A stretch of DNA of 64,000 nt, taken from contig CM059431.1 of assembly GCA_030390025.1 (NCBI GenBank), positions 101,868,001-101,932,000 on the forward strand, written 5' to 3'. The translations under genes and the position numbers were made by a program. The stretch's first letter is position 1. Every line of letters begins with the position of its first letter. This document shows positions 1 to 64,000 of this stretch, one piece after another. A model generated the notes under the pieces. That model was given only the letters and a program-made list of their open reading frames with translations. It did no database searches and was not told where the DNA came from. This DNA is from Squalus acanthias. Its lineage: Eukaryota.

Positions 1-223
1 TTCTACTCAAAACCACTCTTTTCAACCAAACTTTTGGGCGCCTCTCCTAATCTCACCGTCTACAACTCAGGTGTCCATTCCCCCCATCTACTTCCATCGT
101 GAAAACCTTCGGCGTCTCTTGACATTAACAGCACTATTATAAAAACAAGTTGTAGTTGGTGACGTATGAAAATAGAAAATCAAACCTAAGCATTCAACAA
201 GGTCTACTAATGAAGGAAGGAAA

Positions 224-626
224 GATTGAACAGGCTGGGGCTCTTTTCTCTAGAAAAGAGAAGGCTGAGGGGCGACCTGATAAGAGATCTTTAAAATTAT
301 GAAAGGATTTGATAGGGTAGACGTAGAGAAGATGTTTCCACTTGTGGGGGAGACCAGAACTAGGGGCCATAAATATAAGATAGTCACTAATAAATCCGAT
401 AGGGAATTCAGGAGAAACTTCTTTACCCAGAGAGTGGTGAGAATGTGGAACTCGCTACCATAGGGAGTGGTTGAGGCGAATAGCATAGATACATTTAAGC
501 GGAACCTAGATAAACACATGAGGGAGACAGGAATAGGGTGAGATGCGGTAGGGGTGGGAGGAGGCTCGTGTGGAGCATAAACACCGGCACGGACCAGTTG
601 GGCCGAATGGCCTGTTTTTGTGCTGT
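224..626 (+). mobile_element. CR1-type LINE 3' fragment
   Basis: LGLFSLEKRRLRGDL...FFTQRVVRMWNSLP coding remnant plus the shared 3' UTR. Confidence 0.85.
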
Positions 627-759
627 CTGATTCTCTGTTGCAGATTGAGCCAATGAAAACAGGAAGGTCTCGAGTGTAATCTGTGCCAAGTTAGCTGATA
701 TCAGCTGTAGTGGCAGTGAGAGGTAGAGGACGTACTCTCAGGTACTGAGAAGTGTAGTG

Positions 760-1475
760 TGACAGAGGGACCTTGGAGTGCATGTCCACAGATCCCTGCA
801 GGTAGCAGGACAGGTAGATAAGGTGGTTAAGAAGGCATACGGGATACTTGCTTTTATTAGCCGAGGCATAGAATATAAGAGCAGGGAGGTTAAGCTTGAA
901 CTGTATAAAACTAGTTAGGCCACAGCTAGAGTACTGCGTGCAGTTCTGGTCACCACATTACAGGAAGGATGTGATTGCACTGGAGAGGGTACAGAGGAGA
1001 TTTACAAGGATGTTGCCAGGACTGGAGAATTTTAGCTATGAGGAAAGATTGGATAGGCTGGGGTTGTTTTCTTTGGAACAGAGGAGGTTGAGGGGAGATT
1101 TAATTGAGGTGTATAAAATGATGAGGGGCCGAGATAGAGTGGATAGGAAGGACCTATTTCCCTTAGCAGAGAGGTCAGTAACCAGGGGGCATAGATTTAA
1201 AGTAATTGGTCGGAGGTTTAGAGGGAATTTGAGGAGAACTTTTTTCACCCAGAGGGTGGTGGGGGTCTGGAACTCACTGCCTGAAAGGGTGGTAGAGGCA
1301 GAAACCCTCATCACATTTAAAAGGCACTTGGATATGCACTTGAAGTGTCGTAACCTACAGGGCTACGGACCAAGAGCTGGAAAGTGGGATTAAGCTGGAT
1401 AGCTCCTTTTTGGTCGGCACAGACACGATGGGCCGAATGGCCTCCTTCTGTGCCGTAAACGTCTATGGTTCTATG
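760..1475 (+). mobile_element. CR1-type LINE 3' fragment
   Basis: ORF 896-1393 [13 protein letters not shown]...WNSLPERVV; CTATG tail. Confidence 0.9.
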
Positions 1476-1546
1476 AATTAATCTCGGCATTCCCTAACTA
1501 GTGAGGGAAAATTGGTCAGTGTTCCTGATTCACATAGCTGTGAAAC

Positions 1547-1900
1547 AACAGCAACAACTTGCATTTATATAGCGCCTTTAACGTAGTAAAATGTCCCAGG
1601 GTGCTTCACAGAAGCGATTATCAAACAAAAATTTGACACTGAGGCACATAAGGAGATATTGGGGCAGGTGAACAAAAGCTTAGTTAAAGAGGTAGGTTTT
1701 AAGGGGCGTCTTAAAAGGAGGAGAGAGAGAGAGGCGGAGAGGTTTAAGGAGGGAATTCCAGAACTTAGGGCCCAGGCAGCTGAAGGCACGACCACCAATG
1801 GATCAGCGATGAAAATCGGGGATGCTCAAGAGGCCAGAATTAGAGGAGCGCAGAGATCTCAGAGGGTTGTGGGGCTGGAGGAGGTTACAGAGATAGGGAG
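1547..1900 (-). mobile_element. L2-type LINE 3' end
   Basis: Minus strand GGRAFSCLGPKFWNSLP...FKT.LKTYLF and tail AAAGGCGCTATATAAATGCAAGTTGTTG. Confidence 0.85.
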
Positions 1901-3249
1901 TGAGCACTTGCTGCAAATGTTCTTGTGTGGATGTTGGGTTAGGACAAGCTTAGCTTTTGATTTATGATGGCTCACAAGAGTGAATAGCCTGTTGGAGCAG
2001 ACTGTGAAGGCTCACTCATGACAAACTGATGAAGGTCCTGCAGGGCTGCTTATATCCATAGAACTGTACCTGAACAGAATTCACCTTCCGGGTGAGGGTA
2101 GTAAGGGTTACGGAACCAAGGCGGGCAGATGGAGTTAAGATCCAGATCAGCCCGTGATCTCCTTGAACAACGGAACAGGCTCGAGGGGCTGAATGGCCTC
2201 TTCCTGTTCCTATGTTCTTAAGAGAGAGAGGAAATAGGGCAGAAACAACCTAGCAGAAGGCAGCACAGTTGTATAATGTCGGTAAATGGAAGTGTTTCTT
2301 GTATCTTGTTGGAATAAAGATACAGAAAAGCTTCACTTGGATTTTTACGGCAAGTTTGTGTATTGAATTGAATTGCAGGACAGACAATGCTGACAACCTT
2401 TGGCTCACTTGTCTCGCAGACCATTAATCACAGTTTCGGGTTGTTTCTCTCTTGTTGATTGTTGGTGGGACCAATTTCGCAGTGTGGAGGCCACTGCAGC
2501 AACAAACCTATATCAGTTAACAATTCACAGAACGTTTTGTTCAAGGTCACTCTCGGGTCTGAATGAAGCATCGTAAAATGCAAATGCCTTTGTGTCTCAA
2601 TCGCATCCGGGAGCAGCTCAGTACCTGACCGGCGCAACTGTCTGCAGTCAATGCAAAGTTCAGCCCAGTAACTCTTGCATTCTTCAGCATTTTTTTTTTC
2701 TCGGATCTTTCTCGTGTCTTCAGCACGAAAGGGCCACTCCCTTATCAGGCAGCCCTCACTCCGTACGGACTGAAGTGTGACCTTGTGTGTACAATAGTGT
2801 GGTGGTGCTGCCCCCGGAGCTCGGACAGAAATCCTTGTTCCTGTATTTAACGTGGCGGGTGGCGTTGAGCCTTGTCGCGATGCGCGGCGGCGCCTCTCGG
2901 CTCGGTTCAGCCGCTTGCTCCTGGTGCTCTTGCGTAGATTCGTCAGAAGGTCATGAGCTGGATGGGAGCGACTTTCTAAGCTGCTGCCCTGGTGGGTGTT
3001 ACTGTTTTACTGTCAGAAAGTGGGCAGCTGCACAGCTTAAAAGAATACTGCCCGCCCTGAGCCAATAGCACAAAAGTACCATGTGTGTTTTGTTTTTAAC
3101 TCTGCCACAGTTCAGGCTTGCGCTTCTGAGAAATAAAATAAAGCAATTCTCTTATTTTGTGGCGTCAGGATCTTGAAAGTGTTTGTGAATCTGCAAACTT
3201 TCCTCCCCAACACCAGTTAACCCCATCTGGGTATCCTGTCTACAATAAC

Positions 3250-3620
3250 TAAGAACATAAGAATCAGGAGCAGGAGTCGGCCATTCGGCCCCTCGAGCCT
3301 GCTCCGCCATTCAATAAGATCGTGGCTGATCATCGACCTCAACTCCACTTTCCCGCCCGACCTCCATATCCCTTGATTCCCCTAGAGTCCAAAAATCTAT
3401 TGATCTCTGTCTTGAATATACTCAAAGACTCAGCATTCACAGCCCTCTGGGGCAGAGAATTCCAAAAATTCACAACCCTCTGAGTGAAGAAATTCCTCCT
3501 CATCTCAGTCCTAAATGGCCGACCCCTTATCCTGAGACTGTGGCCCCTGGTTCTGGACTCCCCGGCCAGGGGAAACAACCTCTCAGCATCTACCCTGTCA
3601 GTCCCCCTCAGAATCTTATG
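3250..3620 (-). mobile_element. CR1-type LINE 3' fragment
   Basis: ORF 3339-3578 [18 protein letters not shown]...WNSLP; a similar fragment lies at 4236-4533. Confidence 0.88.
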
Positions 3621-4619
3621 TTGAACTTTGTGGTGTGATAGACATAGCTCAGATTTAGCACCGCCACATTTTCACAGCAGACTCCTAAGTAAGATGGAGT
3701 AACACACTTATCATTATAAAATAGTTGGAATCCAACTGACAGTGGGCAGCGCCAACTGCGAGTATAATATAAATATATACTTTGTAGCTAGGTCTATCTC
3801 TGTAACCTCCTCCAGACCCACAACCCTCCGAGTTCTCTGCGCTCCTCTGATTCTGGCCTCTTGTCCATCCCCAATTTTCATCGCTCCACCATTGACGGCC
3901 GTGCCTTCAGCTGCCTGGGCCCTGGAACTCCCTCCCTAAACCTCTCCACCTCTCTCCCCTCCTTTAAGACGCTCCTTAAAACCTTCCCTCTTTGACCAAG
4001 CTCTCGGTCACCCGTCCTTTTGCGGCTTGACCTCAAATTTTGGGACGTTTTGCCACGTTAAAGGCGCAATATACATGAAAGTAGTTGTTGTCTTAAGGTA
4101 ACCGCTGGCCAGCGATGAACTGCATTGCACAGGAACTAGCCTTTGAAGTCTACACCTGGGAGACTCCTTTCATCCACGAGTTAGCGTGAAATAATTACCT
4201 GTCGTTTCCAAAGGCATTCAGATTGCAGTGCATTTGAACATAAGAATTAGGGGCAGGAGTCGGCCATTCGGCCCCTCGAGCCTGCTCCGCCATTCAATAA
4301 CATCATGGCTGATCTGATCTTGGCCTCAACTCCACTTTCCCGCCCGCTCCCCATAACCGTCGACTCCCCTGTAGCTCAAATATCTGTCCTCCGCCTTGAA
4401 TATATTCAGTGACTCCACCTCCACAGCTCTCTGGGGAAGAGAATTCCAGAGATTTCCCGACCCTCTGAGAGAAGAAATTCCTCCTCATCTCCGCCTTAAA
4501 TGGGCGACCCCCTTATCCTGAGACTGTGCCCCCCTTTAGATCAGTGATTTTGTGAGGAACTTGTAACATCTATCTTTGGTGGAATGTTTCTGATTAAAAT
4601 TATGTTGCATCTTCCTTAG

Positions 4620-4810
4620 CTATGCACTACTTTCCCTATGTGAAGAAGCGCATTCCTGTCATGTACCAACAGCATGTCGATCTGAACCCTATTGAGGTTG
4701 CAATCGATGAAATGAGCAATAAAGTCACAGAACTCCAAATATTGTGCTCGTCTTCTGACGTTGATATGATCAAGTTACAGCTGAAACTCCAGGGCAGTGT
4801 CATTGTACAG
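4620..4810 (+). CDS. DOCK9: DOCK9 (zizimin1) coding exon, DHR-2 GEF domain
   Basis: ttccttAG|C acceptor and CAG|GTGATT donor; encodes [63 protein letters not shown], recognisable DOCK-D subfamily DHR-2 sequence. Confidence 0.95.
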
Positions 4811-4847
4811 GTGATTATTTTTTTAATTATATATTTATATATAAACT

Positions 4848-5265
4848 GGGGTAGAGTTTCCTCATTGGGTAACATCGGGAAACTGCGCCCAAAATGCGCT
4901 TGAAATTGTGCTGGTTAGGTTACTGAACCATTTAATAGTTTCGTGGGTGGACACAGGTCAGTGTCTTAGTAAATTAAATTGCTTTGATATGTAAAAACTG
5001 TTTAAAACGAGCCGACTTCTCCCCGTGCGCCTCAGACAGTGAGCGCGATTTGAAGAGCCTTCCTGAACCGGCGGAATCTCGCGTTGTCGACCCTGGGGGG
5101 CGGGGCCTGATTCAGCACGAATGGAATCTCGAACCAGCGGAAAAGATCGGGGAAAACACGAGCGTGAGTGGTTTTGGGCGTAACTCACCTAGGTTTAAAA
5201 TTCCCCGGTCTTTAGCGCCGGTTCCGTCCGGATTGCGCTGATCGAGCGAGCGGGAACACAACCCC
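4848..5265. mobile_element. Probable MITE
   Basis: Degenerate TIRs GGGGTAGAGTTTCC / GGGAACACAACCCC around CpG-rich non-coding sequence. Confidence 0.45.
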
Positions 5266-5699
5266 AATGTATTCACTGCAAGGTTTTTCAGGTTAGATGT
5301 GAAATTTGGTGTCTGTTGGCTAGCCTGGGCTCCAAGCCTTTCAATCGTTCATTGTAAAAAAAAAACCCAGAGAATAAAGCACTCGGGAGAAATGCAGTGA
5401 GAGAGGGTCGGAGAGAAGAGCAGTACACCAGACGATAGACCGAGATCAGGTACAGAAATAGTAAAGGGTCAGAGCGGAGCGATGAGAGTTGGACAGCAGC
5501 ACAGGGAATGTTGTAGACTTTTCAGTAACTGGCCTTGTAAGATGAGAAAAGTAACTTGTTTGTTATCAATAATGTCAGGGAACCAGCAATAAGATCATGA
5601 TACCTCGATAACATGCTTAAAATATAGTTTGAACAGCAATGAACCATTACTGGAATCAATACACGTAGTTTATAAAAGATGAGTGACACAAATGGGGTT

Positions 5700-8600
5700 A
5701 TATATATGTATAATATATTAGATATTAGAGAGATATGGCGATATTAGAGAGATATAGATATATTTAGAGAGATATGGGTATTAGAGATATGGATATATTT
5801 AGAGATATATTAAAGAGATATGGATATATTTAGAGATATATTAGAGAGATGGATATATTTAGAGATACATTAGAGAGATATGGATATATTTAGAGATACA
5901 TTAGAGAGATATGGATATATTTAGAGAGATATGGGTATTAGAGATATGGATATATTTAGAGAGATATTATAGAGATATGGATATATTTAGAGATATATTA
6001 AAGAGATATGGATATATTTAGAGATACATTAGAGAGATATGGATATATTTAGAGAGATATGGGTATTAGAGATATGGATATACTTAGAGAGATATAGAGA
6101 TATGGATATATTTAGAGATACATTAGAGAGATATGGATATATTTAGAGATATATTAAAGAGATATGGATATATTTAGAGATACGTTAGAGAGATATGGAT
6201 ATATTTAGAGATATATTAGAGAGATATGGATATATTTAGAGATATATTAAAGCGATATGGATATATTTAGAGATACATTAGAGAGATATGGATATATTAG
6301 AGAGATATGAATATATTTAGAGAGATGGGTATTAGAGATATGGATATATTTAGAGATACATTAGAGAGATACGGATATATTTAGAGATATATTAGAGAGA
6401 TGGATATATTTAGAGATACATTAGAGAGATGGATATATTTAGAGATACATTAGAGAGATATGGATATATTTAGAGAGATATGGGTATTAGAGATATGGAT
6501 ATATTTAGAGAGATATTATAGAGATATGGATATATTTAGAGATATATTAAAGAGATATGGATATATTTAGAGATATATTAGCGAGATATGGATATATTTA
6601 GAGATATATTAGAGCGATATGGATATATTTAGAGAGATATGGGTATTAGAGATATGGATATATTTAGAGAGATATAGAGATATGGATATATTTAGAGATA
6701 TATTAAAGAGATATGGATATATTTAGAGATATATTAGAGAGATATGGATATATTTAGAGATATATTAAAGAGATATGGATATATTTAGAGATATATTAGA
6801 GAGATATGGATATATTTAGAGATATATTAGAGAGATATGGATATATTTAGAGAAGAGAGATATGGATATATTTAGAGAGATGGATATTAGAGATATGGAT
6901 ATATTTAGAGATACCACTAGAGAGATATGGATATATTTAGAGATATATTAGAGAGAATGGATATATTAGAGATATATTAGAGAGATATGGATATATTTAG
7001 AGATACATTAGAGAGATATGGATATATTTAGAGAGATATGGGTATTAGAGATATGGATATATTTAGAGAGATATGGGTATTAGAGATATGGATATATTTA
7101 GAGATATTAAAGAGATATGGATATATTTAGAGATAATTAGAAGAGATATGGATATATTTAGAGATATATTAGAGAGATGGATATATTTAGAGATATATTA
7201 GAGAGATATGGATATATTTAGAGATATATTAAAGCGATATGGATATATTTAGAGATACATTAGAGAGATATGGATATATTAGAGAGATATGAATATATTT
7301 AGAGAGATGGGTATTAGAGATATGGATATATTTAGAGATACATTAGAGAGATACGGATATATTTAGAGATATATTAGAGAGATGGATATATTTAGAGATA
7401 CATTAGAGAGATGGATATATTTAGAGATACATTAGAGAGATATGGATATATTTAGAGAGATATGGGTATTAGAGATATGGATATATTTAGAGAGATATTA
7501 TAGAGATATGGATATATTTAGAGATACATTAGAGAGATATGGATATATTTAGAGAGATATGGGTATTAGAGATATGGATATATTTAGAGAGATATTATAG
7601 AGATATGGATATATTTAGAGATATATTAAAGAGATATGGATATATTTAGAGATATATTAGCGAGATATGGATATATTTAGAGATATATTAGAGCGATATG
7701 GATATATTTAGAGAGATATGGGTATTAGAGATATGGATATATTTAGAGAGATATAGAGATATGGATATATTTAGAGATATATTAAAGAGATATGGATATA
7801 TTTAGAGATATATTAAAGAGATATGGATATATTTAGAGATATATTAAAGAGATATGGATATATTTAGAGATATATTAGAGAGATAGGGATATATTTAGAG
7901 ATATATTAGAGAGATATGGATATATTTAGAGAGATATGGGTATTAGAGATATGGATATATTTAGAGAGATATAGAGATATGGATATATTTAGAGATATAT
8001 TAAAGAGATATGGATATATTTAGAGATATATTAAAGAGATATGGATATATTTAGAGATATATTAGAGAGATAGGGATATATTTAGAGATATATTAAAGAG
8101 ATATGGATATATTTAGAGATATATTAAAGAGATATGGATATATTTAGAGAGATATTATAGAGATATGGATATATTTAGAGATATATTAAAGAGATATGGA
8201 TATATTTAGAGATATATTAGCGAGATATGGATATATTTAGAGATATATTAGAGAGATATGGATATATTTAGAGAGATATGGTATTAGAGATATGGATATA
8301 TTTAGAGAGATATAGAGATATGGATATATTTAGAGATATATTAAAGAGATAGGGATATATTTAGAGATATATTAAAGAGATATGGATATATTTAGAGATA
8401 TATTAGAGAGATATGGATATAGTTAGAGATATATTAGAGAGATATGGATATATTTAGAGAGATATGGGTATTAGAGATATGGATATATTTAGAGATATAT
8501 TAAAGAGATATGGATATATTTAGAGATATATTAGAGAGATAGGGATATATTTAGAGATATATTAAAGAGATATGGATATATTTAGAGATATATTAAAGAG

Positions 8601-9215
8601 ATATGGATATATTTAGAGATATATTAGAGAGATATGGATATATTTAGAGATATATTAGAGAGATATGGATATATTTAGAGATATATTAGAGAGATATGGA
8701 TATAGTTAGAGATATATTAAAGAGATATGGATATATTTAGAGATATATTAGAGAGATATGGATATATTTAGAGATATGGATATATTTAGAGATATATTAG
8801 AGAGATATGGATATAGTTAGAGATACATTAGAGAGATGTGGATATATTTAGAGATACATTAGAGAGATATGGATATATTAGAGAGATATTAGAGAGATAT
8901 GGATATATTTAGAGATATATTAAAGAGATATGGATATATTTAGAGATATATTAGAGAGATATGGATATATTTAGAGATATTAGAGAGATATGGATATATT
9001 TAGAGATGCATTAGAGAGATATGGATATATTTAGAGATACATTAGAGAGATATGGATATATTAGAGAGATATGGATATATTTAGAGAGATATATTAGAGA
9101 GATATGGATATATTAGAGAGATATATTAGAGATATGGATATATTACAGAGATATATTAGAGAGATATGGATATATTTAGAGAGATATGGATATAGAGAGA
9201 TATATTAGATATCTA
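5700..9215. repeat. About 3.5-kb minisatellite, unit about 31 bp, GGATATATTTAGAGATATATTAGAGAGATAT
   Basis: Directly visible tandem array in a DOCK9 intron; + strand almost devoid of C. Confidence 0.98.
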
Positions 9216-9348
9216 TATATCTCTATCTTGAGAGGTAATTATAAATGGTATACATGGATGATTTATCTTGTGAAAATGGCCCACTTTGTGTTGCAGTAAT
9301 TGCAGTCAGACAGTAATGAGCGCAATGCTTGTTTGCTTATTCCGTTAG

Positions 9349-9449
9349 GTAAATGCTGGGCCATTGGCGTACGCACGGGCTTTCCTCGAGGAAGCCAATG
9401 TGAAAAAGTATCCCGACAACAAAGTGAAACAACTGAAGGAAGTCTTCAG
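9349..9449 (+). CDS. DOCK9: DOCK9 coding exon (DHR-2, VNAGP nucleotide-sensor region)
   Basis: ccgttAG|GTA...[44 protein letters not shown](R); phase-compatible with both flanking exons. Confidence 0.95.
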
Positions 9450-9578
9450 GTAAGGCCGGCATTTCGGAGCTGTTATGATGGAAGAGGACGAGACGTGGTT
9501 TTAGGTTTCACAGTACAAAAAATGTCGGGACCTGCTGCCGATCGGTCTGCGTCAATGGGTTGCTTTCTGTGTTCACAG

Positions 9579-9717
9579 GCAGTTTGTTGAGGCTTGTGGG
9601 CAAGCCTTGATCGTAAACGAACGTTTGATCAAGGAAGATCAGGTAGAATACCAAGAGGAAATGAAGGCAAACTACAGAGAAATGGTTCGCGAGCTGTCCG
9701 ACATCATGCGTGAGCAG
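9579..9717 (+). CDS. DOCK9: DOCK9 coding exon
   Basis: ttcacAG|G...GAGCAG|GTGAGT after a 129-nt intron; [46 protein letters not shown]. Confidence 0.95.
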
Positions 9718-9840
9718 GTGAGTTTAGGTTCTAAACCAGGTTTGAAACACCTACAGGATCATAGAATAGAACAGCACAGAAGGAGGCCATTCGGCCCATC
9801 GAGTCTGCGCCGCCTCTTTCGAAAAGCTCTCCAATTAGTC

Positions 9841-9997
9841 CCACACCCCACATCCCCTCCCCCGCACCCCCCCTCCCCGCACCCCCACTTCCCCCCTACT
9901 CCACACATCCCCTCCCCCACATCCCCTCCCCCCCCACATCCCCTCCCCCCGCACCCCCTCCCACACACCTCCCCTCCCCCACACACCCCCCTCCCCC
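9841..9997. repeat. C-rich degenerate tandem repeat
   Basis: CCCCCACATCCCCT-like units inside a CR1 3' UTR remnant. Confidence 0.9.
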
Positions 9998-10099
9998 ACA
10001 GCTCCTTCCCCAAATCCCTGCAATCTTTTCCTCCTTCAAGTATTTATCCAATTCCCATTCGAAAGCTACTATTGAACCTGTTAGGAGTTGCAAATATGA

Positions 10100-10710
10100 A
10101 TTCACCTCTGATTGTCTTACTGCAATTATATAGGGCCCTGGTGAGACCACACCTAGAGTATTGTGTACAGTTTTGGTCTCCTTACCTAAGGAAGGATATA
10201 CATGTCAGAGAGGGAGTGCAACGAAGGTTCACCAGACTGATTCCTGGGATGGGGGGATTGTCCTATGAGGACAGATTGAGTAGACTGGGCCTATATTCTC
10301 TAGAGTTTAGAAGAATGAGAGGTGATCTCATTGAAACATACAAAATCCTTACAGGGCTTGACAGGGTAGATGCAGGGAGGATGTTTCCCCTGGCTGGGGA
10401 GTCTAGAACCAGGGGTCACAGTCTCAGAATAAGGGGTCGGCCATTTAGGATTGAGATGAGGAGACATTTCTTCACTCAGAGGGTGGTGAATCTTTGGAAT
10501 TCTCTACCCCAGAGGGCTGTGGATGCTCAGTCGTTGAGTATATTCAAGACAGAGATCGATAGATTTTTGAATATTAAGGGAATCAAGGGATATGGGGTTA
10601 GTGCAGGAAAGTGGAGTTGAGGTAGAAGATCAGCCATGATCTTATTGAATGGCGGAGCAGGCTCGAAGGGCCAAATGGCCGACTCCTGCTCCTATTTCTT
10701 ATGTTCTTAT
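10100..10710 (+). mobile_element. CR1-type LINE 3' fragment
   Basis: [19 protein letters not shown]...AGKWS plus 3' UTR ending TTCTTATGTTCTTAT. Confidence 0.9.
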
Positions 10711-11110
10711 TGCAATGTATGATGAGAACAGAGTCGGTATTTACATTCTGAGTGGAAAGGGAATATTGTTTCCACTACATCAACTATCCAAATGGAGTTC
10801 TTCGATATATATTTTACAAAAAACTTCAAGAATAAGCAGACCATATTCCAAACGGATTTTGTTATGGTTGATTTTGTTTCTTCTGCAAATTGCCCTTAGG
10901 CAGCCCAACATCCCCAACCCAATTCTGAATGAAATGGGCAGTCCCTCTGTAGCAATAACTTCTGATGGGTCATTTGGGAATATAATTTAGTGAAAATATT
11001 TGAGGGGGTCGGTGCGAGTATTGACATTGAGTAAAACATGTCCCATGACGACCTTTTGTATTCCTAGCGGGAATATCTTTTTTTGCACAGCGTATTTACT
11101 TTATTCAAAA

Positions 11111-11578
11111 AAGAATGTCTTGCATTGATATAGCGCCTTTCATGACCACCGGACGTCTCAAAGCGCTTTACAGCCAATGAGGTGCTTTTTGAAATGTAGT
11201 CACTGTTGTAATGTGGGAAACGCGGCAGCCAATTTGCGCACAGCAAGCTCCCACAAAGTGCAATGTGATAACGACCAGATAATCTGTTTTTGTTATGTTG
11301 GTTGAGGGATAAATATTGGCCAGGACACCGGGGAGAACTCCCCTGCTCTTCTTCGAAATCGTGCCGTGGGATTTTTTACGTCCACCTGAGAGAGTAGACG
11401 GGGCCTCGGTTTAATGTCTCACCCGAAAGACAGCACCTCCGACACTGCGGCACTCCCTCAGCACTGGCACTGGGAGTGTCAGCCTAGCTTTTTGTGCGCA
11501 AGTCCCTGGAGTGGGACTTGAACCCACAACCTTCTGACTCAGAGGCGAGTGTGCGACCCACTGAGCCACAACTGACAC
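11111..11578 (-). mobile_element. Full-length Deu-domain SINE
   Basis: Reverse complement of the 42342-42800 family. Confidence 0.85.
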
Positions 11579-11882
11579 CAAAGCATGTTGTTTTAAATTC
11601 TAAATTAGAATGACTAAGGATTAAGTTCTTGATTGTAAGAAGACGCTAAGGGACATTGTTGGGACTTACTGGGCTAGGTCATAAAATAGGAGTACATCAG
11701 TGTACACAAGCCCATCAACGGCCGAAAATTAGATGTCTTCATCACGCATTCATTCAGCTTCCACCTGCAGGTAGAATATGTGCCTCCTCCTGTCAACCAT
11801 ACGGCGCAGAAGGAGGCCATTCGGCCCATCGTGCCTGTGCCGGCTCTTTGGAAAAGCTCTCCAATCAGTCCCGCCCCACAGC

Positions 11883-12039
11883 CAATGTTCTCTTTAATTT
11901 TTCTTTTGGGGTGCGCGGCCCCTTTAATGGGCTGCGCGAACCTTAAAATTTCCGCGCGTGCGCAGTTTTTCCCACAGTGAAGCCGGCAAGCGGCCTGCGC
12001 GAGACGTCCATACAGCCGCTCAGCTTAACGGGAACATTG
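11883..12039. mobile_element. Small TIR element (possibly hAT-type MITE)
   Basis: CAATGTTCTCTTTAA / TTAACGGGAACATTG inverted termini; TSD not clean. Confidence 0.5.
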
Positions 12040-12545
12040 CCCGCGGGTTGTCCCTGCACCTTTTTCCTTTGGTTTTAAAAGTAAACAGGTGGGGCTATTG
12101 AGAGCAGTTGTCAGACGTACCTGTCGTTCTTAGGAACTCGTTTTCCGACAAAGAAATCCCTCTGTCTTCCAACCAGCCAGGTTTGGAGATTGTCCATGCA
12201 AATTCAGGCAAAGTGCGATATGCCGGATCAGTATTTCCGTGTGTCCTGATCCGAGACCATGATCTGTCTTGGTCCTTACTGTATGCAGGTAGATTAGTGT
12301 GTTTCAGCAGCACCTTCTCATTTTATTAGGGGTTCAGATTCCCTTGCCTTGTGTTCTTTGCTTTTGAGAACATGTGGACATTCCTGGGGACAGCGGCCAC
12401 AGGACAAACTGGGACCCAGAATAAACCTGGCTCGGTGTGCTTTGCAAATTAGTTGCTACCTGGCAAGATGCCTCATAATTCTAGTGCGCAAAGGAAATAA
12501 AAACTATTTGATTTTAACACAGAGGTAAGTATCTTCAAACACATA

Positions 12546-13968
12546 GGTCCTGAAATTGCGCGAAACCCAGAAGTTGCGATCTGTCGAGGTCGCCTTGACA
12601 GATCCACCGAGCCGAAAGTAAAATCGCTTTCGCCGGCGTGGAGCTGGGTTATTTGTCCAGCAACTGCCCACGAAACTCTTACAGCCGGTAAAAGCAGGTG
12701 CAGGGCCTGCTTTCATCAGCGTAAGGGTTAATATAAATTAAACATTTAAAAATTAAAAATAATACACAAATACTTTGGGCTGGATTTTACCAGCCCTTTG
12801 GAGGCGGGACTGCTGGGGAAAAACCCCCAAAAAACCCGCCTCCAACCAATCTTCCCAGGAGTCGGGTCCCCGATTGGCGCAGGGACCCGACTCCTAGCGG
12901 CGGGAAGAGGATTATAGCCACTTAACTGTCTGTTAACAGGTAGTTAAGAGGCTTTTTCCAATTTTTCGACTATTGCTGCGGGCTTCCCGACGTCGGGGAA
13001 CCCCGCCAGGGTAAGTGAGGCGTGCTGTGGGTCTGTTGTTATCTTGGTGTTTGGATGACAGCTTCATAAGTGGTGTGAAGGATGCAGTTGGACACTGGTT
13101 AGTATCAGAGGTAAGGATATGTTGTGAAAGTCATTTTTAATGTGGTTAGATCTTTCTGCAGGTGACAAGCTGTGAAGTGTTTGTGTAGCCTCATCTCATC
13201 GGGAGAAGTGACAGATGGCTTCTTCAATCTCAGATGCTGCTGCCACCTGTTTTATCCTAAGGCGAGAGTAATTGGAGAGCCTGAGTGCAAGGCTCACCTT
13301 TAGACAGTGATTGTCAGTGATTGACAGCTCCTCAATGCTGTCAAACACTGTGAAATCATCTGTCAAACAAGTGTGGTGCATATGCCTTTAAGAAAACTGG
13401 CAGATGAAGCAGGGCGGGCTTAACAAGGCCAATCAGGGCAAAATAGCGTCTGTTCGTCAGACGTCACTGGGGGTGGGACGAGAACCCGGAAGGCAGTAGT
13501 CCCGCCCCCAACGTGTCTCGGTGAGTAAAACCCAGCCCTTAAAATTAGTTTATGCAAATTTGGCCCGGATTAAGATGTTTAAAATTATTTTTCAAAAATT
13601 TAATTTTTTTATCGTGTTTGGTGTAATGAAGGGACTAATGAATAAAATTGAAATTCAGAACATTTATAATTATTAGAATTGTGTAAATTGTTTAACTGTT
13701 TGAGGATTCCATTGCATGTCGTTAGGGGATTCTGTTCGGGAAATGACTGCAATAGAATCTTCCCGTGCGATTGGGGGGACCGGGCCCACGTGATCGCAGG
13801 GACGCTCGCGAACCACCAGCGTCCCTGGGATCCGTGGGCCTCTACGCAGGCGTGCGCCTGGAGGGCCCGAGTCCGCAACGCTCCGCAGCCCAGAGGCAAG
13901 TTCGGAAAATGTTCTGCGGGTCGGAGGCGAACTCCAGAGGCACGCCTCCGACCCGCAATTTCTAGGCC
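12546..13968. mobile_element. Non-autonomous PIF/Harbinger-like element containing a nested element
   Basis: Imperfect TIRs GGTCCTGAAATTGCG / CGCAATTTCTAGGCC; 13780-13968 is reverse-complementary to 57288-57460. Confidence 0.7.
12777..13538. mobile_element. Nested non-autonomous TIR element
   Basis: TIRs GGGCTGGATTTTAC / GTAAAACCCAGCCC (13 of 14 match), inserted in the AT-rich centre of 12546-13968. Confidence 0.7.
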
Positions 13969-14744
13969 ATGTGGTTTAACAAATTATTTTTTTTGCTTGT
14001 TTGACTGAAACACTGTCCCGGGCTTCCAGATTTGAGCCTCTCGAGTCGTAGTTTCGGGTGAAAGAAGAAAGTCGTTTCCCGATACGCTCTGCGCATCTCT
14101 CTGATTGAGATCTGGCCAAAATTATGAATAATTGCTGTGGGAGAACTGGTCGTTTACTCCTAAAAATGTTAACTTTACTCAAGCACGAGTGATCTTCAAA
14201 CAAGCTAGCCAACCCAACTCTTATCAACCTGTCCCGGTTCATTGAGCGACCTTCCGATGTTTTTCCTGTACCGTGACATTGCCCTTCTTTTAGTCTCAGT
14301 TGCTTCAGTCCTTTATACCAAAGATTGCCGTGTTCCATTTTGCCAAATGATCATTTAGAAGTAAAAGCAGAAAATGCTGCCAATACCCAGCAGGTCGGGG
14401 CAGCTTCTGCGAAGAGAGTGAACTCATTTGGAAGTCTTTGTGGAGATTTAAAACTGACCCTGAAAAGAGAGAATACATGAATTCGAACGAGTTTAAAAGA
14501 GGAGTAATGGTAGGGAAAGTAACTTCTCTTTTTCCCGATCTGCCAAAATAGTTTTTCTCAAATGTTTATACTGTCTTGCTACCTGCGAGGACATGTCCTG
14601 CATTGTTAATGGGAAACCGGCCTGCTGGACACCTGCCATATTGACCTGCCCTGTCCGATAAAATACTCGTTCACTTGTGTGTGTGGCAGCTCCACCTGTG
14701 AGCGTCTCATTGGAGTAGATTTTCAGCTTGCCAGCCCGACGCTG

Positions 14745-15293
14745 TGTATCGGCACTCCTGGCCGGCCTCCCACCTACCACCCTCCCTAAACTTGAGGTCA
14801 TCCAAAACTCGGCTGCCCCGTGTCCTAACTCGCACCAAGTCCCGATCACGCATCACCCCTGTGCTCGCTGACCTACATTGGCTCCCAGTTAAGCAGCGCC
14901 TCGATTTCAAAATTCTCATCCTTGTTTTGAAATCCTCCGTGGCCTCGCCCCTCCCTATCTCTGTAATCTCCTCCAGCCCCACAATCGTCCGAGATCTCTG
15001 CGCTCCTCTAATTCTGGCCTCTTGCACATCCTCCATTTCCATCGCTCCGCCATTGGCGGCCGTACCTTCAGCCCCCTCGGCCCCGAGCTCTGGAATTCCC
15101 TCCCTAAACCGCTCCGCCTCTCTTTCCTCCTTTAAGACGCTCCTTAAAACCTACCTCTTTGACCAAGCTTTTGGTCACCTGTCCTGATACCTCCTTATGT
15201 AGCTCAGTGTCAAATTTTGTTTTATAACGCTCCTGTGAAGCGCCTTGTGACGTTTTACTACGTTAAAGGCGCTATATATATGTAGGTGGTTGT
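14745..15293 (+). mobile_element. L2-type LINE 3' fragment
   Basis: ITPVLADLHWLPVKQRLDFKIL motif and L2 tail. Confidence 0.9.
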
Positions 15294-15744
15294 TCTAGAA
15301 TCCGTCCGATTTCCATTCGAATCAATAGACCTAAAAACCGGGCATTTTCTCTATCGAGCAGCCTATCGGCAGTGGCAATTATGCTGCTGGGTGGTGAGTT
15401 GAAAGATGTCAGTGCTGGCCCTGAATGGCGACCTCTGCACTCCTTTGAAAGTAATGACTTGAGAGTTGAGTACAGAGTGGTACTGAACTGTTAACTGTGC
15501 TGGAGGGAAGGCTTTGGCAGACTAGAGAAAATGTCACTCTCGCTGCTCCACATTATGAGAGCCTCTGGCTCGAATCCAGGTCTTGTAGATTACCAGCAGC
15601 ATGTCCTGTAGCTCTAAAATCTGGAATTTCCCCTCTCAGCTGGGAGGTAGAAACAAATTTCCCAACAACATTGATGAGGACAGCACATTATTTTTGAAAC
15701 ATTTCTCCATCACCTCTTTTTGAGTCCTTTGTTAGATTTACATA

Positions 15745-16187
15745 GAATTCCACACAGCAGAAACAGGCCATTCGGCCCAACTGGTCCGTGCCGGTGTTTC
15801 TGCTCCACACGAGCCTCCTCCCACCCCTCTTCATCTCACCCTGTCAGCATATCCTTCTATTCCTTTCTCCCTCATATGTTTATCTAGCTTCCCCTTAAAT
15901 GCATCTATACTATTCACCTCAACCACTCCCTGTGGTAGTGAGTTCCACATTCTCACCACTCTCTGGGTAAAGAAGTTTCTCCTGAATTCCCTATTGGATT
16001 TATTAGTGACTGTCTTATATTGATGGCCCCTAGTTCTGGTCTCCCCCACAAGAACATCTCTCTACGTCTATCCTATCGAACCCCTTCATAATTTTAAAGA
16101 CCTCCATCAGGTCACCCCTCAGCCTTCTCCTTTCTAGAGAGAAGAGCCCCAGCCTGTTCAATCTTTCCTGATAGTTATAACCCCTCA
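15745..16187 (-). mobile_element. CR1-type LINE 3' fragment
   Basis: YQERLNRLGLFSLERRRLRGDL...WNSLPQG. Confidence 0.88.
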
Positions 16188-16789
16188 GTTGTAAATCTAT
16201 ATGTATATATATATATATATGTAGCAAATTGCCACATTCAACCATGCCATGCCCTCGCACCGCTGGTATGGACCCGGCACCTTCCCACAGCCAGAAAGGC
16301 CAAGTCACCTGAAACCGTTCACATACATTTTCTAATAACTAGCAATGACAGAAGCCAATGGCCTACCCACACTCTCCATCCGAGATAGGGATTGTATTTG
16401 GCATTTGAATATCTAGAGTGAAGGAAGAGAGAGACTTTAGACACAAAAAAAAGAAAATCTTCAATTTTTTTTACATATTGATGCCAATCGTCCCATCAAA
16501 GTGTAGTAAGTAACTCCTTTTGTGTGTGTATTTCCCAATTCTTTTAGTTTTGCACTTAGGTGTCTTTGGTAGACAAAATTTTGATATTCACTATATGGTC
16601 AAAAATTTACTTTTTAAAAAGTAATAATGTTTAGTTATGATTTTTTCTTGTAATGAACTTTAAGAGAAGAACATTTTGTATTGTACCATTTTGGGTATTG
16701 TACCTTTTAGGGAAGGAAATCTGCCGTCCTTACCCGGTCTGGCCTATATGTGACTTCAGACCCACAGCAATGTGGTTGACTCTTAACTG

Positions 16790-17630
16790 GGAAGACCGAA
16801 GCCATTTTTTTCGGTCCCCGCCACAAACTCTGTTCCCGAGCCACTGACTCCATCCCTCTCCCTAGCAACTGTCTGAGGCTGAACCACACTGTTCGCAACC
16901 TTGGTGTCATATTTGACCCTGAAATGAGCTTCTGACCACATATCCGCAGCATAACTAAGACCGCCTGTTTCAACCTCCGTAACATCGCCTGTCTCCGCCC
17001 TTGCCTCAGCTCATCCGCTGCTGAAACCCTCATCCATGCCTTTGTTACCTCTAGACTTGACTATTCCAATGCACTCCTGGCTGGCCTCCCACATTCCACC
17101 CTACGTAAACATGAGGTCATCCAAAACTTCGGCTGCCCGTGTCCTAACTCGCACCAAGTCCCGTTCGCCCATCACCCCTGTGCTCGCTGACCTACATTGG
17201 CTCCCGGTTGAGCAACGCCTCGATTTCAAAATTCTCATCCTTGTTTTCAAATCCCTCCATGGCCTCGCCCTTCCTATCTCTGTAATCTCCTCCAGCCCCA
17301 CAACCCCCTGAGATATCTGCACTCCTCTAATTCTGGCCTCTTGAGCATCCCTGATTATAATCGTTCAACCATTGGTGGCCGTGCCTTCTGTTGCCTAGGC
17401 CCTAAACTCTGGAATTCCCTGCCTAAACCTCTCCACCTCGCTACATCTCTTTCCTCCTTTAAGACGCTCCTTAAAACCTACCTCTTTGACCAAACTTTTG
17501 GTCACCTGCCCTAAGTTCTCCCTATATGGCTCGGTGTCAAATTGTTTTGTCTTATAATACTCCTGTGAAGCGCCTTGAGAAGTTCTACTACGTTAAAGGC
17601 GCTATATAAATACAAATTGTTGTTGTTGTT
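16790..17630 (+). mobile_element. L2-type LINE fragment inserted into a SINE
   Basis: VRNLGVIFD...LHWLPV..WNSLP, (TTG)n tail, duplicated CTTAACTG at 16782-16789 and 17634-17641; host SINE halves at 16706-16789 and 17634-17780. Confidence 0.9.
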
Positions 17631-18051
17631 GACCTTAACTGCCCTCTGAAACGGTCTAGCAAGCCACTCAGTTGTATTCAAGAAGGCAGCTCACCACCAC
17701 CTTCTCGAGGGCAATTAGGGATGGGCAATAAATGCTGGCCTTGCCAGCGACGCCCACATCCCATGAACAAATAAAAAAAAGTACCATTTTGAAATAATAG
17801 TGCTCTATGTATCTATCTAGCAATTTAAGGATGCCTAAAACATGCAGGTACATTGTATTAAGTAGATTCCTTTAGATGAGATGTATTAATTCTTAATTCT
17901 ACATTGTTAACATAACTGCAGCCAATCTTTCCAATTTCATTAGAGGTTTGTGGGGCAGACTTCATTTTTCTGAACCTTCGCTTAAGTTTTTGATGCTACC
18001 CATTGCCAAGTGTGATGTGATCATGGCTGTCCTAGTTGGACATTTCAATGC

Positions 18052-18540
18052 AAAAGCAAAACACAGCGGATGCTGGAAATCTGAAATAACAATGCTGGAA
18101 ACACTCAGCCGGCCAGGCAGCATCTGCAGAGAGAGAAGTGGAGTTAACGTTTCAGGTCGATGACCTTTCGTCAGAACTGGAAAAAGTTGGAGATGTAACA
18201 GGTTTTTAAGCAAGTGCAGGGGCTGGGAGAGAGGGGGGAGGGGAGGAAAGAACAAAAGGGAAGGTCTGTGACAGGGTGGAAGGCAGGAACGATTAAATGA
18301 CAAAAGGGATGATGGTGCGAGGCAAAAGGAGATGGTAATGGGACAAGTAAAGAAACAAAAGATGGGTCTAGAGGAGGTGTAAATGGGAATGGCAGCATCA
18401 TCAGCAGCTGCCGTCCGAATAAATGTGGGTAGAGGTTATGATCTGAAATTGTTGAACTCAATGTTGAGTCCGGAAGGCTGTAAAGTACCTAATCGAAAGA
18501 TGAGGTGCTGTTCCTTGAGCTTCGTTGGAACAGTGTAGGA
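18052..18540 (-). mobile_element. Penelope-like 3' fragment (same family as 28701-29170)
   Basis: Near-collinear with 28701-29170; encodes the end of the endonuclease (KLKEQHLIFRLGTLQPSGLNIEFNNFRS). Confidence 0.85.
18142..18178 (-). ncRNA. Minimal type I hammerhead ribozyme motif (second family)
   Basis: Minus strand agtt-CTGACGA-a-aggtc-atc-gacct-GAAA-cg-TT-aact; AACGTT palindrome. Confidence 0.78.
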
Positions 18541-18708
18541 AGCAATCGGTTATCTAGGAATTTAGGCGTTTGAAACCCAAATTGTAGAATTACCTGTATC
18601 TCAAGAATATAAAATTGCAGAGTGAGGCGGCATGTGCAAATGAAAACTAACCAGTGTATTTTCTCATTTTCTTTTTCTCTGAATGCTTCCCTCACGTAAT
18701 GTGAGCAG

Positions 18709-18716
18709 ATTGGATG
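18709..18716 (+). CDS. DOCK9: Candidate 8-nt alternative microexon of DOCK9 (ATTGGATG); inclusion gives ...EQIG-stop
   Basis: CAG|ATTGGATG|GTAATA with an upstream pyrimidine tract at about 18658-18680; its final TG plus the first A of the terminal exon forms TGA; parallels the mammalian DOCK9 isoform ending EQLG (from recall). Confidence 0.7.
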
Positions 18717-18938
18717 GTAATATTACTGTTGTAAAATCTGGAAAGTGCATGACGTCAGTGTGTGTGTGCAGCATACTGGAAGTTAACTTGAACCGCAATC
18801 TATAATTTTGAGTTGTGCTTTTAAGAAAAAGTTGTGCAAACGAAACAAATTGCCTGTGGCTTACTAAAGCATTTGTGAAAATACCCTCCTAGGCTGTGGT
18901 TGGTTTTTGCTTTTTTAATGGTGTGTTTTCTTGTTAAG

Positions 18939-19067
18939 ATTTCACCAGAGGACGACGGAATGAAGATCAATCTCCTGCCCAACTCATATCACATCTTCAA
19001 TGCAATCAGTGGAACTCCACCTGGGACAGCCGTTCATGGCATCCCTAACTCCTCCTCCGTGGTCTAA
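18939..19067 (+). CDS. DOCK9: DOCK9 terminal coding exon
   Basis: ttgttAAG|ATT acceptor; ISPEDDGMKINLLPNSYHIFNAISGTPPGTAVHGIPNSSSVV-TAA; the LPNS.HIFNAISGTP...SSSVV C-terminus is characteristic of DOCK9. Confidence 0.93.
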   Translation: MSPEDDGMKINLLPNSYHIFNAISGTPPGTAVHGIPNSSSVV

Positions 19068-20490
19068 AAGTTAACGGGTGGAAGGTTATCATCGGCATAC
19101 CAAATTTTATTCCTGCATGTATTCACTCAGGACACTTTCAAGACTCTCAAAATGGGATGCGGGAAGAGTTCAAACTAAGTCATGACACTCGAGATGTGAC
19201 GCTAGCTAGGTCATGGAGCCAAAGGAAATCACGTTTGCACATTTGAGCTCTGCTCCGGGGAATGCATTTTGAATTTTAAAGGTTCTCGGAGAAGCTTCGC
19301 TAGTCTGCATTTTACTGTACAGTTTTTAGAATTCAGTGGTGGAAATGGTTCCATTGCTTTGCTATAAAAACCTATCTTAAAGTATAGACTTTGTAAGTTT
19401 AATATATTGGAGGAAAAAAAACAGGGAAATAATGTTAGCGTCAATATTTTTGCTGTCTGTTTACACGTATCTATTACCTGTACATAATTGTTAAAAGATG
19501 ACAAAATGAGGTGGCATAAGGAAGGTATATTTCAGATAGGATATATGGTCAAGTACAACGGAGCAGCCAAGTTTGAAATTGTAGTTTTCATTTAATTAAA
19601 AAAACATTAAGGGTTGAGCATAATAGATTCTGTACTGGGTCCATGGGTACCCGTTTATATGATGCAGGACAGCACTGCACTGATGCATTCCCTCTGGATA
19701 AAATTCAAATGCAGTCGTCTTGCGTTTCATGTGAAAACACTTAATGCATGTAGCTTCGTCATTTGCCCCCCATCCTGGACATGGCCCTGGTAATGACGGT
19801 GGTGTTCGGTCACCCCCTGTGCACTAAGGATCCTGAATGTAAAAGGCATTTGTAATTATTCAAGTGTACAGTAGTTATCTGTGCTGGGGCAGTCTGGTCA
19901 CCAAGTGCGTGTAGCTTTCTGTACACACTCGAGTTTGTAGTACAGTATTTTCATGTAATGTAATGTTGAATAATTTAGAAGTTTCACCGGAGACCAGCTT
20001 TCTGTCAGTGAGGGAAAGCTGGACCGGGGCAGCTTGCCTTCTCCCTCCTGCAACACATACAGTATATTTTACAAATGTGCTTTGTTAATACTCTTGTACA
20101 TAATTGAGTGCAATATTCATCACTAAGCATTATCCCAGATGTATAGTCTTTGTTACATTTTGATTTATTAAATGTTACATAGCAAATCTCCTTTTTTGCC
20201 AAAGTGACAGGATATGATCAGCAATCATTTTTACTGTGTTTATTTTTTTTTTTGGCTTTAACTTAAATCCTTTTCCTGTCGGATTTGTTTTTGAAAACAG
20301 TAAATGAAATTTTATATTTGGGGAAAGTCGAGGTTTTTAATTTTATTTAAACTGGAACTGTTGTCCTGCTGTATGTAAATTTAAATTTGTTCTGTTGTAC
20401 AACTGTAATAATAAGTTCAGCTTCTCTGCAGTTTCATTTTGTATATGTGTGACCTCAGGCCCTGTCCAATAAAAGTAGGTTTCAAACTTT
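19068..20490 (+). other. DOCK9: DOCK9 3' UTR
   Basis: AT-rich stretch with no recognisable transposon, between the stop codon and AATAAA; the 3' end is approximate. Confidence 0.7.
20468..20473 (+). terminator. DOCK9: Polyadenylation signal of DOCK9
   Basis: AATAAA preceded by multiple TGTA motifs and followed by a GT/T-rich downstream element (about 20500-20530). Confidence 0.75.
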
Positions 20491-20764
20491 TCTAACTTCA
20501 GTGTTTACAGTTTGGGTGTTTTCAGTTTCATTTCTGCGTTCGTTCATTGTTTCATTAACATTGAAAATGCTTTTGGAGGAATTCTGGCCTCCTGATGGTG
20601 AGGTTAATGCTGGGAATGGGGTGTCCATGCTCCCGTGGACTGCATTAAGCATTTCTAGCATGGATCCAACAATAGGTGCTTAAAAAAAAAAATTGTAAAC
20701 GGTGAGCGACTGCGGAGGAACAGAGAGATTTGGACGTCCAGGTACACTAAAAGCTAGTGCACGT

Positions 20765-21245
20765 GAACAGAAAGATTGACAAGGATGATACCAGAACTGA
20801 GAGGTTATACGCATCAGGTAAGCTGGGGCTCTCTTCTCTCGAAAAGAGAAGGCTGAGGGGTGACCTGTTAAAGGTCTTGAAGAGTATGAAGGGATTTGAT
20901 AGGGTATACGTAGAGCAGATGTTTCCACTTGAGATGGAATCCAAAACTAGGGGCCGTAAATATAAGATAGTCACCAATTAGATCCAATAGGGTCTGCAAG
21001 GGAAACAACTTCACCCAGAGAGAGCGGTGAGAATGTGGAACTCGCTACCACAGGGAGTGGTTGAGGTGAATAGCATAGATGCATTTAGGGAAAAGCTAGA
21101 TAAACACATGAGGGAGAAAGGAATAGAAGGATATGCTGATGGAGTGAGATGAAGAGGGGTGGGAGGAGGCTCATGTGGAGCATAAACACCGATATAGACC
21201 AGTTGGGCCAAATGGCCTGTTTCTGTGCTGTACATTCTATGAACA
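20765..21245 (+). mobile_element. CR1-type LINE 3' fragment
   Basis: LGLSSLEKRRLRGDL..KGFDRV remnant and 3' UTR. Confidence 0.85.
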
Positions 21246-22050
21246 AATACAATGTAATCAAAAAAAGGCTAGTGGAATGTTGGCCTTTATCTCCAGGGGG
21301 TTGGAATTCAGTTGTGAGGAAGGGATGCTTCAGTTGTACGGCCAGTGAATGATGGTGAGGAGGCTGGGTATGCCATTGGATGCCATTTGCAGTTGGGAAG
21401 CCTGGAAGACCAGTTGATGTTGGGTTGTGCATAGAGACTGAGCAAGGTGGGTCATCAGGAGGGGATGGGCAGATCAGCCATGCTCTAATTGAATGGCATA
21501 GCAGGCTCGAGGGGCTGAATGGCCTCCTCCTGTTCGTAGATCTGGGTCAAGCAGAGCATCGAGGCTGAGCAGGTTGGGATTTCGCCACACTTGGGAGAGG
21601 AGAGAAAAAATAATTTCAAAGTGCTACAATCAACTTAAAAATAGGATAAAAATAAATAAAATCAATTTTAAAAAGGTGGGGGGAAATTGGATAAATACTT
21701 GAAGGGGAAAAATTTGCAGGACTGCGGGGAAAGAGCAGGGAGGGTGACACTAATTGGAAAGCTCTTTCAAAGAGCCGGCACAGACACGATGGGCCAAATG
21801 GTCTCCTGTGCTGTACGATTCTATGATGTGCAGCGTAACAATTTTTTTTTTAAGTGGCTGCCTTATGTGTTTTTCATCCGTACAGATACAAAGCTTTTAA
21901 TAATACGGATTTTGATGTGGTGTTCGTAGTACGATACAGTTTTCCTCAGTAACAAAGGAACTCCGTGGCTGAAGGTTATTTTTTTCCCCAAAGTATTACC
22001 TTTAACACCAGCCTTGTAACTGATAATGGTTTGATGTATTTGGACACCAT

Positions 22051-22943
22051 GGGGTAAAAATTCAGTTGGTTGCGCCTCCCGTTAGCGCCTTAAGAGGGCG
22101 CTAATGGGCCGCAAAGCCGCTAACGCCCGGGCGCAGCGATGTTTGTGCCGCTCGGGAACTTAACTAGAGATTGTGCGGCGGCGCTAAACTTTACCGCTGC
22201 GACCACCTGCGCGCGCAGATTGTGACGTCATTCCATGGTGCAACGCCCTTGTGGCGCCCCGGAGCGGAAATTGAGTGGCGCCCCCTGCCTTACCGCCTGG
22301 CGCATCCAACGACCAGAAGACTGGAACGCTATCAATCGCTGTGGGGCTGGGGGGGGCGCTATTTAAAGGGGGCCTCTTCCTGCCTTTTATTGTTGGTGGC
22401 ATTTTTGAACTACGCATTCTGAGAGAGAGAGGGAGAGACTTCTGGAGAGATTCAACGTTGTGTGAAGGAGTTTTGGGTACTGAGCAGCACTTTGCAGGTT
22501 CATTTTGATTTGCCATTCCTTGTATCGATTTAGCAGAGACTGTGGGAGCTGCACTCTGAGCTCTTTGCCTGGTACTCTCCATTGTTCTTTCCAGCACATT
22601 TGATGTGCAAGTCTCTCCAGGCCGAGATTCAAGGCTGCAATGAACAGGATGTGGATGGAAAGCAAGATTAACCATCCCCTTTAAGAACTGGCCCGTGCCA
22701 TTGTGTGTGTGTTCCATTGCTGACTGACATTACATGAGCTTCGCCAGCGCTCTGAGTTAGCGCCTCACTCCTTGGCCTTTGCGCCTTAAGACAGGTGTGC
22801 AGCGCCTGATTTAGCGCTCCACTCACCTCCCGGGGCGGTAAAAGTGAAGTTTCCAGTCAGTGGCGATAATTAGCGCCAGGCGCTAATATTTGCGTCCAGA
22901 CGATATTTGCGCCCCAAATGGGGCGCGACCTAATTTTTCCCCC
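22051..22943. mobile_element. Non-autonomous TIR element with (TA)GCGCC-rich ends
   Basis: GGGGTAAAAATT / AATTTTTCCCCC termini; a homologous partial copy lies at 49531-49880. Confidence 0.65.
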
Positions 22944-23187
22944 AATGTGTACAACCTTTTTTTTTATCAAACCCTGTCAAGCACAATGCACCGTTCTGGT
23001 CTCCATATTACAGAAAGGATATAGAAACACTGCAGAAGGTGCAAGAAAGATTGACAAGGATGATAACCAGAACTGAGAGGTTACAACCATCAGGAAAGGC
23101 TGAACAGGTTGGGGCTCTTTACTCTAGAAAAGAGAAAAATGAGAAGTCGCACAACACCAGGTTATAGTCCAACAGATTTATTTAATT

Positions 23188-23226
23188 TTACAAGCTTTCG
23201 GAGCGGTTCGCTCCTTCCTCAGGTAA
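23188..23226 (-). ncRNA. Minimal type I hammerhead ribozyme motif
   Basis: Exact reverse-complement copy of 24371-24409. Confidence 0.8.
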
Positions 23227-24370
23227 GTTAGCAGTGAGAGAATCTCCCAGAATTCACAATTTAAACACAGACAAAATCTATTCAAATCTTTCCCTACATC
23301 AAAGACACACTAAGAGCACAGCCCAGACAATGAGATGTGTCCCAGGGGGTCCAACGTGTCAAACCACCTGCTGGCTGCATATCCTGTCAATTTGTGTTGG
23401 TTCTTGTGTTAGTCTTTTTTTAAAAAAAACACCTGGGAAGACCGGCCATGATGTCAAGTCACGTTCTGTATCGTGACATGAACCCGATATCGCGATTGAG
23501 GCCATCCTCATGAGTGCGGAACTTGGCTATCAGTTTCTGCTCTATGATTTTGCGCTGTCGTGTATCCCGAAGGCCGCCTTGGAGAACGCTTACCCGCAGA
23601 TCCGAGGCTGAATGCCCCTGGCTGCTGAAGTGTTCCCCGACTGGGAGGCAACCCTCCTGCCTGACGAGCAGATTACCCATCTTTCAGGAGAACAGCAACC
23701 AAGACACCACACAACCCTGCCACGGCAACCTCTGCAAGACATGCCAAATCATGGACACAGATACCATCATCACACGTGAGGACACTACCCACCAGGTACA
23801 CGGTACATACTCATGTGACTCGGCCAACATTGTCTACCTGATACGTTGCAGTAAAGGATGCTCCAGAGCATGGTACATCGGCGAGACCATGCAGACACTG
23901 AGACAACGTATGAACGGACACCGCGCAACAATCGCCAGGCAGGAGGGTTGCCTCCCAGTCGGGGAACACTTCAGCAGCCAGGGGCATTCAGCCTCAGATC
24001 TGCGGGTAAGCGTTCTCCAAGGCGGCCTTCGGGATACATGACAGCGCAAAATCATAGAGCAGAAACTGATAGCCAAGTTCCGCACTCATGAGGATGGCCT
24101 CAATCGCGATATCGGGTTCATGTCACGATACAGAACGTGACTTGACATCATGGCCGGTCTTCCCAGGTGTTTTTTTTTAAAAGACTAACACAAGAACCAA
24201 CACAAATTGACAGGATATGCAGCCAGCAGGTGGTTTGACACGTTGGACCCCCTGGGACACATCTCATTGTCTGGGCTGTGCTCTTAGTGTGTCTTTGATG
24301 TAGGGAAAGATTTGAATAGATTTTGTCTGTGTTTAAATTATGAATTCGGGGAGATTCTCTCACTGCTAAC

Positions 24371-24409
24371 TTACCTGAGGAAGGAGCGAACCGCTCCGAA
24401 AGCTTGTAA
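24371..24409 (+). ncRNA. Minimal type I hammerhead ribozyme motif
   Basis: ttac-CTGAGGA-a-ggagcg-aac-cgctcc-GAAA-gc-TT-gtaa; palindromic loopless stem III; followed by AATAAA at 24415. Confidence 0.8.
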
Positions 24410-24961
24410 AATTAAATAAATCTGTTGGACTATAACCTGGTGTTGTGCGAATTCTCATTTTTGTCCACCCCAGTCCAACGCCGGCATCTCCACATCATGA
24501 CCTCTAGAAAAGAGAAGACTGAGAGGTGACCTGATATTTTCCAGTAAAAGTAGACGTAGAGAAGATGTTTCCCAAACTAGGGGCCATAAATATAAGATAG
24601 TCACCAGTAAATCCAATCAGGAATTCAGGAGAAACTTCTTTACCCAGAGAGTGGTGAGAATATGGAACTCGCTACCACAGGGAGTGGTTGAGGCGATTTG
24701 CAGAGATACATTTAAGGGGAAACTCGATAAACACATGAGGGAGATGGGAATAGAAGGTTATGCTGATGGGGTGAGATGAGGTAGGGTTGCGAGGAAGCTC
24801 GTGTGGAGCAGAAACACCGGCACGGACCAGTTGGGCCGAATGGCCTGTTTCTGTGCTGGAGACTTGATGCAAGTATTTGGTGATTTGTAAATTTGTGCTG
24901 ACCCAAGTTAATGATGGTATTATTAAGACAAAAAGTACAAGCTAAAAAGATTACAACAATA

Positions 24962-25430
24962 AAAGAAAAACTTGCATTTCTACAGCGCCTTTCACGACCA
25001 CCGGACGTCTCAAAGCGCCTTGCAGCCAATGAAGTACTTTTGGAGTGGGGTCACTGTTGTAATGTAGGAAACGCTGCAGACAATTTGCGCACAGCAAGCT
25101 CCCACACACAGCAATGCGATAACAACCAGATAATCTGTTTTTGTTATGTTGGTTGAGGGATAAATATTGGCCAGGACACCGGAGAGATCTCCCCCCTGCT
25201 CTTCTTCGAAATAGTGCCATGGGATCTTTTACGTCCACCTGAGAGAGCAGACGGGGCCTCGGTTTAACGTCTCATCCGAAAGACGGCACCTCCGACAGTG
25301 TAGCACTCCCTCAGCACTGCACTGGGAGTGTCAGCCTAGATTTTTATGTACTCAAGTCTCGAGTGGGACCTTGAACCCACAACCTTCTGACTCAGAGGCG
25401 AGAGTGCTAGCAACTGAGCCACAGCTGACA
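24962..25430 (-). mobile_element. Full-length Deu-domain SINE
   Basis: Reverse complement of the 42342-42800 family. Confidence 0.85.
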
Positions 25431-25847
25431 CACAATATAAAAAGACAGACAGGATCTAATCATTAATATACTCTTATCTTAATTTTGTGCTTTAACTGAA
25501 TTAATAGGGATATTTCCATATCCTGAAAGATTAGCAGCCTCTTGCACTGGAGTGACGCACCAGGAAGTGTCAGTCGCTGTCTCCTGTATAATTGGTCAAG
25601 CTTGACCTTTTCCATAATTGTGTGTACTGTAAGGAAAACAAAAAATCAGCAAGAGAAATACACTCAAATAAATGAGATTAGATGAAGATAGCACTGTGCA
25701 GATAGCGCACCTTATTTTCACAAAAAAGAACAGATAATGGCAAATGGGTTCACCATTTGTAAATTAAAGCCAATTTATACTCCAATAAAAGAAAGAGCAT
25801 AAGAAATAGTAGCAGGAGTCGGCCCTTCGAGCCTGCGGAGTGTTGGA

Positions 25848-26320
25848 GGGGCATTACTGAGGGAACGCCGCACTGTCGGAGGGGCAGTACTGAGGGAGCG
25901 CCGCACTGTCGGAGGGGCAGTACTGAGGGAGCGCCGCACTGTCGGAGGAACAGTACTGAGGGAGCGCTGCACTGTCGGAGGGGCAGTACTGAGGGAGTGC
26001 TCCACTGTCGGAGGGGCAGTACTGAGGGAGCATTGCACTGTCGGAGGTGCCGTCTTTCAGATGAGACGTTAAGATCCCATAGCACTATTCCGAAGACGAA
26101 TAGGGGAGTTCTCCTCGGTGTCCTGGGCCAATATTTATCCCTCAACCAACACCTAAAACAAATTATCTGGTCATTATCTCATTGGTGTTTGTGGGAGCTT
26201 GCTGTGCGCAAATTGGCTGCCGTGTTTTCTGGATTACAACAGTGACCACACTTCAAAAAGTACTTCTTTGGTTGTAAAGCGCTTTGGGACATCCCGGGCT
26301 CGTGAAAGGCGCTGTAGAAA
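25848..26320 (+). mobile_element. Deu-domain SINE with an internal 33-bp tandem expansion (25848-26047)
   Basis: About 6 copies of CACTGTCGGAGGGGCAGTACTGAGGGAGCGCCG running into the SINE body. Confidence 0.85.
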
Positions 26321-27240
26321 TAAGAACAGAAGAATTAGGAGCAGGAGTCGGCCATTCGGTCCCTCGAGCCTGCTCCGCCATTCAATAAAATCATGGCTGA
26401 TCTTCTACCTCAACTCCACTTTCCCACCTGATCCCCATATGCCTTGATTCCCTTAATATTCAAATATCTATCGATCTCTGTCTTGAATATACTCAACGAC
26501 TGAGCCTCCACAGCCCTCTGGGGTAGAGAATTTCAAAGATTCACCACCCTCTGAGTGAAGAAATTCCTCTCATCTCAGTCCTAAATGGCCGACCCCTTAT
26601 TCTGAGACTGTGACCCCTGGTTCTAGACTCCCCAGCCAGGGGAAACATCCTCCCTGCATCTACCCTGTCAAGCCCTGTAAGAATTTTGTATGTTTCAATG
26701 AGATCACCTCATTATTCTAAACTCTAGAGAATATAGGCCGAGTCTACTCAATCTCGCCTCATAGGACAATCCCCCCATCCCAGGAACCAGTCTGGTGAAC
26801 CTTTGTTGCACTCCTTAGATGGCAAGTATATCCTTCCTTAGGTAAGGAGACCAAAACTGTACACAATACTCCAGGTGTGGTCTCACCAGGGCCCTGTATA
26901 ATTGCAGTAAGACATCTTTACTCTTATACTCAAATCCTCCTGTAATAAAGGCCAACATACCATTTGCTTTCCTAATTGCTTGCTGTACCTGCATGTTAAC
27001 TTTCAGTGATTCATGTACAAGGACACCCAGGCCCCTCTGAATACCAACATTTCCCAATCTCTCACCATTTAAAAAATACTCTGCTTTTCTATTTTTCCGA
27101 CCGAAGTGGATAGCTTCACATTTCTCCACATTATATTCCATTTGCCATATTCTTGCCCACTCACTTAGCCTGTCTATATCCCCTTGAAGCCTCCTTGCAT
27201 TCTCCTCACAACTTACATTCCCACCCAGCTTTGTATCATC
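26320..27240 (-). mobile_element. CR1-type LINE RT fragment
   Basis: DDTKLGG...LQGDIDRLSEWARIWQMEYNVEKC...[13 protein letters not shown]. Confidence 0.92.
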
Positions 27241-27689
27241 GGAATTCCAGAGCTTAGGGCCGAAGCAACTGAAGGCACGGCCGCCAATGGTGGGGCGATG
27301 GAAATCGGGGCTGCGCAAGAGGCCAGAATTGAAGGAACGCAGAGATCTTAGAGGGCTGTAGGCTTAACATGAGCTGGGTCAAGGATATTGCAGGATTCAA
27401 TCACGTGCAAAGACACACGTTTACTATATAATCAGTCACAATCGCACTCAGCAGACCATTAATATCTGGGCCACGATAACCCAAGTCTGCAATTAATTAG
27501 AATGTTCTATACATAAAAGAAATCATTTGTTAACAGAACAGTGATTAACATTTTTTCCAGCTGAAGTAATCCACTCTTCAACATTCGATCTGTAACAATT
27601 GCTGTAACTCTGCGGGTAATGTGAAGGAAATGTTCTCATTCTCTGTCTTCTTGAGTTTGCGGCCCCCAGCGGTTCAATATGTTCTTTAT

Positions 27690-28268
27690 CATTGCACCAA
27701 GTGCCGTCTACCTGACTGTGGAAAAGTGCCCAGGTACGTCCTGCCCACAAAAAGCAGGACAAATCCAACCCAGCCGATTATCGCCCCCAGCAGTCTACTC
27801 TCAATCATCAGCAAAGCGATGGAAGATGTTATCGACAGTCCTATCAAGTAGCACTTACCAATAACCTGCTCACCGACGCCCAGTTTGGGTTCCGCCAGGA
27901 CCACTCGGCTCCAGACCTCATTACAGCCTTGGTCCAAACATGGACACAAAAGAGCTGAATTCCAGAGGTGAGGTGAGAGTGACTGCCCTTGACATCAAAT
28001 GCAGCACTTGACAGAGTGTGGCATCAAGGAGTCCTAGTAAAACTGAAGTCAATGGGGATCAAGGGATGAATTCTCCAGTGCTGGAGTCTTCGTCGCTGGG
28101 TCAAAATCCTGGAACTCCCTCCCTAACAGCACTGTGGGAGCACTTTCACCACACGGACTGCAGCGGTTCAAGAAGAAGGCTCACCACCACCTTCTCAAGG
28201 ACAACTAGGGATGGGCAATAAATACCAGCCTTGCCAGCGATGCCCACATCCCAAGAATTTAAAAAAAA
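27690..28268 (+). mobile_element. Internally deleted LINE (RT N-terminal part joined to its 3' end)
   Basis: HKKQDKSNP..Y.P.SLLSIISK.ME / QFGFRQDHS / ALDIK remnants, then WNSLP and tail GGGATGGGCAATAAAT...CCCACATCCC. Confidence 0.8.
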
Positions 28269-28762
28269 ACTATTGCAGCAAAACACTACAGGTGTACGTT
28301 CACCCACCCCTCCCTCGTGTGTGCAAGGTATCAAAGTAAATGTTACACGGGCATATTTTAAAGATCTGGGATGACTCTAACCCTTGCAATCCCTTCCTGG
28401 TAGTGTAAACAGGTGAGTAATTTCAGGCAGTAAACACAATTATAAACTAAATACAATTTTAATTGAAGTTGCTACAACAGTATCAATGAGGTATTAGTTC
28501 ACAAAAGGGATAACAGTCAATAAAAACCTGATAGGGGTCATTAAATTTATGAAGGGGTTCGATAGGTTAGATGTAGCGAAGATGTTTCCACTTGTGGGGG
28601 AGACCAAAACTAGGGGTCATAAATATAAGATAGTCACTAATAAATCCAATAGGGAATTCAGGAGAAACTTCTTTACCCAGAGAGCAGCGAGAATGTGGAA
28701 TAAAACCAGAAAATGCTGGAAATACTCAGCAGGCCAGGCAGCATCTGTAGAGAGAGAAACAG

Positions 28763-28799
28763 AGTTAACGTTTCAGGTCGATGACCCTTCGTCAGAACT
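28763..28799 (-). ncRNA. Minimal type I hammerhead ribozyme motif (second family)
   Basis: Minus strand agtt-CTGACGA-a-gggtc-atc-gacct-GAAA-cg-TT-aact, in the 3' UTR of the RT/GIY-YIG element. Confidence 0.78.
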
Positions 28800-29349
28800 G
28801 GAAAAAGTTGGAGATGGAACAGGTTTTTAAGCAAGTGCAGGGGCAGGGAGAGGGGGGAGGGGAGGAAAGAACAAAAGGGAAGGTCTGTGATAGGGTGGAA
28901 GGCAGGAGAGATTAAATGACAAAAGGGATGATGGTGCGAGGCAAAAGGAGATGGTAATGGGACAAATTAAGAAACAAAAGATGAGTCTAGATGAGGTGTA
29001 AATGGCAATGGTAGAATCATCAACAGCTGCCGTCTGAAAAAAAATAGGGCCAAGGTTATGGTCTGAAATTGTTGAACTCGATGTTGAGTCCAGAAGGCTG
29101 TAAAGTGCCTAATCGAAAGATGAGGTGCTGTTCCTCGAGCTTACGTTGAACTTCATTGGAACAGTGCAAGAGGCCGAGGACGGAGAGGTCAGAGTGGGAG
29201 TGGAGCGGGGAATTAAAGTGACAAGCGACCGGAAGCTCGGGGTCACCCTTATGGACTGAACAGAGGTGTTCCTCCAAGCGGTCACCCAATCTGCGTTTGG
29301 TCTCCCCAATGTAGAGGAGACCACATCGTGAGCAGCGAATACAGTACAC

Positions 29350-30097
29350 AATGAATGGTAGGACCCTAGGAAGGACAGAGGATCAGAGGGACCTTGGTGT
29401 GCATGTACATAGATCCCTGAAGGCAGCAGGACAGGTAGATAAGGTGGTTAAAAAGGCATATGGGATACTTGCCTTCATTAGCCGAGGCATAGAATTTAAG
29501 AGCAGGGAGGTTATGATGGAGCTGTACAAAACGCTAGTTAGGCCACAGCTGGAATACTGTGTGCAGTTCTGGTCGCCACACTATAGGAAGGATGTGATTG
29601 CATTGGAGAGGGTGCAGAGGAGATTCACCAGGATGTTACCTGGGCTGGAGCGCTTCAGCTATGACGAAAGACTGGACAGGCTGGGGTTGTTTTCCTTAGA
29701 GCAGAGAAGGCTGAGGAGGGACCTGATTGAGGTGTACAAAATTATGAGGGGCATAGATAGGGTAGATAGAAAGGAACTTTTCCCCTTAGTAGAGGGGTCA
29801 ATAACCAGGGGACATAGTTTCAAGGTAAGGGGCAGGAGGTTTAGAGGGGATTTGAGGAAAAACATTTTCACCCAGAGGGTGGTTGGAATCTGGAACTCAC
29901 TGCCTGAAAGGGTGGTAGAGGCAGGAACCCTCACAACATTCAAGAAGCATTTAGATGAGCACTTGAAACGCCATAGCATACAAGGCTACGGACCAAGTGC
30001 TGAAAATGGGATTCGAATTAGACAGGACTTGATGGCCGGCGCGGACACGATGGGCCGAAGGGCCTCTTTCTGTGCTGTATAACTCTATGACTCTATG
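29350..30097 (+). mobile_element. CR1-type LINE 3' fragment inserted in the Penelope element
   Basis: RT C-terminus [13 protein letters not shown]...FTQRVVGIWNSLP, (CTCTATGA)n tail, TSD AGTACAC at 29343-29349 and 30098-30104. Confidence 0.92.
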
Positions 30098-31234
30098 AGT
30101 ACACCAAATTGCAAGAAGTACAAGTAAATCACTGTTTCACTTGGAAGGAGTGTTTGGGGCCCTGGACAGTGGGAAGGGAGAAGGTAAAAGGGCAGGTGTT
30201 GCATCTCCTGTGTTTGCACGGGAAGGTGCCATGGGAAAGGGAAGGGGTGTTGGGGGTGATAGAGGAGTGGACCAGGGTGTCGCGAAGGGAGTGGTCCCTT
30301 CGGAATGCTGAAAGGAGAGGTGAGGGGAAGATGTGTTTGGTGGTGGGATCACGCTGGAGGTGGCGGAGGATGATCCGTTGAATGTGGATGCTGGTGGGGT
30401 GAAAGGTGAGGACAAGGGGAACCCTATCGTGGTTCCGGGAGGGAGGGGAAGGTGTGTTAACCACGGTAGAGAGGAGTCCTCGGTTGAGGAAAAATGAAGA
30501 CATGTCAGAAGCACTGGTATGGAAGGTGGTATCGTCAGAACAGATGCGGCGTAGATGGAGAAACTGGGAGAATGGAATAGAGTCCTGACAGGAGGCGGCG
30601 TGGGAGGAAGTGTAGTCCAGGTAGCTGTGGGAGTCAGTGGGCTTATAGTGAATGTTTATCAATAGCCTCCCAGAGATAGAGACAGAGAAGTCGAGGAAGG
30701 GAAGGAAAGAGTCAGAGATGGACCATGTGTAGGTGCGGGAAGGGTGGAAATTGGAAGCAAAGTGAATGAAATTTTCTAGTTCAGGGCAAGAGCAGGAAAT
30801 GGCACCAATACAGTCATCAATGTACCGGAAAAAGAGGTGAGGGAGGGGACCGTAGTAGGACTGGAACAAAGAATGTTCCGCATATCCCACGAAAAGGCAG
30901 GCATAGCTAGGGCCCATGCGGGTTCCCATAGCAACACCTTTAATTTGGAGGAAGTGAGTGGAATCAAAGGAGAAGTTGTTCAATGTGAGTACAAGTTCAG
31001 CCAGGCGAAAGAGGGCAGTGGTGGAAGGGGACTGGTTGGGCTTCTGTTCAAGGAAGAAGCGGAGTGCTCTCAGGCCATCCTGGTGGGGGATGGAGGTGTA
31101 GAGGGATTGGACATCCATAGTGAAAAGGAGACGGTGGGGGCCAGGAAACTGGAGACTGTTAAAGTGGCGGAGGGCATTTAAAGAGTCGCGGATGTAGGTG
31201 GGAAGAGACTGGACAAGGGGAGAAAAAATAGAGT

Positions 31235-31472
31235 TGTTGAGGCTGCCGCGAAACACGAATTAAGGCTGAATCCATTTGTGTTAAACAAGAGACTTTTTAA
31301 TCACAGCATGGCACAAAATGGCAGACTGAAAAGCTCCCAGAACTCTCTGGGTAAAACCTGAGGCCCCGCCCCCTTCTGCCTTAAAGGTAAGGTGCCTTAA
31401 AGGGAAGGTGCTGGAAATTTGTCCACAGACGGAAGAGTGGATTATGCCCATTTTAGGTGGCGATCCGCCACA
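31235..31472 (-). repeat. 3' LTR of the Gypsy element
   Basis: Preceded on the minus strand by the purine-rich tract GGGGGGAG (polypurine tract, about 31476-31483). Confidence 0.95.
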
Positions 31473-31492
31473 CAGCTCCCCCCAGAATCCGC

Positions 31493-34400
31493 TTAGGAGG
31501 TGTGGACGAGACGGTGCGGCGGTCTGATGGGCCGGCCGGAGCGGCTCTTGTAGGACGCCGGTGGACGTGGAATGGCCGGGCGTGGAGCAGCCGGGTGAAC
31601 CGGCTTGAGGGCAGGTCGGCCGCGTGGAGGTGGACGAGCTATAGGGACCTGCTCACCGGGCTCCGAGTGTGCTGGCTTGAGTCGGTCAACCGACACTTTT
31701 TCGGTCCTGTCGCCCACTTGCAGGGTGAAAAATTTGTCCCCAGCCTGTAGCACCTTGTAGGGCCCGTCGTACGGGGGTTGAAGGGGTCCGCGGTGGGCGT
31801 CGTGCCGGACGAAAACAAACCGTGCCTGGTGCAGGCTTAGTGGGACGTGTGAGGTGGATTCGCCGTGTCGGGCAATGGGCACCGGGGCGAACTGCAGCGC
31901 CGGTGAGGCGAAGTCGTGGCGTTGCTGGTCGGCTGACCAGGGTGTCGTGGCGGTGGGCAGGAACTCGCCGGGTACGCGCAGCGGCTGACCGTACACGAGC
32001 TCTGCTGCCGATGCGTGGAGGTCTTCTTTAACCGCGGTGCGCAGGCCGAGGAGGACCCACGGAAGTCGGTCGGTCCAGGCGCCGTCTTGGAGGCTGGCTC
32101 GAAGAGATGCCTTCAAGGATCTGTGGAACCGCTCACACAGTCCGTTGGCTTGGGGGTGGTACGCTGTGGTGCGGTGAATGGTCACCCTGAGATTACGTGC
32201 GACAGCGGTCCAGAGTTCAGAGGTAAATTGCGGACCTCTGTCCGATGTCATGTCGGAGGGGACGTGAACTGTGCGACCCAGGTGCTGACGAAGGCTCTGG
32301 CGATGTCGGCGGTGGTGGTAGAGGTCAGTGGAATTGCCTCAGGCCAGCGTGTGGTGCGGTCAACGATGGTCAGCAAGTGCGTGTGGCCTTGCGACGGCGG
32401 CAGGGGCCCGACGATGTCCACGTGGATGTGGTCGAATCTCCGTGAGGGGACGGTAAACTCCTCGAGGGGTGCTTTCGTGTGTTGCTGTACCTTGGCCCAT
32501 TGGCAGGCTAGGCAGGAGTTGGCCCAAGTATGCACATCCTTGCGAAGGCCGCGCCAGACAAAGCGGTCGGCTACCAATTTGATGGATGCGCGGGCGCCGG
32601 GGTGGGAGAGGTTGTGGAGAATGTCGAATACCCGGCGGCGCCAGGACGCTGGGACGACGGGCCGAGGTTGACATAGGGATATGTCGCACTTGACCGTGAC
32701 TGCGGTCGGGCCACAGGCGACGTCGGCCAGGCGTAGCCCTAGTAGGTTGGTGGGTGCGGAGAGCAGATCAGGGTCGGTGATCTGGTCTGCTGCGAGTTGA
32801 GCGTAGTCGACTGCTAGGCGTGCGGCGTGGATGGCGGGGCGGGAGAGGCAGTCGGCTACCACATTGTCTCGGCTGGAGACGTGTTGGATGTCCGTGGTGA
32901 ACTCGGACACTGCCGCGAGCTGGCGCTGCTGCCTGGCGGACCAGGGGTCGGTTGTCTTTGCCATTGCGAATGTCAGGGGCTTGTGGTCGACAAACGCAGT
33001 GAAGGGGTGGCCCTCAAGCAAAAACCGGAAATGGCGGACCGCCAGGAACAGCGCGAGGAGCTCGCGGTCGAAGGTGCTGTACTTGACCTCCGGGGGGCGT
33101 AGTTGGCGGCTGAAGAAGGCAAGTGGTTGCCAGGCGCCGTCGACCCACTGCTCATACACGGCGCCGACCGCGTGGTCGGAGGCGTCCGTGGTGAGCGCTA
33201 CCCTGGCATTGGGCCGTGGGTGCGCGAGCAGGGTGGCGTTGGCGAGCACGGTCTTGGTGGAATCGAAGGCGGTGGACGCATCTGCCGTCCATTCGACCGC
33301 CATCTTGCCGCTCCTGCCCCGGAGAGCTTCATACAGGGGCCTCATGAGGGACGCCGCTTTGGGGATGAAACGGTTATAGAAATTCACCATCCCGAGGAAC
33401 TCCTGGAGGCCTTTGATGGTGGTGGGGCGGGGAAATTGTTGGACGGCCTGCACCTTGGTGGGCAGGGGAATGGCCCCAGCATGGGTGATGTGGTGGCCGA
33501 GGAAGTCGATCTTGTCCAGGCCGAACTGGCATTTGGCTGGGCTGAGGATGAGCCCGTGGTCGCTGAGGCGCCCGAACAGGATGCGAAGGTGTTCGAGGTG
33601 TTCCTGCTTGGAGGAACTGGCTACCAGGATGTCGTCCAGGTAGACGAACAGGAACTTCAGGTCCCGAAGGACCGAGTCCATGAGCCGTTGGAATGCCTGG
33701 GCCGCGTTTTTGAGGCCGAAGGGCATCCGCAGGAACTCGAACAGGCCGAAGGGGGTGATTACGGCCGTCTTGGGGACGTCCGCGGGGTGGACGGGGACTT
33801 GGTGGTAGCCGCGCACCAGGTCGACCTTGGAAAAGACTGAGCGGCCGGCCAGTCTAGCCGAGAAGTCCTGAATGTGCGGCACGGGGTACCGATCAGGGGT
33901 GGTGGCGTCATTGAGGCGGCAGTAATCCCCGCAGGGGCGCCAACCTCCGCCTGGTTTGGGGGCGATGTGGAGTGGGGAGGCCCAGGGACTGTTGGAGCGG
34001 CGGATGATGCCGAGCTGTTCCATGGTGGCAAACTCGGTCCGCGCGATCTCCAGTTTGGCCGGGTCCAGCCTGCGGGCGTGGGCTTACATTGGGGGGCCTG
34101 TGGTGGGGATGAAGTGTTCCACCCCATGTTTGGCGGCCTCCGCGGAGAAGGTCGGATTGGTAAGGGCCGGGAATTCGGCCAGAAGTGCCGAGTAGTCATC
34201 CGTGGCCCGGGCGTGGCACTGTGACGCCATGTCGGCGGGTTGACGGGGGGCCATGGCGCCCAGGATGGGGGACATGGTGTTCATGTCCACGAGGCGGTGA
34301 CGAGGGATGTCTACCAGTAGGCCGTGGGTGCACAGGAAATCTGCGCCGATGAGGGGGGAGAGCACCTTGGCAGTGATGAACTCCCATCGGTAGCGGTGAC

Positions 34401-35290
34401 CAGCGAGGTCGAGGGTGACTGTCCGGGTGCCATACGTCCGGATTTCCGAGCCGTTAGCAGCAGCCAGCGCCCTTTTGGATGTCGAGGGAGGAGGCCGGGA
34501 TGATGCTGTGCTGAGCCCCAGTGTCACACAGGAACCGGCGGCCGGTTTTGTCATCCGTGACGAACAGCAGGGAGCCTGCGTGGCCCACGGCCATCGCGGG
34601 GGCTGGAACGGGGGCGGACTTGAAAGAGCAGGGAGGTGTGCACCGTTGTGCCCTGGCGCCGAACCGTGCGTGGTAGTAACAGTGGCCCGGGTTAGTGGGG
34701 CGTGAAGGCCCCGTGGGCCTGGTGACAGGCCCTTGTGGCCGCGTGCTGGATGGTGAGGGGCGCGCCCAGGCCTTGGCTGCCAGGTCCGGAGTGACGTCGT
34801 GGCTGGAGTGAGCGGACAGCAGCTTGTCGGCCTCATTGGCCAGGGCTTCCAGGTTCGTGAGGCCGGACGCCACGATCGCTGGGCGGATGCTGAGAGGGAG
34901 CTGGCGGATGAACAGCGTGCGGAAGAGGGATCCGGGTGGGCTCTCGTCGGTGAGGGAGAGCATGTGGGAGAGGAGGTCTGACGGTGAGGCATCACCGAGG
35001 CCTGGAAGGTCGAGGAGGTGGCAGTTTCGCTGATATGCCGAGGCCGTAAATTTTTTAAGGAGCGCTGTCCTGAGATGTGCGTACTTGCCTTCCTCTGGTG
35101 GGTTCTGCAGCGTTGTCCAAACCTTGGAAACTGCGGCGCTACCGAGTGATGTGACGAGATAGTCGTACTTCGTCCCATCTGTGGTGATATTTCGCAGCCG
35201 GAAGTGAGATTCAGCTTGGAGAAACCAGGCTTCGGGCTGGTTTTCCCAAAACTCCAGCAGTTTCACGGAAACTGCGTTCGTGTCCGCCAT
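31493..35290 (-). pseudogene. Disrupted gag-pol of the Gypsy element
   Basis: Gag CYYH-x9-C-x3-C, protease CDTGA, RT YLDD, RNase H LTTDASD, integrase HHCC, D..D35E and GPY motifs; frameshift near 34460, in-frame TAA at 34084-34086, frameshift near 32260. Confidence 0.93.
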
Positions 35291-35330
35291 TGCAGTGCTC
35301 GGAATACGTTCTGAGCATCGGGGTCACCAA

Positions 35331-35568
35331 TGTTGAGGCTGCCGTGAAACACGAATTAAGGCTGAATCCATTTGTGTTAAACAAGAGACTTTTTAATCAC
35401 AGCATGGCACAAAATGGCAGACTGAAAAGCTCCCAGAATTCGCTGGGTAAAACCTGAGGCCCCGCCCCCTTCTGCCTTAAAGGTAAGGTGCCTTAAAGGG
35501 AAGGTGCTGGAAATTTGTCCACAGACGGAAGAGTGGATTATGCCCGTTTTAGGTGGCGATCCGCCACA
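35331..35568 (-). repeat. 5' LTR of the Gypsy element
   Basis: Direct repeat of 31235-31472 with 4 substitutions by eye; followed on the minus strand by PBS TGGTGACCCCGA (35318-35329), complementary to the tRNA-Trp 3' end. Confidence 0.95.
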
Positions 35569-37465
35569 GAGTCAAGATAGGAAGAGATAAGTTCCGTGGG
35601 GCAAGAACAGGCTGAAACGATGGGTCTACCGGGGCAGTCCTGTTTGTGGATCTTGGGAAGGAGGTCGAAGCGGGCTGTGCGGGGTTGGCGGCCATGGAGG
35701 GAAGATCTCCAGAGGAGATGAGGTCATGTGGAATGTGGAACTCACTACCACAGGGTGTGGTTGAGGCGAACAGAATAGATTAATTTAAGGGGAAACTAGA
35801 TAAACACACGAGGGGGAAAGGAATAGAAGGATATGTTGATAGGGTGAGATGAAGAGTTGTGGGAGGAGGCTGATGTGGAGCATAAACACCGGCACGGACC
35901 AGTTGGGCCGAATGGCCTGTTTCTGTGCTGTAAAATTCTGTGTAAAGCTAACTGTGCCTCCTTAACTGGAGAGCTGCCTCTCCGGCAGGTTACAGACTGT
36001 GCTGCTTGAGATAAAAGCGTGAATTGTTTAACTCAGTTTCTGCTTAATGCGCAGTTCTTGTGTATTGCACACTGTGGTCCGATTGCGGCAATAGATAAGG
36101 GCGATAAACTGTTCCCACAGAATCCACTCTGGAATAATTGCACATAAAACTGTAAGTCCCTTCTTCAAATTGTATTGCACAATTTCAGAGCAAATGAAAT
36201 GGATTTCTCTGGGAACTGATTTATAAGCAAAAGTGTCGACGACTAGAAAACAAAAGAAATGTTAAACACCTTTGAAAATGATTGAGGTAAAATCATTCTG
36301 GAAATATTTAAAGCATTCGGTTTATTTTTAAAAAGCACGTGAAAAGTGAAATGATAACTTTAATTGCAATATGTACATGAAATAGGGTTAATTTTTTTCT
36401 CTGTACAAACGATTTGCTTTCGAATCCCAGTCTCTTAAACAATTTAAAAATAGGCTGCGTACTCAGTGCACATAAAACGTTTAACCCTGGAGCAGGTCTC
36501 TATTTATTACACACACAGATCTTTTTATTATTATTTTAGTGGTATTTTTGGACATTGCCCAGAAATGTTCCTGCAAATCCTTCACTAGTTAATGAACTTC
36601 ATGAACTCCCGGCAGAGATATTTTCTGAAAGCACATCCATCTCCTCCTTTTAAGACTCTCCTCAAGTCTACCTTTTTTGACCAAGCTTTCGGTCACCCCT
36701 CCGAAATAGTGGCCACGGGATCTTTTACCGAGAGCGCAGACGGGGCCTCGGTTTAACGTCTCATCCGAAAGACGACACCTCCGACAGTGCAGCACTTCCC
36801 TCAGCACTGCACTGGGAGGGTGAGGTCACTGGATTACGTGCTTGAGTCTCTGGCGTGGGACGTGAACCCACAACCTTCTGGCCTGGAGGTGAGAGTGCTT
36901 CCCACTGAACCACGACTGTTAACGTAGCCTCAGTGAGGCCTCAGAATGCCTCAATCGAATGGTGCAATTGCTTTTCACCTTCACAACCTAATTTGTAGAA
37001 GCACAAAGGAAATTCCTTGCGTGATGGACCTCTTCAAAGGGCAAAAGGTTTCGTTTGGAGGCTTTTTTTTTTGCAACTTTTATTGTGCTGTGTGGTTTTC
37101 ACACAGATTTTTTTTTAAATTATTAATAATATATAGCGTCTGAGATGATTTTACTTTTACTTACAATGGGACGTTTGGTTCTAAATGACCCAATAATAAA
37201 AATCAATTATCACCTGCTAAGCCAACGCAAAACCAGTGAGGCCTTTATAAGGTTTTAGCAGAACAGGAGCAGATGGCAAAAATGGAGGGTATATGAAAAG
37301 GTGTTCGTCCGCCACCACCTCTCAGAGGAGCTCAATTATCTAGCCAGAACCTGCAGAACCCCAATACCACACGGCAAGTGATGGCAAAGTTACTCTGTAC
37401 CTGTGTAAGCGGCACAATGGATCAGAAAGTTTACTCCGTTACCTTAACCTCCAGGGCACAGGTCT

Positions 37466-37835
37466 TTCTCTCCCTCTCCATTCTGTCTCGCTCGCTCCCT
37501 TTCTCTCTTCCTCGCTCTCTCTTTCCCTCTCCCTCTCTCTCCCTCTCCATTCTCTCTCTCCCTCTCCCCTCTCTCGCCCTCTATCTCTCTCTCCTTCTAC
37601 CTATCCATATCTCTCTCTCCTCCCTCTATCTCTCTCGCCCTCTCTTTCTCTCCCTCCACCTCTCCATTCTCTTTGCCCTCTCCCTTTCCCTCTCTTTCTC
37701 TCTCTCCCTCTCCATTCTCTTTCTCCCTCTCCCTCTCCATTCTCTCTCCTTCTCTCCCTCTCCATTCTCTCTCTCCCTCTCTTTATCTTCTCTCTTTCTT
37801 CTCCCTTTCTCTTCTCTCTTTCTCTTCTCTCTCTT
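37466..37835. repeat. (CT)-rich polypyrimidine tract
   Basis: About 370 bp of almost only C/T, with a recurring CTCTCCATTCT. Confidence 0.95.
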
Positions 37836-38514
37836 GTTTTTCAAAATCTGTTTACAAGCCCTTAAATGTAGTAGCTGTCTCTGTGCATCAATAGTTAGCA
37901 TAGCGACACTCTTCACCTTCACCTGTTGTTCCCCCTCCCTCCCTTCTTTGTTTCGGTCAGTCCTATCAAGGGGTTTCTCTGCCCTCTTGCATCAGTTGTG
38001 TCTGAGGGTGTCCAACCAAGACATTAACCATATATTTTCTCTTTCAGACGCAGACAGAGCTGCTGTTTATTTCTAGCATCTTCCCTCAGGATGATTGTGA
38101 ACCCCATGATGTCACGAATAAACTGGGCTTTTTGTTGTTGAATCAACTTGCGAGCCGAAATGAGATGGCGAACCCCACAAGAGTGAGTCATGGACAAATG
38201 GAACTCACCCAAATAACCAGTGGGAGTCTGAACACTTAACGTACAATAAATGGCTTTTGCTTTTCAAAGCCTTTCGGAATTCATGAGCCAAATAATATAA
38301 CTTGAAAACTGAGAGAAAAGCCACCAGCAAATCCCCATGATTAAGATGCGTTACAAAAATACCTGAACTCCTCCATGAGTAATTAAGTGGATTAGAGATG
38401 CGTGTAAAAGTTGATGGAAATGTTTGTGCATGCTCACTGCCCTTCGAAGTGAATTGTCTTGCTGTGTGCTGCCAAATGAAATCTCCTCCCCTTAGGGCAG
38501 GCAGACCTGCACAA

Positions 38515-38709
38515 TGTCAGGTGAACTTTTATGGATGTCAATGTACACTCGCGTCAAGCTGAGTGGGAGAACAATCTTGGTCATCTGACTGATTAGAAAT
38601 GGGCCACGTTCAAGGTCTGAACTTTAAAGATTGATCCCAAACCTCTGATCAATCTCTTTTCAAGTTTAGGTTTCCAGAGAGGAGCAGGCCACCTCAACCG
38701 GCAAGCAGA
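38515..38709 (+). promoter_or_regulatory. SLC15A1: Putative SLC15A1 proximal promoter / 5' UTR
   Basis: Directly upstream of the inferred ATG; TGAACTTT (HNF4-like) at 38522 and 38618, TTTTATGG (Cdx-like) at 38527, 9-bp inverted repeat AGATTGATC/GATCAATCT at 38628-38655; motif-level evidence only. Confidence 0.4.
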
Positions 38710-38716
38710 ATGACAG
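38710..38716 (+). CDS. SLC15A1: SLC15A1 (PepT1) coding part of exon 1 (ATG ACA G)
   Basis: ATGACAG|GTTGGT, phase 1; joins the 38926 exon to give MTDEEKK..., resembling fish PepT1 N-termini. Confidence 0.65.
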
Positions 38717-38925
38717 GTTGGTGACTTCATTTTACCATCGAAATTCTCTCCAATTCAAATCGATCTGGCTTATTCAAATTTAGCATCGGACAGAACTGAG
38801 CAATCAGTCAGTCAAATATTTAGTCAAATCGCTCACAAACCCATTATTGTTACTGCTACCACGAAAGTCAGCCTGCAAAATGTTAAAAGTCCTCATTTTC
38901 TTTTTGTTTTCAAACTGTTCTACAG

Positions 38926-38963
38926 ATGAAGAGAAGAAAAATGATGAACAGACTAAGTCATTG
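38926..38963 (+). CDS. SLC15A1: SLC15A1 exon 2
   Basis: Strong pyrimidine tract plus ctacAG|AT; (D)EEKKNDEQTKSL|GTTGGT; ends in phase 0 as exon 3 requires. Confidence 0.75.
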
Positions 38964-39931
38964 GTTGGTGATTTTTTTTTTCTTTTCAATTTATTTCATT
39001 TTCAACGTCGAACGCTTTGCTTCTTTTTGCAGGGTGCCCTGAGAACTAATTGTATCATTCGCATTTCGCCAGCTTAGAGCTAAGGAACTAGTTGTTCTGC
39101 TTTAAATCTGCCACAGAAATATTCCAGTTGTGAGTTTTTCTTAGTTGCTGGCGGTGAGAAGGTTCTCTTGTCAATAATTTTACTGCATGACATCTTTTTC
39201 AAAAAAAAATATTCATGGGATTTCACCCTCTAGCTGTTTACAGACTATGTACTTGCGAGGTATACTTTTACTCACGGGACTGATGGTGCAGCTATTTATG
39301 TCTTTCACTGACCCCTTGTTGTTCTAGGAGTCCAGAGTATGGCACTAAGCTCTAATTATTTTGTCAAGGTTACTTTTAATATTGCTTTTCGCTGTTACTT
39401 AACATGGCTATAGTGCAATCTCCACCAAGACTCTGTTGGTGGGACTCTGATTAAAGTTCACACAGAAATATGTGTGTTTTAAACAGGTGGAGACGGCCTT
39501 GTCTCAACTTTCCGCTCTGGAAACTGTACCTTAGCCATTAGTAAGCATATCAGTGTTAGGCAGCCAGTTGCCCATTTATTTATTTTGCTAACATTATTAT
39601 CGAGGCTTCAAGTGAAGAACCAGAAGATAAAGGTTTAACATTAACAAGCCTGAAGAAAGACCAGATCTTTTCCCCACTGGTGCCAAACCTGCCACATGAA
39701 AGAGGGTCCCAGTGAAACTACAGTCCCATCACTTACAGCGGGCGTGTTCGTGCCAACGAGATTTGCCTTCTTTACATGATGGCCAGTATAGCTTTCTGAT
39801 TTTATAAAATTACTGCCTTTATGTATCGACTTTTGTAATGGTCAAACGTTTTTAATGGAGCTATGGAGTTTTATGATAGGAGAGCTTTTCGATGACTGAA
39901 CTGTCACTGGGTATGGATCACTGTCACCTGA

Positions 39932-40343
39932 GGTAGCGCTGTGGGTAATGGGGTAGCGCTGTGGGTAATGGGGTAGCGCTGTGGGTAATGGGGTAGCGCT
40001 GTGGGTAATGGGGTAGCGCTGTGGGTAATGGGGTAGCACTGTGGGTAATGGGGTAGCGCTGTGGGTAATGGGGTAGCGCTGTGGGTAATGGGGTAGCGCT
40101 GTGGGTAATGGGGTAGCGCTGTGGGTAATGGGGTAGCGCTGTGGGTAATGGGGTAGCGCTGTGGGTAATGGGGTAGCGCTGTGGGTAATGGGGTAGCGCT
40201 GTGGGTAATGGGGTAGCGCTGTGGGTAATGGGGTAACGCTGTGGGTAATGGGGTAGCGCTGTGGGTAATGGGGTAGCGCTGTGGGTAATGGGGTAGCGCT
40301 GTGGGTAATGGGGTAGCGCTGTGGGTAATGGGGTAGCGCTGTG
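39932..40343. repeat. 20-bp minisatellite GTGGGTAATGGGGTAGCGCT, about 20.5 copies
   Basis: Near-perfect array with only two variant units. Confidence 0.98.
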
Positions 40344-40402
40344 ACAGTACTTCCTTTTAATCTGAGTTTGGTTTGGAGAGTTACTCTTTGTTTTCCCTAT
40401 TA

Positions 40403-40848
40403 AAGAAAGACTTGCATTTCTATAGCACCTTTCATGACCTCAGGATGTCCCAAAGCGCTTTGCGGCCAATTAAGTACTTTTTTAAAAATGTGGTCGCTGT
40501 TGTAATGCAGGAAATGCGGCAGCCAATTTGCGCACAGCAAGCTCCCACAAACAGCGATGTGATAATGACCAGATAATCTGTTTTTAGTGATGTCGGTTGA
40601 GGGATAAATATTGGCCCCAGGACACCGGGGAGAACTCCCCCACTCGTCTTCAAAATAGTGGCCCTGGGATCTTTTACATCCACCTGAGAGGGCAGACGGT
40701 GGCCTCGGTTTAACATCTCATCCGAAAGATGGCACCTCTGACAGCGCAGCGCTCCCTCAGCCTGGATTTTGTGCTCAAGTCTCTGGAGCGGGATTTGAAA
40801 CACGACTTTTTTTGATTCAGTGATACGAGTGCTACCCACTGAGCCACA
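40403..40848 (-). mobile_element. Deu-domain SINE
   Basis: Same family; further partial copies at about 36704-36915, 41020-41097, 61646-61950 and 62334-62722. Confidence 0.85.
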
Positions 40849-41864
40849 GGATTGATAGCATTAAAATGTGAATAAGAGACCGATAGTCACACATGCAGAG
40901 GCTGAAGATTAATCTGCTTCACAGATCATCCTGCTGTGTACAAACCTACTGTGAATTTTGCTTAGCTTATCATTTAAATTAGTGATCAGGACAAAGGTGC
41001 CGTCCCACTGAATGCCAGCGGAGGCTCAGTGGGTCGCACTCTCACCTCTGAAATCAGAAGGTTGTGGGTTCAAGTCCCACTCCATGAGACTTTGAGCTTG
41101 TCAGACACCGACTATAATGATATTGACTAAGTCAAAAACATACTAAGACTTAGTAAAGATTTGTCTGCATTGGGGATTCATTTATATAGCTTCACTCTTG
41201 ATGTGTAGCTTAAGGGGTGATCTAATTGAGGTGTTTTAGAGGAGTTGTTAGGGTAGATAGAGAGAAACTATTTCCTCTGGTGGGGGGGAGTCCAGACCAA
41301 GGGGGCATCACCTTAAAATTAGAGCCAGGCCGTTCAGGGGTGATGTCAGGAAACACTTCTTCACACAAAGGGTGGTGGAAATCTGGAACTCTCTCCCCCT
41401 CAAGAAAAGCTGTTGAGGCTGGGGGTCAATTGAAAGTTTCAAAACTGAGGTTGATAGATTTTTGTTAGGCAAGAGTATTAAGTGTTAGGAACCAAGGCAG
41501 GTGGATGGAGTTAAGATACAGATCAGCCATGATCTCATTGAATGGCGGAACAGGCTCAAGGAGCTGAATGGCCTCCTCCTGTTCCTGTGCAAAGTATCGC
41601 CCGCTGCACTGTGAAGTGAGAATTTGAAGGAAATAATTTGTAAATTAAGACATCGACTATCAATGGTAGTAGTCAGATAGATGTGTACAATCATTTTTAT
41701 AAATGAATGGTATTGGTATACTTTACCAAGTTGCAGTCCTTATTACCACAGAGAGAGTGTTCGATGTTAATAGCAATAATTTCTGTTCAATGTCATTATT
41801 ATACGTACTCCACCTGGTTCCACAAAAATAGTTCTGGCAGTGACAGGCCTGGGCTCACGCCTCA

Positions 41865-42262
41865 CCCCCCACCTCATCATCCCCCCATCCACATCTCCAT
41901 CATCCCAATCCCCCATCATCCCAATCCCCATCCCCCAATCCCCAATTCCTATCCCGCATCCCCTATCATCCCCCCATCATCCCAATCCCCATCCCCCAAT
42001 CCCCAATTCCCATCCCGCATCCCCTATCATCCCCCCATCATCCCCAATCCCCAGCCCAATCATCCCATCATCCCCAATCCCCATCCCCCAATCCCCAATT
42101 CCCATCCCGCATCCCCCATCATCCCCCCATCATTCCAATCCCCATCCCCCAATCACCATCCCGCATCCCCCCATCCCCAATCCTATTCCCCCATCCCCAT
42201 CATTCCAATCCCCATCCCCCATCCCTCCATCATCCTCATCCCCCATCATCCCATCCCCCAAC
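41865..42262. repeat. CCCCAT/CCCAAT-rich degenerate repeat
   Basis: Directly visible; G-rich on the minus strand. Confidence 0.92.
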
Positions 42263-42341
42263 ACCCAGACCCCTGAGTTCCCATCTATGGTTTCAGCAGC
42301 TGTTTTGCACATCTGGTTTACATTATGGAGTGGGAACTCCA

Positions 42342-42800
42342 GGTGTCAGCTGTGGCTCAGTGGGTAGCGCTCTTGCCTCTGAGTCAGAAGGTTGTGGGTT
42401 CAAGTCCCACTCCAGAGACTGAAGCACATAAAGCTAGGCTGACACTCCCAGTGCAGTGCTGAGGGAGTGTCACGCTGTCGGAGGTGCCGTCTTTCGGAGG
42501 AGATGTTAAACCAAGGCCCTGTCTGCTCTCTCAGGTGGACGTAAGAGATCCCAAGGTACTATTTCAAAAAAGAGCAGGGGAGTTCTCCCTGGTGTCCTGG
42601 CCAATATTCAGCCCTCGCTTAAAAAAAAATTATCTGGTCATTATCACATTGCTGTTTGTGGGATCTTGCTGTGTACATGTTGGCTGCTGTGTTTCCCTAC
42701 ATTACAACAGTAACTACACTTCGAAAGTACATCACTGGCTGTAAAGCGCTTTGAGATGTCTTGAGGTTGTGAAAGGCTCTATAGAAATGCAAGTCTTTCT
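42342..42800 (+). mobile_element. Full-length tRNA-derived Deu-domain SINE (SacSINE1-like)
   Basis: Pol III A box TGGCTCAGTGGG and B box GGTTCAAGTCC, Deu-like core (CTTTCGGA.GAGA.GTTAAACC...GGTGTCCTGGCCAA), L2-like tail. Confidence 0.85.
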
Positions 42801-43201
42801 TTTTTTGTTTCCAGCTAGGTGTCTGTCAGTATAGCATTTAAGAAATAGGAGCTGGAGTCGGCCATTTGGCCCTACGAGCCTGCTCCGCCATTCAATAAGA
42901 TCATGGCTGATCTTTGAACTCAACTTCCAACTTTCCTGCACTATCCCTAAATCCCTTGATTCTCTTAGGATCCAAAAATCTATCGATCTCTGTCTTGAAT
43001 ATACTCAATGACTGAGCATCCACAGCCCTCTGGGGTAGAGAATTCCAAAGATTCAGAACCCTGAGTGAAGAAATTTCTCCTCATCTCAGTTCTAAATGGC
43101 TGACCCCTTATTCTGATGCGGAGATGCCGGCGTTGGACTGGGGAGGACAAAAATGAGAAGTCGCACAACACCAGGTTATAGTCCAACAGTTTTATTTGAA
43201 A

Positions 43202-43239
43202 TTACGAGCTTTCGGAGCTGCTGCCCCTTCGTCAGGTAA
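43202..43239 (-). ncRNA. Minimal type I hammerhead ribozyme motif
   Basis: Minus strand ttac-CTGACGA-a-ggggc-agca-gctcc-GAAA-gc-TC-gtaa (one G-U pair in stem II). Confidence 0.78.
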
Positions 43240-43335
43240 AGGTACAGTGAGGGAATCTATTACACAGATTGTATCTCTGCAGACACATTGTTCTCTGTGT
43301 ATATATACTGTGTAATCGATTCCCTCACTGTACCT

Positions 43336-43373
43336 TTACCTGAAGAAGGAGCAGCAGCTCCGAAAGCTCGTAA
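43336..43373 (+). ncRNA. Minimal type I hammerhead ribozyme motif (sense strand, SLC15A1 intron 2)
   Basis: ttac-CTGAAGA-a-ggagc-agca-gctcc-GAAA-gc-TC-gtaa. Confidence 0.8.
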
Positions 43374-43645
43374 TTTTAAATAAAACTGTTGGACTATAAC
43401 CTGGCGTTGTGCGACTTCTCACCCTTATTCTGAGACTGTGATCCCTGGTTCTAGACTCCCCAGCCAGGGAAAACATCTGCCCTGTCAAGCCCCTTAAGAA
43501 TTTTATGTTTCAATGAGATCACCTCTCATTCTTCTAAACTCTAGGGAATATAGGCCTAGTCTACTCAATCTGTCCTCATGGGACAATCCCCCCATCCCAG
43601 GAACCAGTCTGGTGAACCTTTGTTGCACTCCCTCTATGGCAAGTA

Positions 43646-44009
43646 CAGGAAACTCTTTATTAACCGGCACCCAAATATCCGGAAATCTCTCTTAACCGGC
43701 AAAATTCTTGAGTAGGTAACCGGGGTTTTCCTTCATCTCTCGTTTAAAATTAACTTTAAAAAAAACCCCGAGGCGTTTGCCTTGTATCGGAGCGTGTAGA
43801 TTGGGAGGGGAATGTGCAGCCCGGGTAGGCAGCGGACACGACAGATGGTCAGCTGGCGGTCTCCGGTGAGACGGAGCTCCGAATGCAGGCGCATGTCAGT
43901 GTGTACGGGGCTCTCGTACGTTGGGAGATATAACTCTCCGTTATCCGGACTTTTTGATTAACCGGCACCACGCTGGTCCCGTCGGTGCCGGTTAATAAAG
44001 AGTTTCCTG
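43646..44009. mobile_element. Tc1/mariner (pogo/Tigger-like) MITE
   Basis: Perfect 26-bp TIR CAGGAAACTCTTTATTAACCGGCACC, TA duplication on both sides, no ORF, inserted in a CR1 fragment. Confidence 0.92.
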
Positions 44010-44344
44010 TATATCTTTCCTTAGGTAAGGAGGCCAAAACTGTACACAATACTCCAGGTGTGGTCTCACCAGGGCCCTATAGAATTGCAGTAAGACCTCT
44101 TTACATCTGTGCAACAAAAATTAATTTGTACAATACACATAAGAACTAGTTGTCCATCAAGATATACAAGAAGCAAACATGTAGGTTATACAGCTGCAAA
44201 ATCAAGGATTCTATTTTGGACAGGTAGCTACATATTATTATCTAGTTCTTTATTACAGACAGAGTACGTCTAGTTTTACAGGACCTTGCTTATTTTGATA
44301 AAGATCAGATGTCATTTGCCTGTTTTTCTTTTGTTTTCTCGCAG

Positions 44345-44429
44345 CCGAGTTGCTTCGGATACCCTGTCAGCATCTTCTTCATTGTGGTCAATGAATTCTG
44401 TGAAAGATTTTCCTACTATGGAATGCGAG
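44345..44429 (+). CDS. SLC15A1: SLC15A1 exon 3 (POT-family ExxERFxYY motif)
   Basis: cgcAG|CCG...CGAG|GTACTT; PSCFGYPVSIFFIVVNEFCERFSYYGMR. Confidence 0.97.
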
Positions 44430-44666
44430 GTACTTTCAATTTTGTAAGCGAAGGATTGTTACCCTGAATTCCACATAACCTTGAGCGCTACAAGGAAATT
44501 GGTGTCTCTCAGTCCTCCCTTGTTGCTAAGCTCTATGGGGTTGAGAAAATATTTGGTGTAGTGTTTGCTCACGGAACAGTGAAGATGCTGCCTGTAATCC
44601 TTTATCCTAATTCATAACTGAGAAGTCGCACAACACCAGGTTATAGTCCAACAGTTTTATTTGAAA

Positions 44667-44703
44667 TTACGAGCTTTTGGAGCTCTGCTCCTTCTTCAGG
44701 TAA
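44667..44703 (-). ncRNA. Hammerhead motif with a mutated core (GAAA>AAAA)
   Basis: Identical to 44792-44828 except the catalytic G12 is A, consistent with CpG deamination. Confidence 0.7.
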
Positions 44704-44791
44704 AGTGAGGGAATACAAATCGATTACACAGTATATATAAAAATGAGAAGTCGCACAACACCAGGTTATAGTCCAACAGTTTTATTTGAAA

Positions 44792-44828
44792 TTACGAGCT
44801 TTCGGAGCTCTGCTCCTTCTTCAGGTAA
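44792..44828 (-). ncRNA. Minimal type I hammerhead ribozyme motif (intact member of the tandem pair)
   Basis: Minus strand ttac-CTGAAGA-a-ggagc-aga-gctcc-GAAA-gc-TC-gtaa. Confidence 0.8.
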
Positions 44829-45141
44829 AGTGAGGGAATACAAATCGATTACACAGTATATATAGACAGAGAACAATGTGTCTGCAGAGATACAATCTGT
44901 CAGGGAGGCATTACATCAAAGACACATCAGAGTACAGCTAAGACAATGAGGTGGGGTCACAGGGGGTCCAACGTGTCAAATACTGCCGTCTGCAGTTAGG
45001 CTTTTAACTTTTTTTTATAAAAACTGGAAAAACAGACAACGATGTCGAGTCACGTTCTGTAGCGTGACATGAACCCGATTCATAACGTGATTGAAGATGA
45101 GCTTCCACACAAAATCTTCCCAACGAGCCTCTGACCAGCGA

Positions 45142-45780
45142 CAACAACAACTTGCATTTGTACAGCGCCTTTAACCTAGTATAATGACCCAAGGCACTTC
45201 ACAGGAGCGTGATCAGACAACATTTGACACCGAGCCACATAAGGAGACATTAGGACAGGTGACCAAAAGCTTGATCAAGGTGATAGGTTTTAAGGAGCGT
45301 CTTAAAGGAGGAGAAAGAGGTAGCGAGGTGGAGAGGTTTAGGGAGGGAATTCCAGAGCTTAGAGCCCAGGCAGCTGAAGGCACGGCCGCCAATGGTGGAG
45401 CGATTAAAATCGGTGATGCGCAAGAGGCCTGAATTGGAGGAGCGCAGAGATCTCAGAGGGTTGTGGGGCTGGAGGAGATTACAGAGACAGGGAGGGGCGA
45501 GGCCATGGAGGGATTTGAACATAAAGATGAGAATTTTAAAATCGGGGCGTTGACGGCCTTGGAGCCAATGTAGGTCAGCGAAGCACAAGGGTGATGGGTG
45601 AACGGGACTTGGTGCGAGTTAGGACACGGGCAGTGGAGTTTTTGGATGAGTTCAAGGTAACGGTGGGTGGAAGGTGGGAGGCCGAACAGGAGAGCGTCGG
45701 AATAGTCGAGTCTAGAGGAAACAAAGGCCTGGATGAGGGTTTCAGCAGCGGATGAGCTGAGGCAGGGGCGGAGACGGGCA
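45142..45780 (-). mobile_element. L2-type LINE 3' fragment
   Basis: ADLHWL...GGRAFSCLGSKLWNSLP...FKTLLKTY; (CAA)n on the + strand. Confidence 0.9.
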
Positions 45781-45954
45781 GCCTAGAAGCATGGAGCTAA
45801 AGAACAACGTAGGACTGGAGGAACCCGCTTTATGATATTAAGGATTATGTAGCAATTCAGTTCACTAACTTCCTATTTTAGTAAAGGTGAAACATTTGTT
45901 AATAAATTAGTATTATGGTCTGACGAGTCTGTATTCTGTGTCTTTTTCATTCAG

Positions 45955-46096
45955 CGGTGCTTGTCATGTATTTCCGCTATTTTCTGCGCTGGGATGAGGA
46001 TCTCGCGACGGCTGTTTATCACGCCTTTGTTGCTCTGTGCTACTTAGCACCCATCCTTGGTGCAATTGTCGCTGACTCCTGGTTGGGAAAATTCAA
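45955..46096 (+). CDS. SLC15A1: SLC15A1 exon 4 (PTR2 signature 1)
   Basis: ttcAG|CG...TTCAA|GTAGGT; AVLVMYFRYFLRWDEDLATAVYHAFVALCYLAPILGAIVADSWLGKFK. Confidence 0.97.
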
Positions 46097-46409
46097 GTAG
46101 GTATTATAAAAATAATTATAGAGTCATAACATGGAGCCATAGAGTCATAACATGGAGCCATAGAGTCATGACGGCACAGAAGGAGGCCATTCGGCCCATC
46201 GAGTCCGTTCCGGCTCTCTGTAGAGCAATCCAGTCAGTCCCATTTCCCCCGCTCTGTCCCCGGAGCCCTGCAAGTTTATTTCCCTCAAGTGCCTATCCAG
46301 TCTCCCCTTGAAAACATTGAGTGTCTCCGCTTCCACCAGTTCCGTCGGCAGCGAATTCCAGGTCATCACCACTCGCTGTGTTTCATAAGCAAAAATGTAA
46401 CAACAATAA

Positions 46410-47117
46410 AACTAAATGGGGGTGTATGTACACACACCTTTGAAGGTGGCAGGACTAGTTGATAATGCTGTGAAAAAAAGCATACGGGATCCTGGGCTTT
46501 ATAAATAGAGGCACAGAGTACAAAAGCCAGGAAGTTATGATGAACCTTCATAAATCACTGGTTAGGCCCCAGTTGGAGTACTGTATCCAATTCTGGGCAC
46601 CGCACTTTCGGAAGGATGTGAAGGCCTTGGAGAGGGTGCAGAGGAGATTTATTAGAATGGTACCAGTGATGAGGGACTTCAGTTATGTGGAGAGACTGGA
46701 GAAGCTGGGATTGTTCTCCTTAGAGTAGAGAAGGTGAAGGGGAGATTTGAAAGAGGTGTTCAAAATCATGAACAGTTTTGATAGAGTAAATAAGGAGAAA
46801 CTGTTTCCAGTGGCAGGAGGGTCGGTAACCAGAGGACACAGATTGAAGCTAATTGGCAAAAGAACCAGAGGGGGAGATGAGGACAGTTTTTTTTTACACA
46901 GCGAGTTGTTGTGATCTGGAATGCGCTGTCTGAAAGGAAGCAGATTCAATAATAACTTTCAAAAGGGAATTGGATAAATACTTGAACAGGAAATATGTGC
47001 AGGGCTGTGGGGAAAGAGCAGGGGGGAGTGGGACTAATTGGAGAGCTCTTTCAAAGAGCCGGCACAGGCACGATGGGCTGAATGGCCTCCTCCTATGCTG
47101 TAGGAGTCTATGATTGT
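46410..47117 (+). mobile_element. CR1-type LINE 3' fragment
   Basis: LVRPQLEYCIQFWAPHFRKDVKALERVQRRF; an opposite-strand CR1 tail lies at 46118-46380. Confidence 0.88.
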
Positions 47118-47403
47118 ATGATAAAATTGACTTGTTTTATCGTTCACATTCATGGAAAGTTGTTGCTGATGCGGTGGTGTGTCAGTCTTGCTGGAGAATT
47201 GGAAAATGTATTTTGTGCTGCTAAAGACATTGGGAGTTAATAAGTAAATCCATTTTATGTTGGATATTCTGGCATCCTCTGCCATTCACTCATACCAAAC
47301 GAATGGGGGTTTCTGGCTCTCGTCCACTAACAGTCAGTTACAAACAGCGCAAGACATGTTGTCTCGCTACTTCAGCCAATCACAAGAGAGCGGTGAAATC
47401 ATA

Positions 47404-47594
47404 GGGGGTAATTTCAATCTAACTTCCCCGGGCGGGAATCCCACGGAATTGGATAGAGCGATGGTTTTACTCCCTGCCCGGTATTACTGACCATGACTTC
47501 AATGAAGAGTAAAACTGGCGTTGCTCCCGCTCCCCCGCCCCCCCTCAGTCCCGTCAGTTTCCCGACTGGGCCGGGTTAGGTTAAAATTGCTCCC
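47404..47594. mobile_element. PIF/Harbinger-like MITE
   Basis: TIRs GGGGGTAATTTCAATCTAAC / GTTAGGTTAAAATTGCTCCC, 3-bp TSD ATA. Confidence 0.75.
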
Positions 47595-47800
47595 ATAAGT
47601 TAGCAAATCAATTAACACGCAACGCCAGGGTTCATTCAAGTGGGAGTTTGTTATTCTGATGTGTGTGTGTTTTCTCAATTATTTGGAGAGAATGAGAAAG
47701 AATAGGCCACTTACGAGCAGGGAGGTGAAGGTGGTGATTTCTTCCCAGGACGGGAGATCAACATACCAGAGAACTGCACTGCAAAGAGATGATAAAATAT

Positions 47801-48439
47801 CTTCTCTTTCTTAGGCAGTCCCTCAGAACCGAGGATGACTTGCTTCCACATTAAAAATGAGTTCTCAGGTGACTGATGAGTCCATGAGTCCAATGCGGGA
47901 CCTACAGTCTCTGTCACAGGTGGGGCAGATGGTGGTTGAAGGGGCAGGTGGGTGGGGTGCTTGGGGTGACGTGCGCTGCTTGCGCTTGGCTTTCGCTTGC
48001 TCCCGGCAAAGAGACTCGAGGTGTTCGGCGCCTTCTCGGATGCTTCTCCTCCACTTTGTGCTCTTGGTCTTGGGCCAGGGATTCCCAGCTGTCAGTGGGG
48101 ATGTTGCACTTTTTCAAGGAGGCTTTGAGGGTGACCTTGAAGCATTTCCTCTGTCCACCTGGGGCTCTCTTGCTGTGCCGGAGCTCCGAGGAGAGCGCTT
48201 GTTTTGGGAGTCTCGTATCGGGCACGCGAACGATGTGACCCGTCCATCGGAGCTGATCGAGCGTGGTCAAAGCTTCGATGCTGGGGATGTTGGCCTGAGC
48301 GAGAACACTGACGTTGGTGCGCCTATCCTGCCAATGGATTTGCAGGATCTTGCGGAGGCAGCGTTGGTGGTACCACTCCAGTGCTTTGAGATGCCTGCTG
48401 TACATGGTCCATGTCTCTGAGGCATACAGCGAGATCATA
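47801..48439 (-). mobile_element. RTE-clade LINE 3' fragment
   Basis: LYASETW...HQRCLRKIL...QLRWTGHIVR..D.RLPK; 19-bp TSD CAAAGAGATGATAAAATAT (47782-47800 and 48440-48458). Confidence 0.9.
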
Positions 48440-48671
48440 CAAAGAGATGATAAAATATACATGAGTATAGCAGTGCAGATGTGTTGTGCAAGTTGTGTCA
48501 GAACATTGTGATTTTGTGCAGAGGCAATTTTCCACTTCTGTTCAGGAATGGGGTCCATCAGAGTGTGTACACTTTAATAACCAGTTTGGGCCAGGCTTTC
48601 AGTACTGCACTGAATGACTTGGATCTCTTTGTGCCCTTGTCTCAATTAGTCTTAACTTTCTATCCTAACAG

Positions 48672-48791
48672 GACCATCATCTACTTGTCCATTGTGTATA
48701 CTATTGGACAGCTGGTGATATCAATCAGTAGCATTGCAGACTTAACTGATGGTAACAGAGACGGTAAACCGGAAAACATGCAGCTTCATAT
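48672..48791 (+). CDS. SLC15A1: SLC15A1 exon 5
   Basis: taacAG|G...CATAT|GTGAGT; TIIYLSIVYTIGQLVISISSIADLTDGNRDGKPENMQLH. Confidence 0.96.
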
Positions 48792-48839
48792 GTGAGTACA
48801 CTCAATTGGTCAACAAAATTTCTATCGCTAATAGTGGGG

Positions 48840-49522
48840 GCTGCAGGTTAACAAGGCCATAAAAGAAGCAAACCAGGCCCTGGGGTTCATTTCTAGAGGG
48901 ATAGAATTGAAAATCAGCGAAGTCATGCTAAACTTGTATCGAACCTTGGTTAGACCACACTTGGAGCACTGCGCACAGTTCTGGTCGCCATATTACATAA
49001 ATGATATAGAGGTACCGGAGAAGGTGCTAAAAAGACGTACAAGGATTGATGCCAGAACTGAGAGGTTATACCTGTCAGGAAAGACTGAACAGGCTGGGGA
49101 TCTTTTCTCTAGAAAAGAGAAGGCTGAGGGGCGACATGATAGAGGTCTTTTAAGATTAGGAAAGAGTTTGATAGGGTAGAAGTAAGGAAGGTGTTTCCAC
49201 TTGTGGTGGAGACCAAAGCTAGGGGCCATAAAAATAAGATAGTCACTAATAAATCCAATAGGGAATTCAGGAGAAACTTCTTTACCCAGACAGTGGTGAG
49301 AATGTGGAACTCATTATCATATAGAATAGTTGAGACAAATGGCACAGATGTAGTTAGGGACAGCTAGATAAACAAATGAGGGAGAAAGGAGTAGAAGGAT
49401 ATGCTGATAGGGTGAGATGAAGTAGAGGTGGGAGGAGGCTGGTGTGGAGCATAAACACCGGCACGGACCAGTTGGGTCGAATGGCCTGTTTCTGTGCTGT
49501 ACATTCTATGTAATTCTATGTA
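48840..49522 (+). mobile_element. CR1-type LINE 3' fragment
   Basis: LYRTLVRPHLEHCAQFWSPY; (TTCTATGTAA)n tail. Confidence 0.88.
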
Positions 49523-49530
49523 ACAGTCCA

Positions 49531-49880
49531 TGGGGGAAAAGTTCAGTTGCTTTGCGCCTCCCGTTAGTGCCCTAAGAGGGTGTTAATGAGGCGCAAAGCA
49601 ACTCGCGCCCGGGCGCGGCGATGTTTGCGGCGCTCGCGAAATTGACCAGACATCTTGCGCTGGCGCTAAACACTACCGCCACGATCTCCTGCACCGGCAG
49701 ATTGTGACGTCAGTCGAGCGTGCAACGCCCCGGTAGTGCCCCGGACCGGATATTGAGTGGCGCCCTCTGCCTTACCGCCTGCCGCTAGCAACGACAGGTT
49801 GAGGGGAATGTTCGGGAAGGGACTGGGGGAGCGCTATTTAAAGGCGACCGCTTCTTGCCTTTTTTTGTTGGTGACATTTT
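49531..49880. mobile_element. Partial copy of the 22051-22943 element
   Basis: Collinear similarity with 22051-22405. Confidence 0.65.
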
Positions 49881-49882
49881 TG

Positions 49883-50891
49883 CCTGTAGTTCCCTGTTTT
49901 CTCTCTGCCTCCTTTCTTGAATAGCGGTGTTACATTTGCGACCTTCCAATCCGCTGGGACCATTCCAGAATCTAGGGAATTTTGGAAGATCAAAACCAAT
50001 GCATCCACTATCTCTTCAGCCACCTCTTTTAGAACCCTAGGATGTAGGCCATCAGGTCCAGGGGATTTGTTGGCTTTTAGTCCCATTAGTTTCTCTAGTA
50101 CTTTTTCTCTACTTATATTAATTACGTTAAGTTCCTCACCCTCATTAGACCCTTGGTTCCCCACCATTTTTGGTACGGTTTTTGTGTCTTCTACTGTTAA
50201 GACAGATACAAAATATTTGTTTAACGTTTCTGCCATTTCCTTATTCCCCATAATAATTTCTCCTGTCTCAGCCTCTAAGGGACCATTTACTTTTGCTACT
50301 CTTTTCCTTTTTACATACTTGTAGAAACTCATACAATCTGCTTTTATAATTCTTGCTTGTTTTCTCTCATTCTATTTTTTCCATTTTTATCAATGTTTTG
50401 GTCAACCTTTGCTAGTTTCTGAAACTCTTCCAATCCTCAGGCTTACTATTATTCTTTGCAACATTATAAGCTTCTTCTTTTAATCTAATGCTATCCTTAA
50501 CTTCTTTACTTAGCCACGGTTGGATCACTTTTCCTGTGGAGTTTTTGTTTCTCAATGGAATGTATTTTTGTTGAGAATTCTGAAATATTTCTTTAAATGC
50601 TAGCCACTGCTTATCTACCGCCATACCTTTTAATCTATTTTTCCAATCTACCTTAGCCAACTCGCCCCTCATACCTATGTAATTGGCTTTATTTAAGTGT
50701 AAGACTCTAGTTTCAGACTTAGGCAAGTCACTCTCAAAATTAATGTGAAATTCTACCATATTATGATCACTCTGCCCCAGCGGATCCTTTACTATGAGAT
50801 TGCTGATTAACCCTGTCCCATTACACAATACAAGATGTAAAATAACTTGTTCCCTGGTTGTTTCCATGACATATTGTTCTAGGAAACTGTC
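49883..50891 (-). mobile_element. CR1 ORF2 internal fragment (endonuclease end to RT start)
   Basis: LGQSDHNMVEF (APE SDH motif), KSPGPDGLHPRVLKE, DWKVANVTPLFKKG..GNYR. Confidence 0.92.
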
Positions 50892-51331
50892 TCCCTCAGT
50901 ACTGCCCCTCCGACAGTGCAGCACACCCTCAGTACTGCCCCTCCGACAGTGCAGCACACCCTCAGTACTGCCCCTCCGACAGCGCGGCGCTCCCTCAGTA
51001 CTGCCCCTCCGACAGTGCGGCGCTCCCTCAGTACTGCTCCTCCGACAGTGCAGCACTCCCTCAGTACTGCCCCCCGACAGTGCGGCGCTCCCTCAGTACT
51101 GCCCCTCCGACAGTGCGGCGCTCCCTCAGTACTGACCCCCTGACAGTGCGGCGCTCCCTCAGTACTGCCCCTCCGACAGTGCGGCGCTCCCTCAGTACTG
51201 CCCCTCCGACAGTGCGGCGCTCCCTCAGTACTGCCCCTCCGACAGTGCAGCGCTCCCTCAGTACTGACCCCCCGACAGTGCGGCGCTCCCTCAGTACTGC
51301 CCCTCCGACAGTGCGGCGCTCCCTCAGTACT
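50892..51331. repeat. 33-bp SINE-derived minisatellite, about 13 copies
   Basis: CTCCCTCAGTACTGCCCCTCCGACAGTGCGGCG units running into the minus-strand SINE head at 51332-51443. Confidence 0.95.
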
Positions 51332-51508
51332 GCACTGGGAGTGTCAGTCAAGCTTAGGTGCTCGATTCTCTGGAGTAGGACTTGAACCCACAACCTTCTG
51401 ACTCAGAGATGAGAGTGCGACCCACTGAGCCACGGCCGACATCTGATACACTGAATTCCACCTAAGTTTGTGGATTATAATGCAAGCGGCTGACTTTGTT
51501 TCCTCCAG

Positions 51509-51608
51509 AGGGCTGTCAATGCTCGGACTGTCACTTATTGCTGTGGGGACCGGTGGCATCAAGCCTTGTGTGTCGGCATTTGGCGGAGACCAGTTTGAAG
51601 ACCATCAG
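51509..51608 (+). CDS. SLC15A1: SLC15A1 exon 6
   Basis: ctccAG|A...CATCAG|GTAAAC; GLSMLGLSLIAVGTGGIKPCVSAFGGDQFEDHQ. Confidence 0.97.
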
Positions 51609-51803
51609 GTAAACATAAATATTAAGTTTTTTAAACTAAAGCCACAGACAAAAATGCTTTAAAAAAATCCTGTTTGTTGATAAAATACCTGACAGCAAAA
51701 CCCGATGGAATCTTTCCACCAGTTGATTGTGCTGCAGTACCCAATTTTTTCTGGTGCAGTTATGTAAAGGCATTGTTCAAATGTTAACATTCCAGGACAC
51801 ATT

Positions 51804-53146
51804 GACCCAGAACTTGCTGGCATGGGGCAGCTCGCGGTGTTGCCCCGTTACTTAGTCTTCTTCCTGCTCACCCTTCAGCTTGAAATTTTTCTGCCCTGTG
51901 TCTCGCTGGCAGTGTGAGCTGATAACAGGGTGGCAAAGGCAATGGGGCATCTGGGACCCCGGTGAACGACGGGACTAACAGTCTATCTCCTTAACCCATG
52001 GGATTTAAGGATTGAGAAAGAAACAGAGCAAACGACGGAAAAGGAAATCGGGTGAATTAGAGTCAACTCAGGTACGGAAAGAGAAATGAAGAGAGGGAAA
52101 GAAAGATTGGAAAAAGAGAGAGAGAGAAAAAGAGACAGAAAGGAAAAGCAAGAAAAAAAAAGTAAAAATCATTACATTTTTAATTTAAAAAATCTCTAAC
52201 AACAATTTACTACCTGCAGGAATGAGACTCTAAAGTTTCAATTGTTCCTTTTCTGGGCCGGAAAGGTTGAGTGGCATTGGATAGCATAGAATTACATAGG
52301 ATATATGGCACAGAAACAGGCCATTCGGCCCAACCAGTCCATGCCGGCGTTTAAGCTCCACTCGAGCCTCCTCCAGTCTGTCCTCATCTCTATCAGCATA
52401 ACCCTCTATTACCTTCTCCCTCATATGCTTGTCTAGCCTCCCTTTAAATGCATCTATACTATTGGCTTCAACCACTCCCTGTGGTAGCGAGTTCCACATT
52501 CTCACCATTCTCTGGGTAAAGAAGTTTCTTCTGAATTCCCCATTTGATTTCTTGGTGGACTATCTTATATTGAAGGCCTCCAGTTTTGCTCTTCCCCACA
52601 AGCGGAAACACTCTCTCTGTATCCACTCTATCAAAACCTTTCATAACCTTTGTAGCGCTAAAGGAGATTATGGAGATGGCTGCATAGAGTGACGCCGCCA
52701 TTCTCGGCCAGAAGGGAGGTATTTGGTTAATTCTCCCGTCAATCATGCCTGGAGACTGCCCTGCTGTAAGTGACTGGGATTAATTTTACGCACCTCATTT
52801 GTATTATGTAACTATCCGCCACTGACTACATTTTGCAGGAACAAAGATCTTCTCATTAAAAGGGTCCTTACGCTGTTAAATTCCAGCCCTAACTTCCTGC
52901 GGCGAGTTTAATGGGTAATTAAGACACAAATCCAGCAATTTCTTGAAACTCGCGGGGAGGTTGAGGGCGAGCTGCCGTTTTCGCGAGGCTAACGGGCGGA
53001 GTGGCGCAAATCGTCCGGCGGCAACTCGTGGCGATTCGCAACTCACGGGAGAATCTCTCCCTCGCCACAAGTTGCCGGGCGATTCACACGTCAATAACGG
53101 CGAGCGCCATTAAACCCACCGTTACCTTGGCAGCAAAGTCTGGGCC
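51804..53146. mobile_element. Non-autonomous PIF/Harbinger-like element with an internal CR1 insertion (about 52284-52648)
   Basis: Imperfect TIRs GACCCAGAACTTGCTG / CAGCAAAGTCTGGGCC; CpG-rich subterminal region. Confidence 0.6.
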
Positions 53147-53277
53147 AATAAGTGAACACCAGAAGATGCCTCAACGCCCTTGTGTTACAGAGTAAACATG
53201 AATTTCTGCAAATATCTCAAAGTGCCTTTGATTCCTTTCTGCTGTTCGAGTCAATGTTCTCTTTTTTTTCTCCGAAG

Positions 53278-53368
53278 GAAAAACAAAGGAGCAGGTTCTT
53301 CTCAATTTTCTATTTGTCAATCAATGCAGGAAGTCTCATTTCCACAATTGTTACTCCCGTGCTGAGAG
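53278..53368 (+). CDS. SLC15A1: SLC15A1 exon 7 (PTR2 signature 2)
   Basis: ccgAAG|GAA...AGAG|GTAGGC; EKQRSRFFSIFYLSINAGSLISTIVTPVLR. Confidence 0.96.
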
Positions 53369-53643
53369 GTAGGCATTAGTTGGCTTTGCTTGATGAAGCG
53401 TGTATCAAAAGTAAAACCAGAAACTGCAAAATGGTTGTTGGAAAAGTAAAAGCCAATGAGAGTCTTTGTCGATCATCATTTTGATTGAAAATTAATGAAG
53501 TTAAGCATAAGTAATCCGACACATTTGTAACACTTAATTTCCACCATTTTCTGTGTGCAATTATTTTATTTGTCCATTAGTCATGTTACCTAGCACAAAC
53601 TGGCTTATGACCAATAGGATTATCAGATCATGGCTTAATTTAG

Positions 53644-54305
53644 ACATAGGAACAGGAGGAGGCCATTCAGCCCCTCGAGCCTGTTCCACCATTCAATTAG
53701 ATTGTGGCTAACCTGTATCTTAACTCCATCTCCCCGCCTTGGTTCCGTAAGCCTTAATACCCTAGCCGAACAAAAAATCTATCAGTCTCAGTTTTGACAT
53801 TTTCAATTGACCCCCCCAGCCTCAACAGCTTTTTGGGGGAGAGAGTTCCAGATTTTCACCACCCTTTGTGTGAAGAAGTGCTTCCTGACATCACCCCTGA
53901 ACGGCCTGGCTCTAATTTTAAGGTGAAGCCCCCTTGTTCTGGACTCCCCCCACCAGAGGAAATAGTTTCTCTCTCTCTACCCTATCGAATCCTTTAATCA
54001 TCTTAAACACCTCAATTAGATCACCCCTTGATCTTCTATACTCGAGGGAATACAAGCCTAGTCTGTGCAACCTGTCCTGATAAATTAACCTTTTTAGCCC
54101 CGGTATCATTCTGGTGAATCTGCGCTGCCCCCCCCTCCAAGGCCAATATATCCTTCCTGAGGTGCGGGGCCCAGAACTGAACGCGGTTACTCCAAATGGG
54201 GGTCTAACCAGAGCTCTGTACAGCTGTAACATAACTCCCACCCCTTTGTATCCCAGCCCCCTCGAGATAAAGACCAATGTCCCGTTAGCCTTTTCAATTA
54301 TTTTT
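53644..54305 (-). mobile_element. CR1-type LINE 3' fragment
   Basis: [10 protein letters not shown]...RRSRGDLIEVFK with frameshifts. Confidence 0.85.
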
Positions 54306-54403
54306 TTGCACCTGACCTTGACAATAAGGGGTCATGAAGAGTTAATGAAATGTCCTTTTTGTGCACTAAGTTCTAACCATGCCATAACTCTTGTGTATTT
54401 TAG

Positions 54404-54484
54404 CTCACGAATGTGGACGGGTCCCCCAGGCCTGTTACCCTCTGGCTTTCGGTGTGCCAGCAGCCCTGATGGCAGTTGCTTTGA
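54404..54484 (+). CDS. SLC15A1: SLC15A1 exon 8
   Basis: ttttAG|CT...TTGA|GTGAGT; AHECGRVPQACYPLAFGVPAALMAVAL. Confidence 0.96.
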
Positions 54485-54633
54485 GTGAGTCTTATAAACT
54501 CTTTTCTCCAGCAAATAAATGAGATCGATAGATTGCCACAATCTGTATCACTTTGAGATACCAGGCGGTGAGGGTCTTTGCTCACTCGCACACGGCCAAC
54601 GATTTCCTGCCTATTCATTTTCATGAACAGTGG

Positions 54634-55025
54634 GTACGGTAGCATCGTGGTTAAGTTTACTGGACTAGTAATCCAGAGGCCTGGACTAATGATCCACGAG
54701 GCGTGAGTTCAAACCCGCCACAGGCAGCTGGGGAATTTAAATTCAATTCATTAAATTAATCTGGAATTTTAAAAAGCTAGTGTCAATAATGGGTGACCAT
54801 GAAACTACCGGATTGTCGTAAAAACCCATCTGGTTCACTAATGTCCTTGAGGGAAGGAAATCTGCTGCCTTTACCCGGTCTGGCCTATATGTGACTCCAG
54901 GCCCACAGCAATGTGGTTGATTCTTAACTGCCCTCTGCGGTTCAAGAAGGTGGCTCACTGAGGGCAATCAGGGATGGGCAATAAATGCCGGCCTTGCCAG
55001 TGACGCCCACATCCCGTGAACAAAT
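54634..55025 (+). mobile_element. Second tRNA-derived SINE family
   Basis: A-box-like TAGCATCGTGGTTA, B-box-like GAGTTCAAACCC, body shared with 16706-16789, tail shared with the LINE at 27690-28268. Confidence 0.75.
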
Positions 55026-55567
55026 ATTTTTTTTAAAAATCATACGTTGCCCAGGTGTTAGGCTTGCCAACCTGCCAGGATTATCCTGGAACCTCCCGGA
55101 ATCACAGATTAATCTCCTGAGCACTGCAGCCGGCAAACACCCGGCAGAAAAATCATAGGGTGCATTTAAAAAAAAACTGTGTGTCCTTTTCCATTTTCTT
55201 TGAACACTTTCATTTAGAACCGTAGACACAGCACAGAAGGAGGCCATTCGGCCGGCCATGCCTGTACCGGCTCTTTGAAAGAACTGTCCGATTAGTTCCG
55301 CTCCCCTTATTCTAAAAATATGGGGAAATAAAGGCTGTTTGACCGGGGCGGGGGGAGGGGTGGGGGGGGATGCAGTTTGGCAGCGGGAGAGCATGCGCTG
55401 GAACCTCCAAGAGTACGGCCAACCATGCCCTACCATGCGTGATTTCCCAATAGGCATTCTTGGCAGGCAAGGTTCCACACCGGGAGCAACGAGGGATATA
55501 TACGCTTACTCTTATATTTGGTCAAGGTAACTATAATCCATTAACCATATCATGCTGTGTCTTTCAG

Positions 55568-55650
55568 TTGTATTTACTGGAGGAGCTTCTTTGTACAAGA
55601 AGTCCGCTCCCCAGGGGAATACTGTATATACAGTTGCCAAGTGCATTGCG
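55568..55650 (+). CDS. SLC15A1: SLC15A1 exon 9
   Basis: tttcAG|TT...GCG|GTAAGT; IVFTGGASLYKKSAPQGNTVYTVAKCIA. Confidence 0.95.
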
Positions 55651-55699
55651 GTAAGTAAAGAAACAAAACCATGCACCCATGCAGGAAGGTTGAGAAGGG

Positions 55700-57170
55700 T
55701 ATGACTTAGATGATGAGATAGAAAGCCACATATCCAAATTTGCCAATGATGCAAAGATAGGCGACATTGTAAGCAGTGTAGATGGAAGCATAAAATTACT
55801 AAGAGATATTAATAAGAAAGACTTGCATTTATATAGCGCCTTTCACGCCCACTGGACATCTCAAAGAGCTTTACAGCCAATGAAGTACTTTTTGAAGTGT
55901 AGTCACTGTTGTAATGCGGCAGCCAATTTGCGCACAGCAAGCTCCCACAAACAGCACTGTGATAATGGCCCGATAAACTGTTTTTGTTATGTTGGTTGAG
56001 GGATAAGTATTGGCCCAGGACATCAGGGATAACTGCCCTACTCTTCTTCAAATAGCGAGATGGGATCTTTTACGTCCACCTGAGAGAGGACAGACGGGGC
56101 CTCGGTTTAACGTCTTATCCAAAAGACAGCACTTCCAACAGTGCAGCACTCCCTCAGCACTGCACTGGAGCGTCAGCCTGGCTTTATGTGTTCAAGTCTC
56201 TGGAGTGGGACTTGAACCCACAACCTTCATGACTCAGAGACGAGTGTGCTACCCACTGAGCCACAGCTGACACTGCTACAGATTATAGATTAATTATATT
56301 GCTATAGATTATAGATTATAGATTAATTAATTAATAGATTAAGCGAGTGGGCAAAACTGTGGCAAATGGATTTCAATATAAGCAAATGTGAGGTCATCCA
56401 CTTTGGACCTAAAAAGGATAGAACAGGATACTTTATAAATGGTGAAGAGCCAAAAACAGTGGCGGTCCAAAGGGACTTGGGGGTCCATGTACGTAGATCA
56501 TCAAAATGTCATGGACAGTTACAGAGAATAATCAAAAAGGCTAATGGAATGCTGGCCTTTATATCTAGAGGACTAGAATACAAGGGGGTAGAAGTCATGC
56601 TTCAGCTATACAAAGCCCTGGTTAGACCACACCTGGAGCACTGTGTTCAGTTCTGGGCACCACACTTTAGGAAGGATATATTGGCCTTGGAGGGAGTGCA
56701 GCATAGGTTTACCAGAATGATACCCAGATTTCAAGGGTTAAGTTACGAGGAGAGATTACACAAACTAGGGTTGTATTCCCTAGAATTTAGAAGGTTAAGG
56801 GGTGATTTGATTGAAGTTTTCAAGATATTAAGGGGAGCAGATAGGGTAGACAGAGAGAAACTATTTCTGCTGGTCTAGGACGAGGGGCCATAGTCTAAAA
56901 ATTGGAGCCAGACCTTTCAGGAGTGAAATTAGGAAACACTTCTACACACAAAGGGTGGTAGAAGTTTGGAACTCTCTTCCGCAAATGGCAATTGATGCTA
57001 GATCAATTGTTAATTTTAAATCTGAGATTGATGGATTTCTGTTAACCAAAGATATTAAGGGATATGGGGCAAAGGCAGGTAGATGGAGTTTGGTCACAGA
57101 TCAGCCATGATCTCATTGAATGGCGGAACAGGCTCGAGGGGCTGAATGGCCTCCTCCTGTTCCTATGTTC
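55700..57170 (+). mobile_element. CR1 RT fragment split by a SINE (55814-56272)
   Basis: SKFANDAKIG...RDI at 55731-55812 resumes as RLSEWAKLWQMDFNISKC after 56335. Confidence 0.88.
55814..56272 (-). mobile_element. Full-length Deu-domain SINE inserted in CR1
   Basis: Same family; interrupts the CR1 RT reading frame. Confidence 0.85.
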
Positions 57171-57287
57171 CGAGATACTCATGTTTACAGTTCTGGCTTC
57201 TCCCAATATTTTTATCCTGTGTTCGTGGCAAAATGGCAATTCTATGAGTAGATCGATTCTCTTAGGAACCAAAATCTTATACATACA

Positions 57288-58014
57288 GGACCTGAAATTG
57301 TGGTCGGAGGCTTCCGTCTCCAATCCGCAAGAAAACTCCGCACCTACCTGATGGCTCCAGACCTTCGAACACTCGCGCTCCTGGGCCTGCGTAAAGGCCC
57401 ACGGATCCCAGGGGCGCAGGCGGTTCGCAAGCGTCCCTGGGGTCACGTGGGCCGGCCCAACCAATCACAAAGGGGGATTCTCATTATGCTTACGGAGATT
57501 CCATTTACGTACGGAATCCCCATAAGCAGAACAGGAATCGGCCAAAAAAATACAATTTCACACAAACTAAATAAAAAGAAATCATCACAGGTTCAAAATG
57601 AATTAAAATACAATTTAATTAAACATTTAAAACAAAAATTTAATTTTTTGAAAAATAAATTTAAAGGGGCCCAAAATAACCTAAACTAATTTTAAAGGTT
57701 TTTGAATGTTTAAATGATTTTTAAAAATGTATTTAAATATTAATTAAACCCTTACGCTGGTAAAGGAAGGCCCTACGCCTGCTTTTACCGGGCGTAAGGG
57801 TTTCCTGGGCATTCACTGGGCAGTAGTTGGGCAAATAGCACCGACTCTCTGCCTGCGAACGTCCATTTCCCGAGGATGCGGTCGATGTGTCGAGCTGAAA
57901 CTTGACAGATTGCAACTTCCGGGTTTTCGTGCATGCGCATCGCACACGGAGACCGGGAACCTGCGGGGCCCTTACGCTTGCGTACGCCGTCAAAGGCCCT
58001 GGAAAATCTGGGCC
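57288..58014. mobile_element. Non-autonomous PIF/Harbinger-like DNA transposon
   Basis: Imperfect TIRs GGACCTGAAATT / AAAATCTGGGCC, 3-bp TSD ACA, CpG-rich ends and AT-rich centre; inverted homolog of 12546-13968. Confidence 0.7.
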
Positions 58015-58379
58015 ACAGCGTCTGAGATATTATGCCCAGGAATGACATATTAGCCTTTTGAATTGTGATAGCCTTGTGATGACTTGCGAATGTGCGGAAG
58101 GGGATAGTGGAGGGAGCAGCAGCATTCCGTGATGGTGGAGTAACATGGCAAGGAATGACTTGAAAATTCACCGTGGACAGCTCGTTACAGACACGGAAGA
58201 AAAAGCTGGAAACAGCTAGCCGATCAGTCAAAGGGAAAAGACACCTTTACCTTCGCATTTAAGGCTCCCTGTATTTTGTGATTGGGCATTAAAAGATATA
58301 TGGTCAGGGTCTCGTGACATCAGGGACAAACCGTTAACTTGAGTTACAATGTCCTACCTCTGGAGAACCCCTACTTTCA

Positions 58380-58787
58380 CAGCACAGAAACAGGCCATTC
58401 GGCCCAACTGGTCCGTGCCGGTGTTTCTGCTCCACACGAGCCTCCTCCCACCCCTCTTCATCTCACCCTATCAGCATAGCCTTCTATTCCTTTCTCCCTC
58501 ATGTGTTTATCGAGCTTCCCCTTAAATGTATCTCTGCTGTTCGCCTCAACCACTCCCTGTGGTAGTGAGTTCCACATTCTCACCACTCTCTGGGTAAAGA
58601 AGTTTCTCCTGAATTCCTTATTGGATTTATTAGTGACTGTCTTATATTGATGGCCTCTAGTTCTGGTCTCCCCCACAAGTGGAAGCATCTCCTCTACGTC
58701 TACCCTATCAAACCCCTTTGTAATTTTAAAGAGCTCTGTCTGGTCGCCCCCTCAGCCTTCGCTTTTCTAGAGAAAAGAGCCCCAGCC
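58380..58787 (-). mobile_element. CR1-type LINE 3' fragment
   Basis: PLVGETRTRGHQYK...WNSLPQG. Confidence 0.88.
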
Positions 58788-59975
58788 GAGTCCCATAAAC
58801 AGTGGTGAGACATTTGCTCATGGTTGATAGTGACCTGTCTGAAGATAAACTATTGTACTTCCATATCGTCAGAGATACCTTGTCTCACAGCTAACTGCAA
58901 CCTCTCTACAGGAATGTCCTGACCATAGAACTCCTTGGACAATAGACCCAATGTAGAAATAGAGCCACCATCAGAACAGTTTGGAGTTTGGAATGTTTCT
59001 GCTGTGCTGCTAAGGCCCTTGGTCACAGAGGTTTCCATCATGTTGGTTTGCATTGCCTCCATGGTGGATTGCAGTGCAGACAATCTTACACCCAGCATAT
59101 CATCAATCTTAGCAATCCATCTCTTCTCTTTGCTTCTTCTTTTTCGTCTTCTTCTTTTCCATCCCGCCTTCCATTGTAGTTTGGCACTCTTTTTGATGCT
59201 AGGCCAATGGATCTCCACACCTTCCATTCCCTCTGTTTGGACATTGAGTCTAAAACGCCTGTGACTTCTCAATGACTGAGGGTGATGCATCTTCCAATTC
59301 TTGGTGTGTGTTCATAGGCTGATTACTCTCTAACTTGTGATGGTACAGGTGGCTCCATATCGATGCTGGTACCTGGTACAGTCGAGGTCTACATGTAGTT
59401 AACTTCTAGTGCTGCATGCCATGCGGTGGTGCCCTGCAGCCTCCTTGGTCCAAGTTCTTATATGAAAGGGGAAGGGTAGTTGCCGATGTCCAACCAGCAC
59501 GTCCAATAATGGCACAATTACATAGGAACATAGGAATTGCTAGATAAAAGTCCAAGGTCTATCTAGTTCGCCTTCTACCATCCTGGTAGTTGCATGATAC
59601 AACAATAATGGAGTTGTTGGCAATCAATCTCCATCAATGAGTCTACAACAGACCCAGACATGACACGAGGAAAACCCCCAGTGGTGGAGAGCTTTGGGAA
59701 CCATGGGTCCAAAGTCACCTGTTCCTCCCGAGGATGGGAGGGAACTGGGATCGGGAACTCAGCAAGTGGGAACATTCTGTACATCAACCCATGTCTCACC
59801 AACACACACCGACCTACCATGTTCCCCTCCCTCCCATTAATAATATTCCTTAGATGTGATGAAACTATTAATAAGTGCCAGACATAAATTCCTTAGCATT
59901 TCTGTGTCATGCTATTACAAGCCTATGCAACATTGTCAATAATGTTTCAAAATGATTGCTTTTTTTTCCCAACAG

Positions 59976-60062
59976 TTTTCTATCAAAAACAGATTCAAGC
60001 ATCGTGGCAAACAGTACCCCCAACGAGAACATTTCATGGACTGGGCTACAGAGGAGTATAAT
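59976..60062 (+). CDS. SLC15A1: SLC15A1 exon 10
   Basis: caacAG|TTT...AAT|GTGAGT; FSIKNRFKHRGKQYPQREHFMDWATEEYN. Confidence 0.95.
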
Positions 60063-60104
60063 GTGAGTTTGTAGGTAGAGCTTTTTTTCCATAATAGTTT
60101 TGAA

Positions 60105-60577
60105 TCAGAGAACCGTACAGCACCGAAGGAGGCCATTCGGCCCATCGTGCCTGTGCTGGCTCTTTGAAAGAGCTCTCCAATTAGTCCCACTCCCCCCTGC
60201 TCTTTTATCTGCTTCAAGTATATTTCAGGCAGTGCATTCCAGATCATAACTACTCACTGCATAAAACATTTTCTTCTCACCTCGCCTCTAGTTCTTTTGC
60301 CAATTATCTTAATTCTGTGTCCTCTGGTCAGTGGAAACAGTTTCTCCCTATCTACGCTATCAAAACTGTTCATGATTTGGAACACCTCTATTAAATCTCC
60401 CCTTAACCTTCTCTGCTCTGAGGAGAACAATCCCAGCTTCTCCAGTCTCTCCACGTAACTGAAGTCCCCCATCCCTGGTACCATTCTAGTAAATCTCCTC
60501 TGCACCCTCTCCAAGGCCTTGACATCCTTCCTAAAGTGCGGTGCCCAGAATTGGACACAATACTCCAGCTGAGGCTT
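60105..60577 (-). mobile_element. CR1-type LINE 3' fragment
   Basis: [18 protein letters not shown]... Confidence 0.88.
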
Positions 60578-61000
60578 AATGAATATGCATGTAAGAATTT
60601 TAATGATTTCATTCATAATTTAAAGTCACAACCTCATACGGTGTTGCTCGGGCTGTAATTTGTATTGTGGTAAATTTTGAGGGGGGGGGGGGAATGCGGG
60701 GGGAATCCTAGATTAGTACACACGACAACAGCCATGTGAAACGTGGTAAAAATCATTGATGGACATGTTTTGCAGGCTGTTCTTGCTGGTTCAGCCAGCG
60801 TGTTGCACTTGAGGTGAGTGGGTTGAGCTTGCTCTTGAATGCTGTGTTCAGCATTGGCTGTTGCTTCTGGTGACAGGATTGACGTCGTCAAGCCCAATAT
60901 GCAACAGCCAATTCTTTGTACATCTCAGGAAATACGCAGAGGGTCTAGCAAACAATTTGCCTTTGATCTCACTGTTTGTTCTCTTTATCAACTGGTTTAG

Positions 61001-61090
61001 GAACATTTGATTGCTCAGATCAAGATAGTGCTGAAAGTGCTCTTCCTGTATATCCCGCTCCCCATGTTCTGGGCTTTATTTGACCAGCAG
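61001..61090 (+). CDS. SLC15A1: SLC15A1 exon 11
   Basis: gtttAG|GAA...CAGCAG|GTAAGA; EHLIAQIKIVLKVLFLYIPLPMFWALFDQQ. Confidence 0.97.
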
Positions 61091-62810
61091 GTAAGATATA
61101 AGCATCTTCTACTTTAGTTTACCTGTGAAAAGTAGCATCTTAAGTAGTCGATGGAAAACATACTGAAGCAAAGATTGTTAGTTTCATTCTATATTTTCCC
61201 CACCAATCTTCTTCCCCTCAATCTTGAAGTTGTAGACTTTTTGCTGGGGGATGGGCCTATGGGCAAAAGACACCTTTGATTACCTGCACAATGCGCAAAA
61301 GCTGCATTCATTCCAAAGGTCAGTCTCAGAAGAGGCTCATCCAAGGAACCCGTAGGCCCTCTGATTTGCAATTACAAAGATAACGTCGGCAGGGAAATTC
61401 CTCAGAGCTGCTCCCACCCTGCCAGGGTTTCTGACGCACTTTGTGGCGAAGTAATGCCAGTGGAGCCCGAGGAATTTACCGGCCATTGAATTTTCAAAAG
61501 AAAACAGAAAATGTTTGGAAATCCACAGCAAGTTAATCAGCATTTGGTTATCATTTCGAGTGTGACCCTTCATGTATACTTGAACATTAGTTTACTGCGT
61601 AGATGTCCCTGCACCCTTCAGCTCAAACTCTATGCTATTTGCCATCGGTCTTTCGGATGCGACGTTAAACCGAGGCCCCGTCTGCTCTCTCAGGTGGACG
61701 TAAAAGATCCCACGGCACTATTTTGAAGGAGAGCAGGGGAGTTATCCCTGGTGTCCTGGCCAATATTTATCCCTCAACCAACATAACAAAAAACAGATTA
61801 TCCGGTCATTATCACATTGCTGTTTGTGGGAGCTTGCTGTGCACGAATTGGCTGCCGCGTTTCCCACATTACAACAGTGACTCCACTTCAAAAAGTACCT
61901 CATTGGCTGTAAAGCGCTTTGGGATGTCCGGTGGTCGTGAAAGTCTTTCTTTCTTTCAACCACTCCCTGTGGGAGCGAGTTCCACATTCTCTCCGCTCTC
62001 CGGATAAAGAAGTTTCTCTTGAATTCCCGATTGGATTTATTATTGATTGTCTTATATTTTTGATCCCTAGTTTTGGACTCCCCCACAAGTGGAAACATCA
62101 ATTGTGCTTATGCTGCAGTTGTGTCTCATCCTACCTTGTGTGCGTTACCATGTATAGACTGCACGATAGTCAATCTCAGGGATCCGGAAGCAAGCCACCC
62201 TATTGATTAATTTGATGTCCGTTTCTGAATAGTCTTTCATTATGCCCTGGCATTAACATGAAATTGAAAAATGGGCTGGATGTTTTTATTGTTCCATCTG
62301 TTTTGCAGTGTAGGCACTTCACACCTGCTGCCAAAGTCTTGCATTTCTATAGCGCCTTTCACAACCTCAGGAGGTCCCAAAATGCTTTACAGCCAATGAA
62401 GTACTTTTTGAAGTGCCGTCACTGCTGTACTGTAGGAAACCAATTTGCACACAGCAAGCTCCCACAAACAGCAATGAGATAATGACTAGATAAACTTTTT
62501 TTTTTAGCGATGTTGGTTGAGGGATAAATATTGGCCCCAGGACACGGGGGATAACTCCCCCTGCTCTTCTTCGAAATAGTGCCGAGGGATCTTTTCCGTC
62601 CACCCGAGAGAGCAGACGGGGCCTCGGTTTAACGTCTCATCTGAAAGACGGCACCCTGACAGCGCAGCACTCCCTCAGTACTGCACTGGGAGTGTCAGCC
62701 TAGATTTTATGCTCAAGTCTCTGTGTACAATGCACCTAATTAATTTACATTGTATTCAGTTAAGCATTGCGAGCTTTCATGATTGTGGATTTTCTTACTT
62801 ATGCACACAG

Positions 62811-62855
62811 GGCTCAAGATGGACTTTCCAAGCAACCAAAATGAATGGAAATTTT
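62811..62855 (+). CDS. SLC15A1: SLC15A1 exon 12
   Basis: acacAG|GGC...TTT|GTAAGA; GSRWTFQATKMNGNF. Confidence 0.95.
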
Positions 62856-62954
62856 GTAAGAATATTAATAAACACAAACGTTGCAGTTTACAATATTTAA
62901 TACTTTTTTTTTAACGGGACTGATATTTACTATTATATACTTTCTTTTCTGTAG

Positions 62955-62987
62955 GGAGGTATTGATATCCATCCTGACCAGATGCAG
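62955..62987 (+). CDS. SLC15A1: SLC15A1 exon 13
   Basis: ctgtAG|GGA...ATGCAG|GTATGT; GGIDIHPDQMQ. Confidence 0.94.
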
Positions 62988-63098
62988 GTATGTAATTAAG
63001 GTTTGAATATATCACTTCTCATGATGAGCTTTGCGTTCAGTAGCTGCTACCTCTCGATGCACAATCTGATTGATTTTGTTCTCCTGATTTTTGCACAG

Positions 63099-63187
63099 AC
63101 AGTCAACCCGATTCTGATTCTGGCCCTGGTTCCAATTGTTGATGGTATCGTTTATCCCTTGATTGCTAAGTGCAAATTAAACTTTAC
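63099..63187 (+). CDS. SLC15A1: SLC15A1 exon 14 (gene continues beyond the window)
   Basis: gcacAG|ACA...TTTAC|GTAAGT; TVNPILILALVPIVDGIVYPLIAKCKLNF(T). Confidence 0.95.
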
Positions 63188-63394
63188 GTAAGTAGAACAA
63201 TCGGGCAAGCCTGGTGGTTTAGATACACCTTTTAGAATTCTGGGATTGCTAGTTGGCGTTGCGGCAGAGTGGAATATTCCAGCATGGTGCAGTACAGGGG
63301 ATTGAACCAAACTGGCCACTGCAGATGCCGAATCCATGTGACAAATAAATGTGGGCTCCAAGTCCAATATGGAGCACCGGATAAGAGTATTTCT

Positions 63395-63730
63395 GTCCAG
63401 CCCTACAACTCTCCGAGATCCCCGCGCTCCTCTAATTCCGGCTTGCGCATCCGCTACTTATTTCGCCTAACCATTGGCGGCCGTGCCTTCAGCTGCCGGG
63501 ACCCTAAGCTCTGGAATTCCCTCCCTACACCTCTCCGCCTCTCTCTCTCTCTCTCCTCCTTAAGACGCTCCTTAAAACCTACCTCTTTGAGCAAGCTTTA
63601 GGTCACCTGTCTGAATATCCCCTTATGTGGCGCGGTGTCAAATTTTGTTTGATAATCGCTCCTGTGAAGCGCCGCGGGGCGTTTTACTACGTCAAAGGCG
63701 CTATATAAATGCAGGTTGTTGTTGTTGTTG
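63395..63730 (+). mobile_element. L2-type LINE 3' end
   Basis: GGRAFSCRDPKLWNSLP and tail GGCGCTATATAAATGCAGG(TTG)n. Confidence 0.88.
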
Positions 63731-64000
63731 AGTGGGGACTGGTTGGAGCATAGGACAATGATCCTTGGCATAGTTGATTTACAGAACCACTGCAGATGTA
63801 TATATCAATCTTAACTTATTAATTCTATTTCATTACCGCAGTGTACAAGTTGAACACGATTCCCAGTCTGTACAGGGATTTCCGTTTGGACAGGATTTCC
63901 ATTTTAAGCATTTCATTGAATGGGATGGAAAATATAAGTTTTCCTCACCCAATTATTCAGCACCGACCTCTTTAAAGATGCCCAGTGGCCTATAATGACC

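What the first reader, a model, noticed from the sequence alone, without database searches (positions are those of the whole stretch)
18640..18760. 8-nt poison-type microexon switching the DOCK9 C-terminus (PDZ-ligand on/off)
Seen: CAG|ATTGGATG|GTAATA lies 222 nt before the terminal exon. Inclusion gives ...MREQ-IG-TGA, with the stop formed across the junction, and removes the 42-aa tail ending SSVV (a class I PDZ-binding consensus). The flanks carry ACTAAC (18646, QKI/branch-like), a pyrimidine tract, TGC (18684, SRRM4-type enhancer position) and downstream TGCATG (18746, RBFOX). From recall, human DOCK9 has isoforms ending EQLG versus ...SSSSVV, which would make this switch as old as jawed vertebrates. 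The stop falls at the last junction, so NMD is not expected. Gene predictors would probably miss it.
Basis: partly seen in the sequence, partly recalled or inferred. Interest (0 to 1): 0.7.

Follow-up and report, generated by a model that had tools for sequence, protein, structure and literature searches.

The report
Ancient neural microexon trims DOCK9 tail
An eight-base optional piece of the DOCK9 gene, already listed as a nerve-cell splice event in mice, also sits in this shark and would end the protein just after its enzyme domain, but there is no evidence yet that the lost tail works as a PDZ-binding tag.

Summary
The 8-nt candidate exon (18709-18716) lies exactly as described in the last intron of shark DOCK9. 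Orthologs support it. A bird-like DOCK9 intron has a 15/16 match to the exon plus its splice sites (1 of 3000 shuffles). A published mouse table lists an annotated 8-nt exon differing by one base: neuronal cluster, included from E12.5-13.5, not differential in muscle or heart. Its zebrafish brain table lists the identical 8 nt. Human DOCK9 in PDB 2WM9 ends EQLG, and eagle, owl and marsupial isoforms end EQ(M/L)G. The gene names of the two table rows are inferred. Shark inclusion is not shown: three RNA-type contig sets, tissue unknown, show only skipping. The stop spans the last junction, so 'poison' is the wrong label; it is an alternative C-terminus. The PDZ reading is weak: 29 of 72 distinct tails end in Ala and no partner was found. 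The most constant part of the tail is an internal motif, SxHIFNAISGT. The RBFOX- and QKI-type motifs are not kept in the bird. Verdict: a real event already known in mouse, here extended to cartilaginous fish; the tail's function is untested.

The parts
9579..9717 (+). Last constitutive DHR2 (lobe C) exon of DOCK9, ends ...IMREQ, donor GTGAGT at 9718
   Evidence: sequence; 96% to whale shark DOCK9-like; best PDB hit DOCK9 2WM9, E 2.4e-20; loose ends equal the end of this exon
18646..18651 (+). ACTAAC, most likely the branch point region (TAAC kept in the bird at -47, ACTAAC not kept)
   Evidence: function inferred
18657..18693 (+). Polypyrimidine tract with a UGC at 18684 (-25); bird has a tract and UGCs at -22, -19, -15
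   Evidence: SRRM3/4 enhancer role inferred from PMC4387716 passages
18706..18708 (+). 3' splice site CAG; the last 8 nt before it (GTGAGCAG) equal the last 8 nt of the upstream exon
18709..18716 (+). 8-nt microexon ATTGGATG (Ile-Gly plus TG of the stop codon)
   Evidence: bird ATGGGATG; mouse ATGGGATG; zebrafish ATTGGATG; unchanged in related shark DNA run X12
18717..18722 (+). 5' splice site GTAATA (bird GTAATT)
18746..18751 (+). TGCATG (RBFOX-type), followed by a GU repeat near 18758-18768; kept in related shark X12, absent in the bird
18939..19067 (+). Coding part of the terminal exon: 42-aa tail with internal SYHIFNAISGT motif, ending SSVV; first base A completes the TGA on inclusion
19068..20490 (+). 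Probable 3' UTR; AATAAA at 20468 (end approximate)
   Evidence: (contigs unspliced to 19500)

Best explanation
A conserved neuronal cassette microexon in the last intron of DOCK9 that sets the C-terminus. Skipped (default): DHR2 is followed by a 40-42-aa, mostly disordered tail. Included (developing and adult nervous tissue): two residues (I/M/L-G) are added and a TGA forms across the last junction. The mRNA should escape NMD and give a GEF that ends right after an intact DHR2. Shown: anatomy, skipping in shark RNA contigs, conservation, neuronal inclusion of the mouse exon, short proteins in databases. Inferred: inclusion in shark brain; activation by SRRM3/4 through the upstream UGC; that the point of the switch is to delete a docking site in the tail, most likely the internal SxHIFNAISGT motif (about 0.5), changing partners or location rather than catalysis.
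For: Bird-like L002: same exon, splice sites, tract and UGCs, 480 nt before the terminal exon. Mouse row chr14_-_121544575_121544583: 8 nt, 'Annotated', coverage 1613, cluster Neuronal N1, differential in mid/hindbrain (E13.5) and forebrain (E12.5), FALSE for skeletal muscle, heart and adrenal (PMC7821500 suppl. file 2); the text says all changes in neuronal clusters are inclusions. Zebrafish brain row: identical ATTGGATG, 115 reads, in a transcript that also has a 6-nt Ala-Ala exon like the DOCK9 DHR2 insert. Proteins ending EQ-x-G: human 2WM9 and 4 of 341 fetched proteins. The short human form is the one crystallised with Cdc42. In a 44-sequence alignment S689 and H691-T699 are invariant while the last residue is not.
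Against: 3 of 3 shark RNA-type contig sets show skipping only (tissue unknown, contigs drop minor forms). Teleost-like L001 has no match in 1476 nt of intron, best 6 mismatches of 16. 0 of 30 cartilaginous-fish representatives end short. The mouse and zebrafish rows carry no gene name; identity rests on sequence match and, for mouse, recalled coordinates. Only one UGC lies within 50 nt in the shark, at -25. No binding partner for the tail motif was found.
Confidence: 0.85

Rival explanations
1. One reading: the switch removes a class I PDZ ligand (S-x-V) and so releases DOCK9 from a PDZ scaffold in neurons.
For: Ser at -2 is present in 72 of 72 distinct tails and the distance from the internal motif to the C-terminus is fixed (25 aa in 72 of 73); 43 of 72 fit [ST]-x-[VLI]. 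The shark tail ends SVV.
Against: 29 of 72 end in Ala (birds, reptiles, amphibians, coelacanth, lungfish, marsupials, monotremes). The Ser lies in a poly-Ser run. No DOCK9-PDZ report surfaced in the listings, and DOCK9 does not occur in the searchable supplements of a PDZ holdup study (one file cut).
Confidence: 0.2
2. The tail folds back on DHR2 or the dimer and damps GEF activity; inclusion removes this brake in neurons.
For: The tail follows the last DHR2 helix directly and carries an invariant hydrophobic motif, drawn as a short helix 690-697 in a low-confidence model.
Against: Tail pLDDT is about 30 in that model. Reported DOCK9 autoinhibition is ascribed to N-terminal domains (PMC10152721 passages).
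Confidence: 0.15
3. A true poison exon: inclusion lowers DOCK9 by NMD or mRNA destabilisation.
For: It is non-triplet and creates a stop.
Against: The stop spans the last junction and contigs run unspliced from 18937 to 19500. The short form is annotated in mouse, in three NCBI isoforms and underlies a human crystal construct.
Confidence: 0.06
4. The shark copy is vestigial or a chance look-alike and is never spliced in.
For: Skipping only in 3 of 3 contig sets; no short shark protein among 30 representatives.
Against: Identity with the zebrafish exon and 7 of 8 with bird and mouse. Exon, splice sites and motifs unchanged in a related shark: 1 change in 18620-18766 against 10 in 18767-18938, p 0.013, but p 0.24 against the whole rest and with boundaries chosen after the fact.
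Confidence: 0.08

Closest known systems
Mouse microexon chr14_-_121544575_121544583 (ENSMUST00000040700), PMC7821500 supplementary file 2
   Same: 8 nt, 7 of 8 bases identical, ends GGATG; annotated; neuronal cluster N1. Taken to be the Dock9 ortholog.
   Different: 950 nt before the next exon against 222 nt here; first codon Met against Ile. The row gives no gene name and the paper's text does not mention Dock9.
Zebrafish brain microexon chr6_-_12595898_12595906 (ENSDART00000156415), same paper, file 4
   Same: Identical 8 nt; 115 reads in brain.
   Different: 101 nt before the next exon; not paired with the mouse exon in the paper's 402-pair table. Gene identity inferred.
Human DOCK9 short C-terminus (PDB 2WM9 chain A, ends HEQLG)
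   Same: Two extra residues x-G after the last DHR2 helix, then stop.
   Different: Leu for Ile. The human genomic exon was not seen here.
SRRM3/4 (nSR100)-dependent neural microexons; the 6-nt DOCK9 microexon at chr13:99,461,376 (PMC8627023 table)
   Same: Under 27 nt, weak 5' splice site, upstream tract with UGC, neuronal inclusion, deep conservation.
   Different: Not frame-preserving; it deletes a tail and does not insert residues. The 6-nt exon is a separate, in-frame event.
Non-triplet splicing that gives alternative C-terminal isoforms (class described in C. elegans, PMC13247117)
   Same: Frame shift moves the stop without NMD; nervous-system regulation.
   Different: Here the stop is assembled from both sides of the junction; vertebrate gene, not covered in that paper (0 mentions).

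Membership tests
DOCK9 ortholog (DOCK-D) | Best similarity to DOCK9 rather than DOCK10/11 | tested here: met
   top named hits are DOCK9; DOCK9 73 bits, DOCK10 59 bits (no DOCK11 chain among the hits)
DOCK9 ortholog (DOCK-D) | SLC15A1-like neighbour downstream | tested here: met
   exons 44357-63188 match the PF00854 part of a fused teleost model; human synteny recalled
Neural microexon (SRRM3/4 type) | 3-27 nt with canonical splice sites | tested here: met
Neural microexon (SRRM3/4 type) | Conserved across vertebrates | tested here: met
   not found in teleost-like L001
Neural microexon (SRRM3/4 type) | Neural-enriched inclusion | tested here: inconclusive
   mouse row is neuronal; shark contigs of unknown tissue show skipping only
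Neural microexon (SRRM3/4 type) | UGC close upstream of the 3' splice site | tested here: met
   -25 in shark; -22, -19, -15 in bird; a 3-mer, so weak
Neural microexon (SRRM3/4 type) | Loss of inclusion on SRRM3/4 depletion | not testable with these tools
   no Dock9 entry in the searchable supplements of PMC4387716 (file 6 not searched)
Neural microexon (SRRM3/4 type) | Frame-preserving (typical, not required) | tested here: not met
   8 nt
Poison exon (AS-NMD) | Stop more than 50-55 nt upstream of a later exon junction | tested here: not met
   stop spans the last junction; no splice seen to 19500
Class I PDZ ligand | Ser/Thr at -2 | tested here: met
   72 of 72 tails
Class I PDZ ligand | Conserved Val/Leu/Ile at the last position | tested here: inconclusive
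   met in this shark; 43 of 72 tails overall, 29 end in Ala
Class I PDZ ligand | Measured binding to a PDZ domain | not testable with these tools
   no report found

The most novel reading that the evidence does not exclude
Since before sharks and bony fish split, neurons have used an 8-nt exon with a junction-built stop to strip DOCK9 of a tail whose invariant internal motif (SxHIFNAISGT) is an undescribed protein-docking site, so that neuronal and non-neuronal Cdc42 activation by DOCK9 differ in partner or location.
Probability: 0.4. Interest if true: 0.55.

Novelty: already known. Interest (0 to 1): 0.3.

Why it matters
The exon itself is catalogued in mouse, so this is not a new system. 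What this work adds is depth and a testable question. The exon, its reading frame and the junction-built stop appear to be shared from sharks to mammals, a pairing that a liftover-based mouse-zebrafish table missed. It also means that the standard DOCK9 crystal construct ends like the neuronal, tail-less form, so the 40-aa tail was absent from it. I found no study of that tail in the searches named. The conserved internal motif is a ready target for a pull-down.

Tried and rejected
No whole genome is held for the window. Cluster members could not be listed, so short isoforms hidden inside clusters were not counted. No listed sequencing holder is on record as RNA; X1, X4 and X5 are guessed RNA, and their spliced contigs fit that. 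The read lay used 4 of 16 listed runs and only 18545-19500, so the junction was read from loose ends. Teleost-like L001 gave no exon. AlphaFold model of the whale-shark C-terminal 715 aa was low-confidence (mean pLDDT 52). Complex prediction of tail with DHR2 gave no answer; it is not evidence either way. Rfam: 0 matches in 9000-24000. Paper searches showed no study of this exon or of the tail; 'microexons + shark + conserved + DOCK9' gave 0 papers. Supplement searches for Dock9 by name were empty in PMC7821500, PMC12626420 (1 file not searched), PMC12868881, PMC4387716 (1 file not searched) and PMC9482650 (1 file cut); PMC10987577 supplements and all bioRxiv supplements were unavailable and may list the event. 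VastDB could not be consulted. Earlier scan findings: nothing relevant. Rejected: that this is the known 6-nt DOCK9 microexon (different length, in frame); RBFOX and QKI as conserved regulators. The 100% columns for HIFNAISGT are circular because tails were selected on that motif; the claim rests.

Full report
Context. The window is repeat-rich shark DNA. It holds the last exons of DOCK9 on the + strand: 4619-4810 (approximate), 9349-9449, 9579-9717 and a terminal exon from 18939. The 46-aa translation of 9580-9717 is 96% identical to whale shark DOCK9-like and matches DOCK9 better than DOCK10 in the PDB. SLC15A1-like exons follow downstream.

Observation. The exon ATTGGATG spans 18709-18716 between CAG and GTAATA, 222 nt before the terminal exon. 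Inclusion reads E-Q-I-G-stop, with the TGA built across the junction. Skipping gives a 42-aa tail ending SSVV. Of 52 microexon-like candidates in the intron, this acceptor has the most pyrimidine-rich upstream sequence.

Shark RNA. I laid 4 of 16 listed runs on 18545-19500. Contigs of X1, X4 and X5 (RNA by guess, two studies, tissue unknown) all begin at 18937 with loose letters equal to the end of exon 9579-9717. This shows the gene structure and the skipped form in 3 of 3. No included form was seen; contigs drop minor variants, so this is not absence. X1 also has one unspliced fragment over 18556-18854. A related shark (X12, contiguous DNA-like contig) keeps the exon, both splice sites and all four motifs. 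It has 1 change in 18620-18766 against 10 in 18767-18938 (p 0.013), but p is 0.24 against the whole rest and I chose the boundaries afterwards.

Orthologs. A metagenome scan with the tail alignment returned 2 loci. L002 has a bird-type tail and, 480 nt upstream, CAG|ATGGGATG|GTAATT with CTTAAC, a pyrimidine tract and three UGCs. The 16-nt core matches at 15 positions; 1 of 3000 shuffles did as well. L001, teleost-type, has no match in its 1476 nt of intron: the exon is lost, diverged or further upstream there. In PMC7821500 (passages and supplement rows seen), mouse row 671 of file 2 is an annotated 8-nt ATGGGATG exon with coverage 1613, cluster Neuronal N1, differential in mid/hindbrain from E13.5 and forebrain from E12.5, and not in skeletal muscle, heart or adrenal. 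Zebrafish brain row 509 of file 4 is ATTGGATG, identical to the shark, with 115 reads. The same transcript has a 6-nt GCTGCG exon, which would encode the Ala-Ala seen in the DOCK9 DHR2 insert. Neither row names the gene. I found the mouse row from recalled Dock9 coordinates. The chance of a given 8-mer in the zebrafish table is at most 0.03. The two rows are not paired in the paper's 402-pair table.

Proteins. Of 341 fetched proteins, 4 end EQ-x-G: an unnamed mammal-like one, golden eagle X9, burrowing owl X8 and Dromiciops X16; 280 have the long tail, 55 other ends (mostly intron read-through) and 2 were not parsed. The third search was aimed at short ends, so this is no frequency. All four also carry the Ala-Ala insert. 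None of 30 representatives from 15 cartilaginous fishes is short; cluster members could not be listed.

How it works. Shown: skipping gives the long tail; the mouse exon is switched on in developing brain. From established knowledge: a stop at the last junction has no downstream junction complex, so NMD is not expected, and 'poison' is the wrong class. The short form keeps all of DHR2, since the 2WM9 construct was solved with Cdc42. Inferred: SRRM3/4 drive inclusion through the upstream UGC (motif described in PMC4387716 passages; not tested). TGCATG and ACTAAC are not kept in the bird, so RBFOX and QKI are at most lineage-specific, and ACTAAC is more simply the branch point.

What the tail does. 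The PDZ idea has some footing: Ser at -2 is constant and tail length after the internal motif is fixed. But 29 of 72 distinct tails end in Ala, across many tetrapod lineages, and I found no reported partner. The invariant part of the tail is internal, S689 and H691-T699 in a 44-sequence alignment. I rate a docking role for that motif at about 0.5, the PDZ ligand at 0.2 and fold-back inhibition at 0.15. The structure model was too poor to decide.

Comparison and verdict. It works like an SRRM-type neural microexon and belongs to the non-triplet, alternative C-terminus class (PMC13247117 passages). It is distinct from the 6-nt DOCK9 microexon (PMC8627023 table row) and the Nova2-regulated exon 37a/b event (PMC4633719 passages). 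Other papers seen: PMC7551865, first 10,000 characters, on first-exon isoforms only; PMC13663769, passages and section 5; PMC10152721, passages; PMC6419433, passages. Irimia 2014 and VastDB were not seen. The event is already catalogued in mouse; the shark copy and a study of the tail were not found in the searches listed. Interest 0.3.

Noticed in passing
window 18701-18708 and 9710-9717: The intron just before the microexon ends in the same 8 nt (GTGAGCAG) as the upstream exon, which can confuse read aligners; it also holds a GTGAG donor-like word. The bird has ATGATCAG there.
   Followed up: partly
window 44357-63188 (+): At least nine exon-like matches to an SLC15A1/PTR2-type peptide transporter, downstream of DOCK9.
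   Followed up: partly
window 5720-9185: 3.4-kb AT-rich satellite with a 31-bp unit (about 107 copies) inside a DOCK9 intron.
   Followed up: no
window 31493-35323 (-): Gag-pol-like ORFs in pieces (protease, RT, RNase H, integrase by eye) of a Ty3/Gypsy-type retrotransposon.
   Followed up: no
window 18556-18854: Run X1 has one unspliced fragment across the microexon, ending in adapter: pre-mRNA, intron retention or DNA.
   Followed up: no
window 18699: Related shark X12 has A>G here, creating an extra AG about 10 nt upstream of the microexon.
   Followed up: no
L001 905-925: An AG-TTGGAT-GTGAGG stretch in the teleost-like intron loosely resembles the exon but lacks a pyrimidine tract and the 8-nt register.
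   Followed up: partly
proteins P0150-P0158, P0165, P0168-P0170, P0184: Bowfin and several teleost DOCK9s read HEP-I in place of HEQ-I at the same junction.
   Followed up: no

Follow-up and report, generated by a model that had tools for sequence, protein, structure and literature searches.

A short insertion in the DNA of Squalus acanthias raises the question of whether a doubled ribozyme at the end of a Penelope-like element is one more ordinary copy of that element or the start of a circle-making element of the retrozyme kind. The insertion lies in a stretch of 64,000 nucleotides, referred to below as the window, and a first-pass annotation had described it as retrozyme-like. We conclude that it is probably an ordinary inert Penelope copy rather than a new circle-making element.

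The insertion and its host gene

The insertion is 459 bp long and lies between perfect copies of a 9-bp target site duplication (TSD), ATTCATAAC; a match of nine letters at a fixed place has a chance of about 5e-6. The left 246 bp form a direct tandem with a period of 125 (2.0 copies, 99%). Both the insertion with its TSD and the tandem at its terminus are thus as the first-pass annotation had described them. The two units differ at one of their 121 common positions (44678 T vs 44803 C, a CpG transition), and the GC content of the 125-bp unit is 36.8%. The earlier term non-coding is loose: it suits the unit, which has no ORF, but the insertion as a whole opens with the final eight codons and the stop of a Penelope ORF. 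The parts of the insertion are collected in Table 1.

Table 1. The insertion, its parts and the neighbouring exon, in window positions
Feature	Position	Strand	Remarks
SLC15A1 exon (residues 8-34 of the solved protein)	44345..44429	+	189 nt from the insertion, opposite strand
TSD, left copy, 9 bp	44610..44618		from the sequence
Downstream unit	44619..44739	-	TATATATA 44739-44732, TCACTTT (A 44706), broken hammerhead, AATAAA 44661
Hammerhead with G12>A	44667..44703	-	C3 44699, position 12 at 44678 (A), C17 44671
Junction, five T of family sequence	44739..44743	-	last T is the first T of the downstream TATA box
Upstream unit	44744..44864	-	TATATATA 44864-44857, TCACTTT (A 44831), intact hammerhead, AATAAA 44786, family terminus
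Intact minimal type I hammerhead motif	44792..44828	-	C3 44824, G12 44803, C17 44796
Weak predicted hairpin, -6.1 kcal/mol, at the UTR end directly before the TATA box	44865-44901	-	from folding
Unrepeated 3' UTR of the element	44865..45049	-	about 70% identity with the 23-24 kb copy
Last 8 codons and stop of the Penelope GIY-YIG ORF (GFMSRYRT*)	45050..45076	-	same peptide ends the 23.1-24.5 kb copy
TSD, right copy	45078..45086		first two letters also fit the element's continuation, a 2-nt microhomology at the 5' truncation

The exon to the left of the insertion matches residues 8-34 of SLC15A1 (E 1.5e-12, vs 1.4e-9 for SLC15A2) and the next exon matches residues 35-81; both fit SLC15A1 better than SLC15A2. 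We take the exon at 44345-44429 to be exon 3 in the numbering of human SLC15A1; a search for SLC15A1 exons upstream of 44345 gave no clear result. A public contig from X7, which is probably an RNA run, covers 44344-44429 only. The distance of 189 nt from this exon to the insertion, downstream and on the opposite strand, agrees with the earlier placement antisense in an SLC15A1 intron, about 190 bp past the exon. SLC15A1 transcription reads the opposite strand and so would not make the ribozyme.

Further upstream, a DOCK-family gene has exons at 4598-4810 and 9505-9750 (+) (Pfam DHR-2 lobe C, E 0.009), and DOCK9 adjoins SLC15A1 in human synteny. A 3.4-kb satellite with a 31-bp period occupies 5720-9185.

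Penelope parentage

On the minus strand the first codons of the insertion spell GFMSRYRT and a stop, and a sister copy at 23.1-24.5 kb, with which the insertion has 70% identity over 334 nt, closes its GIY-YIG reading frame with the same peptide. Pfam GIY-YIG matches the sister copy with E 1.5e-4 (22.5 bits vs a cut-off of 22.6). Since the ORF end and the 3' UTR are common to the insertion and a GIY-YIG-bearing sister, the insertion is a 5'-truncated Penelope-like element, and the Penelope origin proposed for it earlier holds. It is a member of the endonuclease-positive (EN+) Penelope-like elements by every feature tested: homology in the GIY-YIG ORF end and 3' UTR, a hammerhead with a palindromic stem in the pseudo-LTR, two termini with an optional tail, 5' truncation, a TSD and tandem or inverted arrangement.

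The sister copy also has a C-X4-C-X2-C linker ahead of GIY-YIG, at 23.7 kb, and a CX2-5CxxC linker is reported to mark Neptune/Nematis elements (PMC8557442). The parent of the insertion would then be of the Neptune/Nematis type, a clade assignment made through the linker of the 70%-identical 23.7-kb neighbour only. Like the EN+ elements of this type as they are described in PMC8557442, the insertion has a GIY-YIG ORF end, a 3' UTR with a hammerhead, an optional tail of about 40 nt, 5' truncation, a TSD and the tandem and inverted arrangements of its family. Unlike them, it has no RT sequence and consists of two truncated pieces in direct order with the longer one upstream. Among the copies in the window, none of this family was identified as carrying an RT. 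A literature search on shark, Penelope and hammerhead, judged by title or the start of the abstract, gave nothing about this family.

Several other elements are present in the window. The copy at 23135-24498 is a truncated Penelope with inverted pseudo-LTRs that flank the CX4CxxC linker and GIY-YIG and with a TSD of about 14 bp; one of its arms carries a stop where the other has Arg. A palindromic mini-insertion of the same family as the doubled insertion lies in the preceding intron (43116-43421) and has two inverted hammerhead ends and a 12-bp TSD; its tail is on one arm only, and the left arm stops just before the TATA tract. At 18174 (-) and 28795 (-) the window has minimal hammerheads of another family, whose palindrome is ACGT, and pieces of Penelope-like RT and endonuclease ORFs at 29056-29382 and 30129-31259 are near these hammerheads. 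Judged from the ORF list alone, about 32248-35323 (-) holds LTR-retrotransposon-like gag/pol frames (RT, RNase H and integrase-like), with matching repeats of 16-bp period on either side, at 31377 and 35473.

Hammerhead motifs

Each unit carries, on its minus strand, a 4-bp stem I followed by CUGAAGA, an extra A, a 5-bp stem II and GAAA; then come the palindrome AGCU, which forms stem III without a loop III, and C17. These motif positions, together with a descriptor search, bear out the minimal hammerhead with an AGCU palindrome that had been noted in each unit. The descriptor finds seven intact minimal hammerheads in the 64-kb window, a count that leaves out the G12>A motif at 44678 because it fails the descriptor, and none in 200 dinucleotide shuffles. 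An Rfam search of 43000-47000, up to E 10, gave three matches, none of them at the gathering score and none a hammerhead. Among five distinct hammerhead copies in the window the stem cells are paired in 45 of 45 cases with zero compensatory changes, and most of the variation falls at N7, loop II and H17.

The motifs resemble the minimal hammerheads of metazoan Penelope-like elements (PMC4209133) in their 4-bp stem I, the extra nucleotide before stem II, G10.1-C11.1, the palindromic 15.2-16.2 and the lack of a loop III. They differ from them in that stem II has 5 bp, the motifs are 125 nt apart rather than about 3 kb, one core is broken and the motifs are known from sequence. The earlier statement that minimal hammerheads require a partner is correct.

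The broken core is that of the downstream unit, in which position 12 is A. In the public contigs C makes up 96-100% of the depth at 44678 in all four runs, and therefore G12>A is the derived state. The published rates for G12A range from a slowing of more than 500-fold to about a million-fold (PMC2553840), which, with the A at 44678, supports the earlier expectation of at most one cut.

Two termini and one junction

Six ends of the family are present in the window: four stop within 5 nt of a tail-less site, and two extend past it by a tail of about 40 nt. In the insertion, each unit ends at the tail-less terminus, the downstream one directly against the TSD (44619). For comparison, in PAc, the Poseidon element of Anolis carolinensis, two RT start sites are reported to define the tail (PMC11167929). 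By analogy, the two termini of the shark family match the position of these two start sites. PAc as described there also shares with the insertion a hammerhead upstream of the two termini and AT-rich targets; the insertion is of a different clade, and protein-assisted cleavage is a feature of PAc (PMC11167929).

The junction between the units is informative about how the doubling arose. Its letters at 44739-44743 fit the family continuation at five of five positions and the local flank at three of five, so the upstream unit was likely templated from an element and not duplicated in place. In addition, one TSD surrounds both units, which points to a single insertion event. The upstream unit continues for 213 nt into unrepeated UTR and the ORF end, and it does so without a second junction.

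TA-rich ends favour slippage. It might therefore be supposed that a single truncated copy was inserted and that 125 bp were doubled later through slippage or repair, and the near identity of the units would suit such a history. However, flank letters would be expected at the junction, whereas family letters are seen there and the downstream unit lacks them, so that two extra changes would be needed; the breakpoint also coincides with the family terminus. We consider this local duplication very unlikely.

What the public contigs add

Four of 24 runs were compared with 44330-44780 at 85% likeness, and the matching contigs number 9,089 from X2, 8,113 from X5 (from 55% of the run), 1,096 from X7 and 27 from X6. 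The hammerhead end of this Penelope family is very abundant, with 9,089 contigs in one run, although contig depth is no measure of copy number. The depth is concentrated on the hammerhead end; along the flank it stays level in X2 and X5, equal to that of one listed record. Many contigs come loose at 44619 and 44732-44739, where they continue into the tail or into mixed flanks. At 44732, some 12 nt inside the tail region, there is a second group of such loose ends, with 42 and 26 contigs. The occurrence of family sequence in X7 places it in a probable RNA run, from contigs that give no strand, ends or level.

Eight joints were found in these contigs. Seven are same-strand, and six of the seven land -10 to +6 nt from the terminus, which puts their periods at 36-71 nt as a minimum; the first piece never includes a whole hammerhead, and 44330-44780 is a stretch that could not reveal joins longer than one unit. 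Each joint is represented by one contig per run with 20-24 letters on its short side at 85% likeness, which is below the tool's caution level, and so the periods suggest, weakly, that head-to-tail restarts appear to occur with many lengths. The head-to-tail joint from 44652 to 44739 implies a period of 44 nt, has five tail letters in between and may represent a small multi-copy variant.

The junction of this particular insertion is harder to trace in the contigs. None of the 32 pieces listed, with 18,445 more behind them, crosses 44739-44744, and a locus-specific contig would have about 60 letters and may rank lower. Intron contigs of both DNA samples enter the insertion by 24 letters with zero differences, while the bridging criterion was 31 letters. 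An exact scan for the junction in metagenome contigs found none, in a collection that barely holds animal DNA and is therefore mute on copy number. Exact scans for the family motif in viral, metagenome and prokaryote genome contigs, which likewise contain hardly any animal DNA, also found none.

A probable restart of reverse transcription

Taken together, we think it quite likely that the insertion is a 5'-truncated Penelope-like end whose terminal hammerhead module was doubled by a restart of reverse transcription at the usual start site within one insertion, and that it is inert today. The following order of events is proposed. The endonuclease would have cut the intron, and the RT would have copied about 120 nt before stalling in the TATATATA tract at the foot of the weak hairpin (-6.1 kcal/mol). 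It would then have re-engaged at the same start site, five bases further out, through a 1-nt microhomology and copied 339 nt, and the product would have been joined to the target through a 2-nt microhomology. The downstream core would have lost its G12 later, to CpG deamination. Any antisense RNA made today would then be cut no more than once in its double-hammerhead fold, after 44671, without releasing a monomer.

Partial tandems are a stated hallmark of Penelope-like elements and are reported to make up to 30% of the D. virilis copies (PMC2377424; PMC8557442). In the textbook form a truncated copy is upstream of a full-length copy (PMC8557442; PMC2377424). The order here departs from that form, since the longer piece is upstream of the shorter one and neither is full length. 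As for the ribozyme, the report on PAc states that insertion in vitro did not need hammerhead cleavage and gives zero RNA-seq reads that start or end at the cleavage site (PMC11167929).

The doubled end may instead have formed earlier, at a source element, and then been copied to this place from one linear RNA. The source could have doubled its end through a restart, or another copy could have landed in the TA tract of its pseudo-LTR. The insertion would then belong to a Penelope subfamily in which the terminal module is doubled, and which still depends on the Penelope protein, not on circles, for its movement. PAc is reported to be able to nick AT-rich DNA within its own pLTR (PMC11167929), and the linker motif of the clade has been hypothesised to bias insertion toward microsatellites (PMC8557442). 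The joint from 44652 to 44739 is present in both DNA runs at 2-4x the flank depth, so some junctions may be common to a few loci. The identity of the units except for one CpG change is expected with or without a source element. Against this history, family contigs in X2, X6 and X7 leave at 44737-44739 into the UTR, which indicates that the common form of the family lacks the 44739-44743 junction, and none of the three TSDs in the window is a TA repeat. A doubled source element therefore seems to us rather unlikely.

Promoter-like motifs in the unit

The repeated unit begins at the first T of the TATATATA TATA box (44739, and 44864 in the upstream unit), and the A of an initiator-like TCACTTT is 33 nt past the unit start and 7 nt ahead of C3. 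Four such arrangements of TATA and TCACTTT are present in the window, of which two are in the insertion. The same two motifs, 20 bp apart, are described from a rotifer pseudo-LTR (PMC3846280), and the Drosophila pseudo-LTR is reported to be a promoter, though a TATA-less one (PMC2377424). With these precedents, and with both motifs in each unit, each unit may be a module of promoter, ribozyme and RT start that faces antisense toward the exon; for the promoter role, this is a reading of consensus motifs alone. A unit that starts exactly at a TATA box could mean that the place is more than a stall site. The TA tract is a natural place for a jump as well.

If it is more than a stall site, the restart at the TATA box would have duplicated a promoter-plus-hammerhead module, and a double-hammerhead RNA started at the 44831 initiator would have released a 125-nt circle until the CpG change occurred. 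We regard this sequence of events as a long shot. The circle it calls for, as part of the same claim and with as little chance, would carry its own TATA, initiator and RT start site.

Does the tandem make a retrozyme?

A further reading would be that the ancestral dimer was transcribed, that its double hammerhead released a 125-nt monomer (44796 to 44671), and that the monomer circularised and spreads as a family of its own. The two hammerheads are in register with a palindromic stem III, the unit is low in GC, as given above, with a TATA and initiator-like motif in each copy, and a nested double-hammerhead structure, a topology known from PMC4209133, can be drawn for the tandem. Dimers and trimers of the schistosome minimal hammerhead cleave weakly (PMC4209133), and pLTR-derived retrozymes of 51-972 bp are reported from vertebrates, including the one chondrichthyan sampled (bioRxiv 2026.07.22.740005). 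With so much against it, as described below, we hold this origin to be highly improbable.

First, the drawn structure is not favoured. The constrained double-hammerhead fold is 14.5-17.9 kcal/mol above the free ensemble in three constructs and 16.9-22.2 in three more that start near the initiator. The gap with the native spacer is 16.4 kcal/mol, while 150 shuffled spacers give 16.2 +/- 3.9. The region itself has no folding advantage over shuffles (z = +0.75), and a competing hairpin absorbs stem II and the palindrome. Nearest-neighbour energies leave the hammerhead core unscored, and the fold was run without a positive control, so the gap does not prove that the ribozyme is inactive. The claim of an ancestral double hammerhead that excised a unit of about 125 nt thus does not find support in the fold, in which shuffled spacers do equally well. 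In published work, cleavage of PAc needs its protein (PMC11167929), and eight of nine predicted Xenopus dimers are reported as uncleaved (bioRxiv 2026.07.22.740005).

Second, a 125-nt circle cannot have been the template of this insertion, because the upstream unit extends into 213 unrepeated nt of UTR and ORF. The tandem has two units only, one with a broken core. The intact upstream core is inferred to cut after the downstream C17 (44671), which would be the sole site in the modelled double-hammerhead fold. Cutting at the second site would need the broken core, whose G12A costs more than 500-fold to about a million-fold, so that release of a monomer is not expected at present.

Third, the insertion can be compared to known retrozymes. 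The characterised ones are described as having canonical hammerheads in units of 150-450 bp (PMC7229834), and the 2020 definition calls for a canonical hammerhead with helix III and loop-loop contacts (PMC7229834). A later working definition of a retrozyme dimer asks for two consecutive units with complete hammerheads and admits minimal motifs (bioRxiv 2026.07.22.740005). Like the non-LTR retrozymes of these two sources (PMC7229834; bioRxiv 10.64898/2026.07.22.740005), the insertion has a pLTR-derived tandem, a type I hammerhead, low GC and a unit free of ORFs. It has only two units, however, and these are embedded in a longer Penelope end. Its short non-coding unit of 125 nt is below the 150-450 bp given in PMC7229834 and within the 51-972 bp given in bioRxiv 2026.07.22.740005.

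The insertion resembles a retrozyme dimer, yet it fails three of the tested retrozyme features today: a complete type I hammerhead is not found in at least two consecutive units (G12>A, 44678), the hammerhead is a minimal motif with no loop III rather than a canonical one with helix III and loop-loop contacts, and the insertion does not consist of repeat units only. Because C is the majority letter at 44678, the working definition of a dimer likely applied to the locus before the CpG change. The retrozyme-like label of the first-pass annotation can be kept to that extent, since the ancestral locus likely fitted the dimer definition as it is given in bioRxiv 2026.07.22.740005; beyond this, the evidence gives no support for more than a partial-tandem Penelope insertion.

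Meaning of the insertion

As read here, the insertion matters little, for this DNA is rich in Penelope ends that bear minimal hammerheads (seven intact ones in 64 kb), and the doubling of such ends is an established by-product. It is, at the same time, a neat example for two questions, how tandems form in a Penelope insertion and how pseudo-LTR pieces lead to retrozymes; the second link has been proposed in bioRxiv 2026.07.22.740005. If it were true that the restart at the TATA box gave rise to a nascent retrozyme, the locus would represent a one-step route from pseudo-LTR to retrozyme, together with a pair of promoters that fire antisense into SLC15A1. And if the junction turned out to be multi-copy, or the unit from TATA to terminus to make circles, this family would offer a compact test system for the origin of retrozymes in cartilaginous fish.
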